In this document: in pieces, positions 1 to 64,000 of the stretch
How the letters are laid out: each line of letters starts with the position of its first letter
How positions within the stretch are numbered: the stretch's first letter is position 1
IMG/VR virus record: IMGVR_UViG_3300021255_001258
Coordinates: 32,001-96,000 of that record
Strand: one strand, 5' to 3'
Length of the DNA stretch: 64,000 nt
Source: a virus
Taxonomy: Duplodnaviria > Caudoviricetes
Notes under the pieces: generated by a model
What the model was told of the DNA's origin: nothing
The model's input: the letters and a program-made list of their open reading frames with translations, nothing else
Databases searched by the model: none
Position numbers and translations under genes: made by a program

Positions 1-511
1 TGGCATTGCTTCTAGCATTTTCGCCAGTACCATTCCCAATCGAAAATGCGTAATTTGCATCAGGTTGATTATATTTACCAAACGCCACAGCACCTACAGA
101 AGATGCCGTGACATGTGTTCCAATTGCTACCGAATAATCACAGTCAGCCAGGTTGTTTGCTGTGTCTCCTATCAGGACACTGAGTGATGTGCCACCAGTC
201 AGCTACTCGTCATTTTCTGTTGACAGCCCACGACCTTCCTCGTCCACATAGAAATAGACGTTTCCAAGCTTTAGTAACTCGCTGTGCGTAATGCCGTCAA
301 TAGATGACAATAGGCTTTTATCTTCTTTAGATAGAAGACCGTCAGCAGATGTCGTGGCCGGTGCGTATGCTGTACTGAATGTGCTTGATGTACCATCCCT
401 TTTAGTGACGGTGACGGTGCGATTACTCTCTGTTACGCTGGCGACCGCAGAGGCGTCCTTAAGGTTATACGATTGATTATTAGGCAACTTTAGAACAGAA
501 AGGTTTGCCAT
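1..511 (-). CDS. Tail fibre/adhesin-like protein, runs off the window edge (TAG read-through at 203-205)
   Basis: Frame stays open past TAG to position 1, giving ...VAFGKYNQPDANYAFSIGNGTGENARSNA, which resembles trimeric adhesin head repeats; RBS AAGGAGG upstream. Confidence 0.6.
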
Positions 512-529
512 AAGCGGACACCTCCTTCA

Positions 530-1486
530 TTAAGATACAGTAATTGTGTCTTCATTTCCTGTGAACGTACCAGTAAATGTATTCGGCACAGCAATATTTC
601 CCGTGACAAGCCTAGCTCCAGTACCACTAAATGACGCACTGGCAGGTACAGAAATATTATCAGTAACAAGCCTAGCTCCAGTTCCGGTGAACTCAGGTGC
701 GGTAGCTTCATAATCAGCATCCCCGGTCTTTACGGTAACATCACTGGTAGTAATAGAATCGCCAGTTGTATAACCCAGTTGATAAAGGCTCAGAGTCTCG
801 CCAGTTACTGAATAGTAAGTAACAGCATTATCAGGGGCAGTAGCACCGGGCGCAGCCGCCACAACTGTCTTTGCAACAGTAACCTTAGTGGGATTCTTAA
901 CCGTAGTGGTCGATCCAGCTGTTTTAACGCTAATTGAAGGTGCGGCAACACTTCCTTCGGGCGTATACGTGGCAGTACCAGTCGCCGCTTTACTAACTGT
1001 AGCTGTCTTGTTTTCATTTGTAAGAGTAACAGATCCTGCGGGAGTATAGGTGGCAGCATGACTTCCATCAATTTCCTCTGTTGAGACAGTAGCTGTCTGA
1101 TTAGATGTTGTGGCTACAGCAACACTTACGGTCCCAGACGGGGTATAATCACCACTTGCGCTGTCTTTGAATGCAAGCGCTCCAAACGATCCTGCGGCAC
1201 CAAATTCTTGCCATTTAGCCCCGTTCCATATGAACTCTCTTTCTCCATACAGAACAACTGCACCTGCGTCATCAGTGGTAAATGTTACGCTTTCGCCGTC
1301 AATAATAAGAGTGGAAACCGTTGAGCCATCCGTAACCTCTGTGGTTGTAATGCCAGCATAATGCACAGCTTTAGTTATTGCACTTTCGAGGTCACTAATC
1401 TTATCCCAAGCGTCCGCATCTTTAAAATGATAAATACTCCCAGAAGGAAGCTACACCTTGCTTAAATATGACTTAGTATCAGGCAT
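530..1486 (-). CDS. Putative virion structural protein, Thr/Gly-rich, 318 aa
   Basis: ATG 1486 with GGAAGGAG RBS; MPDTKSYLSKV*LPSG is in frame with track ORF 530..1366; N-terminus resembles that of the next gene (MANLSVLKLPNN); repeated YTPxGSV motifs. Confidence 0.7.
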
Positions 1487-1503
1487 GATATTCTCCTTCC
1501 TTG

Positions 1504-2256
1504 TTAAAATATAGTTAGGATTAGTTTCTCCTAATCCGAGTTAGAAATAATGGGGCGGACTTTATTGTTCCAGAACTCTCTTTCCGCCTGTGTAATATGC
1601 ACTTCAGAGTCAAGAACGTGAGTCATTAATTCACTGTCATTGCCGATTACAAATGGCAGATCTATCAGGTAGGCATTCCCGTCACCAACTTTAATTCCCG
1701 GAACATATGTAATATTTCCCAGTTCGTCCTGAGTTGTCTTGTAATCCGTGTATACATAGATGATACCGGATTCAGAGACAAGGTCGTGCTGGGCGTTCCA
1801 GTATGCCATGGTATTATATTTGACATTCCTGCCAACATTAATATCAATAAGATCCCGCCATTCTGTATCTGGCTCTTCAGCATATTTCCACTGGATCATA
1901 TCATTGTTATTCCTAAGAACAACCGTGTCGGCTTTAAGGCTTCTGACCCATTCATCTTCCGTGCCTATATAGCCGTGTTTCACCGCTAATTCATATGCCG
2001 AAAGCCCTCTGAGAAATGTTTCAATTATTGACCCGTTCATTGAAGAGGATTTGATTGTCCCAGACAAACCATTTGAGTACAATGAAGCTGTGCCAGACAA
2101 ACTGTTAGATTGTAATGAAGCCGTGCCAGATAAACTGTTTGAGTGCAATGAAGCCGTCCCAGACAAACTGTTAGAGCTTAATGAAGCAGTCCCAGATAAA
2201 TTACCGGTAGAAGGTACGCCGATTATGCCAGTTAATTCTCCAGTCATACCCGTCAT
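1504..2256 (-). CDS. Putative tail-associated protein with 11-aa repeats, 250 aa
   Basis: Track ORF extended through TAG 1531 to TAA 1504; GLSAYELAVKHGYIGTEDEW motif typical of phage collagen-like/tail proteins. Confidence 0.65.
2058..2202. repeat. 33-bp coding tandem repeat, about 4.4 copies (SNSLSGTASLx)
   Basis: Four imperfect copies of t(c/g)ccaga(c/t)aaac...aatgaagcNg are visible directly. Confidence 0.9.
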
Positions 2257-2260
2257 AGCA

Positions 2261-2641
2261 TCACCCCTCGTTGAGCGGAAGAGTTACTTCGTCCATTATC
2301 TCGAAACTTGCGGCTTCTATAAATGTAAATACATCGCCGTTACTAAACTCAATTTGAACATCATACACATATGATTTAGTCATGTCTGCACTACGTGTAT
2401 CTTGCGGCTTAATATGCCATATAATCTGAACGGTTTCTTCTTCATCCTGAGTTACGACATTCTTAATGATTTCCCCTTCGAATAGCAGATTGCCATCATT
2501 AACCGCATCTCTGACTTGACATCTAACTACATCTCCATCCCCTGGAATAATTGCATTTCCAGAACCATCAATAATATCAATCGTTATGTACGCAGAGTCT
2601 CCACGGGTGATTGAGATGTTATTTTTTTTGATTTTCAGCAT
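2261..2641 (-). CDS. Putative baseplate-upper (BppU-like) Ig-fold protein
   Basis: ISITRGDS...YVYDVQIEF pattern; strong RBS; located among tail genes. Confidence 0.55.
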   Translation of the reverse strand: MLKIKKNNISITRGDSAYITIDIIDGSGNAIIPGDGDVVRCQVRDAVNDGNLLFEGEIIKNVVTQDEEETVQIIWHIKPQDTRSADMTKSYVYDVQIEFSNGDVFTFIEAASFEIMDEVTLPLNEG

Positions 2642-2670
2642 GTACGGATACCTCCTTCCTTATATAAGAA

Positions 2671-2690
2671 AAGACCACATAAGTGGTCTT
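2671..2690 (-). terminator. Rho-independent terminator
   Basis: AAGACCAC-N4-GTGGTCTT hairpin followed by TTCTT on the minus strand. Confidence 0.65.
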
Positions 2691-2718
2691 GTTTATGGTT
2701 ACGAAATATATATATAAG

Positions 2719-3153
2719 CTAGCGCAATTTTGGAATCATGCCAGCTTCTTTTTTAGCACTAACTGTTCTACGTTTTTTATTTTTAGCAAGATTCTCCGGC
2801 GAATTCCTGCGCTTCCTTGGTCTGAATTCTAGCAACTTAGGCTGTATAACATCAGTTCTTCTGACAACATTTAGATTTGACTCCAATTTTTTGTACACAG
2901 GAACTATTATTGAAAAATGTTCGTTATTGTCATGCATAAACCTTTGGCGATGATCCCGTGCGGAATCTTCGGTTTTAAACAATACCTTTGGATTTTGCGG
3001 AAGGTTAATAAGGTGTCTGCCGTTCTTGCCAATATAATATGAGATGTCCAAGTCTTCAATGTCTGCCAACACTTCTTCGGTAAGCCCACTCAAATTCACA
3101 GGTCTTTTTATTTTAATTGCATATCCAATTATCTCTCTTCTAGATGAGTACAT
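2719..3153 (-). CDS. Hypothetical basic protein; appears to use TAG as a true stop
   Basis: AGGAGG RBS, 144 aa, no internal TAG; read-through would run across the terminator into the next gene. Confidence 0.7.
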   Translation of the reverse strand: MYSSRREIIGYAIKIKRPVNLSGLTEEVLADIEDLDISYYIGKNGRHLINLPQNPKVLFKTEDSARDHRQRFMHDNNEHFSIIVPVYKKLESNLNVVRRTDVIQPKLLEFRPRKRRNSPENLAKNKKRRTVSAKKEAGMIPKLR

Positions 3154-3162
3154 AAAACCTCC

Positions 3163-4176
3163 TTATGCACCAAAACACTTATGATATTCATACTCTACAT
3201 CTGTCAAGTTTATTTTCGAATATATAAGCGTAGTGTCCAAGCTTTTATGACCTAGTAGCACACGAAGCTGCTCGATTGGCATTCCCTTCCTTAAGCACAC
3301 AGTAGCAAAAGAATGACGAAATACATGTGCAGTTAATTTAGTACTTAATTGAACACGATTATTCATCTTTTTAATAATTATTCCAATTGAAGATTTGTTT
3401 AATCCATTATATGGATATTTATCAGATGTGACCACATATTCATTATTCCCACATTTGGACATCTTGTATTTGAGTAATGATACTTTGGTGATCCCATTAA
3501 AAACAACAGTTCTGTATTTACTACCTTTGCCTAATATCACCATGGTTTTCTTGTTCATATCAATATCAGACCACTTCAAATTAGCAAGTTCACTAATGCG
3601 AATGCCCGTATAGAAGAGAATGTCAACAATCGCCCTTTCTCTGTACGTTTCGCAAGCACAACGAACAATTTCAAATTCTTCTTCATTTATAGGATTACGT
3701 GGCTTGGCGATATACTTAATAGGGTTAATGTTACCGACAAAATTTTTGGCTACATATCCTTCGTTTGCTGCCCATGCGAAGAATCCATTAATAATAATCC
3801 TACACTGGTCAAGCGTATAATTGCTGACACCTTTACGCTTCTGATAGTCATACAGATAATGAATCATCAGAGTTGAATCCATCTGATCCACGGGCGCTGG
3901 TTTATTTAAGAAAAAGTCCATGAGATAGTAGTTATACAATTTTAGCGTCTCAACGGATCTTCCAGCAAGTTTCTTCCTTGCAAGATATATTGCGTAATAC
4001 TTCGGCACAAACTCATCAGCAGGAACAATTTCTGTATTACGAGGTTCGATTTCATAATCAGACACGGTTTCTTCAAGTATTCTCTTAACGGTTTCAAGTT
4101 GCTCTCCACTCAGTTCTTCTACTAGCTGAGAGATTATCATTCCGATTAGCTCATTACGCTTCGACAATCTACACAT
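3163..4176 (-). CDS. Tyrosine recombinase (XerC/D-like)
   Basis: TGIRISEL, GKGSKYR, HVFRHSFAT and LLGH...TTLIY catalytic R-K-H-R-H-Y motifs. Confidence 0.95.
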   Translation of the reverse strand: MCRLSKRNELIGMIISQLVEELSGEQLETVKRILEETVSDYEIEPRNTEIVPADEFVPKYYAIYLARKKLAGRSVETLKLYNYYLMDFFLNKPAPVDQMDSTLMIHYLYDYQKRKGVSNYTLDQCRIIINGFFAWAANEGYVAKNFVGNINPIKYIAKPRNPINEEEFEIVRCACETYRERAIVDILFYTGIRISELANLKWSDIDMNKKTMVILGKGSKYRTVVFNGITKVSLLKYKMSKCGNNEYVVTSDKYPYNGLNKSSIGIIIKKMNNRVQLSTKLTAHVFRHSFATVCLRKGMPIEQLRVLLGHKSLDTTLIYSKINLTDVEYEYHKCFGA

Positions 4177-4181
4177 CTCCT

Positions 4182-4270
4182 TTCTACTAATGTTCTACTA
4201 ATATTATACATATAAAATAGCATACATGAATCCATATGTCAAGTATAATATTGGTAGAAAAGCAGTAGAA
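4182..4270. promoter_or_regulatory. 28-bp imperfect inverted repeats with four GTAGAA boxes between divergent genes; probable operator
   Basis: ttctactaatgttctactaatattatac (4182-4209) versus gtataatattggtagaaaagcagtagaa (4243-4270). Confidence 0.65.
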
Positions 4271-4276
4271 TATTTC

Positions 4277-4305
4277 TTGCAATCCAAAACGAACAATGTT
4301 ATACT
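4277..4305 (+). promoter_or_regulatory. Sigma-70/SigA-type promoter for the RHH gene
   Basis: TTGCAA-17 bp-TATACT with a TGn extension. Confidence 0.65.
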
Positions 4306-4325
4306 GTATACAGGAGGTGTGGATT

Positions 4326-4481
4326 ATGGAGAAAAAGATGCATCAGCTTAATTTCAAAATTCCAGAAGAACTCTGGGTAAAAATTGACATGCTTGCCAAA
4401 GAAGAAGATCGGTCAGTAACAAAGATGATTACAGTAATACTACAGAAGTACATAAAAGAAAGAGAGAAGGGCGGCGAATAA
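4326..4481 (+). CDS. Ribbon-helix-helix (Arc/CopG-like) DNA-binding protein; only clear plus-strand CDS
   Basis: AGGAGGTG RBS; QLNFKIPEELWVKIDMLAKEEDRSVTKMI pattern; own promoter and terminator. Confidence 0.85.
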   Translation: MEKKMHQLNFKIPEELWVKIDMLAKEEDRSVTKMITVILQKYIKEREKGGE

Positions 4482-4497
4482 CCGCCCTTCTTTTTTT
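4465..4497 (+). terminator. Rho-independent terminator
   Basis: AGAAGGGCGG/CCGCCCTTCT stem followed by a T tract. Confidence 0.85.
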
Positions 4498-4539
4498 GAT
4501 CAAAATACTTTAGTCCTTTACCTTGAGATTTTTAATAAA

Positions 4540-4677
4540 TTAAATTGGTATTTCATACTTCTCTTGTGAGAATCCAAAATCGTTTACAAGAAGCGCTGTA
4601 ACTTCGTCTCTCAGCTTGTAATAATGGTGTTGAGCCTCAAACTTAGATTCTTTTCTTTTGTTCTTAGGAACTGACAT
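4540..4677 (-). pseudogene. avd: Truncated DGR accessory protein (Avd-like N-terminus, 45 aa)
   Basis: AAAGGAGG RBS; MSVPKNKRKESKFEAQHHYYKLRDEVTALLVNDFGFS matches the recalled N-terminus of Firmicute Avd-like proteins; lies directly after the VR and hairpin; stops early at TAA. Confidence 0.7.
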
Positions 4678-4703
4678 AGTCAACTCCTCCTTTCAGAGTT
4701 ACC

Positions 4704-4726
4704 TCTCCGCCCACGAGGGGCGGAGA
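4704..4726. promoter_or_regulatory. GC-rich hairpin downstream of VR (DGR target-recognition element)
   Basis: TCTCCGCCC-acgag-GGGCGGAGA perfect 9-bp stem, 7 nt after the target gene stop, with no U tract. Confidence 0.7.
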
Positions 4727-4733
4727 TGAAAGA

Positions 4734-5975
4734 TTATTTAATCCCGAAGGCCGGGCGAATGCCAAGCCCCGTGCTCGAAGCGTCGAAGTAGTAGCAAAGC
4801 CCGCTGGCGCCGACACGAGCGAAATGCGAAGAAGAAACAACAGAACGAAGCCACCAGTCCACACGATTACAAATATATTGTGGTGCGAGAGCAAACAGGG
4901 GGAGCTGTCCTTTATCAATAGTATATGCGGCAGGAATATTTGTTCCGTTAATGATGTTCTCGAAGAACTTGTTGCCATATATCATCGACTCGTTCATCAA
5001 ATCTACAGTGCTGTCTGTCCACGTTCCTCCAGATACATATCCGTTCGTTACTGCATTAGAGAAATATTCTCTGTGAGTCAGAATATGTGAAGACCCGAAA
5101 GCATTCTGTGCCTTTGTGACGCACTGCGCTTTCGCCGTATTCGATGAACTGTCGGCATTCGTACCGGAGAAGAATCCGCTCCCAATGTAGCCGCCTTCAG
5201 TAGTATTTGAAGTATTCATATAATGCGTTGTGCTTCCGTCTGCGTTCAGCAAATTGCTGTCAGGAACGATGACAGCATGGTGAGTCGTGCATGCTGTGTC
5301 ACCGCAATTCAGCCAATAGTCGAAAGCTGCAATACGCCACGTTACTGAGTTAATTACCCAATAGTCGCCGATATACAAATCATCGAACGTCCCACCGCTG
5401 ATTGCCGACCACTGAGAAGCGGTAACAGATGTTCCGAGGTTCTTGCCACGGAAAACGGAGTTGTGACCACCTGCGTTTGCTCCTGCTTGTTTGCTATTTA
5501 ATTCGTCTACCTCCTCACGGGAAGGCAAACGTTCCCATGATGTCCATCCGCTTCCCCCCAGTGTTCTTCTGTAAATGTCAGTCATTGTATATTGTGTTTG
5601 TATTTTCCGCACATTCGAAACCAGAGTATAAGTTATTACAACACATCTTTCATCATTCTTGGCTAAGTTGCTATGTCCTGATACAGCGGAAGATACGATA
5701 CATCCATCAGCGCAAGTGTTTCCATCTATCCCGCCCGATGTATATCTCAGAACCAGATCAGTCTTGCTATTCAGATCGTTAAATGCGGACTAAATAGTCT
5801 TTGTTGCACCAGCAAGTTGCGATGCATTATATTGTTCGATAATGGCTTTCGCCAAATTTGTATAACTAATTTTCTTGAGGGCAGTACCTCCATCAGAAAT
5901 AAATATTTGATCGTTACTGTCTATAGCAGTAACCGTAGGTTTAGTATTAATGTCAGTTGTTTGAACATCTGCCAT
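4734..5975 (-). CDS. Modular tail fibre/receptor-binding protein with C-terminal DGR variable region, 413 aa
   Basis: ATG 5975 with RBS; one TAG (5790) joins two track ORFs; C-terminal WWLRS...FARV...GIRPAF is a C-type-lectin-fold DGR target signature; two LNSK junctions. Confidence 0.85.
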
Positions 5976-6097
5976 AATTTTTATCTCCTTTCTGTCATTC
6001 AATAAAATACTAGTTTTATTATATTTCAATATAAAATCATAATACGTAAGTAAATAAAGGGTTTTTATAATTGGATATATCCAATGAAATGTGAGTT

Positions 6098-9000
6098 TTA
6101 TTTAATTATACAATAAAATCCTGTTCCTGTACCTTCTGTTGTTTTTAATGTTATCGTATTTCCGCTTATTGTAGGATTATTTAATTTTGATCCTTTATGG
6201 ATTCGATAATATTTCCAACCGCCGTCATATTTTACATAAAACAATCCAGTAATTTCTATATCTGATGAATGTCCAATTCCAATTAGATACTATCTAGAAG
6301 TATTACTACCCAATGAAATGTTTGTACCAGACGTCGTAGCCGATGTATTAGTTGCTCCAGATAAAAACGATGTATTAGAAGAAAGAAAATCACTAGTATT
6401 TGCATATGCCGCACTGCCAAGTCCTTTCACACTTGCATTTTGTCCAGCAATCTTTACTTGTCCATTATTATCTCCAGTTCCGACAGAAATACTATGCTAG
6501 TGATCGCCACGAGCATATGCGGTTTCAGAACCTTTACTACTACTAGAAGCAACAGCTTTTGGAGTAGTGTCGGATGGGCTAACAGATGTCCCACCACCAG
6601 AGCCAGCGTTTGCACATACGGATGTTAAATTATATAGCTATCCACCTGTTTTTACATAAATATTTCCATTGTTTGTATTTATTGGCATACCAATCCATGG
6701 ATATGAACCAGATGCAATTGAACCAAATCGAAGCCAATTATTATAACTTCCACTTACTGTTCCAAGATCAGATGGACTAATTGACTGAATACATTGGACT
6801 GTTTCATTTAAATGACTAGAGTCTTTTTGATAAAAAATCCTATAATTGAATCTTGCATAGAAATCCCCAGCTTCAACCTCTCCTCTGTCTTCAGACAAAT
6901 TACCTTTTACAATAACTCTTCCATTATCTCCATAACCGGTAGCATCAATCACACCGGCATTTATTTGAGTAGCAGCAACAACAGGGGCTGTTATTGTCCA
7001 TTTTTCTGACCCGCTCTCAGGAGAACCAATTAAAGAAAGATTTCCGTCAATTTCCACGGATGTATCATTAACAATATAAATTCCATTTTTGGCGGACAAT
7101 TTCATTTTCCCATAGTCATCATGTAATACCTATCCATTAGTCCATGTTTTATTTGCATAACACATTGTGATATACGTTCCATATGTTCCATTTTGCCCAA
7201 TCCTTACTTTTGCATTGTTTGCGTCGGCAATATATTCCGCCTTAATCAATGAAGTAAGAGAAGAATCAACATTATTTTCTGTCGTATATATATTAAATGT
7301 ATTTGCGGATATAACACCTTGAACTGTTGCGTTCCCACCACTATCTACTTTAAATTTATTACTAATACTCAGCCCATTATCTCCAAAATATGCATTGTTT
7401 TGCGTGGATGTATTCGCAGCTCCCATTGTTGAGCTACCTTTATAAATGGCGGTTGATGTTATTTTCCACGGCCCAATTTTACCTATTTCTCCAGTCGTTC
7501 CATTTGCATTGATTTGAAATACATTATTTTCCCCGATAGAAATACCATCTGTTCCAAGATAAAATCCGGCAGCGGTACTCGCCAATGAATCTTTTCCATA
7601 CTGTAACGAAGTTTGTGTTTTCTAATTATTGCCAGTACCAGTTACATTAGAACCAATATTAATATTGTTTACAACTGTTGTCCCGCCAATAGTTGAATTT
7701 CCTATTGTAGTACCAGATTTAATACTTGTGTTTCCAGAAGCATCTGCCCAAAATCCGTTACCAATTGCAACACCGTCTGTACCAAGATAAAAACCAGCTT
7801 TTGTACCTTTTTCATTCATTGATGTTATATTGTAATATATTTTAGGAGAAGCTGAACTTCCGTCTATGTGCAAACTACCAACGTCAATGTTACCAGTAAA
7901 AGAGCCAGATGAGGCTGTAATTTTCCCAGAAATATCTGCACCTACTGCTGTTATTTTGCCACCAGAAATTGATACATAAGAATTTGCTGAATTATAATTC
8001 CTTATTCCATCAGTTCCAACATATGTTCCGGCAGTTGTGCTTGATATTGTGTCTGTACCATTATAAATACCATTATGTCCATTTGTTCCGTTGCCAATTG
8101 TCCAACCACCAATTTTGCCAGAATTTGCATACATATATCCATTAGTAGTTACACCAAACGCCTTACCAATTGACATTGCCCATTTATTTGAGCCAGAAGC
8201 ACCACCAATAGCAGCATTAACAGTTTCGCCTTTAGGAGTTAAAATAATTGCTTCGGTAGCAGCACCATGAGTTTGGTTGCCATACCATAACTTATCAGTT
8301 GTAATATTCCAACCACCAATGTCGCCAGTTTTTGCTTTTATGTATCCGCTAATTTCTGCATTGTATGCTTTGAGTAATCCGGCTGTGGAAATTTGAATTC
8401 CTGGAGTAGTTGTGGTGTGTGCATCGCCACCAATCTTCACATCTCCGCCCAGAGTTAAAGACTACGCATTTATATGTCCATTGAAATATGCTCCGGCTGT
8501 CATACCTGATCCGCTCGGAGCACTATTGATTATTGCAAAAGTGGGAGAGAAGAAGTTGCCATTCGCCAAATCGAGATAACTACCTGTCTGTGAAAACGGT
8601 TTTGTATTGTTGTTATATGATAAGAAATTCTAAGACATAATGGCATTTGTTGCCAGATGCTCAGAATTAATTGTATGAGTTTTGATGTAACCACCATTAA
8701 TTGTAGTAGTACTTGTTATTGCATCCGAAGCCCATGCTGTTAATATAGTATTTGCGTTTACGGATGTATTATAGGCTAAATAAGCTCTTGAGATTGCTTC
8801 GTTTAATCCCTTATCTTCAACAACATCTGTGGCTTTCTTGGTTCCATCTTTATATGTAACAACCTCACACTTCCAATATAATTTTCCGATCTGATAATCA
8901 GGAGTTGTTGCAGACCAATCTGAATTTGTGAGCGGATTGTGATTTGGTTTTGATGCCGACAAGAAATAATATGGAACTGTTGAATCAATACCAATACCAT

Positions 9001-10459
9001 TTCTGGCTACTGTATATGTTATTGATTCGGAATCATCATCATAAATAATCTTTGTCCTTGCCCATATATAATCTCCATCTTTGCTACTCGGAACATTAGA
9101 AGACCATACACCATCAGAAAGTGGAAGACCATTTCCGTCGGCAAGAGGGTTTCCGTTAACATCAACCAAGGGCATACATGGAATAACAGTGCCAGAAGAC
9201 GATGCAGTATATTTTATCTCTGTCGATTTTACTCCATTGCCAGTATTTCCGGTATGCCCAGTTAAACACACAATAGTGGTTGTATCAGTTCCGGTTCGCG
9301 AAGTCTTTACTGTTTTTTGCCAAATATACTTACCTTCTTGAAATGTTGGAACGGTTGAACTCCATGTTGTTGGCTAGACAGTAGGATCATTGCTTACTCC
9401 ATAAGTAGTGACAATATCTCCAATATTAATACTTTCGACTTCATTTTCAACATCAGTAATTCTTTTTTTGGTAGATGTATCAAAAGAATTAAATGTAACT
9501 TTTCCTGTCAAATCTATATCTCTTGCAATTATTCTTAAAGCATCATTTGTAAGCGTCATATTAGAAGAACTTGTACCGGATTCAACAAGCCATGTAAAAT
9601 GATTTGCAGCCTGATTTGCAACTGTTTTTAATGAAGTTGTGCTGTCTCCAAGAATATCCTATGAAATTGTCCGAGTATGTTCATCGGCGGTATCTTTAAT
9701 ATCATGCACTCTTGAAGCCAATGTTGTAACAACAGTTCCATCAGCCTTTGTTACAGTTGTAGTTTCATCATCAGATATTGCTGTCCAAATGCCGGACAAA
9801 TCAATTTCTGTATTATTTACTCTATCTCTTACCGTCTACACGGTTTCACCATCATACGAACTTATCTTTGCATCAATATCAGTTTCCCAAACCTTTTGAA
9901 TAATCTTTTGCTCAAGTTCGTCTGTCTTATTGATAATACCATGTAACGTTTTTGAATACACTGCATCTGAGTAACGAATAGTACCATCAGTAAGCATAAA
10001 CTCAAATCGTTCCCAAATAAATGTTCCATCAGAAGCATCCGGTTCTGTATATTGCCAACTTCCTCCAACTAAACGACTGTTAGATGTTGAAAGATAATAT
10101 TGTCTTCTTTCTGTTGCAATGCTTGCGCCATTATAACCAACAGAGTATGTAACAGATTCAGAGTCATCATCAAAAATTGTTGTTGTTCTAGACCACAAAT
10201 AAAACCCATCTGGTATCTGCGGAATTGCAGAAGTCCATCTGGAATCCACTAAAATATTTCCGCTCTCATCAGCGAGAGGATTTCCAGAGCCATCAACTAA
10301 ATATTTGCCAGGTGGGTCGGTAGGCGAAAGCCCTCTTGCATACTCAACAACTGTTGATTTTACACCAGCTCCGGGTAATCCTCGATCACCTTTATCGCCT
10401 TTATCCCCTTTTGCGCCATCATTGACATTTGTAACAACTGCATATCCTCTTGCAATCAT
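6098..10459 (-). CDS. Large tail fibre/central spike protein, ~1453 aa (recoded)
   Basis: Six track ORFs in one frame separated by TAG; ends TAA 6098; collagen GDKGDKG, G(Y/F)YLW(S/A)RT repeats and GxIGGW repeats. Confidence 0.85.
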
Positions 10460-10473
10460 AAGCTTTCACCTCC

Positions 10474-13020
10474 TCAATTTATTTCACATACAAACTGCAT
10501 ACTATTTCCTATGATACTTGGGTCAACATATATACATCTTTGTGTTTTATATGGTGTGCTTGTATCAACTGACTGACCAGTTGCATTTATTCTATAATAT
10601 TTATATGTATATATATAATTCTCGGATGCGGTTACCCAAGATGTTCCGTTATATTGTTTAAGTGTACACGTTTTATTACTTGCGTTTAATTCATAATAAT
10701 AATCTCCACTAGAAGCAGGAGATGGAGCAACAGTTGAAAATACTAACGATTTTAGCGGATCAACTTCTTCTGCACCTCGATATACTCTTGTATATATAGC
10801 TCCACAACCTTGGCCATTTTTAAATTCACGAACAGTTGCAACAGTTTGTGCGGTATATGGATCTTGAATGTCGTCCACTGTATAGAAAGCCTCACATGTC
10901 GTTCCGCCATAAGCAGCCGTAGCCTTAAAGAATTCAAAGTCATCCACCATTGAAGCGGTTACGACCAAACTGGACGAAGTTGCGCCAGAAATAGGAGAGT
11001 ACGAACCATTTGTAAATTTATACCAAGTAATACTTGTCGGTGTTACAGCGTTCGCACCAAATACATAACGAAGCTTTAATGTTGTGCTTCCTTCCGAATT
11101 TCTAATAATTCCACCATCTTCGGAGTAAATCTAAAGAATGCTTGTTGTTTCGCCGTCAGATCCTTTAAGATTCTTTGTTAATACATATGTCGAATCTGTC
11201 GTAAACGTTCCACCATCTGTGCGAGTTGCGGTTAAACGAATTGTTATACTTGCTTGTTTTAAAGATGCTCCCCCTAACGTTGCTCCATTTGCAGCGCGTA
11301 ATACAAGGTTTCCATTCGAAGACGCGGTTCCGGCAGTATTTGTGGCAAGAGTTATACCACTCGGCAGAGAGGAAGTAATAGAAGCAGTGACAGGAATTTT
11401 GTTAATTCCGGCAAAAGCATAGAACGGAATTGTCAAATTTTGCTCACCGGATACTTTGCCATCTGGTGTACAAGGAAGAATATCCTAATGATTTACCAAT
11501 CCGACTGTATAGCCAGGAATGCCGTCCTAGCCATCTTCGCCAGAAATACCATCTCTTGTGATAACGACCAGCTATTCGTCCAATATTGTTGTTGTGTTTC
11601 CAGAAACATATAAACGGCATCTAATATTCAAAACAGATGTTGTACTGGGAGAGTAATGAACGATTGCTTCATCATTTGCGCTCGTATATTTATCAACATA
11701 TGCAACGCCATCTTCAGTTTCTGCAATTATGAATCGTCCAGAATAAGCATTTTTTGTCAGCGAAGATCCCGTCTTTGTATAAGCAGAAAATGTTACAGAC
11801 GTTGGTGTATACACATTATCTTCTGATAAATTCACAACATATGTATCCGGTGCAACTTCATATATAACCGCATCTTGACCATCAGAACCAGAACGAGATT
11901 TAGTTATTGTATAACGGGCATATAATTCGGAATATCCTTCACACGTACAAATAAAATCTACATAACTCGTCTATTGTGTGAGGGCGGTTGGAGTAAATAC
12001 TCTATCGACAAATGTGCCTTCCAAACCTGGACCAAGTGTTGCCACAATTTTCCATCTATAGTCCTGAACATAAATGTTGTTTTCATCAGTAAGAATCGTG
12101 TTATTCTCGTCCAATAATGTAAAAGCATCAAAACTTACATCTTCACCGCCTTCATATATATGAATGTCTGTAGACGCTCCATTAAACGTAATTACATTAC
12201 CTTCGTCATCACACGGAACATAATGAGACTGATTGCTTAGTACAACAGATACTGTCGAATCTCCCGCCGTCCCATCATATATTTTTATTATCTAATGAAT
12301 ATCATAAACATCTGGATCTGAAGTGGCTAACTTAATTGTGGCTGTTCTATTGTTAAGCCATATGCTATTTTCTGTAGCCATTACTGTTAATGTTGTTCCG
12401 CTTATAGACTGGTTATTTCCTGTAGGAAATGCGACATACTGCCCAGAAGAGTTAAGATACTGCCACTGACTAATAGAAACATTCGAAACATCTGCTGTTA
12501 ATACAATAGAATCAGAGCCGACAATATCTCTCGTCGAATCATATAAGAATGTACTCTCACCAGTGATATAGGCGTACTTAATATCAGAACCAGAAGTAAT
12601 AAGAGAGTATGTCAATGTATTTTGTGTACGTACAGTTACGCCAGTTGATGGATCTGCATAAGCTATATCACAAATATATGTGATTATTTTACTTTGCGAA
12701 TCAGCAAGTTTATTTGCCGATACTTCAAGAACACCATTATTCGCAGTTTCTCCAGTTGTCAGAGCGACCGCAGTTCCAGAGCCATCTCGTCTTGTATAAG
12801 ATATGGTGAGTCCACTCGCAGACAGCGAGAGAGAAGCACCATTAAAAGTAATAACCGGAGTAATTATCAAATGCGAAGAACTCCAGTCAGGTGTATAAGC
12901 GCTGTTATTAGGATTATATATCACGCTCGTAGGTTGATTGCTACTTAAATAACTTTGTAGATTACCAACGTCGAGGCTGTCCTAAATCGCAACGCTGCTA
13001 TATGCATGAATAACGGACAT
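10474..13020 (-). CDS. Tail/baseplate structural protein, ~848 aa (recoded)
   Basis: ATG 13020 with AAGGAGG; four track ORFs in frame; ends TGA; YTPDW motif and beta-rich composition. Confidence 0.8.
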
Positions 13021-13032
13021 ATATTACCTCCT

Positions 13033-16000
13033 TTATGACGTTGAAATTCCATTATCCCACTGGAAGTGACATACAAAATTTGCATTTCTAACAATATCAC
13101 TTCCACTAATTGTTAAAATTTTTGTTCCGGTTGAATGAGCATTATTCCATGCTGTATCTCCAGCCGAGTCAGATGAAGACCTAGACCAGACAAAATATTC
13201 GCCACTATAGTCTTCGGTGACTTCAATACCGTTACGAAGTAAGTGTGCAATTAATCTAACATTTCCGCCACTTATATCAATGCCATCCGGTGTTTCTATA
13301 CGGATAGTATAAGTTGCAGACTCTTCAAGGCCGGTAGAAATACGACCTAGTTCATTTGTTGTATTATTAACAAAGGTTGTATACTGAACACCCCACGCTT
13401 CTTCTCCATTGTAAATCTGTGTAAGCTATACTCTGTCTCCAGTTTTCATTACGCTAAATCCAAGTCTGTCTTCGCTAATTGTTCCGGTACGAATCATATC
13501 ATTTCTTATTAATTGATCCGGCACTGCATTCTCGGTAATTCCTTGCGGAGTAAGAACAGTGGCACCATCTGAATTACGAAGAATTAAACTTGGCTGTTGG
13601 TTTGTATCATATCCAAGCTGAATGCCAACATATTCATTGTCGTTTTCATCTTTGCCTATAATCTGGAGAGCAGTACCGTCCATAATCATGGCACCATTCT
13701 CGGATAAAATCTTCATATTTTCTGTAAGAACTATATTTCCGGCAGCAAGGTCTGCAACCCCAAGTTTGTTAATAACAGCACTTTGTATATAAGCATCATC
13801 AACAATACTGGACACAGATGTGGACATTAATGATTGTAAACTTCTTGTAAATGTTGTATTTGCAAGAATGGCATCCGCATTAAGGACGTCAACATTAGCA
13901 AGAGCAGCCTCAAGCGTTTCAACCGTGATTTCTCCGGCTTCTATATATGGAGAAATAATCTCGCCAAAATACGCCATATCACCAGTGATATTATGAACAT
14001 CAATCTCAAGAGCATTAATAGCATTTGAATTAATAATATTCGATGTTAGCGTCTCAAAATCACCGGTTTCACCAACGATCTATGTGGCATTAATTGTAGC
14101 TGTGCTAATATAATCTCCGGTAATCTCGGTAATACTGTCAGTACCAACACGAATAATCTCGGAAGATAATTCAGATATTTCAGCCTAATCAGCACGGAGA
14201 ACTTCGGTAACAATATATTCAGAATCTATATACTAAGTGAACAACTCATTAAATTCCGCCGTTTCGCCAACAATATGAGTAACATTAATTTCGGCAGCAT
14301 CAATTTGTTCAGAAACTATATGACTAATATTTCCTTGAATAGCACTGATTGTAGCCGTAGTTACATCTCCAACGATTCCACCACCAATGTCCGTACTGTA
14401 TGATCCCATATAACTGCTGAATGTAGAATTGTTTAATAGCCTAAGAACAAACGCAGTATCTACATTAATATCAGAACCATCTACTGTCCGTGTAAGAGTA
14501 GCATATACCTAATTCTTGGAAGAGCGGTTCTCGCTGTTCATTAATGACACAAAGTCATTTCTTTCACTGGCATACTATGTCATATTGGAAAATGTCAAAT
14601 CTATTGTAGGTTCAATCAAGAATGGATTAAAACCTATAGATGTCACACGGAGTTTAACTTGAAAATCTTCCCTCATTGCTACACGGATAAAGTTTCCAAC
14701 TTCAAGTTGACCGTGCCATGCCTTAAATTCCGGCATAAGCAGAAGATTATCCTGCGTTGTAGAGAATGTCCACTAGGGCTATGAGTCTGCTTCAAGCTGT
14801 TTCTTTGCATCCAAATATAACTCATATGCTTTATTTACCCATTCCTCGCCAGTACTGATGCTTGTAGTGATTATATTCTCATTCACATAGTCAGTGTGAA
14901 TCCTATATCTATCAAGAAGCCATAAATCATCATCAATAAATCCGAATCTGGAATTTGTAATGTTTACATCATCTTTGATTGCATTCATTTGATTTTGATA
15001 ATCATCAACAACATCCATGGCATCATTATATTCCTAAAGACGAACAGCATATACATCCTTACATTCTTCAAGAGCCTCATTGTATTTCAAATATAACTCA
15101 TACTGTTTTTGCGCATATGCATCACCTTGTTCACCAGGCACATTAAATCCACGCTTCTCCAATGTTGTTACGCTATTGGTTAATGTCGTAATCATTGACT
15201 TCAACTCGCCAACACCATATGAGTCGCCATATCTGTCAAAATCATACATATATCCATCATAGTACGGACGAGTATCAGACGCAGACGAAACACCTCGATT
15301 ATAAAGCGCAATATCAAGGTTTGGAATAATTTGTTCTTTTAACAATATATAGTACTGATAATCTTCTGGTGACGCTTCAGCGAGGGCCTCTTCACCGATA
15401 AATTCACCTTCTTCGTCCACATATGTGGTTTCGATCCCAACCATTATTGATTCTTGGCTGGCACGTTCATTAACCAACTCGTCGTCCGATAGAGTAGAGT
15501 ATTGTGCAGTATCTACCATGTCCACTGGCACACGGTCATATATTTCGTCCGCAACCTACTAAGCATTACGGCGAAGAATAGAAGCGTCCATATAATCTTG
15601 ACGTCTGGACTCTCGGTAATCTCGCCAGTATATATATTTGTCAATAAATTCTTGACTAAAATTATCAGTATTTAGAAAATAATCAATATTCTCAATCCAG
15701 TTCTCACCGAAGTTTGCCTCGATGACATCGAGATTTTCTCCGCCGGAAACGTGATAAAGAGTATATAATTGCTTTTCGGAATTTCTGGTAACAGAGTTCT
15801 ATATATTATGAAAGCTCAAATACACATTCGTATCATTTCCCAAGTTGTGAATTTTATAAACATTGACAGTATAATTCTCAGTGTCGAAAACAAACATACA
15901 TTCAAAATATGTTGCAACTTCCTATGTGAGGAAACTATATATGTCCTAAGAATCTACTTCAAATCTGCCAACCATATTTGCAAGTTTTATATGATCAGCC

Positions 16001-16941
16001 TCAACAGGAGAATCCGCATCAATCCAATCGTCAACATATCCAACTTTCCAACCATGGTCATCCAGTATGATATTAAGCAAGGATAACTCGCGCATACGTT
16101 TGGCCTCGTTATCAACAACCTGTTTGATACTATACACTCCAGATGTTTCGTCATTCTTAACTATTTGTGTATTGACGGTCAAGTGAATATATCTGCGAAG
16201 CTCTGGATAATTAGTACACAATACCAGTACTGTATTTTTTCTTTCGGGAGTATTCGCTTTTATTGTTCCGATATAACCCTCAAGTCTATTTGCTGTCGAT
16301 GGCCGTCCAGCTTCTCTGTATGCATCAGCAGCATCCTATAAATCTTCATCTAATCTTGAATAATCAAAGTCTATACGCCACGAATAAAGAATTTGAGGAT
16401 GTTCATATATGGGATCACCTTCCAAATCAGAAACCGTAGAGCCATAAAACTCGTTCGACAGCGCATCCAAATCAGTTGTGTCTCTATAGAACAAAACCTA
16501 ATCCTAGAATGCATAATAGCCATTAGCCGGATATTTATTGTCCGTTGCCAACATTTCTTTTGAAGAAACAGAGGCTGTGTTTATCTCAAAATTCACAAGA
16601 TCGTATTGTTGTAGCTCAATTTCAAGCGATTCGGCGCGAACCGATTTAGTTTCAATATTACCATCGCTTTCAATGACCGGTTCTTCGTTGATTTTAAACC
16701 AGCCCTTACCAGGCATACATAATTCAAAATGTTGCTGAATCAAGTCATATACCGGATTTATTTCACCATTGATGTCACGAGATACGGTGAATTCAAGCAA
16801 ACTGGTATTGTTTAAATTGCGTTCATAATGACAAGTATCCTCTTGAATGCCTGGAATTGCCCCAACAAGTCTTTGTCCCGGTCTTCCAAGATATATCATT
16901 GTAGGTTCAAGATTACCGTAAACATCGTAAGATGTGTCCAT
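13033..16941 (-). CDS. Tail tip/baseplate hub (Tal-like) protein, ~1302 aa (recoded)
   Basis: Five track ORFs in frame; follows Dit; ends TAA 13033. Confidence 0.8.
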
Positions 16942-17783
16942 TAATATGCACCCACCTTCCTTGGTTCACGAAATTCTATTCTGATGTCTGCCTGCCCGGT
17001 GATACTAATTCGATTGTCTCCATTATATAATTTTGGCCAATATATTTCACCAACGTCGGCTATGCCAATATCATCAAAAGTGAACATCCCGTTTGTCCCA
17101 TACACCATAGCTTTTTGAGAATCAATAATCGTTTTTAATTTATGTAATCTAAGATTTAAAGACTTCCCATCTTCAGCATTCGCAATTGTTATGGGAACTC
17201 GATAATTGTCTAAATCTGCATCTATATTTGGAGTAATGGTAATGATGGGATAAATAGGACTATTCGGTTCACTTGTATCAACGTGGATTGTCACTTCGGT
17301 AGTATCATGAGTGGTTGCTTCATAATGAATTCCTTTTTGTTCTCCCCATGCATACGGCGAATTTGTTGTAAATGTCATTGTAAAACCAATAACTCCGTCT
17401 GGCGTTGTTTGCGTCTAAACATCCGAGAAAAGTCCAAAGTAATCATATTTATTATAAATATCCGGCTCGTCAGCATACATATGAAATAGGGTAGGATACT
17501 ATGGAGCGGTAAGCCATGATACGATTTCATCAACTTCGTCTTCTGTGAATATATATCTGTCACTATCCGAGCATTGACTTTTTACCATCTGAATTGTAAA
17601 TACAAGCGGTTCCTGATAAGCTGTTCCCATATGATTGGGGATGATTCTATAGCGGTTCATTGTCCCGCGCAAAATTTCCCGGTTCATGGCGAGTGGGAGA
17701 TCAAAGTCTAAATTAAATCCGCCAACCATCAAATCATAGTCTTCTGATGTTGCGCCGTTGTAATAAAAATAATTACCATACAT
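16941..17783 (-). CDS. Distal tail protein (Dit), 280 aa
   Basis: Joined across TAG; FYYNG.TSEDY, TFTTNSPYAW and WPKLYNGDNRI motifs; C-terminal EPRKVGAY. Confidence 0.85.
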
Positions 17784-17840
17784 AGCCTTCCTCCTTTCTT
17801 TTATAGGGCGAGTCGTGACCCGCCCTTAATAATCAAAAAA

Positions 17841-18347
17841 TCAATATTCTGGGAAACCTGCCTCAATATACTCTGTATATCGTTTTCTAATATATGCAAT
17901 TGCCAAGTCAGCTTCCCCATTCGCCATTCCTTTGGCTTTTAGTATTCTTTCATATTCCTCATATGTGTTAAGCACATGATTATATGCCTCTCTATCATAT
18001 TCACGCTTACGAATTGCATTGGCAAAATCCAGTATTACCCAACGCTTTCTTTCAATTTCATTCATTGTCTCACGTTCATCTATCTTATTAATTTTATCTA
18101 ACAGCAATTCTTGTGTTTCGACAACTTTCTTCTATGTATCACGAAGAGAGTCTGTCTCTGTTTTTATTCTTTCTATCTCTTCATATACTTTTTTCTTTTC
18201 AAGACTTGTCTTTGTTTCAATACCAAATCTAGTTGTAAAGAAATCTATCAATTTAATTAAAAACTGTATTGCCACAAATGCAGCAATCACAGTAAGAAAA
18301 ATCGTGATCTTATTCGGACTCTCCAAAACTGCCTATATCTCGCCCAT
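17841..18347 (-). CDS. Membrane-anchored coiled-coil protein in the lysis region, 168 aa
   Basis: Two track ORFs joined via TAG; N-terminal hydrophobic helix. Confidence 0.65.
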
Positions 18348-18352
18348 GGTTA

Positions 18353-19960
18353 TCACGCTCTCACTACGTAAGACGCGCTTACATAACCATAGTATTTTCC
18401 GGCAATTCTGACATAGAACCACTTGCCACCATTTGCAGCAGTAGCTTCGTCACATACATCAATAAGATTGTCTTTATTCAGAATTGGATATGTCACCAAT
18501 TGAGAATAAGAAGTGCCTGGGCCAGTACGGACATTAAGTTGATTAACGGTAACCTTACCAGTATATTTAGGAGTTTTATTAAGCATGGAAGAGGGTGTTT
18601 TTGCAGATTCAACAAGTGTATTGAGCTTGTTCCATGTAAGTGGCCCAACAATGCCGTCCGCTTCAAGACCGTATTTTTTCTGGAAGTTGATAACAGCTAC
18701 ATTTGTTTTTGATCCAAAATCACCATCTGCTTCGATGTTATAACCAAGCACTCTCAGCTTGGATTGAAGCTCCATTACGGCGGTTCCAGCGGATCCTTTC
18801 TGAACGGTCGGATGCGAAACAGTGGTGGTTGAAGATGCGGTTGTCGCACTTCCAAACCGAAGAATATGTGTCCACGGGTAATTCCGGTATGCGCGAATGA
18901 GAATCTCCCGGTTAGTCTAATCGCCGGGGATGGAATTATGAGCACCACCCTTTTCGTTAATACTGGCCTCGACCTCCATGCCATTACCACAATACATAGC
19001 TACATGGTGGACTGTATTCAGAAGCACATCTCCACGAAGGAGTCCTGCACCAGTTGCAAGGTTTACAGTTTTAGTCACATCCTTGAAGCCACATTTTATA
19101 AATACACCGTACATATTTCCGGTATATGTTGCACCTTTGGTTTTAACCGGAACCCCTGCTTGTTCCCAAGCCTCAATAGTCAAACTAGAACAATCATAGT
19201 CTGGACCCCATCTATTGTCCTAACTATAACCATGCGAATTATCATTGGCAATTTTTTCCATAAATGAAATTGCTTTTTCAACTTTGCTTACAGTTGTCAT
19301 TTTATCCACCTCCTTTTGCGCTGCATCTCCAGTAGAAGTATAACCGCTTACTCCATTAACAAGCTTATCAATATATTCCTTATCAAATGTACTGATATCA
19401 GTATTACCACCATTGAGTTTAAACTTTGAAGAGTATTGCCATCCTACTTCACCAATATTCGGGCGCAAACGCTCAACTATCACTCCAGTGTCATTGTTTG
19501 GATAAGCTGCAATCCAATAGTCGAAACCCATTTCTTTACCACCAATTTGACTATGAACCCACTTGCCGGTATAAATTCCAAAATGATATCCGGCAGAAGT
19601 AATGATGTCCGCAAAAGCATGAATCATCTTTTTGAGTTGTTCCTTCGGCAAATATATCTGACTTGAATCTTCAACATCAAGCCAGACACCTAAAGGACAT
19701 TTGCGGTGATTTAGCGCTTTCAATACTTCAGTTGCTTCTTTCTTGATTTCTGCTTCGGTCTTTGCATAACTATACTTATACACCCCGCAGACAAGCCCAT
19801 TGTCCGTACAACCATTCCAATGAGTTTCAAATTTTGAATCAACCTTATTGCCTTTTTCGGTAATGCGGATGATTGCCCCTTTTAATCCATACTACTTCAG
19901 CTAGGCATACGGAACATTTGAGTTCCATGCACTGATGTCAATGATTTTATAATCAGCCAT
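18353..19960 (-). CDS. Endolysin: GH25 muramidase + NlpC/P60-like + PG-binding + SH3, 535 aa (three TAGs)
   Basis: IIDISAW..WLDVED..WQYSS; YDCSS..HHVAMY; DGDFG..DGIVGPLTW; LNVRTGPG. Confidence 0.9.
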
Positions 19961-19995
19961 TGTTTTCCTCCTTTCTGAGAGTAGGATTCTACTCA

Positions 19996-20388
19996 TCAAT
20001 CTATAGTCTTGTTTTCTTCAATAATTTTCCGCAGTGTTTTCAGAGCGTTATCAATCTGTTCGTCAATCCAAGCTACAAGTTGCTCCTGATCTTGGACTCT
20101 GGCCAGAATCGGAAAATCAGCATAAATTTTCTAGATTACCTGAGATCTCTTAATTTCCCCGGCTTTTACATAATCCTGATACTCGACCTCTGCATCTGTA
20201 ATCATTTTAAGGATAGTAGAGCGGATTTGTTCTTTCGCAATCGCAATTCGTTCTTCCTCGGATTTGGTGAAGAAATTATAAATCTTCTTAAAAAGACCAA
20301 ATGCAAGACCAAGGATTGCAATAATCAGAGGCCAGTTATCATTAATAAGTTGCAAAAAGTTTTTAATACCATGCAGAATTGTAGTCAT
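19996..20388 (-). CDS. Putative holin, 130 aa
   Basis: Single N-terminal TM helix, GEIKRSQV motif, directly upstream of the endolysin; TAG 20131 read through to TGA. Confidence 0.7.
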
Positions 20389-20402
20389 AATTATTCCTCC
20401 TA

Positions 20403-20684
20403 TTAGCCAACTGGCTCATCGTCGTCAACTGCGCTATTAAGTTCTTGTGTTCTGTCAAGCATCGCCATGTCATAAGTGATGCCGCCAACTGTGTTCTGAG
20501 CCTTGCTCTTGTTGAAGTACCCCAGAACAATCGGTACTAAAGATACCGGAACTCCAATCAAAGCATACATTGCCGACAAATCTCCATACTTATTCATCAT
20601 GATTTCCGCAAAGATAATTATTTCAATGCAGATTATAAAAACAACCAGTAACACAAGTTTACTGGTGGATATCTTTTTCTTCAT
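20403..20684 (-). CDS. Two-TM membrane protein (holin-like)
   Basis: Two hydrophobic segments; KSKAQNTVGGITYD; AGGAGG RBS. Confidence 0.65.
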   Translation of the reverse strand: MKKKISTSKLVLLVVFIICIEIIIFAEIMMNKYGDLSAMYALIGVPVSLVPIVLGYFNKSKAQNTVGGITYDMAMLDRTQELNSAVDDDEPVG

Positions 20685-20697
20685 AAGGATCGCCTCC

Positions 20698-21192
20698 TTA
20701 CTCGCCAAGAATGGCGTCAAGCATATTTACATCTTCAAACGTGAGCGTTGTGTCGTCCGGTAAAGACTCGACAAACGTATCCATGTTGATTTCTTTATAT
20801 TCATATTCATGTTTTTCTGCGAGAATATCATTTAGTTCCTGTTGTAGTTTAGACATTGCAACTTGGTATGCATCAATGAATTCGTCCTTAATCTGTCGAA
20901 CAGTTTCCTCGACTTCTTTACCGTCTTCATCCAGTACATATTCGCCGTTTTCATCTTTCTTCGGGCGAGTAATTTCTTCAGATTTTTCTTCGCCAAAATA
21001 TTCATCACGGATTTTCTGGATTTCAGAGTCACGGAATTCTTCAAACTTCTGAGCGTCGGGCAGAAGAGTAGCAATAGCATTCTTCAACGCCCAACGAGTT
21101 TTCAGCCCCATAGCAGCATTCTTTTCTTCAGTAAGCTGATTCTGAAATGCAACGATATTTAAAACTTCAAGTGTGTTAAATGTTTTCTTCAT
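20698..21192 (-). CDS. Hypothetical acidic protein
   Basis: 164-aa ORF with AAAGGAG RBS. Confidence 0.75.
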   Translation of the reverse strand: MKKTFNTLEVLNIVAFQNQLTEEKNAAMGLKTRWALKNAIATLLPDAQKFEEFRDSEIQKIRDEYFGEEKSEEITRPKKDENGEYVLDEDGKEVEETVRQIKDEFIDAYQVAMSKLQQELNDILAEKHEYEYKEINMDTFVESLPDDTTLTFEDVNMLDAILGE

Positions 21193-21220
21193 AGTACATC
21201 TCCTTTAAATCATTAAAAAT

Positions 21221-21244
21221 AAGGGGCAGATTTCTCCGCCCCTT
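21221..21244 (-). terminator. Terminator after tape measure gene
   Basis: AAGGGGCGGA/TCTGCCCCTT stem followed by ATTTTT. Confidence 0.75.
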
Positions 21245-21253
21245 GTAACATTA

Positions 21254-24200
21254 TTATTTTCTACCGAGTTTTCTTGCTTCTCTAGCATTATATTTGTTTG
21301 TGTATTCACATGCTTGCTTCAAGATATCCTGAAGTTCTGGTAATACATCTCTGGTTACATCTCCCTAAACAGTCAACAGCGATTCATAATTGTTGGTGAT
21401 ATTTGTAGACTGGTCAACTTGAGACGGAATACTCGGCATCTTCATTTGAATGAATGTGTGTGGATCAATTGCGCCCCATTTCATAAGATTTTCTGTAAGA
21501 TTTGCGGGGATTACTCCATCACCTTTAGAGAGAGGAGTGAGGTATGCACCGTCTTTGCGAACGAGGAGTTCGCCGGAGTGCGTCCAGTGAGAGCCAGTAT
21601 ATGGAATACTTGTTATTCCTTTTGCATAGCCTTTCTTTGAAGATTTCCAGCCAGTATCTTTAAGTTTCTTGAGAAGAGCAGCAGCTTGCGTTTCGTTCAA
21701 AGATTTCTGATTAGCGGTTACACCGGAGATTTTTTGATCTACTGCAAGCTATACAAGTTCTTTGTCTGTTGGTGTTTTGCCAGTTATACCTTTTATATAT
21801 TCTTTGAGATTCTATTCTTCGGCTTTCTTTATATCACTTGTGATATTACCTGAACTTGTGGTTGCTGCATTTGATGCTGTAATCTTTGTAGTTTTATTAT
21901 CACTCTTGAAACTTGTTGTGCTTGCAAGGCTTTTGCCATAATTTGCGGACAACACATATCCTTCAAGGTCAAATCCATTATACTGTAAAGCCGTTACAAT
22001 AGCTTTCTTTTGAGCATCTGTTAACTTCTTTCCACTTGCTTCTGTCGGTAGTCCAGAAACATTTGTATATGCTTTACCAATATGTAACATTTCAGCTTCG
22101 GTTAAGTCTTGACCTGTTGTATCATATATATACTTCCATAAAACATCACTTTGTTTTGTCGTAACTGTTCCAGCATCCGGCGTTCTATTTCTTGAATATA
22201 TATATTGACCTGCACCTTGATTTGTTCCAAAACCATACTGCTTCATTGCTGCCAGGATTTTATTACGAGCATCCATTGAAAGATCTTCTTCTTTGGTAAC
22301 TTTGCTCTTATATGGAACGCCCTCAAGATCAGCCCCAAAATCTCTCAGATATTGCGCCAAATGGGCCATTTCTGTAGCTGAAGCATCTTTTCCACCAGTA
22401 AGCTTGTAAAGATAATTCCACAAAGCATCATCTTTATGATTATTAATAGCTTCTGTACTTGCAACTTTACGGGAAGCAGCATAGTTATACATCTTTGTAA
22501 GAGTATTTCTACGTGCTTTTGCCTGTGTAGCAGTTTCTCCACCGGCAGCTTGTTCTGCTTTTTTCTTATCATCCGCATCAGTGTAGCTTGTCTTTTGTTG
22601 GCCGTTTGCCTCAAGACCTCCAACCATTTCCTCATAAGCGGAACGATATTCTCTCATTGCTGTTGTGAGAAGACCAAGATTCTCAAGAGCTTCTTGCGCT
22701 CCTACTGTCATGAATCGAATTGGGTTTGTGCTTATATTATCAACAACGGTTTCCCACTATGTCTAGAAAGAAGAAAGCGTACCTTCATTTTCTTGAACCT
22801 AAGCAGCCCATGCTTGAAGTGGTGCGAGAGTACCATTCAAGTCATCAATTTGTTTTTCTGCTGTTTTTCCGACTACGGTTCCGGTTTGTTTTATCTTAGC
22901 TTGAATTGCACTATATGCACTATCATAATTCTGTTCAACTCGTTTAAGCATCATCGCAACTACTTGCTCTTGAGCTTCTGCATTTCCTTCAACATATTTA
23001 AGCGTATCATCAAGATTCTTTTGTGCTTTGTTTGACAATTCATCGTATCCTTGCTGTTGCATATCTATGCTGTGTTGATAACGAGTATCCGCAAGATCGT
23101 CTTCTTTCTCAGAAATCTAAGCCTTTACTTGTGCAAGGCGGGCTTTCGTCGCAGCATCTTGTACACCGGTAAGGGCTGCCGCTTCTGCGCGAAGCTGTTG
23201 CAATTCTTTATTTTTGCCCTAAAGAGTACGGTTATAATCGTAATAACTCTTTTTGGCTGACAGGCTCTTCTTTCTAAGGTCGATAAGTTCTTGTAATGCA
23301 CGATTCTCATTTGTAATCTACGTCTTATATACATCAATAATGGATTTCTTCAGTTGCTCATTTGCAGACACACTCTGCTGAATTGTCTCTATATGCTGAC
23401 GAGATTCTTCTTCGTATTGCTCCATGGAAATAATTCCAGCGTCATATTCCTCATGTAGTTTCTCAAGAGCGCCACGTTCATTTGCAATAAGTTGATTGTA
23501 ATTCTGAATCTCTGCACCATAGAGCGCAAGTTTTGCGTATCCTTCTTCTGTGATTTCAATTTGGTCACCAGTATCAAATATTTCTGCATCGCTAATAAGA
23601 CTATTGAGATGTTCAAAGTCAGACACTGTTTCTTTAATAATTCTCTGAATTCTTTCGAACGGCTCCCATCTAGTCTTACGAATTGCCTCAGAAAGTTCAA
23701 TGTTGGCAGTAGCAAGAGAGATGGCAGTCTCACGAAGTTGCTGAAGTTTTGCATAACCTTCATTCCACTTATCAGAACCAGGCTCCCATTGTTTCATTTG
23801 CTCTGCAAGAGCAGCGGACTGTTTATCAATCTGAACGATTTCCAAATTGTTTGTATCTATCTGTCCTTGATATGCAGTTCTTCTTTGTGCAATAGATTTC
23901 TGCATCGTGCTTACATCTACACTTGGGAAATTCTTACGAGTCCCAACTTTTTCATAATAACCAGCAATACCTTTAAGAGCACTTGAGAAACGACTTAATC
24001 TTTCTATGGCTTGACCAATAGCGTCAATATCAAGCTGTTTTATTTTGTCGCCCATCTCTACAATAGCAGTATTGGTATCCCAAATGCTTGCCTCAAGATC
24101 AAATAATTTGGCTTTGGCTTCATGATATTCGTCAGTATTTTTCTTGCCAGCCGCCTCTAAATCACTAATGATCTTGGTATATTCGGTATATTGAGACGAC

Positions 24201-27200
24201 AAATATTTCTGTTGTTCTTCAAGACGAACACGTTCTTGATTGTATAACTGTTTGAATGTTCCGCTATTAGCTCTTGTTCCGGTAGCAGTATAATATGCTT
24301 CTTTAGACTGAGTAACTTTCTGAGAGGACTGGACCATATGAAGGAGTCCACCCCATTTTTTATCAGCTTTATCAAACTGCGCTTGAGCAAGTTCAGTTGC
24401 CGCATTCTTAGCAGCCTTCTGGAGTTCAACCAAACTTGTCTTACTTTCCCAATACTCTTGAGTAAGTTGAGCAAGCTGTGTCTGCGCCTCTTGATATTCT
24501 TTACTATTGACACCATATATCTTAGCTGCTTTCTCAAGCTCTTTCTCATAGTCCTTCATTGCCTGTTCGTTGTACTTAACAATTTCTTTCTGACGGACAA
24601 TCTGAGAACCCATATTCTGTCGGATAACTTCGCGGTCTTCACCACCACTTGCCTGATAGTATTCAAGCATAGCTTTTGTGGACGCTTGGATAGCAGAAGA
24701 GCGTTCGGCGAGAGTGCCGTATTTGCTTACAATGTTATCAAGTTTCGTACCTTCGAGTTCTTTTAATTGCTTCTGAAGTTCAATATTTGCATCTACACAA
24801 TCTTCTGCGGCATCTGTCCACTGTTTATAGGATTCAATGAATGTGCGGATTCCCTCATTGTAAGATGTAATATCCAAACTTCCACTATTCAAAGCCTTTA
24901 TAATCTGGTCAGCTTCAGTTGCCGACAAAAGTCCGGCATTAATAGCCTCAGTACGAACTTTATCTGCCTATGTTCTATAATTCTTTGCGGCTGTTTCATT
25001 ATTGCTGATTTGTTTTGTTACAAGTTTTGCTGCCTGATCAAGATAATTGTTCTTGTCTCTTGTATTTGTTGCAAGTTCGGCACGGCTTGTAAGACGTTCG
25101 ATTTCACGGTTTGTCTTTTCAAGTGTGATTTCGGCCATGTTAAACCAATCAGCTGTGGCCTTTTGGAATTTTTCAATTGCTTCTTTTATTGCATCTTCTG
25201 TTTCCTTAGCGGCATCACTAACAGTGCTTGCGACTTTTTTGCCTGTATCTTTTGCAGTATTAGCAACATCTTTTCCGGTATTTGATGGAGTATTTGTACC
25301 TGGAGTTCCAGGTTTAAATTGTATGCCGCCATTTCCGCCATAATGAGATGGCATACCATTATAAGCCAACGTCCCACTAGCCAACGCACGAGCGCCACCA
25401 ATAAGATGACCTTTACCAGAAGCTCGACCAGTTGACATGAGTGCCTTAACTTGGCTATGAGAGAGTATGACGTCACCTTTCTTCAGGTTTTCAACATGCA
25501 TACCTCCCGGAAGAATCGAGAACACACCGTTCCTAATTAATCCTTCCGCGCCGACCTCATTTACAAGTGCTGTCTCATCTTCCTGTAGAGATACATTTGT
25601 TCCTCTAGCATGAGCCGGAATTGCATTGACAACATTATAAGCAGTACCAGAAGCGTGAGCATGGAATGTTCCGGCTGCATCGCTTCCCTGAGCTGGCATT
25701 CCACTTACTCTAGCATGAACACTAATACTATATTGCTGATTCATGATATTCGCGAGTGCACTTGTTATTCCCGTCGTGTTTGCACCAACAGTAATTGTGG
25801 CAGTTCTATGGTTAATACTAGCCACAGCAATATTCGCAGCGTTAATTGCTTCAGAATTATCGCCAGCAATCTTCATAACTGGTTTCTTATTGCTAGCATA
25901 TTTTTCGGCAACATCCGCTTTGGTTCTTACATCGGAAGAATCTCCATTAATTTTCATTTCCGCCGGATTGTCTTCAGCATGCGCCTTAGCTGTATCAATT
26001 GCTTCCATTGCTTTTGTATTATCAGCGACAACATCCATTTTTGCTTCTGTTATTGCCTACGTGAGGTCTTCTATTTGTTCGGACGAAATTTCAACTTTGA
26101 TTGGTGCTTCCAAACTTTCAATCTAACTCTTAAGTTCTGCTAATTCTTGTTTGCCCTATTCGGTGTTAAGATCAATATTAAACTCTTTTGCAAGATCTTC
26201 GTCTGCTAACGATTTCAGTTCTTCAAGTCCAGATATTACTTCGTCTTTTCCTTCGAGGATTGTATTAATGTGTATCTGACGATCATATGTTTTAATTTCG
26301 TTATCTGTTGCGAGTGCCTCGTCGGATCCATCCTCCATGCCTCGTCTTGCTTTTATTAATTGGACTTTCCTTTGTTGCAATGTTTCATTATCTAATTGAG
26401 AAATGTCACCACCCAAATTAAACGAGATATCAACATCCCCGCTTTGCTGCAGTTCTTTTATTTTTTGTCTACCCTATTCAAGCTATTCATTAAATTCTTC
26501 TGCCCCTTGAATAGATGGACCAAATTCTGCATCGGGTGTCCAATCAATAAGTCCCATCTAGGACAAAACAGTCATTAATGCTTTGCCATATTCCTGACCA
26601 AGACCAAGTTCTTTTAAAATTCCATCGAGAGCCTATTCAGCACCTTCTAATTGTGTTTTCCCATCACCAAATTCAATTGTTCCAAGTTCTTCGTCTGAGA
26701 ATTGTTTAAGTGTATTAAGATACTTGCTGATGGCCTCGTTGTAACCATTTATCTTATCACCATCAAATAACTCATGATTGTGCGCAACTTCGGCATATCG
26801 GTCTGCCATTTCTTTTGCGTCTTCACCCTTAAATGTTGCCATAAGAACAGGCAATTCAACCTATTCACCATTTAATGCTTTCTCGGCATATTCTTGCAAT
26901 GCTTCTGGTTCTAGTACATCGCCATTCGGAAGGATTGGTGTCATAACAACGGCTGTCTGATTATCATCGCTGGTATACGTCTAACTATATAATGTCGCAT
27001 AATCTCCATCGAAATCAGGATAAAATTCTTGCATCATGCGAGGAGTAACTCTGGCTCTGTGATTTAAATCAACATCTCCAAATTGAGTTCCAGACACGAA
27101 ATCCGTCATTGCAGCCTCATAACTAGCGCGATCAATTGTAAAATCTTTCAAATTAATCGTAACACCGTATTCATCTGCCATTCTCTGGACTTCGTCCATG

Positions 27201-30200
27201 ATACGTTTCATACCAACTTGATCACCCATATTCTCCGCCGTAGTATAAGCCTGACGAAGGGCATCAACTGTATCTGGTAAATTCTTAAATCCTTCAATGA
27301 AAGACTACTGAGAACCAGCAACATAATTATTTGTGGCGGTATCCAAATTAGTAAGGTCATCTTTTAATCCTTGAATCTGATTACGTTTTTCCGCCAACAC
27401 ATCTTCGCTCGCTCCGGCAGCAACAAGTTGTGCATATTCAAGTTGTGCGTCTGTCAACTGTGTTTTGAGGTCGCTTGCTTTTGCAGAAGCTTCTTCAAGA
27501 GAAGATACATATGCAATATTTCCACCGTAGTCATTGATACGCCCCATCATGTCCATAAAGAATTCATCAGACATACCCATTTCAAGAGCGGCTTTTGCAG
27601 AATCCGCAAAATCAAGAGAATATCCAGTTAATGCATCGTATGTTGCCAATCCTTTAGAAACAAGATCATTGAGGAAATTGGTAACTCCAGATGCGTCATC
27701 TGTGAAGTATCTTTCAACTTTCTTATAATTCTGCTCAAATGTCTTCCAATCAGTTCTTCCGAATGGATCAAGATATGAGGCGCGAGTCTTGAAATCATCG
27801 GTTCCAATAAGTCCCTTATCAAACAGTTCCTTGCCAGTCTTCATATAACCTTGAGCTGTCTCATAGTCAGCACCTTCATTCTTCGTCTGGTCAGCACGGG
27901 CAATAGCAGCAAGACGAGAGAAGTTCTGCATTTGTTCAGCATAAGTAGCATAATACTGAGCCTGTTGACGCATATATTCAGCCATTTGTTCATTAAGTTC
28001 ACGAACTTTGGAAGTATCTCCGGCTTTCGACGCACGGTCGATTGCTTCCTGGATTTCATCCATCTTTGACGCAAAGTCCTGATTAATGATTTCATTCTGC
28101 TGTTCCGCAAGCCTCTGCAGTTCTATCATGTCAACTTTGACACCGTCAGCCGTAGCATAGAACACCGATGAAATGTCTGCTTCATTGGCAAGGTTGCTAA
28201 ACTGTGTGGTTAACTGCTGAATCGTATCAGATGAAAGTCCAGTTTCGGTTGTCATTTCTGACATTGCAGTCGAAATAGCAGAAGAGAGTGCTTGAGCATC
28301 GGAGATTACGAGGTTTTTGATTGTATCGTCGTAATTTGCGATGTCACCAAGGAGAGAAGAGATAGAGGAGTTGTTGGCATCGATTTCCTGACCAATTTCT
28401 CGCCTACGATCCGCAGTGGTTTCAGTTTTTGTAGCTTCTTCGGCAAGAAGTTTATTTTGTGTCCTCAAATTCGCAATCTGGTTCTTACTAAGGTTCTGAA
28501 GCGTTTTATATTCTTTCTCTGTTACTTTAAGTCCCTATGCTTGCTTCAAAGATATAAGGTCATTGATTTCCTATGCTTGAGATTTATATTCATCTAATGC
28601 GTATCCAAGTTGTTTAAGTTCATCATTGGAATAAGCAGAAGAGTATGTGGATGCTTGTTCACGAGCCGACTGAGCATTTGCCGCATGTTCATTTGCGTAA
28701 CCAAGATATTTTACTCTAGTAGCATCGCTTGTTACACGAGAAGCAGCATTTTCCCAATATCTTGCCATAGTATCTTCTTGTTCTGCTGTGTTTTGATATA
28801 ATTCCTGTAAAGAATCATATGTCTTCTTGGTTGTTCTTTGGCCTGATTTTTCGTTCTTGGCAACCAAATTCTCAAGTTTATCAATTTCTGTCTTGTTTAA
28901 GTCAACTCCACGTTGATACGCATTTGTACCAGCTTCAAGCTGTTCTGTTTGAAGATTTATTAAATCTATTTGAGATTGCGCTAAAGCCGATTCAGATTCA
29001 TTTAACGCTTTTTGCGCAGCTTTGTATGCCGGAGAACTGGTATCATAAATCCTATTTCGTTTTTGTCTCTTGTTGGAAACATCTTCCTGATTTAATCTGA
29101 TCGTTTCTTCTGCATTTCTTATAATCCCATCATAGTCGGCCTAAGTGATAATATCACCCTTTGCTTCTTTATATTCAAGTTCAGATCTACGCTTTTGCGT
29201 ATCAGAATCAAGCCTTTCTAGTTCTGCTTGTATTTTTGCTGTATCTGCATCAATTTCCCAGACCATCTTCATGTCTTTGTATTTTGCATAGATTTCGTCT
29301 GCTGTGCCGGAGAATTGGTCGGAGGCGATCATTTGATAAACTACGTTCCAATTGAGTTCTTCGTCACCAAGTTTTCCTTGGAGGTCTTCGATCTAAGAAT
29401 CAAAAAGTTTAGATAATCCTTCACGTTGCGCATGAGTGGCAGCATTGACATCAGCCGTAGCATTTAATTCCATAAACAAATCTTTTACATCCGATGATTC
29501 ATCTGCTAAATTCCCCATGGAAGATACAAGATTCTCGACATATGTATTTAATTGCTGTAATCCTTCAGCGGACATACCATCAACATTCGCACGAAGTTCT
29601 TTAATCCACTCTGTTAATTTTCCGACCGCCTTGTCGGATATTGCTTTTTCTGTAAACTCTGTTAAATCTGGGAATGAATCCTGAAGTGTCTTCATTTCAT
29701 CGGCTGTTAATGTACCATTTTCCCGCAAAGATTCAAGTGCTCCAGTGAGAGAGGAGAGTGAAGTTTCAAAAGATTGTGCTTTCTCCGCATAACCCTCATC
29801 ATTAAATATAGAAGATAAATTATCTGTAGGTTCAACTTTTTGTATTTCTTTTCTCGCCTCTTTATATTTCTCTAACCAATTTAAGAAATCTTCCAAACCA
29901 GAACCTTCATAATCAAATTTGCCTTTGATTTTTGCCTCTTGAACTAAATCAATATCTTCAAGACTAATACTACGTACTTCGTCCGAAGAAATTCCGAGTT
30001 CTTCTGCAAGACTGTCAAGATCGGCGGAATCCGAATAAAAATCTCTACCAGTTTTTTCATCCACATAAGTAAGACCAAGCATTACACGAATATTTTGCCT
30101 TATTTTATATGATTCATCATCATCTCCTGGGACAATTTCTCTAAGAACTTTGGCAAAATTATCTCGATATTCTGTGGTACTTAATGATTTATCTGAAAAT

Positions 30201-33200
30201 GCATCTAATAATTTCTTCGCATTATCTTCGGATGCTTTTGATATTTCGCCATTACTATCTGCTAATGCAGCAACAAGAGGATCAAGAAAACGTTTCCGCA
30301 AAAATGCTCTTGGATCATCACCCAATAAATTCCAATCATCATCTGATAATCCCTCTAAATCTAAATTCGTAATATCGTCAGCAATAATCTATTGCAACTA
30401 TTCTCCAACTTTAAGGTCCCCAAGTTTTTGATAATCTTCGTAAAGATTCATTTGAGAAATAAGCGAAGGAACTAATGCATTCCAATCAGCTTTTACTTCT
30501 GCCATATCGCTCTTCTTGATTGAAAGAGCTTTTATATACTCCTCCGGTAAAGAGCCTAAATCTGCTGATTGTACGGCTGCTTTAAATGTTTTTTCAAATT
30601 CTTCCACATTTTCTTCTGTCGCATCAGCAAGATTTAGAACAAGTCTACCAGCGGTAGAATCTGAAGCGGAATAATCCACATTCTTATAAATGGAATTTGC
30701 TGCATCAACGTACATCTTAGTAATCTGGTCAACAACCTTTTGCATACTTGGATCGTTCGGATCATAATCCCACCTAAGTGTACCGTTTTCGTCTAACCCT
30801 AATTTAGAAATGTCAATTTCAGCACCCGTTTTCCCGGCTTTTATTGTGTCTTGTATTCCTTTTACCGTATTTACTATATCTGTCTGCCGAGCAATATCTT
30901 TCTATAATTCTTCATATCTAACTTGAAAGCCCTTTAATGCGGTTCCTAATTGTTCTCCAATCTAAAAATCGGCAAGCTGCCTTTCTTCTTCTAATAAAGC
31001 AGCGATACTTTCTTTTGCTTTATCTGCGTTGGCGTCTAGTGTAAGAATAGCATTCCCTTGCGAATCAAATCCAGAAACGAGACTTGGGAAAAGATCTGCC
31101 ATTTGTTGATTCAGTGACAAGAATTCCTGATATTTCTCTGTTGATAACTCTCTGTTAGAGATTCCTTGATTTGTATAATCTACGCTTTCACGAAGTTTTA
31201 AATAATCACTAAGATTATCTTCCTAATAAGTTCGCCTTTGATCATATTGTTGCCGAATATCTGAAATCCGAGATTGTGCCTCTTGCCCTTTTTGAATCGC
31301 GATTTCTCGTCTATTGACATAATTTGAAATAGCATTGATTGTTGCACCAAGTGCTGCCGAAATTGCCATGGATATCCCAGCATTGACAACAGTAGAAAGG
31401 ACTGTACCTCCAAGAGATTTTAATCCAGATATTAGTTTTGAACCGCCACCTTGAGTTTGACTTGCGGTCTATTTTTCTAATTCCGCCTGTTGTTCTTTTG
31501 CTTTGCCAAGCGCTTGCGACAGATTCATTGCCTCTGTACTTGCATTTGCTAATCCTTGCACATATTGTTGAGCAGAAGAGGAGAGACCTTTAAAATCGCT
31601 CGACTATATAAATGTATCAAGATCTACAGAACTTCCGCCAGCTTGTTTAAATGCTTTTTCTAATTCTGGTATAAGATTCTGCTGTACGCCTGTGCCGATG
31701 CTCTTTGATGCGGATTGACCGAATTTCTGGAATATATTGGAGAATTTTCCTGATTTTCTGTCGAAGCCTAAAAATCCTATATCTTTGAAATTTGACAATA
31801 CTCCAAATACTGTTCCGACTATCATATTCAACCCACCAAAAGCGTCGGCGAGTGATGTGATTACTTCAATAGCTTTTGTACCAAAATCGATAATACCCTT
31901 AATCCAAGAAGAATCAATTGTAGTACTTATAAGTTCCTGGAGTCTGTTTTGGAATTGAGCCACTCGGCCCTCAATAGAATCGAGGTATTTATTTAGCTCC
32001 TCGTCGGCTGAACCGAGATAGTTATTCGCTGATGCTTCGCGTACTTGTTCCAATATGTCGCCATTCTAGAGAATACTGGCGACGATGTTAGATCTGTTTT
32101 TCCCAGCAAGCTATTCAACAAGAGCCTATGCTCTATTCGTTCCGCGCTATTTATCTTCAGCCTAAATCTCACTATAAATCTTTGAAATGTCTAACAAAAT
32201 ATCATAAGTGTCCCGCAAATTCCCGTTTGGGTCAAGAACACTAACACCTTTATACATATTGCTTGCAACTGCTGTATAATCACGAATGATTTGATCAGTT
32301 TTGGATCTGGTACGTACAACGAAATCGTCAACATCTTCACCCATATCAGCAATTTCGTTCTTGGCCTCTTCAGTGCCTGAAATACGAAGAGCAATTGTAC
32401 GGATACCAGCAGACGCTTTGCTCATATCTTGTCCAATAAGATTACCAGCTGTCAGAAGAGCAAGAGTCTGATCTAAATCATTTCCCTAAGTTTTTAATAC
32501 AGCTCCTGCATTTTGTAATCCTTGTGCCAGTTCATCTGTGGATACGGCAAAATTATTGCCAATAAGATTTAACTTATCAACAATGTCTGAAGCAGTAACA
32601 TCGGTGTAGGCCTAAGTAGCAGATACTAATGCATCTGTAGCATCTTTTATGTCAGTAAATTCTGAAACATTCAAAAGTTTTGTTGATATTTCGGCCATAT
32701 TCGCAGCTTCTGGTAAGTTCTTGCCAAGTCTTAACCAATCCGCCGTAGAACTCTGAATTTGAGAAGCAGTAGTACCAACACGGTCAGCAATATCAAATGA
32801 TTCAAGCTGATATTGTTGTAATGTCTATAAGCTCTCATTTGATACTTTTCGCATTTCGGTAAGCTGAGTATCAAGTTCAGTTACAACAGATATTGCTTCA
32901 CGGCCATAACGTATAAAGTCCTGGAAACTCAGATAATACGTTGCAAGACTCGTCATTGTGTTCTTGAACTGGTCTTTGAAACGATCACCGAGAGATTTAC
33001 CAAGTAAATTCTTGGAAGCCGCATCAGATTGAATTCCACTAAATATATTTTCAAGTCTAGAGGCTTCAGCCTCATTGTCAACTGCTGCGATTTGTCCTTT
33101 TAACGTTTCTAATTGTTCGCCGAATTCTTTTGCGGCGATTTTATTCTGATTTGCCCATGTTTCAATTTTAGCAGTAAATGAGGATTGCCACGTTTCTCGG

Positions 33201-36200
33201 ATCGGTAAGAAATCTTCACTCTTCATTGTAGCCTTCATTCTGCCAATAAGAGCATCGAAAGCCTTTTGGTTTTCTTTATAATCCCGTGTCCCGATATTTT
33301 CTTTAAAAACAGTTGCTTCTTGTCTAAGTTCATCAATGATATCTTTCCAATTACCTTTTCGCCAAGAAGACTATTTTTCCATGGTTTCCAGTTGGTTATT
33401 TAAACCCTTTGTCCATTTATCAGAAAATTCTTGCGACACATCTGCTTGGAGTTGAGCAACTGTCTTTAAACCACCCGTCATCTTTTCAATAAATTCCGCA
33501 CCTTGAGCAATCTTTGCATTCCATTCTGTTTGTTGATCGGTCATATAACGAGCTAAATCAGCCATTCTTGCTTCATCTTGTGTACTGATTCCGCCACTGT
33601 TTTGCATACGATATAGCTTTTTATATTCTTCGCTTTCTTTTCTGTATATTTCAATTTGTGTTTGTGTATCAGATTTTAATGTCCTTAATGTCGCATTCTT
33701 CTAAGCAGTAGCTAGAGCATCTATACTTTCAGCCGTACCTTTTGATGAAACAGCAAGTTTATCTATGGCGTCCACATATTGTTCAACACTGATTGCTCCC
33801 TGTTTATACATATCATTTATTTTAATGATTGCATCATTTGCAGCTTTGGCAGCACTTGCAGATTTTACAGAAGCTTCTGCCAACTATGTGTCAACGGTCT
33901 TTCCGTTTACTTGTTTCGTTTCAATTTTATTTAACTCTGTTTTGGCTTTAGTTGCCGCTTCAATTGTTGCTAAAAGTTCTTTATATTCAGCAGTAGCATC
34001 CTTTGTCGGATTTGCGGTTGTTTTGCCAGTTGTTCCGGATCCAGCTGCTTTTCCGGCGGTTGCGATCTTCTTCTCACTGGCCTCAAGAATTTTCGCTAAA
34101 GATTTGAGTTCTTCACTTTTTTTAAGCAGTTCATTTAGAGAGTCGAAAGCAGAAGAGTTGATGCCCTCATTCGAAAGTTTCTTGAAAGATTCTCCGATTG
34201 TATCAATTGCCCAACTTGCGTCTGTGAGATTTTGTACAGTATCTTTATTGACCTTGACATTATTGATAGACTCAAAGAGATCTTTCAGACCACTAAGAAC
34301 ATTGGTGTCATCGCCACCCTTGAAAAGGTTCTATAAAACTTTTGCGAGTTCTTCAACTTTACCGATTTCAAGATCAATAAGATCGCTTACCTCAGCTTGT
34401 TCTCCACGAAATGCCTGAGTTTTTACATCTACGGCTTCTGGGATTTCACCAACGAGTTTTGCTCTTAATTCGTCAAGCGCATCCTGTTCAGCCGACATTG
34501 CTTCGCCAACTGCTTTGGACTCTTGTTGAAACGAATCACTGATAGCAGTAGAAGAGGGACTTTCTCCGGTAGCTTCCTTTTTTGCGTCGGCAAGTTTTTC
34601 TGCATTCTTTGCGGCGTCAGCGTATGCTTCACTTTGTTTTTCTATTTCGGTAAAATCGCTTAATGCAGACTTGCCTTGTAATGACGCGTCTTCAATATTA
34701 ATTTTTACAGTTCTTTCTTTAGTTAAATCTTCAAGCTAGTCTTCTGCTTTTGATGTATCAATTTTAACTTCAATTGGTTTCTCTAGTTGTTGTGGGTAAA
34801 TAGAAGATAGCCATTCGTCTTGATCCATTACTTTAAATATTTCTGACGGATCTAGGCCATAAGACTTAATAGCATTTTTTAAAGCAGACTGTTTTACTTG
34901 CATGTTTTCATTTTCCGTCAAAGATTTAAAACGCTTAAATTCCTTGCCAATTAAATCATCAACGTCATATAATACATCATCACCAATTTTTTCTGCATCT
35001 AATGAAGATACATTTAAACCCTTAATTCGTTTCTGGATTAATTGTTTAACCGCATCATCTAATTCCTCTGTTACAACTTCTCCTCCATATGTCTCATTTG
35101 AAGATATCCTTTTTTGGATATTCGAAGTTATAGTATTCATTATGTCTTTTAATAAATCCTAAGAAAGACTATTATCCACTATTGACCCAGAAAATGAATT
35201 GGTTATTGTTTCCTATATTTTTCCCCGAATAATATCTGCATAATTCTATGGTAATAAATCCTATAATTTTACATTTTGCGCTTTCTATTGTAACTTTTCT
35301 GTAGATTCTTTATTCCAATTTTGCGAAAATTTTTCTTGCAAATCACTTGCTTTTACACCGGACGAAACAAGTTTTTCTATATCCAACATTGCAATTTCTC
35401 TGCCAGCTTTTACAAACTATTTTGTGATACCTTTTTTGTATTCCGTTTCAAGCATATTCTTAAATTCGTCACCAGAAAATGCTGCATAATTTACATTGGG
35501 ATGCGTATGAAGAACGCTATTAGCTTTACCACCAAGATAATCAACTAATTTTCCAGTATGAACACCTCGGCCCAATTCTTGATTAACATAAGATGCAATC
35601 CCCGTTATATCATTAAAAGCAATGCCTTCTTCTGATTCTTGTTTTCCATATAAAGAATCAATTTCCTTCATTCCTTTTAACAGATCCAATGATTTCGCAA
35701 CGGGACCATTCACTGAAATATTTATCTCTTTTGAATCTGGAAGTTCTTTAAGGGCATCATTAATCTTATTAATGGCCTCTAATGCCTAATTTGGGTCAAT
35801 ATCTATAGTTGGAGAACTAACAGTTTCACCGCTTACTCCATTAGTCTAGCTAGAAGATTGAAGTTTCGACAATTCTTGTTTCAATTTATCTATTTTCTAA
35901 ATTTGCGCATCGATCATATCATCAGATATTAAATTATCCAATGCAGCGTTAGCGTTTGGCAGATAGTCTGCCTAAGCAGTTTCAATCTATTTCAATGCCT
36001 TTACTAATTCATCACTATTTATCGGGGAACCTGCAAAATGTTTTTTATAAGTCGCATATAAATCCATAATCCTTTTTTGCTTTTTATCAATTTCTTCTGG
36101 ATCAGATAATTTTCCAAGTTGTTCGATTTCGTACTTCAAATAATCTTTTCTAAACGTCGGAGCATTAATAGTAGAAGTGCGTTCACCTTTTTTACTGTTT

Positions 36201-37546
36201 AATCTATCTAATTCTTCTTCGGCTTCTCGGATTTCTCCTTTTAATTTTTCTATTGCTTCTGTAGCATTTCCAACTCCGTTAGCAACGCTTTGACCAGAAG
36301 ATTGTCCGGCTTCTCCCATTTCTTCTAATGATTCGGCAGCATCTCTTGCATCTGACCCAGTTTGTACAATAGAATTATTTTTACGACGAGACGGTATTTT
36401 CTCATTGTCTTCTTCAGCTCGCTTTTGCGTGTTTTCGACATCTCTTTCAACTTTTTTTTGTTGTTTTCCAGCCGTTTTTGACAACCATTCATTAAGTTCT
36501 CTTTTTGCAGCATCAACATTCTGCTTTTGTTTTTTCGTCGCTCTTTCGGCATATGCTATCTAAGCTTGGTTTAAATCAGAAACTATTTCATTCCGATCAT
36601 AATTACTTAACAACAACCCCTGAGTGTCTTTGGCAATCTTGAACTGTTTTATCATCTAATCTTGTAATGAAGATAAACGAGTAAATACATCGAATATTTG
36701 TTTCGATTGTTGCAAGAACCCTTCGGGATTAGTTTCTGAAAATTCTTTCTTTTTGGCAATCAATTCATCTAATAAAGCAGCCGTTCTTGAATAATCGTGA
36801 ATTAGTAATTCTCCATTATCTGATTTTGTTGTATTTAATCCTTTAGTAATTCCTAATTGTTTAGCTAGTTCCAATCCTTTGCCTTTTGTGAACTCTCCAC
36901 GACTATTCTTTTTTTGAATCTCTTCATTGATCTTATCTCGGCTAAGATAAAACTTATCTTGATGTTTTTTAGCTTCGTCAACTGCTTTTGCATAATCTTG
37001 TTGTAATGACACTTGTTCTCTCAATTTCTTTATCACATCATCTATTTGCTTATCAGTCATATATTGGAGAGAAGTCCTATTAGTTAATGAAGCTAATAAT
37101 TCTATCTCATCTTTGGTGTGAGAGATAATGTCATATAAATCCTAAGCACTTTTCGTCGAATCTAAAAAACCATCTGTAATTCTACTAAAAAATGGAGTAA
37201 GATTTACATTCTACAAAGTTTTCGATGCAATTTTCTTAATCCCATCAAATGCGCTTTTTAACCCTAACTAATCATCGTCTAATTTTAAATTTTTCTTTAT
37301 ATCTCCCTATAGCCCACTTAATAATTGTTGAAAACTTTTCTAGTCCCCTTCAAATCTAATAGTTGCACTTGGGTCGGCATTTTGAATCTTTTTTAATACA
37401 TCTTGCAGTGATTTCTAATCACCTGTGAATTTAATTAATAATTCATTATCAGCCATCATTGACTAAACATTTGCCATTTCTTTTGTGACTTCTTTTGCAA
37501 TCGCAGAAGCATCCGCCCCCACGGTAAATATATAATCATAAGCCAT
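21254..37546 (-). CDS. Giant tape measure protein, ~5430 aa (recoded)
   Basis: 22 track ORFs share the frame of ATG 37546 and the junctions inspected are TAG; tape-measure core (ELDTQLTEMRKVS, GNNFAVST, AGKNRSNIVASIL); ends TAA TAA. Not every gap was checked codon by codon. Confidence 0.85.
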
Positions 37547-37560
37547 TTACTCACCACCTT

Positions 37561-37986
37561 TCATATACTCAAACTTCCAATATGACGTTTTACAATTTCT
37601 GGCAATATATTTGCCGTAAATAATTTTTGCCATTTAACCATGGTTCTATTCCCAGGTTTACCTCTATAAATCTAAGAAGTACCATGAATTCCAAGGCCAA
37701 ACCCGCCATTGAATACGTATTCTCCAGGGTCATGAGTAGTAACCACCCCAGACGCGTCTGTCGTAATTCCCGCTTCAAATCCATCGTCAAGCTATACATA
37801 ATGGTCGTGAACAGTATTATAAAAACTATAACTTCTCGCATAATAATTAGGATCGTAATCATCATAAAAAATATCTATTACACGATTATATGTCTCATTT
37901 GTACGATCAATAATTTCATGAGCAGCACCGACTAAACGATCTCTAATCTTGTCCTCAACGATTTTCTATAATTCTTCCCCAGTCAT
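37561..37986 (-). CDS. Hypothetical (tail completion-like) protein, 141 aa, three TAGs; missing from the track
   Basis: ATG 37986 to TGA 37561 is open when TAG is sense; GGAGGT RBS; GIHG motif. Confidence 0.65.
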
Positions 37987-38032
37987 AGCCCATACACCTC
38001 CTTCCGGCGTATGAACTACGCCAGTATCAATA

Positions 38033-38581
38033 TTATTTTACTTGTTCAATTAATTCTTTTACTTTATCTAAATCTAATTCCTCCAAAATAGGCGAGAGAG
38101 CAGTACTAATCAATGTCCCAAATCTTTCTACCTGCGCCCGGATGAACGCATGATTCTCATATTCGTTTGTCATCAAATCATCGCAGGTCATCTGCAATAC
38201 CATATTAAACTCTTTCAATTCTCGATCGTCAATATTCTGGATAATCAGATCTAAAACTCCAGAACCATTAAGAGTATTAAATTCTTCTAACGATTTGCCC
38301 TCATTCTTGGACCGCTCAATATCAGTATATAAATCTATCATGCTCAAACAGGTGAGCATATATTTGGCCACACTATCAATATGGAATTCCTCACGCTCGA
38401 TTTCGCCGCGATTTTTCGTCCGCTGATAATAGCTCGCTTTTACAATCGCTTTCGCAACATCTGCTTTTTTCTCATATGGAACATAATCATTTTTAACGTG
38501 TTCCTTTATAAATTCCGCCTGTTTTTCAGGTGTTTTCTTTGTTTTATACATAGTCATAAATGGTGTAAGTTTCATAGTCAT
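38033..38581 (-). CDS. Hypothetical protein, possible tail assembly chaperone
   Basis: 182-aa ORF with RBS, two genes upstream of the tape measure. Confidence 0.65.
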   Translation of the reverse strand: MTMKLTPFMTMYKTKKTPEKQAEFIKEHVKNDYVPYEKKADVAKAIVKASYYQRTKNRGEIEREEFHIDSVAKYMLTCLSMIDLYTDIERSKNEGKSLEEFNTLNGSGVLDLIIQNIDDRELKEFNMVLQMTCDDLMTNEYENHAFIRAQVERFGTLISTALSPILEELDLDKVKELIEQVK

Positions 38582-38769
38582 TTCTCCTTTTCTAATTCCT
38601 TATTATGTGTTCAAATCCTTTTCAATACTTTCTATATCTTTTCAAAATCATTGAAAAGAATTCGAAGTATAAAAAATTTGGGATGGAGGGTTATCTCCAT
38701 CCCCATAATATAAAAATATGTTAAGATAAAGCCTTATAAAAATGTTACAAACTATAAATTAACTAAATA

Positions 38770-39192
38770 TTATTTATTCTACATTTGATCAACCAAACGT
38801 TTAATTGATTCACGATCCTCATTGTTCTGAGCCTCATTCATCAATCTTGTCAGTTCGTCAACCATATACTGTTTGCTATCAGTACGGCTGTATCCACCTC
38901 TACGGGGATAATTAGATCTGCCAGAACGATAACTATTACCATTGCCCATATTATCATAACTATTACCAGGATACCATCTCTGAGAATATCCACCATTACG
39001 GTTATATCCATTGGAGTATTCCTCTTCACCATAACCAACGCCCTCTTCGAACATTTCAACGCTTCCAATGTCCTTAAGAATGTCTACAAGTTCTCCGAGG
39101 ACTTTTACTGTATTCATATCAAGTTTTCCAATATGAGAAATTTCATCGATCTCGCAATATACTAAATCTTTTACTGTGTCAAATTCTTTCAT
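38770..39192 (-). CDS. Conserved phage hypothetical protein with Gly/Tyr/Ser/Arg-rich low-complexity centre
   Basis: GGAAGGAGG RBS; GYSQR/GNSYR/GYSR repeats; TAG read-through adds QNK before TAA. Confidence 0.75.
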
Positions 39193-39209
39193 AATAATCC
39201 TCCTTCCTT

Positions 39210-39680
39210 TTATCGTGAAACCATAAGGTCAGGACGGGATAAAATAATATTCGCGTTCTGGACCAAAATTGGTTGTGTAGATGTATTTCTGACAGCGATT
39301 GTCTCACAACATCCTCTCCAGATCTGAGCATTTATAGCCCGAGAAACGTTGAAATATTGCTCAACCGCGGCAGGTGTCACAATCATAGTGGAAGAGGGAA
39401 TAGTAGAACCATCAATGGTGATGGCGACAGAAATCGGCTCAACGGTACCTCCTGTCGGAATGGCTATATTCGCTCCAAAATCAATGAGATACTATGCCGA
39501 GTTGTCACGGCAACAACGACATCTACATCCGTTATTTGGAACATATCCGGCCAACAGGAAATTTCCTGTGTCATCGCGATGTCTTACAAGACCACGATTG
39601 CACGGTACGGGTGCCTCGGTAAATATAATTGTTTCACCTGGATTTACTGTCTGAACGGCATTTGCACTATATTCAGCCAT
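39210..39680 (-). CDS. Cys-rich beta-sandwich hypothetical protein, 156 aa
   Basis: TAG 39492 read through to TAA 39210; GCRCRCCR, FGANIAIP, RGCC, VQNANI. Confidence 0.8.
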
Positions 39681-39696
39681 TTACATCCACCTCCAA

Positions 39697-40416
39697 TCAC
39701 GCATTAATTCCACAGCATCCATAACCATAATTCTGGTTACAGCAGTAAGGAGAAGGAACGGTATATGCGGGAATTGGGGTGGGATTGAGGTACTGCTCAA
39801 GAGCCATCGTCTGAGCGGCATTATCCGCCAGAATCTTAGCGGTCTGGGCATTCTGAGAGGCTGCAAGATTTGCCATTGTGAGCTGATTCTGAAGGTTAGC
39901 AATCTGTTCATTTTTAGCATCTATTTTATCCTGACACATCTGGTCAAGAATGCGCTGCGTACTTGCATTATTTGCGGTAATGAGATCTCTTAATGCGCTG
40001 TCTACGCTAGCACGGTCAGCGCAAGCTTCTGTAGCAACCTAGAACTGTACATCCTTGATTGCCGCTCTATTTTCGCAACAGCAATTCTGCTGTGCCATAG
40101 CGATGGTATTCATCTGATTGGTCAGATTGGCAAGTGTATTTGCTCTGGAGATTTCAGCATTAGCAAAACCATTAGCAACAGTATTGTTAATACCAGTAAG
40201 GCCAGACATGATCGCAGCCTGGTCGAATCCATTCTGAACATCACACTATGTTGCAAAACTGCCACCATTGCCGCCGAAACCATTTCCCCATCCATTATTT
40301 GCAAAAAGAAGAAGAATAAGAAGCCACCAGGCTCCATTGTTTCCGCCAAATCCATCGTTATTGTTTCCCATTACAGCTGCAAGATCAGCAGCGCTCATTC
40401 CATCCGTTAATGCCAT
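39697..40416 (-). CDS. Gly-rich/hydrophobic N-terminus, coiled-coil, Cys-rich tail hypothetical protein, 239 aa
   Basis: ATG 40416 with AAAGGAGG; GFGGNNGAWWLLILLLF, QNCCCENR, PIPAYTVPSPYCC; internal TAGs. Confidence 0.8.
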
Positions 40417-40462
40417 AATATTATCCTCCTTTATAACAGAAGGCCTTATCTTAACATTATTT

Positions 40463-40735
40463 TTATCGATTTGAATATAATTGATTTGCCAAATTTTCCG
40501 CAGTATTTATCTAATTTGCATTACCGTTCATGCTCAGATAATTTACAATTGCTTGCGGATTATTTCTGTACGGTTGCAAATCATTGTACTGCTACATATT
40601 AATTTTTCCATTCTAAAATAAAAGATCCAGGATTTTGCCCGGATCTCGTTTTAATTGCATATATTGATTCATAATATTGCCGACAGGAGAATTGTTTATT
40701 CGTCCGCCTAGCATATTAAACAATGGATTTGCCAT
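40463..40735 (-). CDS. Small Gln/Asn-rich protein, 90 aa, three TAGs; missing from the track
   Basis: MANPLFNML...LLF*NGKINM*QYNDL; start overlaps the upstream TAA. Confidence 0.75.
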
Positions 40736-41229
40736 TACTTCTGCACATCCTTTCTATTCTGATTACGAGGTTTTAACTCATTAATCCGTTTGTTAATAGC
40801 GGCGATTTGCGCATTTATAGCATCCAATTGCTCCTTGGTTGCATACTCAACAGTTGGTAAAGCTTCTGCTTTTTCCTCTGTCTTGTTATCCAATACATCA
40901 CGATTTTTATAATCCAAAATGGTCATTGAAGGCTTACCAGCCATATCAACAGACTTTATATAAATTGTCTGATTTTCACTATCCCAGAGTGCAATATTGC
41001 ATCCGTTCGGGACCATATATGACTTCGCCGCTGATTCACCTTGAACCCAAATTAGATTTGTATTATTTTGCTGCATTGAATTGTAAGATGGGAGAGCAGT
41101 ACTCTATTGCGGTTGGTACTGCTGATTCCACAATCTAGGAGTATACATTTGTTGGTTTACTTGTGGCATCCCCTGGTATCCTTGCTGTGGATACTATTGT
41201 TGAGGAAATGCGCCCTGAAATGTATTCAT
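40735..41229 (-). CDS. Gln/Pro-rich hypothetical protein, 164 aa
   Basis: Extended upstream through TAGs to ATG 41229; WVQGESAAKSY..LWDSE..IYIKS motif. Confidence 0.75.
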
Positions 41230-41230
41230 A

Positions 41231-41632
41231 TCACTCATTTGTCTCTTCCTCCTTGGTTATTTTCTCAAAATAATATGTGGGATTCATATCTCCGCTATCG
41301 AATGAATCATAGTAATATCCATTTATTATGCATACGGCATGGCTGTCTGTGCCCAGCACGAATGTGCCAACCGGATGGTCATTGCAAAAATCTATCACAT
41401 TATAACAAGAGATACATTTGCGTAATAATGAATGCTCATTAAAACCTTTCTGAATTAGATAATTACCCCAGACCTGATTCGATGATGGGAGATCAGACAT
41501 CATAAAACCCTATAGACATAATTCCGTATATGTTTTTTCCCACGTTTGACCTGTTGCTTTTGAAATTGCTCGTATGACACAATCACCCACATGTTTTTTT
41601 AAAGGATTTGGATTGTAAAATACAAAGCCCAC
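41231..41632 (-). CDS. Putative papain-like (Cys-His-Asp) peptidase-fold protein, 133 aa
   Basis: NPNP..VGDCVIRAI...HAVCII..YDSFDS; GTG start; one TAG. Confidence 0.6.
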
Positions 41633-41704
41633 ATCATCACCTCTTATGTTAATAAATAATTAAAATTATTCTTCCGGTGTCAGTTATTCTGTATCTTCCA
41701 GATA

Positions 41705-42136
41705 TTATATTTCTTTAATAATTATTTCCGTCCTCGGATTATCTTTGTCATAATCTGTTTTAAGCGTAAGAGAGAGAAGATGATCTCCACTGTCATCTGC
41801 AATAAATCCAGCCTCCGTGAATGAATCAAGAATAAATTTTGGCACGTAATTATCAGGATCAGCTCTACGCTTAGTTGGCATAAAAGTAGTGAATATCATT
41901 TCAAATTTTTCTAAATGCAGGTTATTAAGATTTTCTCTATTCATCCACCAAACGCCAAAATCTTTCCAACGCTATTTTAAATCGTTCATCTGTGGTCTTT
42001 GCATAATAAACCATTTATTAATAGATTCATGGCGAGGAGCCTATATTGGTTTCTTTCTGGCCCGTGGATGTTCTTTAAAATAAAAATCAGCATACTCATC
42101 AATGAGCTGCTGATCTAAAATTAATTTATATTCCAT
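41705..42136 (-). CDS. RusA-like Holliday junction resolvase, 143 aa (two TAGs)
   Basis: RRADPDNY..KFILD...FIADDS...NPRTEI motif. Confidence 0.8.
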
Positions 42137-42137
42137 A

Positions 42138-42236
42138 TTGACTTTTCCTTATATTCATGTATAATAAATTTCGGTAAATGATTTGTGTGATTCATTCACC
42201 TCAAGAGCGGGAGAGTAGTTGTCCTGCTCTTTTACA
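42138..42236 (+). ncRNA. Candidate small RNA (~65 nt) with its own promoter and terminator
   Basis: TTGACT-16 bp-TATAAT (42138-42165), then a hairpin and an AAGAGCGGGA/TCCTGCTCTT-TT terminator; no ORF. Confidence 0.45.
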
Positions 42237-43262
42237 TTAAATAAACGCCTCGTCCGATTCATCGTCTTCCGAATTGGTGATAATATAATGACCCTCTGTA
42301 GTTTCAACACTTTCATGACCCAGTAATTTCTGTGCTACCTTCGAAGACTTGTGATCATATAACACAAGGTTTGTTGCAATTGATTCCCTGAACAAATGAG
42401 GATGAACACGTCTTCCTACCAGTTTCGTAAGTAAACCAGAACACCAATCATTAAATGTACCATCTGATACCTGACGAACAGTTCCGTCCTTTTCTTTTAT
42501 TACAAACACATATGGACAGTCGTCTTCGCCGCGAACCTCCAGCCACTTCTTTATTGCTTTCATAACGTCTTCGCTGAACTTTAATTTCCGTGGTTTCCCA
42601 AGAACACTTGGACCTTTACAGCGAATAGTATGAGTTAAATAATATCTAGATATAACATTTTGTTCTTGTCCATCTTCGTCGATTATTTTCATTTCTTTCT
42701 CGATTACAGGATAATCAACTACTTCTTTAAGTAATTGCCGACTCTCTGCCCTACGACATCCCGTTCTATAACTAAACATAACCCAACAAAGTTTTTGCCA
42801 TTCTCCGAGTTCCTTTAAATCATTACAAAGCTTCTCGTATTCTTCTGGAGTCAACGGCTGTTTTTCGTGGACATAACCAGTTTTAACAACTTTCATACTG
42901 GATGTTACAAAACTTCTAAAGGTAGGATATTCGTCCTCGTAATATTCAACAATGAAATTACAAAATGAACTAATCACAGACTTTTTTATTTTAATCGCAG
43001 AATCAGATAAACCGCGATTTGTAAGCCAGTTAAGATAACGAACAAATTCTTTTTTCTTGATTTCAACACAATCTTTATCATTTAAATTTTCATATACCCA
43101 CCAGAAGAAAATACGTAAACTGCTTCTATATTGTATCTTCGATTGCTCACTTAATTCAATTTTATAATCAAGAAATTCCTATACCATATCCCGATTAAAC
43201 TTATTGACTTTCTCCCACATCTCGTCAGTTATATCATCAGATCTTTTAGCTATTTGTCCCAA
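42237..43262 (-). CDS. Tyrosine recombinase, 341 aa (one TAG near N-terminus)
   Basis: TGCRRAE, HPHLFR, LLGHES..TEGHY; TTG start with GAAGGTG. Confidence 0.9.
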
Positions 43263-43518
43263 TTTTATCACCTTCTTTCTGCTGTCCGCGCCTTGTCCAA
43301 AAATCATATGCTTCGTATGTCTCATCTCGTTTAAACACGAACAATACTACTTTTTTACCAGGATTTTTGCGATCATCCGAAATAACAACATCAACTGGAA
43401 CAATACCAAATTCATTTATATAGCAATCTACTTGCTGCAGGTTAAGTATTCGTACATAATCTTTGCTGAAATAATCATATTTTTTGCCAGAAATTCCGCG
43501 TTTAATATATTCTTCCAT
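43246..43518 (-). CDS. Hypothetical protein
   Basis: 90-aa ORF with GAGGTG RBS. Confidence 0.65.
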   Translation of the reverse strand: MEEYIKRGISGKKYDYFSKDYVRILNLQQVDCYINEFGIVPVDVVISDDRKNPGKKVVLFVFKRDETYEAYDFWTRRGQQKEGDKIGTNS

Positions 43519-43527
43519 AGCATCACC

Positions 43528-43920
43528 TCAGTCAAACCAACAAAACATTGTGTGATAATCAAATGTATCAGAAAATCTGAACACGTTCATATAATCCTGG
43601 AATTCATCAATGGATTCATGTGGTTCGCCCTTCTCAACGCCTTCAATCGAAATCCGGTAATCCTCACGTTTATCACTAACCGCATATCCGTGTGCCTTAT
43701 ATTTCGGATATCTCTGCATAAACTCATAAATCTCCTATATGCTCGGAGCAAGATTCTATCTTTCTTCTGGATTTACAAAATTCATTTCCAAAAGCTTGCC
43801 AAGAGTTTCGACGTCGAGATTATCGAATTTTCGGGTTCCACCAAACTTGTATGTATTCGGACGATATTTGCCAAATAAAATTTTATCGCGCATTACAATG
43901 TCTTTGTTTAGTTCTTTCAT
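43528..43920 (-). CDS. Hypothetical protein, 130 aa (two TAGs)
   Basis: Two track ORFs join in frame; AAAGGAG RBS. Confidence 0.7.
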
Positions 43921-44285
43921 AGTTATTCTCCTTTTTATCACAAACCGTAAAAAATGGGGAAACACAACCTATTGCGTGAATAAGCCATGCTTCCCCTATA
44001 TAGTCCAGTAATCTTGGATTACTGCTTCTTTTAATCAAATTCACAATTTTTGCCGTCTTGGCTGTATTTTTATAAAACCACTTGGCGTGGTATTGTTTTC
44101 GTTTCTTAATTCATATATAGTATATTTATTAAAAATCCATCTTCCGAATAGATATATTGCTTTATATATTTCCATATAAAAATCTAGTTCATTCATCATA
44201 TATTGTTTCTCCAAAAATAAGGGCGAGATAAATAACCCGCCCTTATCAAATAGGGCTACTGGCTATGACCCAAATAACCCCTAAA

Positions 44286-44678
44286 TTATTTCTTATAATT
44301 TTTATAATTGTTTTTAAAAGACTGTTTTGCGGCTGTAGAAACCTTCTCTTCAGTCTTCGCCTCTTGTTTTTCTTCAACAGGAATTTCTTCCTTTTCCGGT
44401 TCCTCTTCAGGAATGTCGAAAATTGCACGAATTTCTTTGGCAGCAAGAGATGTATATTTGAAAATCTTTTCAAGACTTTCAGGATATTTATTCATCTGTG
44501 CCTTCGCCTCGTCCTTAGTAATTTCTCCACCTCTATAGGCGTACCAGACTTTGCTAATTGCTAAACAATTTTCATCATGGAATAAAATTCTCCATGTTTC
44601 GTCCGAATTAAAACCAGGGCATGTTGGGCAGTACTCTTTTTGAGTTCCACACAACATACAAGTTCTCAGTTTTGCCAT
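44286..44678 (-). CDS. Zn-finger (CxxC..CxxC) protein downstream of major tail gene
   Basis: RTCMLCG..YCPTC; AAGGAGG RBS. Confidence 0.75.
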   Translation of the reverse strand: MAKLRTCMLCGTQKEYCPTCPGFNSDETWRILFHDENCLAISKVWYAYRGGEITKDEAKAQMNKYPESLEKIFKYTSLAAKEIRAIFDIPEEEPEKEEIPVEEKQEAKTEEKVSTAAKQSFKNNYKNYKK

Positions 44679-44749
44679 GATTAGTCCTCCTTTTTATCAA
44701 ATAAGGGTTGCCATTACAGCAACCCTTTCAATACTACGCTTTAGATTAA

Positions 44750-45900
44750 TCAAGCGGCAACGCCGGAGACAACGAGGTCCTCTTCTGGATAATAGATGTA
44801 ATAAAGTGCCTGCGCACCAGAACAATAATCAACGTTCAGGTTTCCAGAAAAGTCTACTTCCTGCGTCTCTGCATCGAGAGAGATTGTCATGGAAGGATCG
44901 GCTGCAAATCTCGGAATTACTACATAGCAAGGTCTCAGAGCATCCTGGCAAGGATCGCCCATAGCGCAGAACAGTGTAAGTTTCACCTGAGTAGGCAGAT
45001 CTTTCGTATTGTTCTGCAACATTGCACCAGCGGTAACACTTCTTTCAAATTTTACAAGATACTGAATCGGACCATTTTCAGTCCTAGCCGGAAGAGTAAT
45101 CTTGGTAGCAGCACCAGTACCAGAAATCAGAGCAGCGGCAGCTTCGGGAGTCATCGGAGTGTCATTAGCACCATTGCCATACAGACCGATTACACGCAGA
45201 GAAGCAGCGGTATACTCGCCGATTGTGATTTCAGCACCAGGCTCGTTAACAATAATCTTCGGCATTACAATTGCATTCTGAGCAGAAGCATAAGTAATAT
45301 CACTACCAGAAGATGCATTCAGGGCAGCCGGATGCAGAAGAGCATTGGTTGCTGTAAAAGTCTTTTATACCCTCGCTTTCGCGATATTTCATAAGGGAAT
45401 AGATCATATCATTATCCTTTTAGGATAGGTGGCACTTCGATTTAAGGGGTTTTCACCCACTAAGAATTTCACTTAGCCCTACTTCTAATGAGGAATTTCA
45501 CCTCCAATGGAATGATCGTTTAACCTTTCTTTTTGCAAGACTTGGCACAGGATTGCCATATCACCAACCATAATGACTTAGGTTTCCCCTGTTAGCCGAT
45601 TCATTAATTATCATTTCCTATAATTACTAAACGTTGAATCGACACCCTAGATGTCTAGGTTCACCACCTTATTCGAAAAGCATTACTACTTTAAGCGGCG
45701 AGAACAAAATGTTCACCGGTTTTAGTTCTGTATGTAGTTCTTATTACATTACCTTTCTTATCAGTAATATCAGTGGAATCAGCACTGATTTCGATGGAAG
45801 CGGAAGACAGCTGATCAAGAGCGTAAATGATATTGCCGTCTTTTTCACCAACTCCATACAGGATTTCGTCAATATAATGATTTCCTAACGTGAAGGCCAT
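44750..45900 (-). CDS. Major tail tube protein, spliced (exons 45900-45715 and 45361-44750), 265 aa
   Basis: Splicing restores ...YRTKTG|TFTATNALL...; position after neck genes; strong RBS and downstream terminator. Confidence 0.8.
45362..45714 (-). ncRNA. Group I intron (353 nt, no ORF) in major tail gene
   Basis: 5' exon ends in U, paired to G in P1 (CGGU/GCCG); terminal G; P3 AGGUGG/CCACCU; P4 ACAGG/CCUGU; P7 GAUCA/UGAUC. Confidence 0.9.
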
Positions 45901-46018
45901 AATATATATCCCCTTTCTTAATATTTGTGTATTAAAAAAGGACGCCGAAGCGCCCTTAGTTACAACGAATAATTATTATCCGTCAGCGACTATAACAAAT
46001 CTATAGCCGGAATAATCT

Positions 46019-46828
46019 TTATATATCTCTCATAAAATTATACTCTTCGGGTTTTATTTTCGACCCGTCAACAAAACCAGAGAACATTCCCTTCATAAGA
46101 GCAGTACTCTGTTCATATATTTGGAGCCTCTTTACGGAATCATAAAATTCCGCAACTCCGACTTCTTTCAGTTCTCGCAGTTTATACTTAAACCCGGGGT
46201 GATTAACAAGAGCGGAGATGACTGGCTATAATCCAGACTGCGGTTTCTCACTTTTCTTTTTTTTCGCCGCATTCTCCAAAGCACGCTTATCTTTAGTGAT
46301 ATACCACTGCTTCAAAATCGGATCATGCGTGATTTTTTCGTCTGGAAAAATGTTAAACATTGTCCGCAGATACTAAGCAAAGTGATTATATACATTTGCA
46401 TTAATCTCTATCTAATCCTCATCATCCCAGAGAATGAGTTCCTGCGTTTCCACAGAATCTTCAATCTCAGGATCCGCCGGAATAGTTTTCACCATCGGCT
46501 AAAATTTCTTAAAGTCCAAATCGCCAAACAGCAACTTTGAAACTTCGGGATCAATCTGCGAAGATAGCATAACAAACAGCTAAAAGTCCGGCATTTCTGT
46601 CCAGTCTAATCGAGGCTTCATTTCCCACAGCACCAACCTGTACTATGTCGTGTTGCAGATAAAAATATTCAAGGTCTGATAAAATCTTTCCTCTCCAAGC
46701 GCAACTATATCTCCAATAGTAGGAGACAACACCGTCACGGTTCCAACTGCATCTTCAACATCGATTACATACGGCTCTCCAAAATACATCTGGAGTCTGT
46801 CGAATTTAACCACAGGATTACGTGGCAT
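46019..46828 (-). CDS. Conserved hypothetical neck/tail-region protein, 269 aa (recoded)
   Basis: Open to TAA 46019 with TAG as sense; NHPGFKY and GMFSGFVD motifs. Confidence 0.75.
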
Positions 46829-47390
46829 TTATTTCCCTCGGGAATATTCGCGCAGAACCATTACGGGTCTTGGCAAGATTATTATCAGTCAGCTGTTCAA
46901 AGATAATTGTTCTTGTTGCATAATCATTATCTGTAACACTCGGCAAATCCGAAACGCAATGAATCTAATCTCCGAAGAGATTGCTCCAGTTGAAAATGTC
47001 CATGATTACCGCGCCAATCAAATCATGACGAGCAATTCCGGTACGTTTTTCAATATTATTTTTCTCTTCGCAGAGAATATAGAACGTAATCTGGAGCAAC
47101 TTCATTTTAGAATTATAACGTTCCAATTCTCTAAAGCCGATTTCATAGCATATATAATTCTGCACATTGTGCTGTGTGGGATGGATGAGATACATCGGCA
47201 GAATATTAACTCCAAGATAATCACTTGGATCTGCTTCTGAATCCTCTAGTTCTTTATTGTTGAGCAAGTATATAATGAGATCATTATCAATGAGAGATTT
47301 CTTTATTATTTCCTTGTATTTAATGTCGTCGGAATCGACATTTTTCTTCAAGTCAAGGAGTTTTTGGAGCTGGTCTTGCGTTAATTCCAT
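46818..47390 (-). CDS. Putative tail terminator/neck protein, 190 aa
   Basis: TAG 46965 read through; RHDLIG motif; synteny. Confidence 0.65.
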
Positions 47391-47405
47391 ACTTCATTCC
47401 TCCTA

Positions 47406-48858
47406 TTACAATGCAGATATTTCTACCTCTAACGAGGCTTCAGAATCTGCGGCAATATTTTTAACCAATAGTATTTTGCCTATGTATGAATCGTCACCGA
47501 GAAATTTAAAGCGCAACTTTGAATGATCCTCAAGATCGTAATATGTAACAATAGCATTTGATACCAATTTCCCGTCTATGCGGATTTCCCAAAGTCCAGG
47601 CTCGTGGTTTAGTAACTCCGTACCTTCCTCATCATAATAAGTGACAGTAAATGTTTTGGCCGAGCCACCAATTTTAATAACAGGTTTGCCGGAACAGGTA
47701 ATAACAGATTTTACAGAATCAGGAGTGGAGGTGTCATCAGAAATAGCAGAAGATGGAGCAATTTCATTATCATTCCAATCTGCCCACCATGCAGTAACAT
47801 TTCCGTCCTCGTCATAATCTGCCTTGAGCGTATGTTGATTTGCAAGTTCTTGAGTACACGTAAAAACAGCAATGCCTTTAGAGTTTGACCGATTTATTTT
47901 ACTAATCTGCCAAACCCTCGGTTCCGTTTTTACTGCTGCATCAATAACAAGGTATGTATTATAATATAAGTGTTCAGTGTCCCGATTCAATGGGAGCGCA
48001 AATTTGGTCTAATCTTCTGGCTGCTAGAAGCGGAAATCGACCCAGAGTCCGCTCAATTTGTTATCATAAGGTTTTTTATCCTTATTTCTTACTGTCACCA
48101 GTAAGTTCAGCATATGTCTTCTTCATATCTTTACTGACTTAGAAGTCGGACACTCGTGGAAGTATTATATTTATTCAACCTCTATGCGTTACAATACTTT
48201 ATAGCCTTTCGCAATCTATAAAGTTATCTCGGCGTTGTCTACTTGAGAGTTTCACCGATTTTGCCCGATTTTCACTTATAAGTTTCCCTATAAGGCAACA
48301 ATTTTTATTGTACGAATTCTGGCTTCTGCTAACTCCAGGAAATTCATAATACTTCCCGTTCTTAATCCATCTGAATACCTCGTCACACCGAAGTACCTCA
48401 TAAGTAGGGAACTGATTTTCATCCCTGTCGGCAGTAGCAACCACTAACCATCTGCGATATATTCCATCTTCTCCTTGAATCCAGACATAAAGTCCGACCG
48501 GATATCTTGCATTATACCGCTTCTTAAACACTTCATTATAATAATCAACAGCACACTCATGACCTGGACGAAATTGAATATGCATAGTGACTTCGTCCTT
48601 TTCATAGGTCTTCTTTGTGTGTGCAATAAACTTAATATCAATTGGAACTGGATTTGGATCTAATTCTGGATCAAATCCCTCTAGACTCAATCGATTTTCC
48701 GGCGTAGTATGATAGTAATCAAAGAAGTAACCGACCTGATACTAAATATCCTGCGTAAAGGTCGCATCCATAATCATATCACTCTACATTTTTCGCGCCC
48801 GCCCAGGAATGCTAGTCCCATTATGCATAGCCTAAAAATCATTGAAAGTAATTGCCAT
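47406..48858 (-). CDS. Putative head-closure/neck protein, spliced (exons 48858-48307 and 48053-47406) and recoded, 399 aa
   Basis: Splicing gives SRSQNSYN|SGLWVDFRF*QPED*TKFALPLNRDTE; C-terminal Ig-like part. Confidence 0.75.
48054..48306 (-). ncRNA. Group I intron (253 nt, no ORF) in neck gene
   Basis: Exon CAAU pairs with GUUG (U-G at the splice site); terminal G; P3 UCGGGCA/UGUCCGA; P7 GCAUA/UAUGC. Confidence 0.88.
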
Positions 48859-48859
48859 A

Positions 48860-49192
48860 TCAATCACCTTCCTTCAGCCGCATTATCTCGGATCCTGCGT
48901 CAAGGATAAGTTTGCGATATTTTTGCCATTCAAAACATTCACTTTCATACTCTTTGAGCGCCGCTTCGAGCAGACTCATTGTCTATACGACCTCCGGCGC
49001 TTCAAGCAAAATACTGTTTAGTCCATCGAGTTTATATTGCAGACTGCGAAATGCATCTCCAACGTTAATATCAGGATATGAATCCCTCGTCATTGGATCA
49101 ACATATAGCAGCAGAAAAAAGATAGATTTGCGGATAGAAAGTTTAGTAGAATGGATTTGAGTAGAAGAGTAGGAGCCATACTTCGTGGTCAT
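48860..49192 (-). CDS. Hypothetical protein, 110 aa
   Basis: TAG 48983 read through; YRKLILDAG; ATGA overlap with upstream gene. Confidence 0.7.
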
Positions 49193-49647
49193 GACTCACT
49201 CAAATATTGATTATTAATATATCCTCGGTCTCTGATAAGTTTGCGTAGGTCATTTTCGGCGCGGTGATACATGTCCTTTAATTCAGTCATGTGATTGGCC
49301 TAGCTGTAAAATTTTTGCTCCGAGTTTGAAAAGAACTGCGATGTCAACAGCGTTGAATTGTATTTGGGCCTAAGCCATTCAACCGTCATTCCGGTCGCAA
49401 TAAGTTCTTCCACAAAATCCTAGTCCTCCTCATCAGAAACGGGAAATTTAAGTTCATATTCAATCTACTCTACGTCTTCATCATTATCCAGCGTCGCAAA
49501 TAATCGCCGCACATACGGTTTTGACAACACCGATTTCATCCATCCATTCATCATATTTTCTACTAGTTTCTTTTCTAATCCTACAATATTATAATCTTCT
49601 ACTCGCAGATAAAACCGCGAGTAGATATCTTCATATTCAGAGGTCAT
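49189..49647 (-). CDS. Putative head-tail adaptor, 152 aa
   Basis: TSEYEDIYSRF...KFYS*ANH; two genes after the capsid gene. Confidence 0.7.
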
Positions 49648-49667
49648 AGGATATCACCTCCGGCGTG

Positions 49668-50249
49668 TTAATTTTTGAATTCAGCCAAAAGACTTAAATT
49701 TGTGCCAAAGAAGTCATCAAGGGCTTTAATCTTTGCAACGCTGTCCAGAGTGCCATCGCTGATAGCAGAAGCAGACATAACCTTGAGAGATTCTGCCGCT
49801 GTTTTCGGGAGCGCTCTTACTTCATCCATCATGCGGTCTGTCGGATAAGAGAGAATTGTTTCAAGATCAGAGAGAGTATAGTTCTCAGTGTAAAATTTCT
49901 TTAACTGAGGAAACTCTTCAATAAAATCCTCATCATCAATCATAAACCATGGACCAAATACATATGTAGACTTAACCCTTACAAGTGCAGCCAGATCAGA
50001 ATATTCTACTTCTGTAATGTCGCCGTACTGTACCCACTCATAATGCATATGAGTTTTCGGGCCTTCCATAAAAAGTCCGCCCTGAGTCACAGAACGACAG
50101 ACGATGCCATCATCGGCATTAAATACTTTCTTTGGATTGGTTTTTGGAACAACTTCCTTTACAGGCTTCGCTGTTTCGGCTTTAGCAGCTTCTACTTTCG
50201 GAGCGCCCGCTTTAGGAGCCGTTGTCCTCTTTCTTGTTGTTGTAGCCAT
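49668..50249 (-). CDS. Conserved hypothetical protein following capsid gene
   Basis: 193-aa ORF with RBS. Confidence 0.75.
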   Translation of the reverse strand: MATTTRKRTTAPKAGAPKVEAAKAETAKPVKEVVPKTNPKKVFNADDGIVCRSVTQGGLFMEGPKTHMHYEWVQYGDITEVEYSDLAALVRVKSTYVFGPWFMIDDEDFIEEFPQLKKFYTENYTLSDLETILSYPTDRMMDEVRALPKTAAESLKVMSASAISDGTLDSVAKIKALDDFFGTNLSLLAEFKN

Positions 50250-50283
50250 AATATATCTCCTTTTATTCCTTAATTATCAGAAA

Positions 50284-51676
50284 TCAAGCGGGCAATGTCC
50301 ACTGACCAAAGTAACGGCCAAGCATGGTTGCAATACCATAAGAACGCTGTACTTCATACTTCATGATATCGTCCCATCTACCATGCTCTTCACCCTTCTC
50401 TGTAATTTCGTCAATCTCCGTCTCGCCCACATCAATCATCTTAATAAATTTATCAGTCTGGCTAGCCGGAAGAATCCAAAGTTTTGTATTATCTACAAGT
50501 GGCGTCAGATTTGTCTTGCTTGTAAATCTCTGCGGAAGCTCCATAAGAACTGTCCCCTCATAATCGCCCATACGGCCACTATGAGAAACATCTTCTTTCA
50601 GAGACTGCGCTCTCCAGTTGACATCAGAAAGAGCATTCAGTTTCTTCAGAGCAGTCTTAGTACCAAGAATTACAACAGAAGATTCGTTTGCTGTTTCAAC
50701 ATTAGCAATAATAGCGTCGAAGTTGTCCTTGGTTGTAGAACTAAGAGCACCAGAACCAACAAATCCAGCGCTAATAGCAGCCGGGATTGCAGTCGCAGCA
50801 GACAGGAGCTGTGCGTAAATTTCCTGCTGAATCTGAACAGTAAACGCTTTTGCAATTGCATTACAAAGAGTGGACCAGTCCTCTCTTCCGATCATATAGA
50901 GATTAATGTCTGCACCAACAGCAGCCCCATATCTCTGATAAGGAATGGTGATTGCCTGTCCCTTACCCAATCTCTGAAGCAGCCGATCATGATGTGAAAC
51001 GCCAACTTTAGAAATAGAAAGGATTACATCGTCTTCGCTATAAAACTCATAAGCATCGCCAAGGGCAATATTTCTATAATCCACGAAATTGTTGAAAAAT
51101 TCGTTATCTTTAAAGCCATTAGAAATAACAACATCTCATGTAATCTATGTTTTCACATAGCACTGACTATATCTTAACGGATTGTTTATCCGCAAAACCC
51201 ATTTCAAACTGCGTATCAATAGCAGTCTTACTCCTCCGATACGAGGATAGTCGATACAGGTTATAACCACACTTGGGTTATCTTCCCACGGGATTACCAT
51301 GTCATAAATGATTTAGGCTTCCCCGTTAGCATATGTGCTATTTTTTCTATGTACACATACCCCGTTGATGAAACGGTAAAGGTTTAACAGGCAGATATTA
51401 AACTACCACTTCTTCTATGATATCAAAGAATTCGCGTCCATGTTCTCTATATGCTCTCTTCAGTTCACGATTTGAAGAATTCTCATTTACTCCAAAAATC
51501 TTCTAACAAATTGTACGAAGTTTTGTCTCAGCTTCTGCTCTAGCAACTACACGTTCTCCATCAAAAATCTCATTACCCATAGCAAGATCAAACATAAGAT
51601 TCTTTACTTCGTCATAATTTGTGTCCATTTCAGAAAAAACATTCATAACATTAGCTGAAAAATTATATTTTCTCAT
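50284..51676 (-). CDS. Major capsid protein, spliced (exons 51676-51405 and 51136-50284), one TAG, 374 aa
   Basis: Splicing restores FDIIEEVV|DVVISNGF...FVDYRNIALGD; AAGGAGGG RBS; follows the scaffold and decoration genes. Confidence 0.88.
51137..51404 (-). ncRNA. Group I intron (268 nt, no ORF) in major capsid gene
   Basis: IGS AUAUCU-GCC pairs with the 5' exon GGU (P1) and the 3' exon AGAUGU (P10); canonical P7 GACUA / AAGAUAUAGUC; terminal G. Confidence 0.93.
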
Positions 51677-51702
51677 CTTTTATTCCCTCCTTTCTTCTAA
51701 AA

Positions 51703-52191
51703 TTAGTTACCAACTACAAGTTTCTTACTTGCAACAGTGAGAGCTTTACCAACAGCTGGAGTTCCAGTAAACGCTTCATCGGAAACTTCAAAAACGTCTC
51801 CAACTGTCAGAGTATAAGCCTTTACTACCTCATTGGCGGCGTTCCAGAAATTAGATTCATCTGCAAGCTCTCTCGGAGATTCGTAAGGAATAATCGGAGA
51901 GTTATAAACCAACAGAGCTTCACTATCGGTCGGTACAGTCATAACTTCGACATACCAATATCCTCTTGCGGATTTGCCAACAATCTTTGCAGTAAACCCA
52001 TTCGGACATGCTGCTTCTGTGTAATTATCAAAACCAGGAGTCCAAGCCCCTTTGGTTCTAGAAATAATGTTGCCATTATCAGCGGCAGTAGTAAGTTTCA
52101 CATCGAAAATGTGTGCGCCCATATTCCCGGCCAAAACTTTGGACGGAAAGCAGATGGCGTGTTTTGTCATATTGGGAGTTCCATATGCCAT
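51703..52191 (-). CDS. Putative head decoration/capsid cement protein
   Basis: 162 aa between scaffold and capsid; DNG..., LTVGDVFEVS. Confidence 0.7.
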   Translation of the reverse strand: MAYGTPNMTKHAICFPSKVLAGNMGAHIFDVKLTTAADNGNIISRTKGAWTPGFDNYTEAACPNGFTAKIVGKSARGYWYVEVMTVPTDSEALLVYNSPIIPYESPRELADESNFWNAANEVVKAYTLTVGDVFEVSDEAFTGTPAVGKALTVASKKLVVGN

Positions 52192-52303
52192 AATTTCATA
52201 TCTCCTTTCTACAATTTAAGTTTATTGCTAACTAACTTTTTTAAATAATCCTCACAATAAATACTTGTGGATTTCCATCCTTATCAAAACCAGCTTTCTC
52301 CAA

Positions 52304-52330
52304 AATAAAAAAGAGCCGCCGAAGCGACTC
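52304..52330 (-). terminator. Rho-independent terminator
   Basis: GAGTCGC-TTCG-GCGGCTC followed by TTTTTTATTTT. Confidence 0.85.
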
Positions 52331-52408
52331 AAAACTGGATAGCAGGACTGGGGGAACTTCCCCATAATGTCCTTTATCAATCCACAGATTGACCACAATA
52401 TTAAGTTA

Positions 52409-54094
52409 TTATTTCTTGAACAGATTCCCGTATCTGCCAGGTTTCTTATTGAGATTCTGACCAAACTGTTTCATACCAACGGTCTTTTTCTTCTCATTCT
52501 TCTCGGCAAACTCAATTTTATTTCCCTTAGCATACGCAAGCAGGAGTTCGTCTGCCTTTGCACGAACATCCTCAACAGCCATGTCGAAGTGGTTCTCTTC
52601 CTTCTTCAGTTCTACAAACTCAGCCGTCTCGGCAATATTTGCATAATCATCCGAATTAAGAATCTCCATCTTATCCGGCTCGGACTCATATTTAGCGAGC
52701 TTTTCAACAGTAGAAGAGTAGTTGGCTCTCATATCATCAAGTTTCTTGATCTCATCCTCTGTCAGATATTGTGCGAACACCGCAACGCGATCACCAACAA
52801 GTGAGTAGACATCTTTCTTGACCTTATAAGACTGCTTAAATGCTTTATCATTCCACCAGTCTTTCATAACAACATACTTATCATCATCATAAACGGTTAC
52901 ATCATACCAGGCATTATCTGTCTCAGAATATGTATCATTTACGAGAGTGGAAAGCGCATAAATCTTATCTTGCAGACTGACGGAAAATTCTTTGGTTACT
53001 TCGCCGTAGGTAACAGAATGAGTAACTTTTCTCGGAAGTGTATCATCATCAATAACAACTTCTTCCTCTTCAGGCTCTTCTGGATCGGTTTCTTCAGGAT
53101 TGGTTTCCTCTGGATCGTCATCCGCAAAATTCTCATCCTGCGGCTCCTCTTCCGGCTTTACTTCATCTTCAGAGGTAGAAGGATCTTCCTCTTCGAATGC
53201 TTTTGCAAAAGCCTCCTCAAGTTCTTCATCTGTCAAGCCTTCATACTCGAAATCAATATCCTCTACGGTTTTACCGTACTTTTCCAGTAATTCGTTAAAC
53301 TTCACTTGATCTTTTCCTCCTTCCTCTAAATTTTGCGCGGAGTTATCCGCTTTATTACTAATGCGTTTTACAATAGCATCGGCAATCGAATCAATAATTT
53401 GAGCGTTAAATGTGAGAGAGTTATTGGCAATGCTGAAATCTTCAATCTGGACATGGGCATTTTCCATGCCCTCCTATACATCTTGCCCGGTCTCGGGATC
53501 CTTGCCGAGCAAAGTTAGACCCATAACATCAACATCCTCAAGCATGAGGACTTTATCTTTTGCCGAATATGAAAGTTCGTTAACTCCCAATTCAACCGAA
53601 CATTTTGTTCCATTTTTCCGCTCAATAATCTCAGCGGCATCCGTATATTCACGCGGAATTGCCACCTTCGCAAATATATTCATACGATCTTCGTGGTCTG
53701 GGTCTTGCTCCATATATGCCTTATCCGCAGTGAAACATCCGACCTGTTTCTCGTAATAAACATATTCGCCATTTTCGTCTATGTCAAAATCGTGACTCGT
53801 AAAATCCCTTACTCCATCAATTTCGCAAAAATTCGCAAGGACTGGTTTATATGCGAGATTCTTGATTGCCTTCTTGGCAGCATCCTCTGTCAAAGAGCTT
53901 TTGTTTCTGTTGACTCCCGTATGCATAACCAAAACGTTCCCAAAGAATAGATTATTATCTATTTCTTCATCAATGCTGAATCTTACCGGAATCTGTACAC
54001 AAATCTGATATCCAGAATCCTTTGCACTAAACTTTGCAAAATTATTTTGTTCACAGAATTTTACGAGGTCATCCAATGTCAATAGTTTGTGCAT
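52409..54094 (-). CDS. Prohead protease-scaffold fusion, 561 aa (single TAG at 53474)
   Basis: MHTGVNRNKS, KCSVEL and GLTLLG in the protease part; acidic coiled-coil C-terminal half; two track ORFs in frame. Confidence 0.8.
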
Positions 54095-54142
54095 TGGACT
54101 ATTCCTCCTTCCTTCAGAAATCTCGCCCGAAGTGGGAGAGTA

Positions 54143-54319
54143 TTAAAAATGAAGGATATTCGTTGTCTGAACATCCTTCATTTCATCACTTGAAAAAGTT
54201 ATTTTATTGTCATTGATAAACATCCAACGAGTTCCTTGCTTTGGCAATTCTTGAAAACCAAGTTTTCTTAATTCTTCTGCGGTTGCCTCGTCGGTTGTTG
54301 CTATAAAATTTTTATCCAT
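54143..54319 (-). CDS. Small hypothetical protein, 58 aa
   Basis: MDKNFIATTDEATAEELRKLGFQEL; AAGGTG RBS. Confidence 0.7.
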   Translation of the reverse strand: MDKNFIATTDEATAEELRKLGFQELPKQGTRWMFINDNKITFSSDEMKDVQTTNILHF

Positions 54320-54331
54320 TTATATCACCTT

Positions 54332-55873
54332 TTATTGATTCCTGGATCTTTCACCAGAATCCGAAATTGGCTCAGTATCATCCAAACTGGGTCTTCCAAC
54401 GTCATTCGAATCTCCACTAGAAGTAAATGAAGATGAAAGTGGGAAAACCATTTTATCCTGCAATTTTAATACATCTGTTTCAAACCATAGATTCGCTAGA
54501 GATTCTTTTTCACTCACTCCAAGAAGTGTATTATATGCAATTCTATTGGCAAATGAATACTGACAACTCTCAAGCATCGATTTTCTAAATTCTTCTTTTG
54601 TGTAGATACTTATCTCAAAATGATCCACTTTACAAGGATTAGACAGTTCATAGCTCAACATACGATTAACCCATCCGTTAATCTATGGCATAAGAGTAGA
54701 AATGGCAAATTCTGTCTCTTCTTTTAGCCAAGCATTTAAAGCTGCAGTGGAATCAATTTGCGAAGAATTAAGAATGGCACCACCACCACCAGTAGACAAA
54801 ATTTGATTGGAAGCCTTTTCAACTCTATTAACATCATTATCTACAGAACTAGAAAAATCTATAACCTTTAATTCATCCCCAGGGATAACAGCTCCGGCAA
54901 CATATGGTGGCAATCCGGTTTCTAATAATCGGTTAAAATAATCCAGAGTTATATCAGGAGTTACCTCAAAGTCATCGGCTTCATCGGTTCCAGACAAGAC
55001 CTTCATTGGTAAATAAACTAGCTTATATATGCTGAGTTCGTCGGCAACAGCCTGTTGGTCTTTGTTGTCTTCAAGAGCCGTAAGCTGCAAGAATAAACTT
55101 GAAAACGGTGGAACAACCGTATCCCATAAATCAGATCTGAATTTTAGAACAACTGCATATTCATCTGGACAATGTACATATTTAACTCCAGTTCGTTCAT
55201 ATTCTGCATACATTTCTTTAAGCGGAGAGCCAAGAAACTCTATAATGGCCTGTCTTTGCGCATTTCTCCACTTTGACATATCTATAGCCATCGAAAAATC
55301 TTTTGTCATATAACGTCCATCAATAATACAATCGTCAGGATCTAGCCGGAATAAAAACATACCAGTATCATCCATAAATTTAAGCCCATAATAAACATCT
55401 TCAACGTATGTATTGATTAATGCTTCAGTAAAAGCGTCATGAATACCCATGCGTTCAAGGACTTCAATTGTATCATTCATAGACTTTAATGCTTTTGTCG
55501 CATCTCCACCTTTTACTAAATCGTATGTCGGTGTCACTTTACGACATCGCAAATCCCACATATTTGCATAAAAATTAACAATCCGAAAATATATATTAGA
55601 CCTATAATATAAATATCTGGAAACTGCCCTGAAATTACTTTCATTAGCTGCAATATTAGCATAATATGTAGATAACGTTTCTTTGTTAATTGTTGTTATT
55701 GTCCTTGCTGTCTAAGACCTAGATGTATCGCGCAATTGTCGCAACGCATCTTTCGCATTGGCATACCGCTCAATATTATTTTTATTTTTAGAATACCATT
55801 CACGAATCTCTTCGATAGAAGGGTTATCCTTTTCAGATAGTGTCACTGTTGACACCTGTTTTTTAGTCGCCAA
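54332..55873 (-). CDS. Portal protein, 513 aa (recoded)
   Basis: Between terminase and protease; C-terminal PLSSSFTSSG..GRP; TTG start after AAGGAGG. Confidence 0.8.
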
Positions 55874-55887
55874 CTGGCAACACCTCC

Positions 55888-57807
55888 TTATAGTGAACTA
55901 AACCGCCTACCAGGTCTAATGGTGAGGCGATTAATAAAATCTTTATTATCTGGTTTTTTGCGCTGACGAATCTAATCTTCTTGCCTCATTATTGCAAGAC
56001 AATGAGCAAGCAAACACAATGTATAAGATCTATCATCGCCAATTAAATTCTAAAAACCCGGAGCTAAATCATAGCGAATATTATTATTGGAAGACTTGTA
56101 TCTATACATATGAGTGACTTCTTCTTTCATAGCATCAATCTGTTTTAATGCCTGCTCTTCATCAGCAGTTAATTTATATATTTCTTCATTTTCCTCATCT
56201 CCGTCTTGCACAAGAAATGAGAGATTCCCATGATAATCATAATCGGCAGTAAATGATATTAAATCCTGTTCAATTAACTCAATTAATTCTGTATACATCT
56301 ACACTTTATATTTAGAAGGTTCAATCATTCGCACTACATCTATATTGTCTGGATATCTTTTAATATAAGGTTGACAAAAATCATAAGTCTTATCCATCAG
56401 ACCTCTATGTTTATAATCAGGATCATTTTTATGATGTTTCTCATACCACTCATCAAATAAATATCCCAATACTTGGGTTGCACCACCGCCGCTTCCTGCA
56501 TCCATCATAAGGTATTTAATATTCTTGTAATCAGGAACGCCTATACCATTATAATTGATCAATTCTTCACGAACTCTATCAACTTGCTATGGTGTTGTCA
56601 ACGGTTTTCGCGTTTCTTTATCAATTAAATTAATGCAATTAACAATCTCCATATGCCAACCACGCTTATCATTATGCAATAGTTTCCCAACACTCAAGAT
56701 GCTATTATCCTTTTTCGCTGCCAAGTCCCATGCAAGAACATACAAACTCTTATTGTCTGCATTTACAAGTTCCGGCGGACGAACAACACTATTCCTAAGA
56801 ATTTGAGACTTCTTAACAATTATTTGGTCTCCGCCATCAATATCAAATTTATTTCTATATTCTCGATTCGCCTTTATAGGATTGATCTTCATTTCAGAAT
56901 CTATTTTTTCCTATGTTAAAAGCGGAACGGGATAAACTTTGCCATTATAGGTCGCATTCATTACCAGGTCACAATCTATATCAAAACAAGCATATCTTTT
57001 ATCTCCGGCCATACTGTGTAGAGCATACTCTTTATACATCCTATAAAAATAATCATCCACAGATCCGGCAGAAGATGCAAATATAACTTGATTGGGAAAA
57101 TTCGGCGGCAATAATGAAACGTCAATATTACCACCAAGAGCAAAGTCAGAGTTCTGACTAACGAACGGAAGAGTAGCAGTATACATATCTTCCAGAACAT
57201 ATGACGCTTCGTCATAGAAATTCAAACGAGAACGCTTACCACGCGACGCATCAAAATTACTGTTTACTGTAGCAATCGTAGAACCAGAATACAATTTATA
57301 ACTCCACGAGTTTGGGTTGTGAGAAAACCCATTCGAATTTGCCTGACTTTTGACAAGTTCGTTCATGAATACGTCTGTAAGACCAGTAAAACTCGCAATT
57401 TCTTTCTTGGTGATAGCCTCAATCTTTTTCATCATGCCAATACTTTGTGCTCCAGTACCAGACAGGATATATCCCTCGAAATACGGAAGAAGAAGAGTTT
57501 TTGCCATTAAAAATGGACTACCTAATGTAGTTTTGCCACTGTTTCGGCTCATGCACCAAACCACATATGGAGTAATCCAACTTTCCATAAATACATATTT
57601 CTAATAATCCAAAAACTCTATCCCCATAAAACGTTCGCAAAATTTAACCGGATTTCTACGTCCCCACTAAATTATTTCTGCGGTTTTCTTTAAACCTTCA
57701 AGCCGAAGATTAGACATATCATAGTAAGTAGGTTTTACAAAATATGTATAATTCTTCGGATTAAATTCCTCAATTTCTTTACCAAGTAAAGTAATATTTT
57801 CACTCAT
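55888..57807 (-). CDS. terL: Terminase large subunit, 639 aa (recoded)
   Basis: Walker A SRNSGKTT, Walker B FYDEA, nuclease AWDLA and DDR; four track ORFs in frame via TAG. Confidence 0.92.
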
Positions 57808-58996
57808 CTATAACATTTAATGCTTCGTCGATAATATTTCTCTCTATAAGAAAATCTTTTAAATCTTTGTTTTCTTTACGGAGTAACCTACAATATTCAA
57901 CAGCATTATCCCTTTCTTTTTGCAATGTATGAAGAAGCTGTGCCTGATGTTGAACCTCTCGTTCCCAGTCATTTTCATCAGGATTAAGCTGCTTCATCTG
58001 ATTCTGAAAATTAGCCTCCATTATATTGGAAATGGCAGCATTAGTCTCGTAGTCAAACGTATTTATCTCAATGTCATCTAAATTCATTTCTGACATTTCC
58101 TTAATGATACCACTAAGAGTTCCAGCTCCTTTACTTTTACTATTGTTATGGTTAACGGATATACCGTTATCTTTCGCAAGAGCAAGAGCAGAATTTATCA
58201 TCTTTTGCTTTGTGTCAGCTAATGACTTTATTGTAGAGATTACAGCCGGATTTTCGCCAAGCTGTTTTTTATATTTAGAAATTGCGTCATTGATTGTTTT
58301 AATGTCCTTAAAACTTTGCACAATCTCAATTACTGCTTCTAACTTTAATCCATCGTCTCGTACAGAATCATCAAAATAACTAACAAGTTTTGCATAAAGA
58401 ATCGGCTGTTCTTCAATCGGCTCATTCTCAAACGGGTCATAACCAAGGAAGCGGAGAGTAGTCTTCTTATTTATTTCATAAGTACTTCTCACATCTTCCG
58501 CCAAATCATCGGCAGTCTTTGGCTCTTTAATAATATACTGACCACCACCCGCCACATTCTTCTTAAACATATCTGAATCAAAAAAGTCCATTCCGACCCA
58601 GTTGACCATTTGTATATTTTTTATGTAGGCGGCCCATGGATTATGTTTGACTTTCCCAGCTACAAGATTATCTGATTCTTGCACACTTGCATCCCAAACA
58701 GTATTAATAAACGGTTTATTCAGTAGCTTAAGAGCTTCAATACAAGACTCTTTTGTTACTTCATGTTCAATACCGTCCTCATCAACTTGAAGCGCAATTT
58801 TTCGCGCACATTCTTTACACACACAACCAACCTCACATTTACAATGTGGATCAGTATTGACATAGAATTTGCTTTTATCTTTAAGGACACCGCAAACAAT
58901 ACAGCGCACCCCATTTTCAAGCAACTTCTTCATTTTTTCGTTTTCTTCCCGTACCTGTGCTATGGGGATTTTCTTCTCTTGTTTTACCACAGCCAT
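57800..58996 (-). CDS. Zn-finger protein upstream of terL (possible small terminase)
   Basis: CxxC..CKEC; LGYDPF; overlaps the terL start. Confidence 0.65.
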   Translation of the reverse strand: MAVVKQEKKIPIAQVREENEKMKKLLENGVRCIVCGVLKDKSKFYVNTDPHCKCEVGCVCKECARKIALQVDEDGIEHEVTKESCIEALKLLNKPFINTVWDASVQESDNLVAGKVKHNPWAAYIKNIQMVNWVGMDFFDSDMFKKNVAGGGQYIIKEPKTADDLAEDVRSTYEINKKTTLRFLGYDPFENEPIEEQPILYAKLVSYFDDSVRDDGLKLEAVIEIVQSFKDIKTINDAISKYKKQLGENPAVISTIKSLADTKQKMINSALALAKDNGISVNHNNSKSKGAGTLSGIIKEMSEMNLDDIEINTFDYETNAAISNIMEANFQNQMKQLNPDENDWEREVQHQAQLLHTLQKERDNAVEYCRLLRKENKDLKDFLIERNIIDEALNVIDE

Positions 58997-59027
58997 CCGC
59001 CGTAGCACCTCCTTTTATTCATTTTAA

Positions 59028-59101
59028 CGGGGATAGATGGACTCGAACCACCGGCCTAGTGATTAACAGTCACTCGCTGCCACCAACTGAGCTATATCCC
59101 C
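59028..59101 (-). tRNA. tRNA-Asn (GUU)
   Basis: GGGGATA/TATCCCC acceptor; AGTGA-CTGTTAA-TCACT anticodon arm; TTCGAGT T loop. Confidence 0.92.
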
Positions 59102-59112
59102 GTAACCAAAAA

Positions 59113-59184
59113 TTGGAGCGACAAGAGTCGAACTTGCCTGATCTAGTTCCCAAAACTAGCGCCTCGCCGATAGGCTACGCCCCA
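59113..59184 (-). tRNA. tRNA-Pro (UGG)
   Basis: TGGGGCG/CGCTCCA acceptor; CTAGT-TTTGGGA-ACTAG anticodon arm; TTCGACT T loop. Confidence 0.88.
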
Positions 59185-59249
59185 ACAAAAAATAAAAAAC
59201 CAATGCAGGCATCGGCTCCTCTAAAAACCTCAACGGTTTTTGTTCCGAA

Positions 59250-59312
59250 TTCTACCAACGGGAATCGAACCCGAAGCAGAAGAGCAGATACTCCTCTGCG
59301 CACCAACATAGA
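59250..59312 (-). ncRNA. tRNA-like element lacking a D arm
   Basis: CGGG-TTCGATT-CCCG T arm, 9-bp hairpin and partial acceptor stem. Confidence 0.45.
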
Positions 59313-59314
59313 CA

Positions 59315-59431
59315 TTATTTAATAGCAATTACAATCCAAAGCATTAAAGACATAATGGCGGTACTTCCAAGAATCGCCACAACCTCCTATAATACTTCTA
59401 CGGCGGTCTTTTTAATTTGATTCACATCCAT
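59315..59431 (-). CDS. Small membrane protein, 38 aa (one TAG)
   Basis: GGAGGTG RBS; hydrophobic C-terminus. Confidence 0.5.
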
Positions 59432-59517
59432 CACCTCCAATATATATAAACAGCGTATAACCATAAACTTAGCTGTGCCGCGCTCTAGAAACGCAAGTTT
59501 TCATGGGTAACATAAAT

Positions 59518-59742
59518 TTATCTACAAACATCATTAATGATGTCTGCTATTTTACAAAGTTCTTCCCGGTCACGAGAATCATATCCGGTATCTTTAATTA
59601 AAGCATGAGCAAGATGAATGCAAAAATTTTGAAGAAATTCATCCTACTCATTTGTTGTCTCATCTGGAGACTTGCAAATTGTGTCATATACTTGATTATA
59701 CTTATCAAGACATTCCCGTGTGTATTTGTATAAATCTTTCAT
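59518..59742 (-). CDS. Hypothetical protein, 74 aa (one TAG)
   Basis: AAGGAG RBS; open to TAA. Confidence 0.55.
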
Positions 59743-59754
59743 AGTATACTCCTT

Positions 59755-60615
59755 TTAATCCAGTATTAAATCATCTAATTCTAAATTGTCAGAATCTAGA
59801 TCATTCATATAATCATAGACATCAAAATATTTATTTATACCAAGCTCTTGTCTTTTCCTGTTTACATACTCTTCAAGCTGTTCTGGCGTATTATCATACA
59901 CTCCATATTCATAATGAAATGATCCGGGAATTGCCAAATTATGATGGTCTCTACATAAACAGATACCATTATAAATAGAGAATCTAGATTCTGGATGAGA
60001 AGAAAATGGGTAAATATGATGATATTCACTATTCTATGTAGAACCACAAACCACACACTCGCCGCCTGTTTTCTTGAGAACTTCTTTTTTCCAATCCCGG
60101 TATAAGCCAGTTTTGCGAAGTTCTCTAATGGCAGATCGATCACCATCTTCTGATGTACTTGTCTCCGTGGCATGTCTATTTTTCCCATAACAAGATGCTC
60201 TTAGGCCACTTTTAAGTTTTCCTGCTAAAACAGAAACTTCTCTACCACATGTACATTTACACATCCAATAAGTAATTTTCTTTTCTCTCGTTTTTTCTTC
60301 GTCAAAATATAAAGCAGTCAAATTCCCGAATTGTTGCCCAGTTAAATCTTCTCTCGTTTGGCCACCATGTCCTCCTGTACACTGCAAACATTGAAAAACG
60401 CGATCCGGTTTTTCAGTAAAACCCAAAAGTCTTCTACTTTCGCTTTCATGGATACCATTTGGACATTTGAAATAATATTTAGTTTTGGTTCTAGCTGGCA
60501 CTTCCGACGGCAGTTTATCATTCCTCTCATAGTCCCAAAGATCCAACAAATCCTGACGATTATTTTCAATACACCATTCTTCGAACGTCTATTTACATGT
60601 ATACCTGTTACCCAT
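59755..60615 (-). CDS. Free-standing HNH (homing-type) endonuclease with zinc ribbons, 286 aa (two TAGs)
   Basis: DLTGQQFGNL, WMCKCTCG, CVVCG...HHI...NGICLCRDHH. Confidence 0.85.
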
Positions 60616-60638
60616 ATTTTTTACCTCCTATAGTAAAT

Positions 60639-60717
60639 TCCTAGTTATTAAATGCGAGAAGAGAAGTCTAGGAGCACTTCTCTCATGAGGTTAATTACTC
60701 CTCATGTTTCTCGCATT
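60639..60717 (-). ncRNA. Structured RNA (three-way junction with pseudoknot) in HNH leader
   Basis: AAUGCGAGAA/UUCUCGCAUU closes CAUGAGG/CCUCAUG and GAGAAGU/ACUUCUC; loop UCCUAG is complementary to downstream CUAGGA. Confidence 0.6.
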
Positions 60718-60720
60718 AAA

Positions 60721-60808
60721 CAAGCCCGGAGGGACTCGAACCCTCATTCGCGGCATCAGACGCTCTTACAGATTTAGAGTCTGCTGTTTTGCATTAAACT
60801 ACGGGCCT
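60721..60808 (-). tRNA. Amber suppressor tRNA (anticodon CUA)
   Basis: AGGCCCG/CGGGCTT acceptor, G73; GCAGA-CTCTAAA-TCTGT anticodon arm; GAGGG-TTCGAGT-CCCTC T arm; 22-nt variable region. Confidence 0.92.
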
Positions 60809-60838
60809 TTATAGCGCAGCTTCCACTACGCCAAAACA

Positions 60839-61318
60839 TTATTCCTTCTTATCAGTTGAGAAAATTACACCCTCGTCCTCACCAATAATCTCTTTAGCGA
60901 TATCTGCCATCAGAGTAGAGGTAATGCCATGAGGATCCCCCATATTGTCGTTCCAGAACTGGATAACCTCCGGTTTAAACACAACATAACTAATCGGATT
61001 CGACATAATTCCTTCAATAGTCGTTGCATAAGAAAATGCCGGATTGCCCTCAAACGCTCTCTTAATATAATCAATTCTCTTCGGTTCATCATTCGCCGGA
61101 ATTACTTCGATAAACACGGATACATTTCCAAAATCTTTCTGTACTGGCAGAAGCTCATCAAGAGCAGTAGCTTTTTCATGACTTTCAACATACAGCTTGA
61201 TATGCATCTCGTCCTCATCAAACTCAACTTTAATATCAGGATCTGGACTAAACATAGCTTCAAGTTTTCTATAGTACTCCACCCAAGGCGGAGACAGTTT
61301 TGTCTTTTTATCTTCCAT
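60839..61318 (-). CDS. Conserved phage hypothetical protein
   Basis: KLSPPW...FEGNP...VIQFWNDN; GAGGG RBS. Confidence 0.75.
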   Translation of the reverse strand: MEDKKTKLSPPWVEYYRKLEAMFSPDPDIKVEFDEDEMHIKLYVESHEKATALDELLPVQKDFGNVSVFIEVIPANDEPKRIDYIKRAFEGNPAFSYATTIEGIMSNPISYVVFKPEVIQFWNDNMGDPHGITSTLMADIAKEIIGEDEGVIFSTDKKE

Positions 61319-61412
61319 AATATCTTCCCTCATATAAAATAGGAGAGGAGTGAATCGTAGCCACTCCTCCCCACTAAGCAATATGTACCGAGACGGTACT
61401 ACGCTGGATACC

Positions 61413-61979
61413 TTAATTCATCCTATATTTAATGATTGCCTGTGCAGCTTCATCAGTAAGATGCGAAGATCCACGGTATGCAAATTGGCGCTTCGTGTCG
61501 CCAAGACATTCGCAGTAAAAGAATCCCCTATGATCAGGGTCCCACTCAAAGCAAGTCTGCGGATCCTCATCCATTCCGGGATCATCCTCCTCGATTTCTT
61601 CGTAATCAAATGTAAACAGACGGAATTCAGCCTCTACAAGATCGTGATTTTTAACATCCACAATAAACTTCGAATTCACCGTATCCTGCACAAAAATTAC
61701 TCCGTCAACGCCAATATAACATCCATGATTCTCGTTAAATGCCTTTTCAATATAAAGAGCTTTATCATCACTATCAATTGTAAGGATATATTCACGGTTA
61801 TAAGTCATAGCATCAATATCTGCAAAAGCAATATCAAATTCCTCGACATTCATAAAATACATGACGAGATCCTTAATAGTTTTATTGTCGCCAATAACAA
61901 CTACCTAATCATTTTTATCTAGTACATCATATAGCTCGTCGAGCATCCCCAACGGCTCCTCATAAAATTCCATTTTCAT
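61413..61979 (-). CDS. Hypothetical acidic protein, 188 aa (one TAG)
   Basis: Extends upstream through TAG to ATG 61979 with AAGGG RBS. Confidence 0.65.
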
Positions 61980-61997
61980 GTTTATCCCTTTTCTTCC

Positions 61998-63203
61998 TTA
62001 AAATTTAATATCATATATACAATCAAGCCCTTCATTCTCAGAAATAACGCACAACGCCTGTTCGGGTCTATTTTTAAGCCGTTTGTCAACACAATACTGA
62101 TCACTGCCGCTAAGACATCCAGACTGCACAACTTTTGTGTCGTAATCTGTCATCAAAGCATTTGTATGCCTATGTCCAGTTAATATAATATTCGGCTTAA
62201 TCCCAAACATTCTACGCATATTGTCTGCGGCCACACTAAAAGAATCTTTGTCACCATGGATAGCAAAAACATTCATGTTTCTAACAGGAAATATTGCAAC
62301 ACTCTGTTCTATATCATTTTTATGACAAATCACATTCTTATAGTTTTGTAATTTAGCCTGTAAAAAAGGAATTAAAAGATTATCCATATTTTCGTGAGCC
62401 AAACTCTCATCTTTCTTTGGAGTTATCCGGCTATGATTTCCTGGAGCGACATATACATTCACACATTCAAAATACTGTGAAAGTACAGCCAAGAACTCGC
62501 ATACGTAATCAGTTACCGTCAAAAACTGGTCAATTAAATCTTGATTATTCTCTATACGTAATATTGGATGTATTAATCCAGACAATAATTCCGAACAAAC
62601 AACATAAGCATCTCTTGCACCATGTCTTTTCGCAATTTCAATAACCCTGTCTAAATAATGATTCAATCGTTTGTTTAATATATCAGTATTATATTCGTTC
62701 CAAAAATTTTTAACTTCAATTCCACTATGTAAATCATAAAGCGGAATTAACAAATCACAATTACAATTATCTGTAAAAAAATCAGATTTTCCAGAATATT
62801 CTAAGGCCATTTTTGCTCCAGCCTCGACAATTGCATTTGTGAACTGTTCTATATATGATTCTTTACGAGCTTCTTCACGTAGAAGCCTCCGATATTCATT
62901 GCGCTCATCACGAACTTTTACCTTTTCTTTCTCAAGTTCACGACGTAGCTCAATTAATTCCTCCGCAGAAGCATCAACAGTATCATCAGAAAACTCCTCA
63001 CGAGTCTGCTTCATAAGCGCAAATTTTTTCCTGTATGCGCTCTCGCTATAATATTCTGACGGATCATCACGCAGCTCTTTATTAAATATATCTGCAAGTT
63101 CCGTCCATGTCAGATCTAATAAACCATCATTTTTGGCTTGACCCAACCTATAAATATAACGCATTTCACTTTCGCCCGGAAGTCGGGCAGTAGAAGAGGA
63201 CAT
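61998..63203 (-). CDS. Calcineurin-like metallophosphoesterase with N-terminal coiled coil
   Basis: DLH, GNH, HGD and GHRH motifs. Confidence 0.85.
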   Translation of the reverse strand: MSSSTARLPGESEMRYIYRLGQAKNDGLLDLTWTELADIFNKELRDDPSEYYSESAYRKKFALMKQTREEFSDDTVDASAEELIELRRELEKEKVKVRDERNEYRRLLREEARKESYIEQFTNAIVEAGAKMALEYSGKSDFFTDNCNCDLLIPLYDLHSGIEVKNFWNEYNTDILNKRLNHYLDRVIEIAKRHGARDAYVVCSELLSGLIHPILRIENNQDLIDQFLTVTDYVCEFLAVLSQYFECVNVYVAPGNHSRITPKKDESLAHENMDNLLIPFLQAKLQNYKNVICHKNDIEQSVAIFPVRNMNVFAIHGDKDSFSVAADNMRRMFGIKPNIILTGHRHTNALMTDYDTKVVQSGCLSGSDQYCVDKRLKNRPEQALCVISENEGLDCIYDIKF

Positions 63204-63206
63204 ATA

Positions 63207-63428
63207 TTAGTCCTCCTCAAAGCCTTCGCTTAAATCTTCCTCGGCTTTTGTAACAATCGAGAGTTCGACAAACATTCCCCTAAACGGGGCAAAACATTTT
63301 GCAACGTCAATGGTTGCCGCATCTCCGTCACTGTTTGTATAGTCAATCATATCTCCATCGGGAGAAAGGGTGCCTTTAATCGCAAAACGAGTGTTAGTTT
63401 TACTGTTGTAAGTATAATTCTTTGCCAT
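63207..63428 (-). CDS. Hypothetical protein
   Basis: AAGGAG RBS; 73 aa. Confidence 0.65.
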   Translation of the reverse strand: MAKNYTYNSKTNTRFAIKGTLSPDGDMIDYTNSDGDAATIDVAKCFAPFRGMFVELSIVTKAEEDLSEGFEED

Positions 63429-63448
63429 AGTTTTTCTCCTTTTAATCA

Positions 63449-64000
63449 TTATAAAATTTCATCAAGATCTATGTCTTTCCCTATAACTTTATCAACAACG
63501 CCGAGTTCAACAGCCTTTGCGCATGTCATATAATATTCTTCATCATAGATTTTGTCATAAAATTCCTCGGTCATTTTAGTCCTAGATAAAACAAAATCTT
63601 TTGTGTTAGAATCCAGCTCTTTGAAGAACCTCATTGTATCTTGGGCTTTCTTTGAAGTATTGGAAATTGCAACACTTCCATCATGCTGTAAGAATACACT
63701 GTTTTCAAATGCAATCCTTTCATGACAAGCAAGAAAAATTGTATAACAAGCACTTGCCACAAGTGAAAGACCAATCCCAATGACTGGTGTCTTACTTTGC
63801 ATGATTACATCTACAACATTTCTTGATACAAACGTATCTCCGCCAACGCTACTCATATAAATCCTGATTTTCTTTCGACACTCAATAGGCAATCCAATAT
63901 CTTCTTTATTCCATTTGAGAATATAGAGTACAATATCTTCAACCATACTGTCATTTACTTCGTCATTGAACACGAGAACTCTATCCTCAAGATATTCCCT
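63449..64000 (-). CDS. clpP: ClpP-like protease subunit (5' end outside window)
   Basis: IYMSSVGG, VASA (catalytic Ser), FLQH, and AVELGVVDKVI motifs. Confidence 0.85.
   Translation of the reverse strand, partial: REYLEDRVLVFNDEVNDSMVEDIVLYILKWNKEDIGLPIECRKKIRIYMSSVGGDTFVSRNVVDVIMQSKTPVIGIGLSLVASACYTIFLACHERIAFENSVFLQHDGSVAISNTSKKAQDTMRFFKELDSNTKDFVLSRTKMTEEFYDKIYDEEYYMTCAKAVELGVVDKVIGKDIDLDEIL

Follow-up and report, generated by a model that had tools for sequence, protein, structure and literature searches.

Three short motifs, two inside the tail-fibre gene and one just past its 3′ end, are probably the crossover sites of a fibre recombination system of the Rin-shufflon kind, with the tyrosine recombinase encoded at 3163..4176 as the likely enzyme. 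We put this reading, drawn from comparative sequence evidence, at slightly under 60%. The window, by which we mean the whole 64,000-nt stretch of DNA analysed, would represent a cassette-less derivative of such a system. It comes from a TAG-recoded animal-gut phage of more than 127 kb in which TAG is a sense codon, and the phage records of INPHARED contain no DNA match to its positions 1-8000.

The tail-fibre (receptor-binding) gene lies at 4734..5975 on the minus strand and encodes 413 aa, with a single in-frame TAG at 5790-5792 read as sense. An anchor (aa 1-67), LNSK, a knob, a second LNSK and a DGR-type target domain follow one another along the protein, and its C-terminus matches DUF6273. 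Reading of the minus strand confirms the three 16-mers on which the preliminary description was built. CTGAATAGCAAGACTG at 5774-5759 is joint A1 (5759..5774, minus; CTGAA-TAGCAA-GACTG, left arm plus 6-bp overlap), and TTAAATAGCAAACAAG at 5501-5486 is joint A2 (5486..5501, minus; TTAAA-TAGCAA-ACAAG). Both encode LNSK and are spaced by 273 nt (91 codons), in frame and within one gene, as expected of sites bounding a module of about 91 aa. The knob between them (5502..5758, minus; ~87-91 aa) is interchangeable. TGAAATACCAATTTAA at 4555-4540 is end site B (4540..4555, minus; TGAAA-TACCAA-TTTAA), in which TACCAATTTAA (4550-4540) is the conserved overlap and right arm and TGAAA belongs to avd. The neighbours ascribed to this third 16-mer, an avd remnant, an RHH gene and a tyrosine recombinase, are all present. 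The variable repeat (VR) region of the target domain (4737..4900, minus) is followed on its 3′ side by a GC hairpin, CTCCGCCC-CTCGT-GGGCGGAG (4705..4725, minus), read directly and kept in L001, L078 and L088. The native 5′ part of avd (4551..4677, minus) comprises 42 full codons and one base and stops inside codon 43; as an ORF the remnant spans 4540..4677 (minus) and includes the end-site portion. The RHH (Arc/CopG-like) regulator gene (4338..4481, plus) lacks TAG and is divergent from the recombinase gene, and their divergent promoter region holds a 28-nt inverted repeat with arms TTCTACYAATATTATAC (4182..4270, no strand), which is probably an operator. The RHH gene is divergent in the window and co-directional with the recombinase gene in L074, L076, L080 and L099.

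At the fibre joints one arm and the overlap are conserved and the other arm is free. Across 17 joints from 11 loci the 11-mer TTAAATAGCAA is exact in 16, the codons AAT AGC are used throughout, and the serine codon is AGC in 17/17, in a phage that uses AGC for only 10.9% of its serines and TTA for 29.6% of its leucines. Conserved residues flanking the motif differ at synonymous positions. We argue from the synonymous-site invariance of the 17 joints that they are constrained at the DNA level. The same serine is encoded by TCC in L092 and L093 (TTAAATTCCAATTTAA), so the overlap appears fixed within a group and different between groups; the overlaps of the window's joints (TAGCAA) and end site (TACCAA) are one base apart. 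Within the window, AATAGCAA occurs three times against 4.7 expected and the composite TTAAA-N6-TTTAA not at all against 0.46 expected. These counts are close to chance, and the significance of the motifs thus rests on the relatives. The TTAAA-N6-TTTAA core proposed earlier is in the same way missing from the window itself and found exact in L074, L075, L092, L093 and L175, with a near-copy, TTAAATCGCGATTTAG, in L078. At 4214-4224 an inverted sequence agrees with the 11-mer at 9/11 positions; it was dismissed as chance, one such match being expected per 1.7 kb or so by our own estimate.

The 16-mers are borne out as in-frame module junctions, and in relatives the breaks in synteny and identity fall inside them, with identity to four relatives beginning or ending there. 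Identity with L076 (94.7% over 13975..5761) stops at A1, and that with L080 stops there too. The high-identity match to L075 starts at AATAGCAA in A1 and ends at 5491 in A2, spanning the knob, which its protein P0006 holds in another context (96.8% nucleotide identity). Identity begins exactly at A2 in L001 (97.4%) and L088 (95.8%). Sequencing runs were compared as assembled contigs, in which a stretch without coverage carries no meaning. Contigs from runs X2, X5 and X6 stop at 5501, with contig joints or ends at 5501/5502, and in runs X2 and X3 there are contigs in which the knob is missing or replaced; none of the assembled contigs showed a joint that changes strand or a circle junction. The related proteins P0006-P0016 have the anchor in common and carry different modules. 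Members of the knob's family are divergent and end in W..W..P.R.E..LNSK (family alignment A2), and the AlphaFold model of the knob is poor (pLDDT 57 from a 9-row alignment).

On the 3′ side of the fibre gene, avd is broken exactly between 4551 and 4550. The full-length avd protein P0019 has its first 42 aa identical to the window's remnant, and a contig from run X5 reproduces 4551..4682 without differences before running on into native avd. Both continue GAA AAA CAG, which rules out TACCAATT as native avd (L069 reads EKYELQI). TACCAATTTAA is the conserved end site and not avd sequence. Four different left contexts (the window, X2, L001 and L088) run into the same TACCAATTTAR, and the deletion forms of the window, X2 and L001 share a common end immediately before TACCAATTTAA. 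Equivalent end sites lie 3′ of the fibres in L074-L080 and L099, and all nine fibre 3′ contexts examined lead into an xTAAA-N6-TTTAR site with conserved arms and a free spacer. A scan of the first 146 nt of avd for matches to TTAAA-TACCAA of at least 7 of 11 passes only four positions, three of which are, in register, the avd-side breakpoints of the window, X2 and L001; the chance of all three breakpoints falling at pseudo-sites is about (4/146)^3 = 2e-5. The L001 deletion junction has zero microhomology at the joint. Exact-pattern scans for the avd start recovered only the contig of L001 from viral_contigs and none from metagenome_contigs.

These junctions qualify the earlier proposal that avd was cut through a cryptic site. 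The break does sit at the third motif and the avd endpoints at the best pseudo-sites; the fixed side, however, is the end site (TACCAA-TTTAA), and it is the avd side that varies. Since avd contributes the TGAAA of the third 16-mer, the full dyad there was created by the fusion. The window end site (4539-4556) also fits strictly into a family of dyads, ATRAAA-N6-TTTNAT, spread over the genome; about one strand hit would be expected, and there are 15 loci, mostly at gene boundaries. The three deletions in avd need not have arisen independently and may be nested. As a separate matter, scattered similarity could also steer replication slippage at avd.

The protein encoded at 3163..4176 (minus; 337 aa, without TAG) is an armless Xer-like tyrosine recombinase (PF00589, E = 1e-31) composed solely of a SAM-like core-binding domain and a catalytic domain; its best matches are XerA, XerC and XerD. 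Its catalytic set is full: R193, K220, H284, R287, H310 and Y319 align to the catalytic residues of XerD and are invariant in a family of 23 members. Scores stay below the equivalog cut-offs for XerA (197 vs 220 bits), XerC (137 vs 335) and XerD (120 vs 330), as well as below the integron-integrase models TIGR02249 (72 vs 265 bits) and PRK15417 (52 vs 435). A canonical 409-aa integrase is encoded separately, at 28711-29940 of G000. The recombinase gene adjoins the fibre gene in the window, L074, L076, L080, L099, L092 and L093, and probably also in L078, where the RHH gene and the start of the following ORF precede the contig end. An orthologue is absent from the phage of L001 (88 kb, rated complete) and from L075, despite the same joints, end site and cassette, and in L095 and L096 the recombinase lies beside fibres that lack the sites. 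That this enzyme, and not general recombination, made the joints and is still active is what we infer. The idea that the recombinase inverts the RHH gene was dropped, as no convincing inverted site pair was found.

The layout of a shufflon is seen in sister loci. L092 and L093 carry inverted, in-frame spare fibre cassettes beside orthologous recombinases of 54-55% identity. In L093 an 11-nt exact inverted repeat (at 5570 and 6882) is accompanied by a 48-nt inverted linker repeat, and the inverted ORF is anchor-less and in frame with the site; L092 has the same layout. Spare modules of L093 are found fused to an anchor exactly at the site in other genomes (P0060, 85%; P0018, 83%). The cassette orientation is identical in L093 and L094, and the inverted cassette of L093 found no match as a query against viral_contigs. 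L175 has a 17-nt exact inverted repeat at TTAAATAGCCATTTAA and an inverted in-frame spare cassette, with a recombinase of 33% identity 3.4 kb away. It is the only locus taken further from a 12-nt inverted-repeat search around 80 recombinase relatives, a noisy search with chance hits in 70/80. The window and the whole 127-kb record contain zero inverted copies of the 11-mer and zero spare cassettes; the window is thus not a working shufflon, and tip switching is impossible there. Repeat scans of positions 1-8000 gave no attC-type imperfect inverted repeats at module borders. Of the integron/shufflon-like system envisaged in the preliminary description, the shufflon part is upheld by the intact core flanking inverted cassettes near related recombinases in L092, L093 and L175, while the window has no cassettes and nothing specific to integrons.

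The 3′ module of the fibre carries the features of a DGR target, namely a C-terminal VR, a flanking hairpin and the start of avd, here truncated, and it is chiefly in the VR (4740-4900) that the window, L001, L088 and X2 differ from one another. A reverse transcriptase (RVT_1) is present neither in G000 (127 kb, with completeness rated at about 65%) nor in the complete genome of L001, and no second copy of the VR that could be a template repeat (TR) was found in the window or in the 127-kb G000. With the DGR thus decapitated, two active diversifiers are not layered in this genome, although an LNSK-type fibre with a DGR retaining avd and TR occurs in L079, whose contig stops before any RT. By its sequence features the DGR part of the window is an orphan target that acts as one exchangeable fibre module. 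L095, which has another type of fibre and another DGR, one that lacks avd, was rejected as an intact ancestor of the locus.

In the proposed mechanism, a site would consist of a 6-bp overlap with a 5-bp arm on each side (TTAAA-NNNNNN-TTTAA), in frame over the codons L-N-S-x-L. In the sister phages the fibre gene has a full site and the inverted spare cassettes start with the overlap and right arm; inversion would swap fibre tips in frame there. The window fibre would retain two directly oriented half-sites (left arm plus TAGCAA) at its module joints and one end site (TACCAA plus TTTAA) at its 3′ side, with the DGR-type target domain as one module between A2 and the end site and the divergent RHH gene as the putative regulator of the recombinase. 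TR, RT and most of avd would have been lost by recombination of the end site with look-alike pseudo-sites in avd. The expected excision product is TTAAATA[GC]CAATTTAA fused to 4539 and below, and the expected circle junction is ...TATGAAATA[CG]CAAACAAGCAGG. The stretch TACCAAACAAG, 5′ of the L076 recombinase gene, resembles the predicted circle junction; the match is post-hoc (p about 0.02) and was not used. A wider scheme is more tentative. In it, the Xer-like recombinase might invert stored tips, as laid out in L092, L093 and L175, insert, excise and exchange modules at direct half-sites, and trim captured DGRs via pseudo-sites, with co-infecting phages trading modules, whole DGR target domains included. 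If so, a single receptor-binding gene in these phages would be subject to both site-specific recombination and retro-mutagenesis.

The main competing explanation, which we consider possible at roughly half the weight of the crossover-site reading, takes the motifs as conserved linkers for general or relaxed homologous recombination by host or phage functions (RecA, or annealing proteins of the Rad52/RecT-like kind) during co-infection. The Xer-like enzyme would then serve elsewhere, in dimer resolution or a second integration, and the avd deletions would be products of slippage. T-even fibre genes are classically pictured as trading modules at conserved motifs, phages without the recombinase share the joints and cassette (L001/G001, L075 and L077), and the recombinase of L095 stands beside a fibre without the sites. 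The window joints, moreover, are all direct repeats with a single conserved arm, and a longer intergenic stretch, ATTTAAYTCAYTACTTTTCACAAGTTAAY, lies 3′ of the fibre in L001, L075, L076 and L080 as possible right-hand homology. However, 11 identical bases are very few for homologous exchange, and linkers explain neither why spare cassettes lie inverted and in frame next to orthologous recombinases nor why the end-site arms are conserved around a free spacer. Three deletion junctions at one boundary between arm and overlap, that of L001 without microhomology, are likewise left unaccounted for.

Membership of the window site in the 15-locus dyad family, mostly at gene boundaries, and the position of the end site just 5′ of the RHH promoter in several relatives would also suit a binding site for a regulator, either RHH or an ATRAAA-N6-TTTNAT factor, with LNSK as a structural linker and the remaining coincidences due to AT-richness and shared ancestry. 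The chance-level motif counts in the window agree with this, yet we regard it as improbable: the left half of the window dyad is avd and shows no conservation in the X2, L001 and L088 forms, L001 and L075 retain the site without an RHH gene, in-frame fibre copies with inverted partners (L092, L093 and L175) do not resemble operators, and the invariance of 17 joints at synonymous sites points to constraint on the DNA. Least credible of all is that short AT-rich strings are alike by pure chance. Within-window counts do match the shuffled expectation, but conservation and coincident breakpoints over more than 10 loci, together with the pseudo-site statistic, effectively refute it.

Receptor-binding fibres determine which bacteria a phage can use as hosts, and the locus offers a compact, testable rule for their rebuilding in one group of gut phages, in which a small dedicated recombinase is paired with the arm-and-overlap site over L-N-S-x-L. 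If the enzyme acts on the sites, Rin-type shufflons would reach TAG-recoded animal-gut phages, their sites would serve tandem assembly and between-genome exchange besides inversion, the spread of DGR target domains as orphan modules would be accounted for, and the joint would become a natural in-frame docking site for fibre-module swaps in laboratory phages. If the enzyme is uninvolved, the locus is still a clean case of a DNA-conserved 11-nt linker directing fibre-gene mosaicism.

Among known systems, the closest likeness is to the Rin shufflon of Bifidobacterium breve and B. longum prophages, in which an armless tyrosine recombinase, distinct from the canonical integrase, lies by the receptor-binding gene (Mavrich et al. 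2018, PMC6109161). The window recombinase is similarly armless, adjoins a receptor-binding gene and is separate from a canonical integrase. [quoted passage not shown] In contrast to Rin, the window has no inverted cassettes, and its direct-repeat sites join tandem modules in one ORF. The TTAAA-N6-TTTAA dyad differs from the asymmetric TTCCCTAACCC of Rin, host and phage lineage differ (a TAG-recoded gut phage of more than 127 kb), the modules include a DGR target domain, and the contigs compared here contain no inversion junction.

Gin of Mu, Cin of P1, Min of p15B and Rci of R64 pilV also swap adhesin C-termini in frame by site-specific recombination, with several cassettes in Min and R64, but they invert stored segments that the window lacks. 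Gin, Cin and Min belong to the serine recombinases; Rci, a tyrosine recombinase, uses sfx sites of 31 bp within the pilus gene of a plasmid. As in integrons (IntI, attI, attC), a tyrosine recombinase could add or excise cassettes at direct repeats, and recombination with secondary sites can lead to deletions. Unlike integrons, however, the window has an enzyme far below the IntI models, no attC folds and no promoter-plus-array, and its cassettes are in-frame protein modules rather than genes. The C-terminal lectin-like target with VR, followed by a GC hairpin and the avd start, matches the BPP-1 Mtd-type DGR, from which the window differs in having no TR or RT and an avd cut inside codon 43. 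The His boxes of T-even gp37 and the glycine-rich motifs of gp38 provide a last parallel, in that unrelated modules are joined and exchanged exactly at short conserved sequences. Those motifs presumably act in general recombination and have no dedicated recombinase nearby, whereas the block in the window is only 11 nt and part of a dyad, and sister phages pair it with inverted cassettes and a recombinase.

The three 16-mers singled out in the preliminary description are read from the minus strand at the positions it gave. Two of them (5759..5774 and 5486..5501) encode LNSK within a single gene for a 413-aa fibre (4734..5975, minus strand, one in-frame TAG), which runs from an anchor (aa 1–67) through LNSK, a knob and a second LNSK to a domain with a DUF6273-matching C-terminus; the third (4540..4555) is an end site. 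Following a GC hairpin (4705-4725) after the fibre stop codon is an avd-like ORF of 45 codons, the remnant of an accessory gene of a diversity-generating retroelement (DGR), beside which the expected Arc/CopG-like RHH regulator (opposite strand) and 337-aa tyrosine recombinase (3163..4176, minus strand) are both present. Neither of the latter contains TAG, and beyond the recombinase lie more fibre-like genes that do. Here the RHH and recombinase genes diverge; in four relative loci (L074, L076, L080 and L099) they share one direction. In the divergent RHH/recombinase promoter region, a 28-nt inverted repeat with 86% complementarity (4182-4270; arms TTCTACYAATATTATAC, containing TACCAAT) is probably an operator. 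A 250-aa fibre-like gene (1504..2256, minus strand) carries four or five tandem 33-nt repeats (2057-2221) that encode SGTASL.SNSL-type repeats.

Inside the window alone the motif counts do not exceed chance, so their meaning must come from relatives. Comparison with these shows the motifs to be true recombination joints in a system of fibre modules, and the sister members of that system resemble Rin, the shufflon of Bifidobacterium prophages. Identity to five relatives starts or stops inside the joints: L076 (94.7%, 13975..5761), L080 (93.6%, 6107..5764), L075 (96.8%, 5800..5491, the close match beginning at AATAGCAA), and L001 (97.4%) and L088 (95.8%), both from 5501. Other gut runs yield contigs that stop at 5501 or link 5502 with 5764/5776, which shows forms with the knob absent or replaced. 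Where proteins have the anchor in common, the modules attached to it (about 85-110 aa) are quite unlike one another, and all end in W..W..P.R.E..LNS[KN]. Across 11 loci (the window, L001, L074-L080, L088 and L099), AAT AGC is used in 17/17 fibre joints and TTAAATAGCAA in 16/17. Because AGC accounts for only 10.9% of Ser and TTA for 29.6% of Leu codons in late genes, and codons of conserved residues neighbouring the joints vary freely, the joint block is conserved as DNA, beyond the protein level.

The 127,448-bp virus record, rated about 65% complete, of which the window is positions 32001-96000, reads TAG as sense in its late genes: minus-strand ORF fragments then fuse into long genes, as at 21254..37546, a single ORF of 5,430 aa with 64 in-frame TAG codons. 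TAG is absent from the plus-strand early genes. The window also encodes a CTA-anticodon tRNA (60721..60808), whose 88 nt match the length of tRNAs that have a long variable arm. In a joint alignment, the fibre TAG (5790-5792, codon 62) is common to L076, L077 and L080 and aligns with Lys (AAG/AAA) in L001, L074, L075, L078 and L079 and with GCA in L088; no Gln codon aligns at that one position. Two further tyrosine recombinases are encoded, a canonical 409-aa integrase at the convergent early/late arm junction (28711-29940 of the record, plus strand), followed by an 837-nt ORF-free gap, and a third inside the structural-gene region (window 42237-43415, minus strand) that needs TAG read-through. 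The lysis cassette, encoding proteins of 164, about 90 and 130 aa plus an endolysin, is placed upstream of the fibre block both in the window (17840-21219) and in L077, and directly after the recombinase in L076 (10503-13885) and L080 (2724-6112), a large rearrangement between close relatives.

A dyad xTAAA-N6-TTTAR follows each of the nine fibres examined: TGAAA-TACCAA-TTTAA in the window, TTAAA-TAATGA-TTTAA in L075, TTTAA-TAATGA-TTTAA in L076, GCTAA-TAATGA-TTTAG in L080, TTAAA-TCGCGA-TTTAG in L078, TAAAA-TGCCTA-TTTAA in L099, CTAAA-ATACAA-TTTAA in L074, TAAAA-TCACCA-TTTAA in L077 and CTAAG-TACCAA-TTTAA in L001. Across these end sites the arms are conserved and the spacer varies freely. The composite core TTAAA-N6-TTTAA that had been proposed occurs exactly and in frame in three fibres, as TTAAATAGCAATTTAA in L074, where it encodes LNSNL, and as TTAAATTCCAATTTAA in L092 and L093; the site model was essentially right. 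Read in the register arm(5), overlap(6), arm(5), fibre joints retain the left arm and overlap (TTAAA|TAGCAA), while spare cassettes and end sites retain the overlap and right arm (TTCCAA|TTTAG in L093, TAGCCA|TTTAA in L175, TACCAA|TTTAA in the window). Identity between partner sites always takes in the whole overlap, and its Ser codon is fixed within a group (AGC or TCC) and differs between groups, which is what a crossover region would require.

The 337-aa enzyme has SAM-like core-binding and catalytic domains and no arm-binding domain; its best scores, all below cut-offs, are to XerA, XerC and XerD. R193, K220, H284, R287, H310 and Y319 correspond in alignment to the catalytic residues of XerD and do not vary across a family of 23 clusters with 53-62% identity. 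A recombinase of this type comes directly after the fibre gene in L074, L076, L080 and L099; L078 is probably a further case, its contig ending at an ORF start after RHH. Both enzymes, the 337-aa and the 409-aa one, have orthologues in L076. A shufflon layout is seen in three loci. In L093 (54% identity), the plus-strand fibre holds a full site, an anchor-less minus-strand ORF starts ...TAT TCC AAT TTA and is in frame with ATTCCAATTTA, the 11-mer in exact inverted form, and a second inverted pair, of 48 nt, lies on the next linker. L092 (55%) is arranged like L093, with an inverted knob of 94 aa. In L175 (33%), whose recombinase is 3.4 kb distant, an inverted ORF has at its head an exact 17-nt inverted match to TTAAATAGCCATTTAACTGAC. 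Other genomes have the modules that are spare in L093 joined to anchors, and there the similarity begins at the site (proteins P0060, 85%, and P0018, 83%). L095 (3352-6141) and L096 carry a recombinase orthologue (55% identity); upstream of it is an intact DGR that differs from the one here and comprises a 431-aa target, template repeat (TR) and 378-aa RT, with no avd, and an XkdX block comes next.

Full-length Avd relatives locate the avd break. Contig X5, which comes from an unrelated study, agrees with 4551..4682 at every position and then continues GAA AAA CAG ATA GAG..., the sequence of full-length P0019; avd is therefore cut exactly at 4551|4550, with TACCAATTTAA foreign to it. What precedes TACCAATTTAA varies: in L001 it follows avd codon 5, in run X2 (a 9.7-kb contig) avd codon 16, and in L088 the stop codon of a 47-aa gene; to its right, the window, L001 and L088 are mutually different. 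Neither RT nor TR was found in the record, nor RT in the complete L001 genome. Other decay forms have an avd of 132 aa without TR or RT (L088 and L089) or no avd (L078), and L079, with an LNSK-type fibre, keeps avd and TR on a contig that ends ahead of any RT. Scoring the native avd region, taken from L088, against TTAAA|TACCAA gives >=7/11 matches at no more than 4 of the roughly 146 positions within the first 140 nt of avd, and three of these pseudo-sites coincide, in exact register, with the breakpoints on the avd side in the window, X2 and L001 forms (chance about (4/146)^3 = 2e-5). All three junctions sit at the arm|overlap boundary, a pattern that fits a site-specific enzyme, which would have acted on secondary sites. 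Slippage guided by scattered similarity may instead account for the deletions, though the L001 joint has no microhomology, and the forms may be nested instead of independent. The variable repeat (VR) is nearly alike in the window and L001 and strongly different in X2 and L088, which suggests at least two cassette lineages. Between X2 and the window there are 2 differences over 4.5 kb of flank and 33 in the cassette, nearly all in VR (window 4740-4887), with no RT present, reflecting either recent diversification in trans or VR-patch exchange between cassette variants.

The best-supported reading of these sequences, at a probability of about 0.6, is that the adjacent enzyme produced both the joints and the DGR deletion. 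Its main rival, general recombination on an 11-nt linker conserved as DNA, is less likely. Several findings bear against the full model of the preliminary description: the joints conserve one arm only, with an overlap one base off that of the end site; L001 and L075 have joints, end site and cassette but no enzyme orthologue; and in L095 and L096 the enzyme stands beside fibres without sites. The window end site (4539-4556), whose left half is avd sequence, also fits a strongly over-represented ATRAAA-N6-TTTNAT family: the record has 24 strand hits, spread over 15 loci, where about 1 would be expected. Copies of this family lie almost all at gene boundaries, and many overlap ATGAAA start codons, giving N-termini MKxxFY; in the window, besides 61962-61979, two (6002-6019 and 6084-6101) fall between the genes for a 1453-aa fibre and the 413-aa fibre and, with the end site, bracket the latter. 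As for the proposed deletion of TR-RT through a cryptic site in avd, both elements are gone and the avd-side breakpoint is a pseudo-site; the joined 11-mer is foreign to avd.

Of the proposed integron/shufflon-like system, the sister loci show the layout of a shufflon; nothing integron-like was found. Neither the window nor the record as a whole has an inverted site or spare cassette, so the window phage cannot switch tips. This kind of system is already known. Rin combines an armless tyrosine recombinase with two sites, one of 11 bp in the gene and one beyond the 3′ end of that gene, and with tips of 95-100 aa that can be exchanged (PMC6109161). The layout of L092, L093 and L175 is that architecture. 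New here are the tandem, directly repeated arrangement of sites, the dyad laid over L-N-S-x-L codons, a DGR target domain that behaves as a module, and an end site that anchors deletions.

Follow-up and report, generated by a model that had tools for sequence, protein, structure and literature searches.

Complementary flanks would close a three-gene cassette into a long-range mRNA loop in stop-codon-recoded rumen phages

Ribosomal RNA operons carry long-range stalks from which RNase III excises the 16S and 23S precursors, and the flanks that form these stalks drift in sequence while their pairing is kept. Host RNase III also serves phages, which rely on it to cleave polycistronic transcripts and to determine how stable the fragments are, as at the early and late sites of T7 and in sib retroregulation of lambda. 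Long-range pairing in bacterial mRNAs has been recognised only recently, and the documented cases are short, spanning a few hundred nucleotides and single genes. In Bacillus subtilis RNase III cuts long-range mRNA duplexes of 10-36 bp, with spans of up to 505 nt and a 2-bp stagger (PMC11780869). Pairing between the two ends of one message alters nuclease access in hbs, where a 14-bp interaction of the 5' and 3' UTRs modulates RNase Y cleavage (PMC5737220), and results in RNase III cleavage and a translational block in icaR of Staphylococcus aureus, where the 3' UTR pairs with the Shine-Dalgarno region (PMC3868564). In Bacillota, 5' ends are stabilised by Shine-Dalgarno-like sequences termed STAB-SD (PMC4113751), and leader hairpins likewise have a known stabilising effect.

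The locus described here lies in the window, the whole stretch of 64,000 nucleotides that we analysed, which is part of a 127-kb phage record from ruminant gut samples, estimated to be 65% complete. Two complementary segments flank a cassette of three genes (A, B and C) and would pair in the transcript as a long-range helix, or stalk. As in rRNA stalks, complementary flanks close a 1.5-3 kb loop that holds a whole functional unit; unlike there, the enclosed RNA is a translated polycistronic message. The T7 and lambda sib sites consist of local hairpins, placed between genes or downstream of a terminator, whereas here two arms flank the cassette. The B. subtilis duplexes (Taggart et al. 2025, PMC11780869) resemble the stalk in joining distant segments of one mRNA in a Bacillota context, and the arm length of 19-46 nt found in the phages fits theirs; they lie mostly within or around one gene, whereas the phage loop spans 1.7-2.8 kb, holds three or four complete genes and would be cut only by prediction. 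Pairing of leader and trailer is shared with hbs (PMC5737220) and icaR (PMC3868564), which involve 14 bp or a 7-nt motif, are monocistronic and are conserved in sequence; the phage helix, by contrast, has two to three times their length, surrounds part of an operon, changes in sequence and lacks a conserved cover over the Shine-Dalgarno sequence, which it merely abuts, in the window only, rather than pairing with it as in icaR. We therefore class the stalk as a variant of known long-range mRNA duplexes that is new in enclosing a whole phage cassette; in the literature that we searched, no phage gene cassette is described as enclosed by such a stalk.

Table 1. Features of the cassette and its flanks (window coordinates)
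Feature	Position	Strand	Remarks
Tyrosine-recombinase gene	43415-42237		1.8 kb upstream of cassette; Pfam Phage_integrase in relatives
Outer helix, 5' arm	40440..40466	-	27 nt
Inner helix, 5' strand	40430..40438	-	abuts Shine-Dalgarno sequence directly
Shine-Dalgarno sequence of gene A	40424..40429	-	GGAGGA; start codon 40416-40414
Gene A	39697..40416	-	239 aa, 2 TAG=Q codons; phrog_16490
Gene B	39210..39680	-	156 aa; phrog_20016
Gene C	38770..39192	-	140 aa; helical ends, G/Y/N/R-rich middle
Inner helix, 3' strand	38743..38751	-	19 nt past gene C stop
Outer helix, 3' arm	38710..38735	-	26 nt
Intrinsic terminator	38670..38703	-	9-bp G+C-rich hairpin + T run

On the minus strand, which is the sense strand, the outer helix comprises 25 Watson-Crick pairs, one G-U pair and one bulged A, a result on which a reading of the sequence, a repeat finder and a gapped alignment agree, and the inner helix comprises 9 bp, eight of them Watson-Crick and one U-G (Table 1). 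Outer and inner pairing are thus as the preliminary description had claimed, the two non-Watson-Crick pairs are, as it had also stated, wobbles when read on the sense strand, and we found all of its factual statements to be correct. The first bases of the 5' arm overlap the TAA stop codon (40465-40463) of the upstream 90-aa gene, from which a gap of only 46 nt leads to the start of gene A, and beyond the inner helix weak additional pairing extends to the gene A start codon in the window. At the other end a strong intrinsic terminator begins 6 nt downstream of the 3' arm. When full-length RNAs of 1.8-1.9 kb from four loci were folded, the minimum-energy structure included the arm helix, with mean pairing probabilities of 0.74-0.93, the value for the 1.8-kb RNA of the window being 0.93.

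The window genes are encoded on the minus strand and require TAG to be read as glutamine (TAG=Q), which yields three ORFs in the loop and a tape-measure ORF of 5430 aa containing 64 TAG=Q codons. The gene A protein, which has no Pfam match, combines a G/N-rich N-terminus, a hydrophobic stretch, a coiled coil and a Cys-rich C-terminal end. Gene B belongs to an unnamed family with more than 7984 homologues; its AlphaFold model (pLDDT 88.9) predicts a C1q/TNF-like jelly roll, for which the closest Foldseek matches are the BclA C-terminal domain, ExsFA and BxpB of Bacillus spores (E ~3e-7, TM 0.65-0.70). Relatives of gene B occur in rumen Bacillota genomes, including isolates of Anaerovibrio, Butyrivibrio and Selenomonas, and hosts of the Bacillota type agree with the strong GGAGG sites. 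A search of the 127-kb record, 65% complete, found no gene for RNase III or RtcB ligase, and a search of positions 37500-42500 against Rfam returned nothing relevant, its sole match being a chance hit to mir-616 (E = 0.39). The motif GGATTAAAAGGA, considered as a phage promoter, shows no enrichment: the window has 17 matches, where 11.5 are expected.

The arm sequence occurs at these two sites only in the whole 127-kb record, and by chance the window should contain 0.07 copies of an 18-nt core if up to three mismatches are allowed. In a wobble-tolerant scan of the whole record for inverted pairs 0.3-6 kb apart the pair ranks first, with a score of 50; the same scan of three shuffled genomes gave top scores of 44-53, so that the pair taken alone is not clearly beyond chance. 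Its non-randomness follows instead from the position of the arms in two intergenic gaps and from their recurrence in relatives. No second stalk was found in the window or in the 127-kb record.

To compare relatives we gathered approximately 190 gene B loci, to which a search with gene C alone as the query added none beyond those already collected. A stalk-carrying subclade of TAG-recoded phages is delimited by homologues of gene C, at 54-95% identity, and in this subclade the gene order runs from a recombinase and a resolvase through small genes to A, B and C, followed by two small genes and a giant tape measure. Cofolding of the two intergenic gaps, upstream of A and downstream of C, revealed a long helix at the same two positions in 12 lineages (the window, L003/L102, L007, L008, L009, L010, L011, L093, L095, L096, L110 and L111), with arms of 19-46 nt and a shared layout of upstream stop, 5' arm, A-B-C, 3' arm and terminator. 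Complementary flanks in related phages, proposed at the outset as the test of the stem, are thus present, and they differ in sequence from lineage to lineage. The arms are mostly unalignable between lineages, even between L007 and L093, in which the surrounding DNA is 81% identical, and a column-wise alignment was feasible only for L008/L009 and L003/L102. Each locus nevertheless pairs with itself: own-arm duplex energies range from -32 to -48 kcal/mol, against a mean of -20.8 (sd 4.2) for arms taken from foreign loci, and cross-pairing between loci is confined to sister loci. Between L003 and L102 a U-G pair has become C-G with pairing kept, and between the alignable sisters L008 and L009 the changes are one-sided, five keeping the pair and one breaking it.

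The 3' arm starts at most 34 nt after the gene C stop, lies always inside the transcription unit, upstream of the terminator, and in 11 of the 12 lineages ends 0-6 nt from the terminator stem. In the relatives 23-87 nt separate the end of the 5' arm from the start codon downstream, and there is no pairing between the Shine-Dalgarno sequence and the 3' arm. The observation that the stem ends at the Shine-Dalgarno sequence of the first gene therefore holds for the window, and this adjacency is not conserved in the relatives; similarly, a loop of exactly three genes describes the window when TAG is read as Q, whereas in L003/L102 a 351-aa ORF is inserted between A and B as a fourth, the helix persisting around a loop of now 2.8 kb. 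As far as the sequences tell, predicted pairing is maintained through sequence turnover in 12 related lineages, and the notion that the complementarity is a selected feature closing the cassette is well supported.

The helix is absent in eight members of the subclade (the L005 group, L107, L109, L114 and L119), in which the terminator follows straight after C and the leader has a G+C-rich hairpin together with between two and four purine repeats that resemble Shine-Dalgarno sequences. In a tree of B and C, helix-bearing and helix-less loci are intermixed, and the state has changed three times or more. The eight close relatives imply that the helix is dispensable or replaceable, and their possession of other 5' stabilisers fits a role in stability and suggests that the helix and the leader hairpin with its Shine-Dalgarno-like repeats are interchangeable solutions. 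This patchy occurrence, the fast turnover of the arms and the similar single-pair scores in shuffled genomes are what might be expected if the complementarity were a neutral by-product, arising from inverted duplications by template switching or from chance complementarity in A+T-rich spacers, and template switching could account for the joint change of both arms. Neutral origin is nonetheless a poor explanation for recurrence in 12 lineages at precisely these two gaps, for pairing with the own partner that is far stronger than cross-pairing and for the lack of a comparable pair elsewhere in the record. Furthermore, some 125 more distant gene B loci (about 60 viral and 65 from bacterial genomes) displayed no intergenic arm pairing above controls, the few high scores among them lying in coding sequence or in a tRNA gene of G+C-rich genomes. 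We consider a neutral by-product very unlikely.

Invertible segments such as Mu G, P1 C and the invertons of tyrosine recombinases are likewise bracketed by inverted repeats. The resemblance extends to a discrete phage cassette between the repeats and to a nearby tyrosine-recombinase gene that could use the arms, whether as recombination sites of an invertible on/off cassette or, in a related reading, as terminal repeats of a mobile element. Unlike invertons, the locus has no repeat core, no second orientation in relatives, no opposed alternative genes and a recombinase that is present also where the repeat is absent (with the helix in L110 and L115, without it in L107). The flanking genes lie on the cassette strand at every locus where they were found (21/0, 24/0 and 36/0, or 81 of 81), and inversion of three genes that face one way could only silence them. 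The preliminary description had named reads showing inversion as the observation that would reassign the stem as a switch; the contigs of run X1 and run X2 yielded no inversion-supporting junction, and DNA contigs from the independent sample X2 cross both arms in the reference orientation. The 3' arm lies always on the inner side of the terminator, and the record contains the single pair. Given the invariant orientation and the lack of a conserved arm core, a DNA inversion switch is unlikely, and we give DNA inverted repeats of either kind very little credence. Terminal inverted repeats of a transposon or MITE are not supported, there being one pair in 127 kb and no direct repeats in the bases outside the arms.

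The composition of the pairs bears on the same question. A strand-neutral alignment of the arms contains 331 Watson-Crick pairs, 33 G-U, 6 A-C and 18 transversions; in mismatched control alignments G-U already outnumbers A-C by 171 to 76, and the excess over this compositional null reaches p = 0.023 (binomial) or p = 0.057 (Fisher). The abundance of G and T in the sense strand makes this excess only a modest one. The earlier argument that the G-U wobbles favour RNA is thus borne out in direction, at 33:6 on the sense strand, and stands only moderately above composition. An RNA stem in preference to a DNA recombination site, as originally proposed, is upheld by sequence turnover with pairing kept, by the 3' arm before the terminator and by the invariant orientation, and an RNA-level helix is supported as the better fit.

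For such a helix to form, both arms must reside in one transcript. The overlap of the 5' arm with the upstream stop and the 46-nt gap indicate that this arm is probably transcribed together with the upstream gene, and in the window the gap has scarcely enough space for a promoter of the cassette's own. In some loci promoter-like hexamers fall within the upstream ORF, and in five loci they are placed between the 5' arm and the Shine-Dalgarno sequence, where they would give transcripts without the 5' arm. Contigs from RNA runs, which represent related strains and are 90-97% alike (one 137-nt piece being identical), cover parts of the three genes, and are short and without ends or strand.

We propose that the arms pair in the late sense transcript and that the stalk would join the gene A leader to the 3' UTR after gene C, beside the terminator hairpin, so that the three-gene message becomes a closed 1.7-kb loop. 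A duplex of 26-45 bp with few bulges would be a natural substrate of host RNase III, and this length is why we judge processing the likeliest role. A staggered cut would detach the cassette mRNA on one side from the late genes upstream and on the other from the terminator. The 5' and 3' ends so created would stay in the residual duplex, shielded from 5' exonucleases of the RNase J1 type and from 3' exonucleases, and the amount of cassette mRNA would be uncoupled from that of its operon neighbours. We assign a probability of roughly 0.55 to processing of the helix by RNase III into a discrete, long-lived tricistronic mRNA. A further step, which we put forward tentatively, is that RNase III excision leaves the ends paired and thereby yields a pseudo-circular, exonuclease-proof mRNA on which terminating ribosomes might re-initiate, with the arms replaced concertedly, probably by template switching; template switching would explain the unrelated arm sequences in sister phages.

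The closest rival to processing is a purely protective clamp, in which an uncleaved helix between the 5' and 3' ends guards both leader and 3' end against RNase Y, RNase J1 and 3' exonucleases without RNase III, in the manner of hbs (PMC5737220). The geometry would bury both ends, the 3' arm abutting the terminator hairpin in 11 of the 12 lineages, and the leaders of the relatives hold other candidate 5' stabilisers, STAB-SD-like repeats (PMC4113751) and G+C-rich hairpins, which are commoner in the helix-less loci. Perfect duplexes of 26-45 bp are, however, expected to be cut wherever RNase III is present, and the closeness of the 5' arm to a 5' end would depend on where transcription starts. 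We regard an uncleaved clamp as rather unlikely.

End-to-end translational control, in which the ribosome-binding site of gene A is occluded or exposed, or terminating ribosomes are returned to the first start, would draw on the window, where the inner helix ends beside GGAGG and weak pairing continues to the start codon, and on icaR, in which pairing of the 3' UTR with the Shine-Dalgarno region feeds RNase III (PMC3868564). The distance of the 5' arm from the start codon in the relatives implies that Shine-Dalgarno occlusion is not the conserved feature. End-to-end translational control, as suggested in the preliminary description, thus has the Shine-Dalgarno adjacency in the window in its favour, and control through that site does not generalise, and we hold control of this type to be highly improbable as the function of the helix.

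The phages described here form a family of stop-codon-recoded rumen phages in which a 26-45 bp helix has persisted although its sequence has been completely replaced, and which offers a natural test case of how both sides of a long helix change together so fast. If the stalk acts by RNase III processing as we propose, these phages would be adjusting the stoichiometry of their late proteins by means of a processing device like that of rRNA, and two arms together with a terminator would constitute a compact, sequence-independent module for stabilising polycistronic messages. The regulation of the enclosed genes is itself of interest, gene B being a member of a very large unnamed family with a predicted fold like that of exosporium proteins.

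The product of gene B, the middle gene of the three-gene cassette (A, B, C) enclosed by the predicted long-range RNA helix, is predicted with high confidence from structure modelling to adopt a C1q/TNF-like jelly roll, and its nearest matches are found among proteins of the Bacillus exosporium: ExsFA, BxpB and the C-terminal domain of BclA. The more than 7984 homologues of gene B are all unnamed, and conserved Cys clusters are present in gene B. Gene A begins with a G/N-rich part and ends rich in Cys, and it also has a hydrophobic stretch and a coiled coil.

Two related phage loci, L003 and L102, carry an additional ORF that may be a mobile endonuclease-like gene, and their enlarged loop is still closed by the long-range helix despite the inserted ORF. 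The insertion lies between genes A and B, in one lineage. In the related locus L009 gene A is interrupted, although its remainder can be aligned; the interruption could stem from an error in sequencing, mark programmed recoding or mean that the gene is broken.

Gene A leaders of relatives contain one to four Shine-Dalgarno-like purine-rich repeats of the GGATTAAAAGGA type 5' of the true ribosome-binding site (L005, L099, L104-L106, L113, L109, L007, L008, L093 and L095), and these repeats resemble STAB-SD 5' stabilisers; within the window, motifs of this type show no enrichment. Loci that do not form the long helix additionally bear a G+C-rich hairpin in the gene A leader.

The 90-aa ORF upstream of the cassette holds, in order, a terminator-like hairpin and T run, immediately an in-frame TAG, and a promoter-like TGGAAA-16-TACAAT. 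Comparable -10-like hexamers occur in L007, L093 and L011 at equal spacing from the 5' arm of the helix, and may merely be conserved Y-N codons.

Features of the cassette region and of related loci
Feature	Position	Strand	Remarks
Terminator-like hairpin, T run	40622-40647	minus	within 90-aa upstream ORF
Promoter-like element	40583-40610	minus	within 90-aa upstream ORF
Gene B	39210-39680	minus	156 aa; no Pfam match
Tyrosine-recombinase gene	42237-43415	minus	phage integrase family; late region
RusA-like resolvase gene	41705-42136		next after tyrosine-recombinase gene
Imperfect palindrome	38610-38666		22 nt; between cassette terminator and next gene
Gene after cassette terminator	38581-38033		weak YomO-like match in relatives
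Tape-measure gene	21254-37546	minus	one ORF, 5430 aa, 64 TAG codons
Extra ORF	L003:1908-3001; L102:1938-2993		351 aa; faint PF05265 DUF723 match
Gene A interruption	L009:2215-2346		stops after 43 codons, via TGA or frameshift

The neighbouring recombinase and resolvase genes are kept as a pair in relatives both with and without the helix. On the other side of the cassette, tape-measure ORFs in relatives range from 2313 to 6507 aa and carry PF10145; the region of the 22-nt palindrome may serve as an operator or promoter for the tail-assembly and tape-measure genes.

Follow-up and report, generated by a model that had tools for sequence, protein, structure and literature searches.

The 64,000-nt stretch of phage DNA analyzed here (the window; bases 32001-96000 of one 127,448-bp virus record, 38.5% G+C) encodes an amber suppressor tRNA whose variable region forms a second hairpin, the loop of which reads like the anticodon loop of tRNA-Gln. 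We propose, with a probability of roughly 0.6, that this is a working amber suppressor that inserts glutamine at UAG codons of the late genes, and that the glutaminyl-tRNA synthetase (GlnRS) of the host is recruited partly via this pseudo-anticodon arm. A wider proposition, for which we see the chances as evenly balanced, is that the amino acid identity of natural tRNAs can reside in an additional anticodon arm that takes no part in decoding (YUG-A for Gln, CCA-A for Trp), that about one fifth of phage amber suppressors and many opal suppressors do so for the benefit of a host synthetase, and that hairpin switching may be how this is achieved.

The suppressor tRNA and its variable arm

Two independent detectors, ARAGORN and the Rfam tRNA family RF00005, place a tRNA gene at window positions 60721-60808 of the minus strand (Table 1), and the Rfam score of 57.9 bits (E 6.5e-10), against a cut-off of 29, identifies it as a member of the tRNA family. 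ARAGORN folds it as a 7/5 cloverleaf, and the minimum-free-energy fold is a cloverleaf with a small additional hairpin in the variable region. The acceptor stem starts with A1-U72, G2.U71 and G3-C70 and continues with the pairs C-G, C-G, C-G and G-C; it is followed by U8 and A9, a D stem (GUUU/AAAC) closed by a 6-nt loop, an anticodon stem GCAGA/UCUGU with the loop CU-CUA-AA, and a standard T arm (GAGGG-UUCGAGU-CCCUC). A reading of this DNA from the sequence only had reported a tRNA(CUA) at this place with A1-U72, G73, a CT-CTA-AA loop and a 22-nt variable region, and all of these are indeed present. The Pyl label given to the gene by ARAGORN follows the anticodon alone and can be set aside, the variable region measuring 22 nt as against the short 3-nt variable loop and compact D loop of tRNA-Pyl, while the 7-bp acceptor stem and 5-bp T stem rule out an allo-tRNA (8/4 or 9/3; PMC5389517). 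An Rfam search of positions 60600-60900 returned no ribozyme family match up to E = 1 that could represent an HDV-like theta ribozyme of the kind known to be linked to phage tRNAs, with cleavage at the tRNA 3' end (PMC10879173), and the conserved element lying there, a stem enclosing two hairpins, has no obvious HDV fold.

Table 1. Positions in the window of the suppressor tRNA, its elements and two genes with in-frame TAG
Feature	Position	Strand	Evidence
Amber suppressor tRNA(CUA), 88 nt, no encoded CCA	60721..60808	-	ARAGORN; Rfam 57.9 bits; cloverleaf is the minimum-free-energy fold
Anticodon CUA in loop CUCUAAA, positions 32-34 of the 88-nt sequence	60775..60777	-	ARAGORN/sequence
22-nt variable region, putative pseudo-anticodon arm; stem GCG/CGC (alternative register GCG/UGC), loop with U-CUG-A-U	60746..60767	-	Fold; alignment A2; stem covariation
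C-U-G-A, putative mimic of glutamine anticodon CUG + A37; sole conserved arm bases	60756..60759	-	Invariant columns T51 G52 A53
3' acceptor strand, pairs with 60802-60808: A1-U72, G2.U71, G3-C70 and four more	60722..60728	-	Sequence/ARAGORN
Discriminator G73	60721	-	Sequence/ARAGORN
D arm GUUU-AAUGCA-AAAC with G10; loop one G short of all siblings	60786..60799	-	ARAGORN; sibling comparison
Large terminase gene, 8 in-frame TAG	55888..57816	-	phrog_2
Portal gene, 2 in-frame TAG	54332..55873	-	phrog_2739

The meaning of the long variable region emerges from its comparison with other phage suppressors, which were collected by pattern scans with the anticodon loop and T loop fixed. A scan of IMG/VR for CUA tRNAs with variable loops of any length yielded 90 distinct sequences, 71 of which have short loops and 19 a variable region of at least 13 nt; the motif Y-U-G-A occurs in 17 of the 19 long regions and in none of the short ones. 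Together with two further scans (viral contigs for long arms, and JGI metagenomes), the set of long-armed CUA tRNAs comprises 48 distinct sequences, and 45 of them carry YUGA (33 as CUGA, 12 as UUGA); the family members fall into 17 clusters at 80% identity. Of the three sequences that lack the motif, two are class II in body (Ser/Leu-like), the other being L083. YUG covers exactly both glutamine anticodons, and close siblings (L487 versus L466/L472) show CUG and UUG in an otherwise identical arm. In an alignment of 32 members (A2), U-G-A, preceded by C or U, is the only invariant element between the anticodon arm and the T arm, whereas the arm stem is 76% paired and shows double changes at all four of its pairs, the best two being distributed as CG19/GC8/UA3 and CG23/GC5/UA2. 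The commonest arm loop is the 7-mer Y-U-C-U-G-A-R, which has the format of an anticodon loop (positions 32-38) with CUG and A37, and which differs from the real loop CUCUAAA at position 36 alone. Class II sense tRNAs from the same loci contain YUGA in only 8 of 135 cases (Ser 5/67, Leu 1/39, Tyr 2/29), and at the loci with a CUA tRNA and YUGA the cover by long open reading frames rises from 0.45 to 0.68 when TAG is taken as a sense codon.

YUGA arms are found on two kinds of tRNA body, a Gln type with U1-A72 that scores best on the Gln model, and an A1/G73 type, several members of which show an A1.C72 mismatch and to which the window tRNA belongs. The arm of the latter reads G-U-C-U-G-A-U-G, that is, U33-C34-U35-G36-A37-U38 in anticodon-loop numbering, and with its 3-bp stem, 8-nt loop (or an alternative register) and 4-nt 3' linker it is among the weakest of the family; the C of CUG could moreover be hidden in a C-G pair. 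Neither a K-turn (box C-D) reading of CUGAUG, for which the second strand is absent and only YUGA is conserved, nor base pairing between the arm loop and the anticodon stem, which shows no covariation across members, accounts for the motif. Covariance-model alignments run with filters off did not tell which of the two hairpins is the anticodon arm.

Taken at the level of sequence conservation, these data show that the arm belongs to a family under selection to display the glutamine anticodon, and indicate that the long arm of the window tRNA is a pseudo-anticodon arm rather than a class II arm of the Ser type. The sequence-only reading had called the arm class-II-sized and noted that a long variable arm together with G73 is typical of tRNA-Ser; it missed the Gln anticodon motif in the loop. 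Class II tRNAs (Ser, Leu, bacterial Tyr, Sec) do share with the suppressor a hairpin that separates the anticodon arm from the T arm, and G73 is also that of tRNA-Ser. However, within the same data set class II arms have 3-4-nt loops of no conserved sequence and 1-3 unpaired 3' bases, whereas pseudo-anticodon arms have conserved loops, often of 7 nt, and 3-7 unpaired bases; for the Ser tRNAs in particular, arms of 4-6 bp with 3-6-nt loops and linkers of 1-2 nt contrast with the 3 bp, 8 nt and 4 nt seen here.

The mirror case in opal suppressors

Phage opal suppressors read TGA as Trp, and if the variable arm is an anticodon mimic linked to identity, long-armed opal suppressors should show CCA, a prediction that we then tested. 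Scanning for long-armed UCA tRNAs returned 41 distinct sequences (14 clusters at 80% identity), 20 of which carry U-CCA-A, as in the tRNA-Trp anticodon loop, in the arm. Thirteen of these 20 have 7-nt arm loops such as CUCCAAA, the anticodon loop of tRNA-Trp, and L449-type opal suppressors have an arm that closely copies their real anticodon arm. Most of the remaining 21 sequences are tRNA-Sec-like, with 6-9-bp arms and 3-5-nt loops, and the others are undiagnostic. The two motifs are thus distributed in opposite ways: YUGA occurs in 35/38 CUA and 1/41 UCA tRNAs (Fisher p = 9e-18), and UCCA in 0/38 and 20/41, respectively (p = 1e-7), with the proviso that family members are related and both p-values hence overstate independence. 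In class II sense tRNAs of the same loci UCCA is rare (Ser 3/67, Leu 0/39, Tyr 1/29), and long-ORF cover at the loci with a UCA tRNA and UCCA increases from 0.47 to 0.67 with TGA as sense.

A hybrid tRNA body and its probable charging by the host

The A1-U72 pair, G73 and A9 of the CUA tRNA are as in Firmicute tRNA-Trp, and are also present in the tRNA-Trp of a Lachnospiraceae genome that bears a related prophage, the tRNA-Gln of which has U1-A72 and a different D arm. Among phage tRNAs the nearest sense neighbours are Trp; since nearest-neighbour typing against the tRNAs of one host genome gave Gly(UCC), and not Trp, as the nearest body, we built isotype covariance models from 54 Trp, 47 Gln and 47 Gly tRNAs, on which the CUA tRNA scores 49.5, 42.8 and 23.8 bits, respectively, as compared to 72-83 bits for genuine Trp and 83-87 bits for genuine Gln tRNAs on their own models. 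The G5-C68 pair of B. subtilis tRNA-Trp is replaced by C5-G68, and C35, a major Trp determinant, by U, the anticodon being CUA instead of the Trp anticodon C34 C35 A36. These comparisons point to a divergent hybrid that leans to Trp only weakly. The Trp-like scaffold described in the sequence-only reading thus stands insofar as the Trp model is the best one, but by a small margin and with Gly(UCC) nearest in one host. A derivation from tRNA-Trp by a C35U change has a one-step counterpart in the same phage group, where a CUA tRNA (L092) equals a Trp(CCA) tRNA (L144) except for C35 to U, but the body of the window tRNA is itself divergent. The pair shows that a natural step of the type of the E. 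coli Su7 suppressor exists in this phage group, and in relatives whose terminase is 70% identical, genes for tRNA-Trp(CCA) lie upstream of it.

On the side of GlnRS, G2-C71 is a known determinant, and the acceptor-side set expected from E. coli rules is found in the CUA tRNA as G73, A1-U72, G2(.U71), G3-C70 and G10-C25. The discriminator base and the 1-72, 3-70 and 10-25 pairs are among the documented determinants of this enzyme, which also reads U35 and G36, and for which anticodon mutations cost up to 1e4-1e5 in kcat (PMC9976931). Of this anticodon pair the suppressor retains U35 in its real anticodon, where position 36 is A; G36 is found solely in the variable-arm loop.

Assemblies of Lachnospiraceae, Lachnoclostridium and Paenibacillus contain relatives of the terminase, in prophages or on contigs, and the related prophages point to a host of this kind. 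A genuine GlnRS is encoded in the Lachnospiraceae genome whose prophage terminase is 67% identical (TIGR00440, 717 bits against a cut-off of 426). Searches for a GlnRS/GluRS-family gene in four near-complete phages with CUA-type suppressors, and for a TrpRS-family gene in one complete phage of the UCA type, found none. Given the lack of a synthetase in the 127 kb of the record and in these other phages, a host enzyme most likely charges the suppressor. A Su7-like route to code 15, as formerly suggested for this tRNA, is consistent with the Gln assignment of TAG, the Trp-leaning body and the presence of GlnRS in the genome with the related prophage, the small Trp margin and the lack of any sign of the proposed Ser/Trp ambiguity being the parts of the suggestion that did not hold.

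It seems reasonable to postulate that the CUA anticodon reads UAG in the late (structural, packaging and lysis) genes and delivers glutamine, with host GlnRS as the likeliest charging enzyme. GlnRS would be drawn by the acceptor-side determinants (G73, the weak A1-U72 pair, G2, G3-C70 and G10), by C34-U35 in the anticodon proper and, in addition, by the 22-nt variable arm, the loop of which (U-CUG-A-U) would copy the tRNA-Gln anticodon loop and offer the G36 that was given up for UAG reading. TrpRS depends on C34-C35-A36, and in the UCA family the base given up and resupplied by the arm would be C34. In the tRNA complex of GlnRS, a class I enzyme that acts as a monomer, the variable region is turned towards the solvent; one GlnRS molecule could not hold both the CCA end and the arm loop unless the tRNA refolds or another route is taken. 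We infer that GlnRS is the reader of the pseudo-anticodon, and as to how one enzyme reaches the arm we favour, as a speculation, that the two hairpins alternate below the D stem: the mimic would stack there for charging, and the stop-reading hairpin for decoding by the ribosome. This model is preferred because each hairpin has a linker of canonical length on one side (a single base separates the D stem from the first hairpin; mostly 3-7 bases, commonly 4 or 6, lead from the second hairpin to the T stem, resembling a normal variable loop), and because in the opal suppressors both hairpins are full anticodon arms.

The explanation that competes most seriously with recruitment through the arm, although we regard it as unlikely, is a plain suppressor of the Su7 type, in which U35, G73 and a weak 1-72 pair suffice for GlnRS and the arm acts as an anti-determinant (e.g. 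against TrpRS, LysRS or some other synthetase approaching on the variable-loop side) or as the site of some other factor, YUGA serving that role. The geometry of class I GlnRS, which disfavours direct reading of the variable arm, would fit this explanation, as would the L092 tRNA, altered from Trp at position 35 only, and the 71 of 90 distinct phage CUA tRNAs that are short-looped and presumably functional. Moreover, E. coli Su7 (supU), a tRNA-Trp(CUA) that shares with the window tRNA A1-U72, G73, a CUA anticodon of the C35U type and Gln insertion at UAG, receives Gln with no extra arm (PMC9976931); unlike the window tRNA, with its divergent body and its 22-nt arm bearing the Gln anticodon mimic, it arose by point mutation and has a variable loop of the usual 5 nt. 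What a plain Su7 mechanism leaves unexplained is the occurrence, often in 7-nt format, of Gln-anticodon loops with A37 in the CUA tRNAs and of Trp-anticodon loops with A37 in the UCA tRNAs, and a steric anti-determinant would need no conserved loop sequence at all.

An improbable explanation is that of a two-headed tRNA born from duplication of the anticodon arm, the additional hairpin having no charging role and being either a relic or a second reading head for CAG/CAA (UGG in the UCA family). It derives its appeal from the L449-type hairpins, which are near-copies with 5-bp stems and 7-nt loops on both sides (CUUCAAA versus CUCCAAA) and resemble a tandem duplication. A relic, however, would not hold its loop invariant over 17 clusters while the stem drifts and covaries, and a Gln-type loop on a Trp-leaning body cannot be the relic of the tRNA's own anticodon; in addition, the arm of the window tRNA and of most CUA members has only 3-4 bp, unlike a real anticodon stem.

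Integrity of the gene and demand for suppression in the phage

The 6-nt D loop of the window copy, AAUGCA, holds one G where every sibling tRNA has GG (AAUGGCA, AAUGGUUGA and similar). The absence of GG noted in the sequence-only reading is accordingly true of this copy but private to it. The single-G deletion may be a real variant or an assembly error, and with a D loop one G short of all siblings the window copy might be impaired. The record is also estimated to be only about 65% complete (CheckV), so that a second suppressor or a synthetase could sit in the missing part. At least as improbable as a two-headed tRNA, in our view, is the ensuing explanation that this copy is crippled and that UAG is decoded instead by a host factor or by another suppressor encoded in the third of the genome missing from the record. 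Apart from the D loop, the tRNA is intact, with all stems paired and the Rfam score given above; a single-base difference in a homopolymer can come from assembly error; and the gene occupies the same position, right after a homologue of the same upstream gene, as the suppressor of the closest relative found (L295).

The 127,448-bp record, which encodes a portal protein, a large terminase and an integrase, has four tRNAs according to ARAGORN (Asn, Pro, Met and CUA). The search of the remaining record recommended alongside the sequence-only reading bore out a sole suppressor: no second CUA tRNA, class Ib/Ic synthetase or release factor was found in the 127 kb searched, nor was a CCA-adding enzyme. 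The demand for suppression is apparent in the coding sequence. With TAG taken as a sense codon, long frames appear on the minus strand, one of them of 5430 codons with 64 TAG, and over all ORFs of at least 60 codons, some of which are spurious, 217 in-frame TAG codons were counted, from which we conclude that the phage needs a suppressor. Among CAA, CAG and TAG codons, TAG makes up 156 of 794 (19.6%) in 39 late genes and 2 of 212 in 33 early plus-strand genes, and all genes terminate in TAA or TGA.

TAG corresponds to glutamine

The meaning of TAG was addressed by translating the ORFs with X at TAG and comparing them by tblastn with 80 loci around terminase relatives, which mostly use the standard code. 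The 1389 alignment cells opposite TAG hold Q 517 times, E 231, I 101 and S 76 times, and W in no case. Strongly conserved TAG sites correspond to Gln in 5 of 7 instances; in the terminase, Gln is the residue of 74/76 homologues at site 50, of 77/80 at site 72 and of 79/80 at site 302, and in the portal protein it is that of 51/59 at site 397. A per-site likelihood derived from how each sense residue is substituted in these alignments also ranks Q first (-62.6), before E (-76.7), A (-90.4) and S (-99.5). On the strength of the conserved-site alignments and the per-site likelihood, TAG is assigned to Gln (code 15) in this phage, and Ser and Trp are excluded by the same alignments as its main meaning. 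The features that characterize a code-15 phage suppressor, namely a CUA anticodon, genes with in-frame TAG and TAG at positions where homologues have Gln, are all present.

The ambiguous Gln/Ser/Trp decoding raised in the sequence-only reading has in consequence lost its footing, and that the suppressor inserts Ser or Trp, or decodes ambiguously, is highly improbable: G73 and a long variable region are common to tRNA-Ser, and A1-U72, G73 and A9 to tRNA-Trp, the top-scoring model, but Trp is never seen opposite TAG and Ser at variable sites only, C35 is replaced by U, and the arm (3 bp with a 4-nt 3' linker versus 4-6 bp with 1-2 nt) and the acceptor pairs A1-U72 and G2.U71, in place of the G1-C72 and G2-C71 conserved in bacterial tRNA-Ser (PMC9976931), argue against a class II Ser identity.

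Relation to known systems

The window tRNA resembles the code-15 suppressors of gut and rumen phages (10.1101/2021.08.26.457843; PMC10607447; PMC10879173) in being phage-borne, in its location in a tRNA/late-gene region, in the use of TAG for Gln in late genes and in the lack of a phage synthetase; unlike here, a variable arm or anticodon mimic is not described in those papers (Borges et al.; phAss-1; Kienbeck et al.). Of the CUA suppressors studied by Kienbeck et al., 19.4% were assigned to the Trp isotype, which those authors took as a sign of possible TAG = Trp (PMC10879173); for the present phage, our alignments give Gln. How a host synthetase that reads the anticodon accepts a tRNA with a stop anticodon, so far left to "side reactions", was named as the open question by Borges et al. 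(10.1101/2021.08.26.457843). A conserved mimic of the cognate anticodon within the suppressor would represent a concrete and testable answer to that question and, if the proposition is true, a principle of tRNA identity that is new, and a mechanism by which codons are reassigned in nature (second-arm identity).

The term pseudo-anticodon arm was coined by Mukai 2020 (PMC7590224) for such an arm engineered into the variable arm of an amber suppressor, where it brought a modest gain in charging. Both systems place a copy of an anticodon arm in the variable arm of an amber suppressor for an anticodon-binding domain, but the engineered one is synthetic, uses an allo-tRNA (9/3) chassis and relies on a HisRS with an extra fused anticodon-binding domain, whereas the one reported here is natural, sits on a 7/5 tRNA and presumably serves an unmodified host enzyme. 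A second parallel is offered by the anticodon mimics of mRNAs (the E. coli thrS operator and yeast synthetase mRNAs; PMC9976931), in which a hairpin loop likewise copies the cognate anticodon loop and captures a synthetase that reads the anticodon; there the outcome is translational control of the mRNA, whereas the mimic described here lies inside a tRNA that is predicted to be charged itself.

In full-text literature covering a minority of the subscription journals, we found no natural tRNA with an anticodon mimic in its variable arm, nor is one found in the likeliest papers, among them a review from 2023 on tRNA identity and a screen, published in 2025, that covers 213 suppressors of phages. 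A natural pseudo-anticodon arm seems, in this light, to be undescribed, the only precedent found being the engineered one, although an earlier description may exist. Such an arm would add a structural class to natural tRNAs and provide genetic-code engineers with a natural version of a design so far only synthetic. It also carries a warning for annotation, because ARAGORN types the window tRNA as Pyl and long-armed suppressors run the risk of being mis-typed or down-weighted.

Among INPHARED phages we detected no relative of the CUA tRNA, and the only terminase matches, in Bacillus phages, are 25% identical. Finally, the 159-aa protein encoded upstream of the tRNA (60839-61318) was suspected to be a partner of the suppressor, since two other loci (L240 and L019) carry it beside CUA tRNAs. 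This candidate was rejected: its family adjoins many kinds of tRNA in phage tRNA clusters (31/80 loci, CUA in only 3). Near-identical genomes contain copies of the neighbour protein of the suppressor that are 97-100% identical.

Suppressor tRNA types and their exchange

Two tRNAs in other viral loci, L092 (2282-2356) and L144 (6546-6621), differ solely at anticodon position 35, one bearing CUA and the other the Trp anticodon CCA, and the pair is a natural single-step Trp-to-amber conversion among relatives of this phage. Certain opal suppressor tRNAs, 93-100 nt long and with anticodon UCA, present a variable arm that amounts to a second full anticodon arm with the Trp anticodon, its loop reading CUCCAAA or GUCCAAA. 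In locus L449 this second arm is a near-duplicate of the real anticodon arm, and tRNAs of the same type occur in L403, L434, L389, L424, L366, L370, L371, L388, L353 and other loci.

Among the long-armed CUA tRNAs (alignment A2), 8 of 32 lack a standard 1-72 pair, including those of L108, L005, L239, L014, L018 and L074, and the non-standard cases inspected by eye present A1.C72 beside G73. GlnRS is considered to prefer an open first pair.

The position held here by the long-armed tRNA is occupied in L265 (503-575) by a CUA tRNA of Gln type, 73 nt in length and lacking the long arm, and the neighbouring protein is the one most similar to the upstream protein of this phage (88% identical). The suppressor in L265 is thus a different one, and suppressor genes are evidently swapped at the tRNA site beside the 159-aa protein. 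Long-armed and short CUA suppressors also coexist in some phages, adjacent to each other in L057 (355-521) and with about 430 nt between them in L015 (3019-3613), and the two types may have different roles.

Elements flanking the suppressor tRNA gene

The 159-aa protein (see table) gave no match in Pfam or PHROG. It has at least 85 homologues and belongs to a family that accompanies tRNA clusters. Of 80 viral loci, 31 have a homologue no more than 3 kb from tRNA genes, which are of many kinds, and the homologue is often found immediately 5' of one. Where this phage has a short hairpin 5' of the tRNA, the sibling loci present a terminator-like hairpin followed by a U run.

Positions of the features discussed (window coordinates unless a locus is named)
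Feature	Position	Strand	Remarks
159-aa protein gene	60839-61318	-	just upstream of tRNA(CUA)
Short hairpin GCGUAG...CUGCGC	60809-60835	-	stops a few bases short of the tRNA 5' end
Stem around two hairpins	60651-60717	-	directly 3' of tRNA(CUA); fold z = -3.8, computed on the 121-nt stretch folded
Single 5430-codon frame	21254-37546	-	64 in-frame TAG
UCA suppressor with second anticodon arm	L449 8971-9064

The 3' two-hairpin element, for which an Rfam search matched no family, recurs with differing sequence downstream of the tRNAs in three sibling loci (L487, L474 and L295). The loop of the second hairpin always carries CUCCUA-like bases. These are complementary to UAGGAGG, the ribosome-binding site of the gene that follows, which encodes an HNH endonuclease, and the element may act in processing or in translation control.
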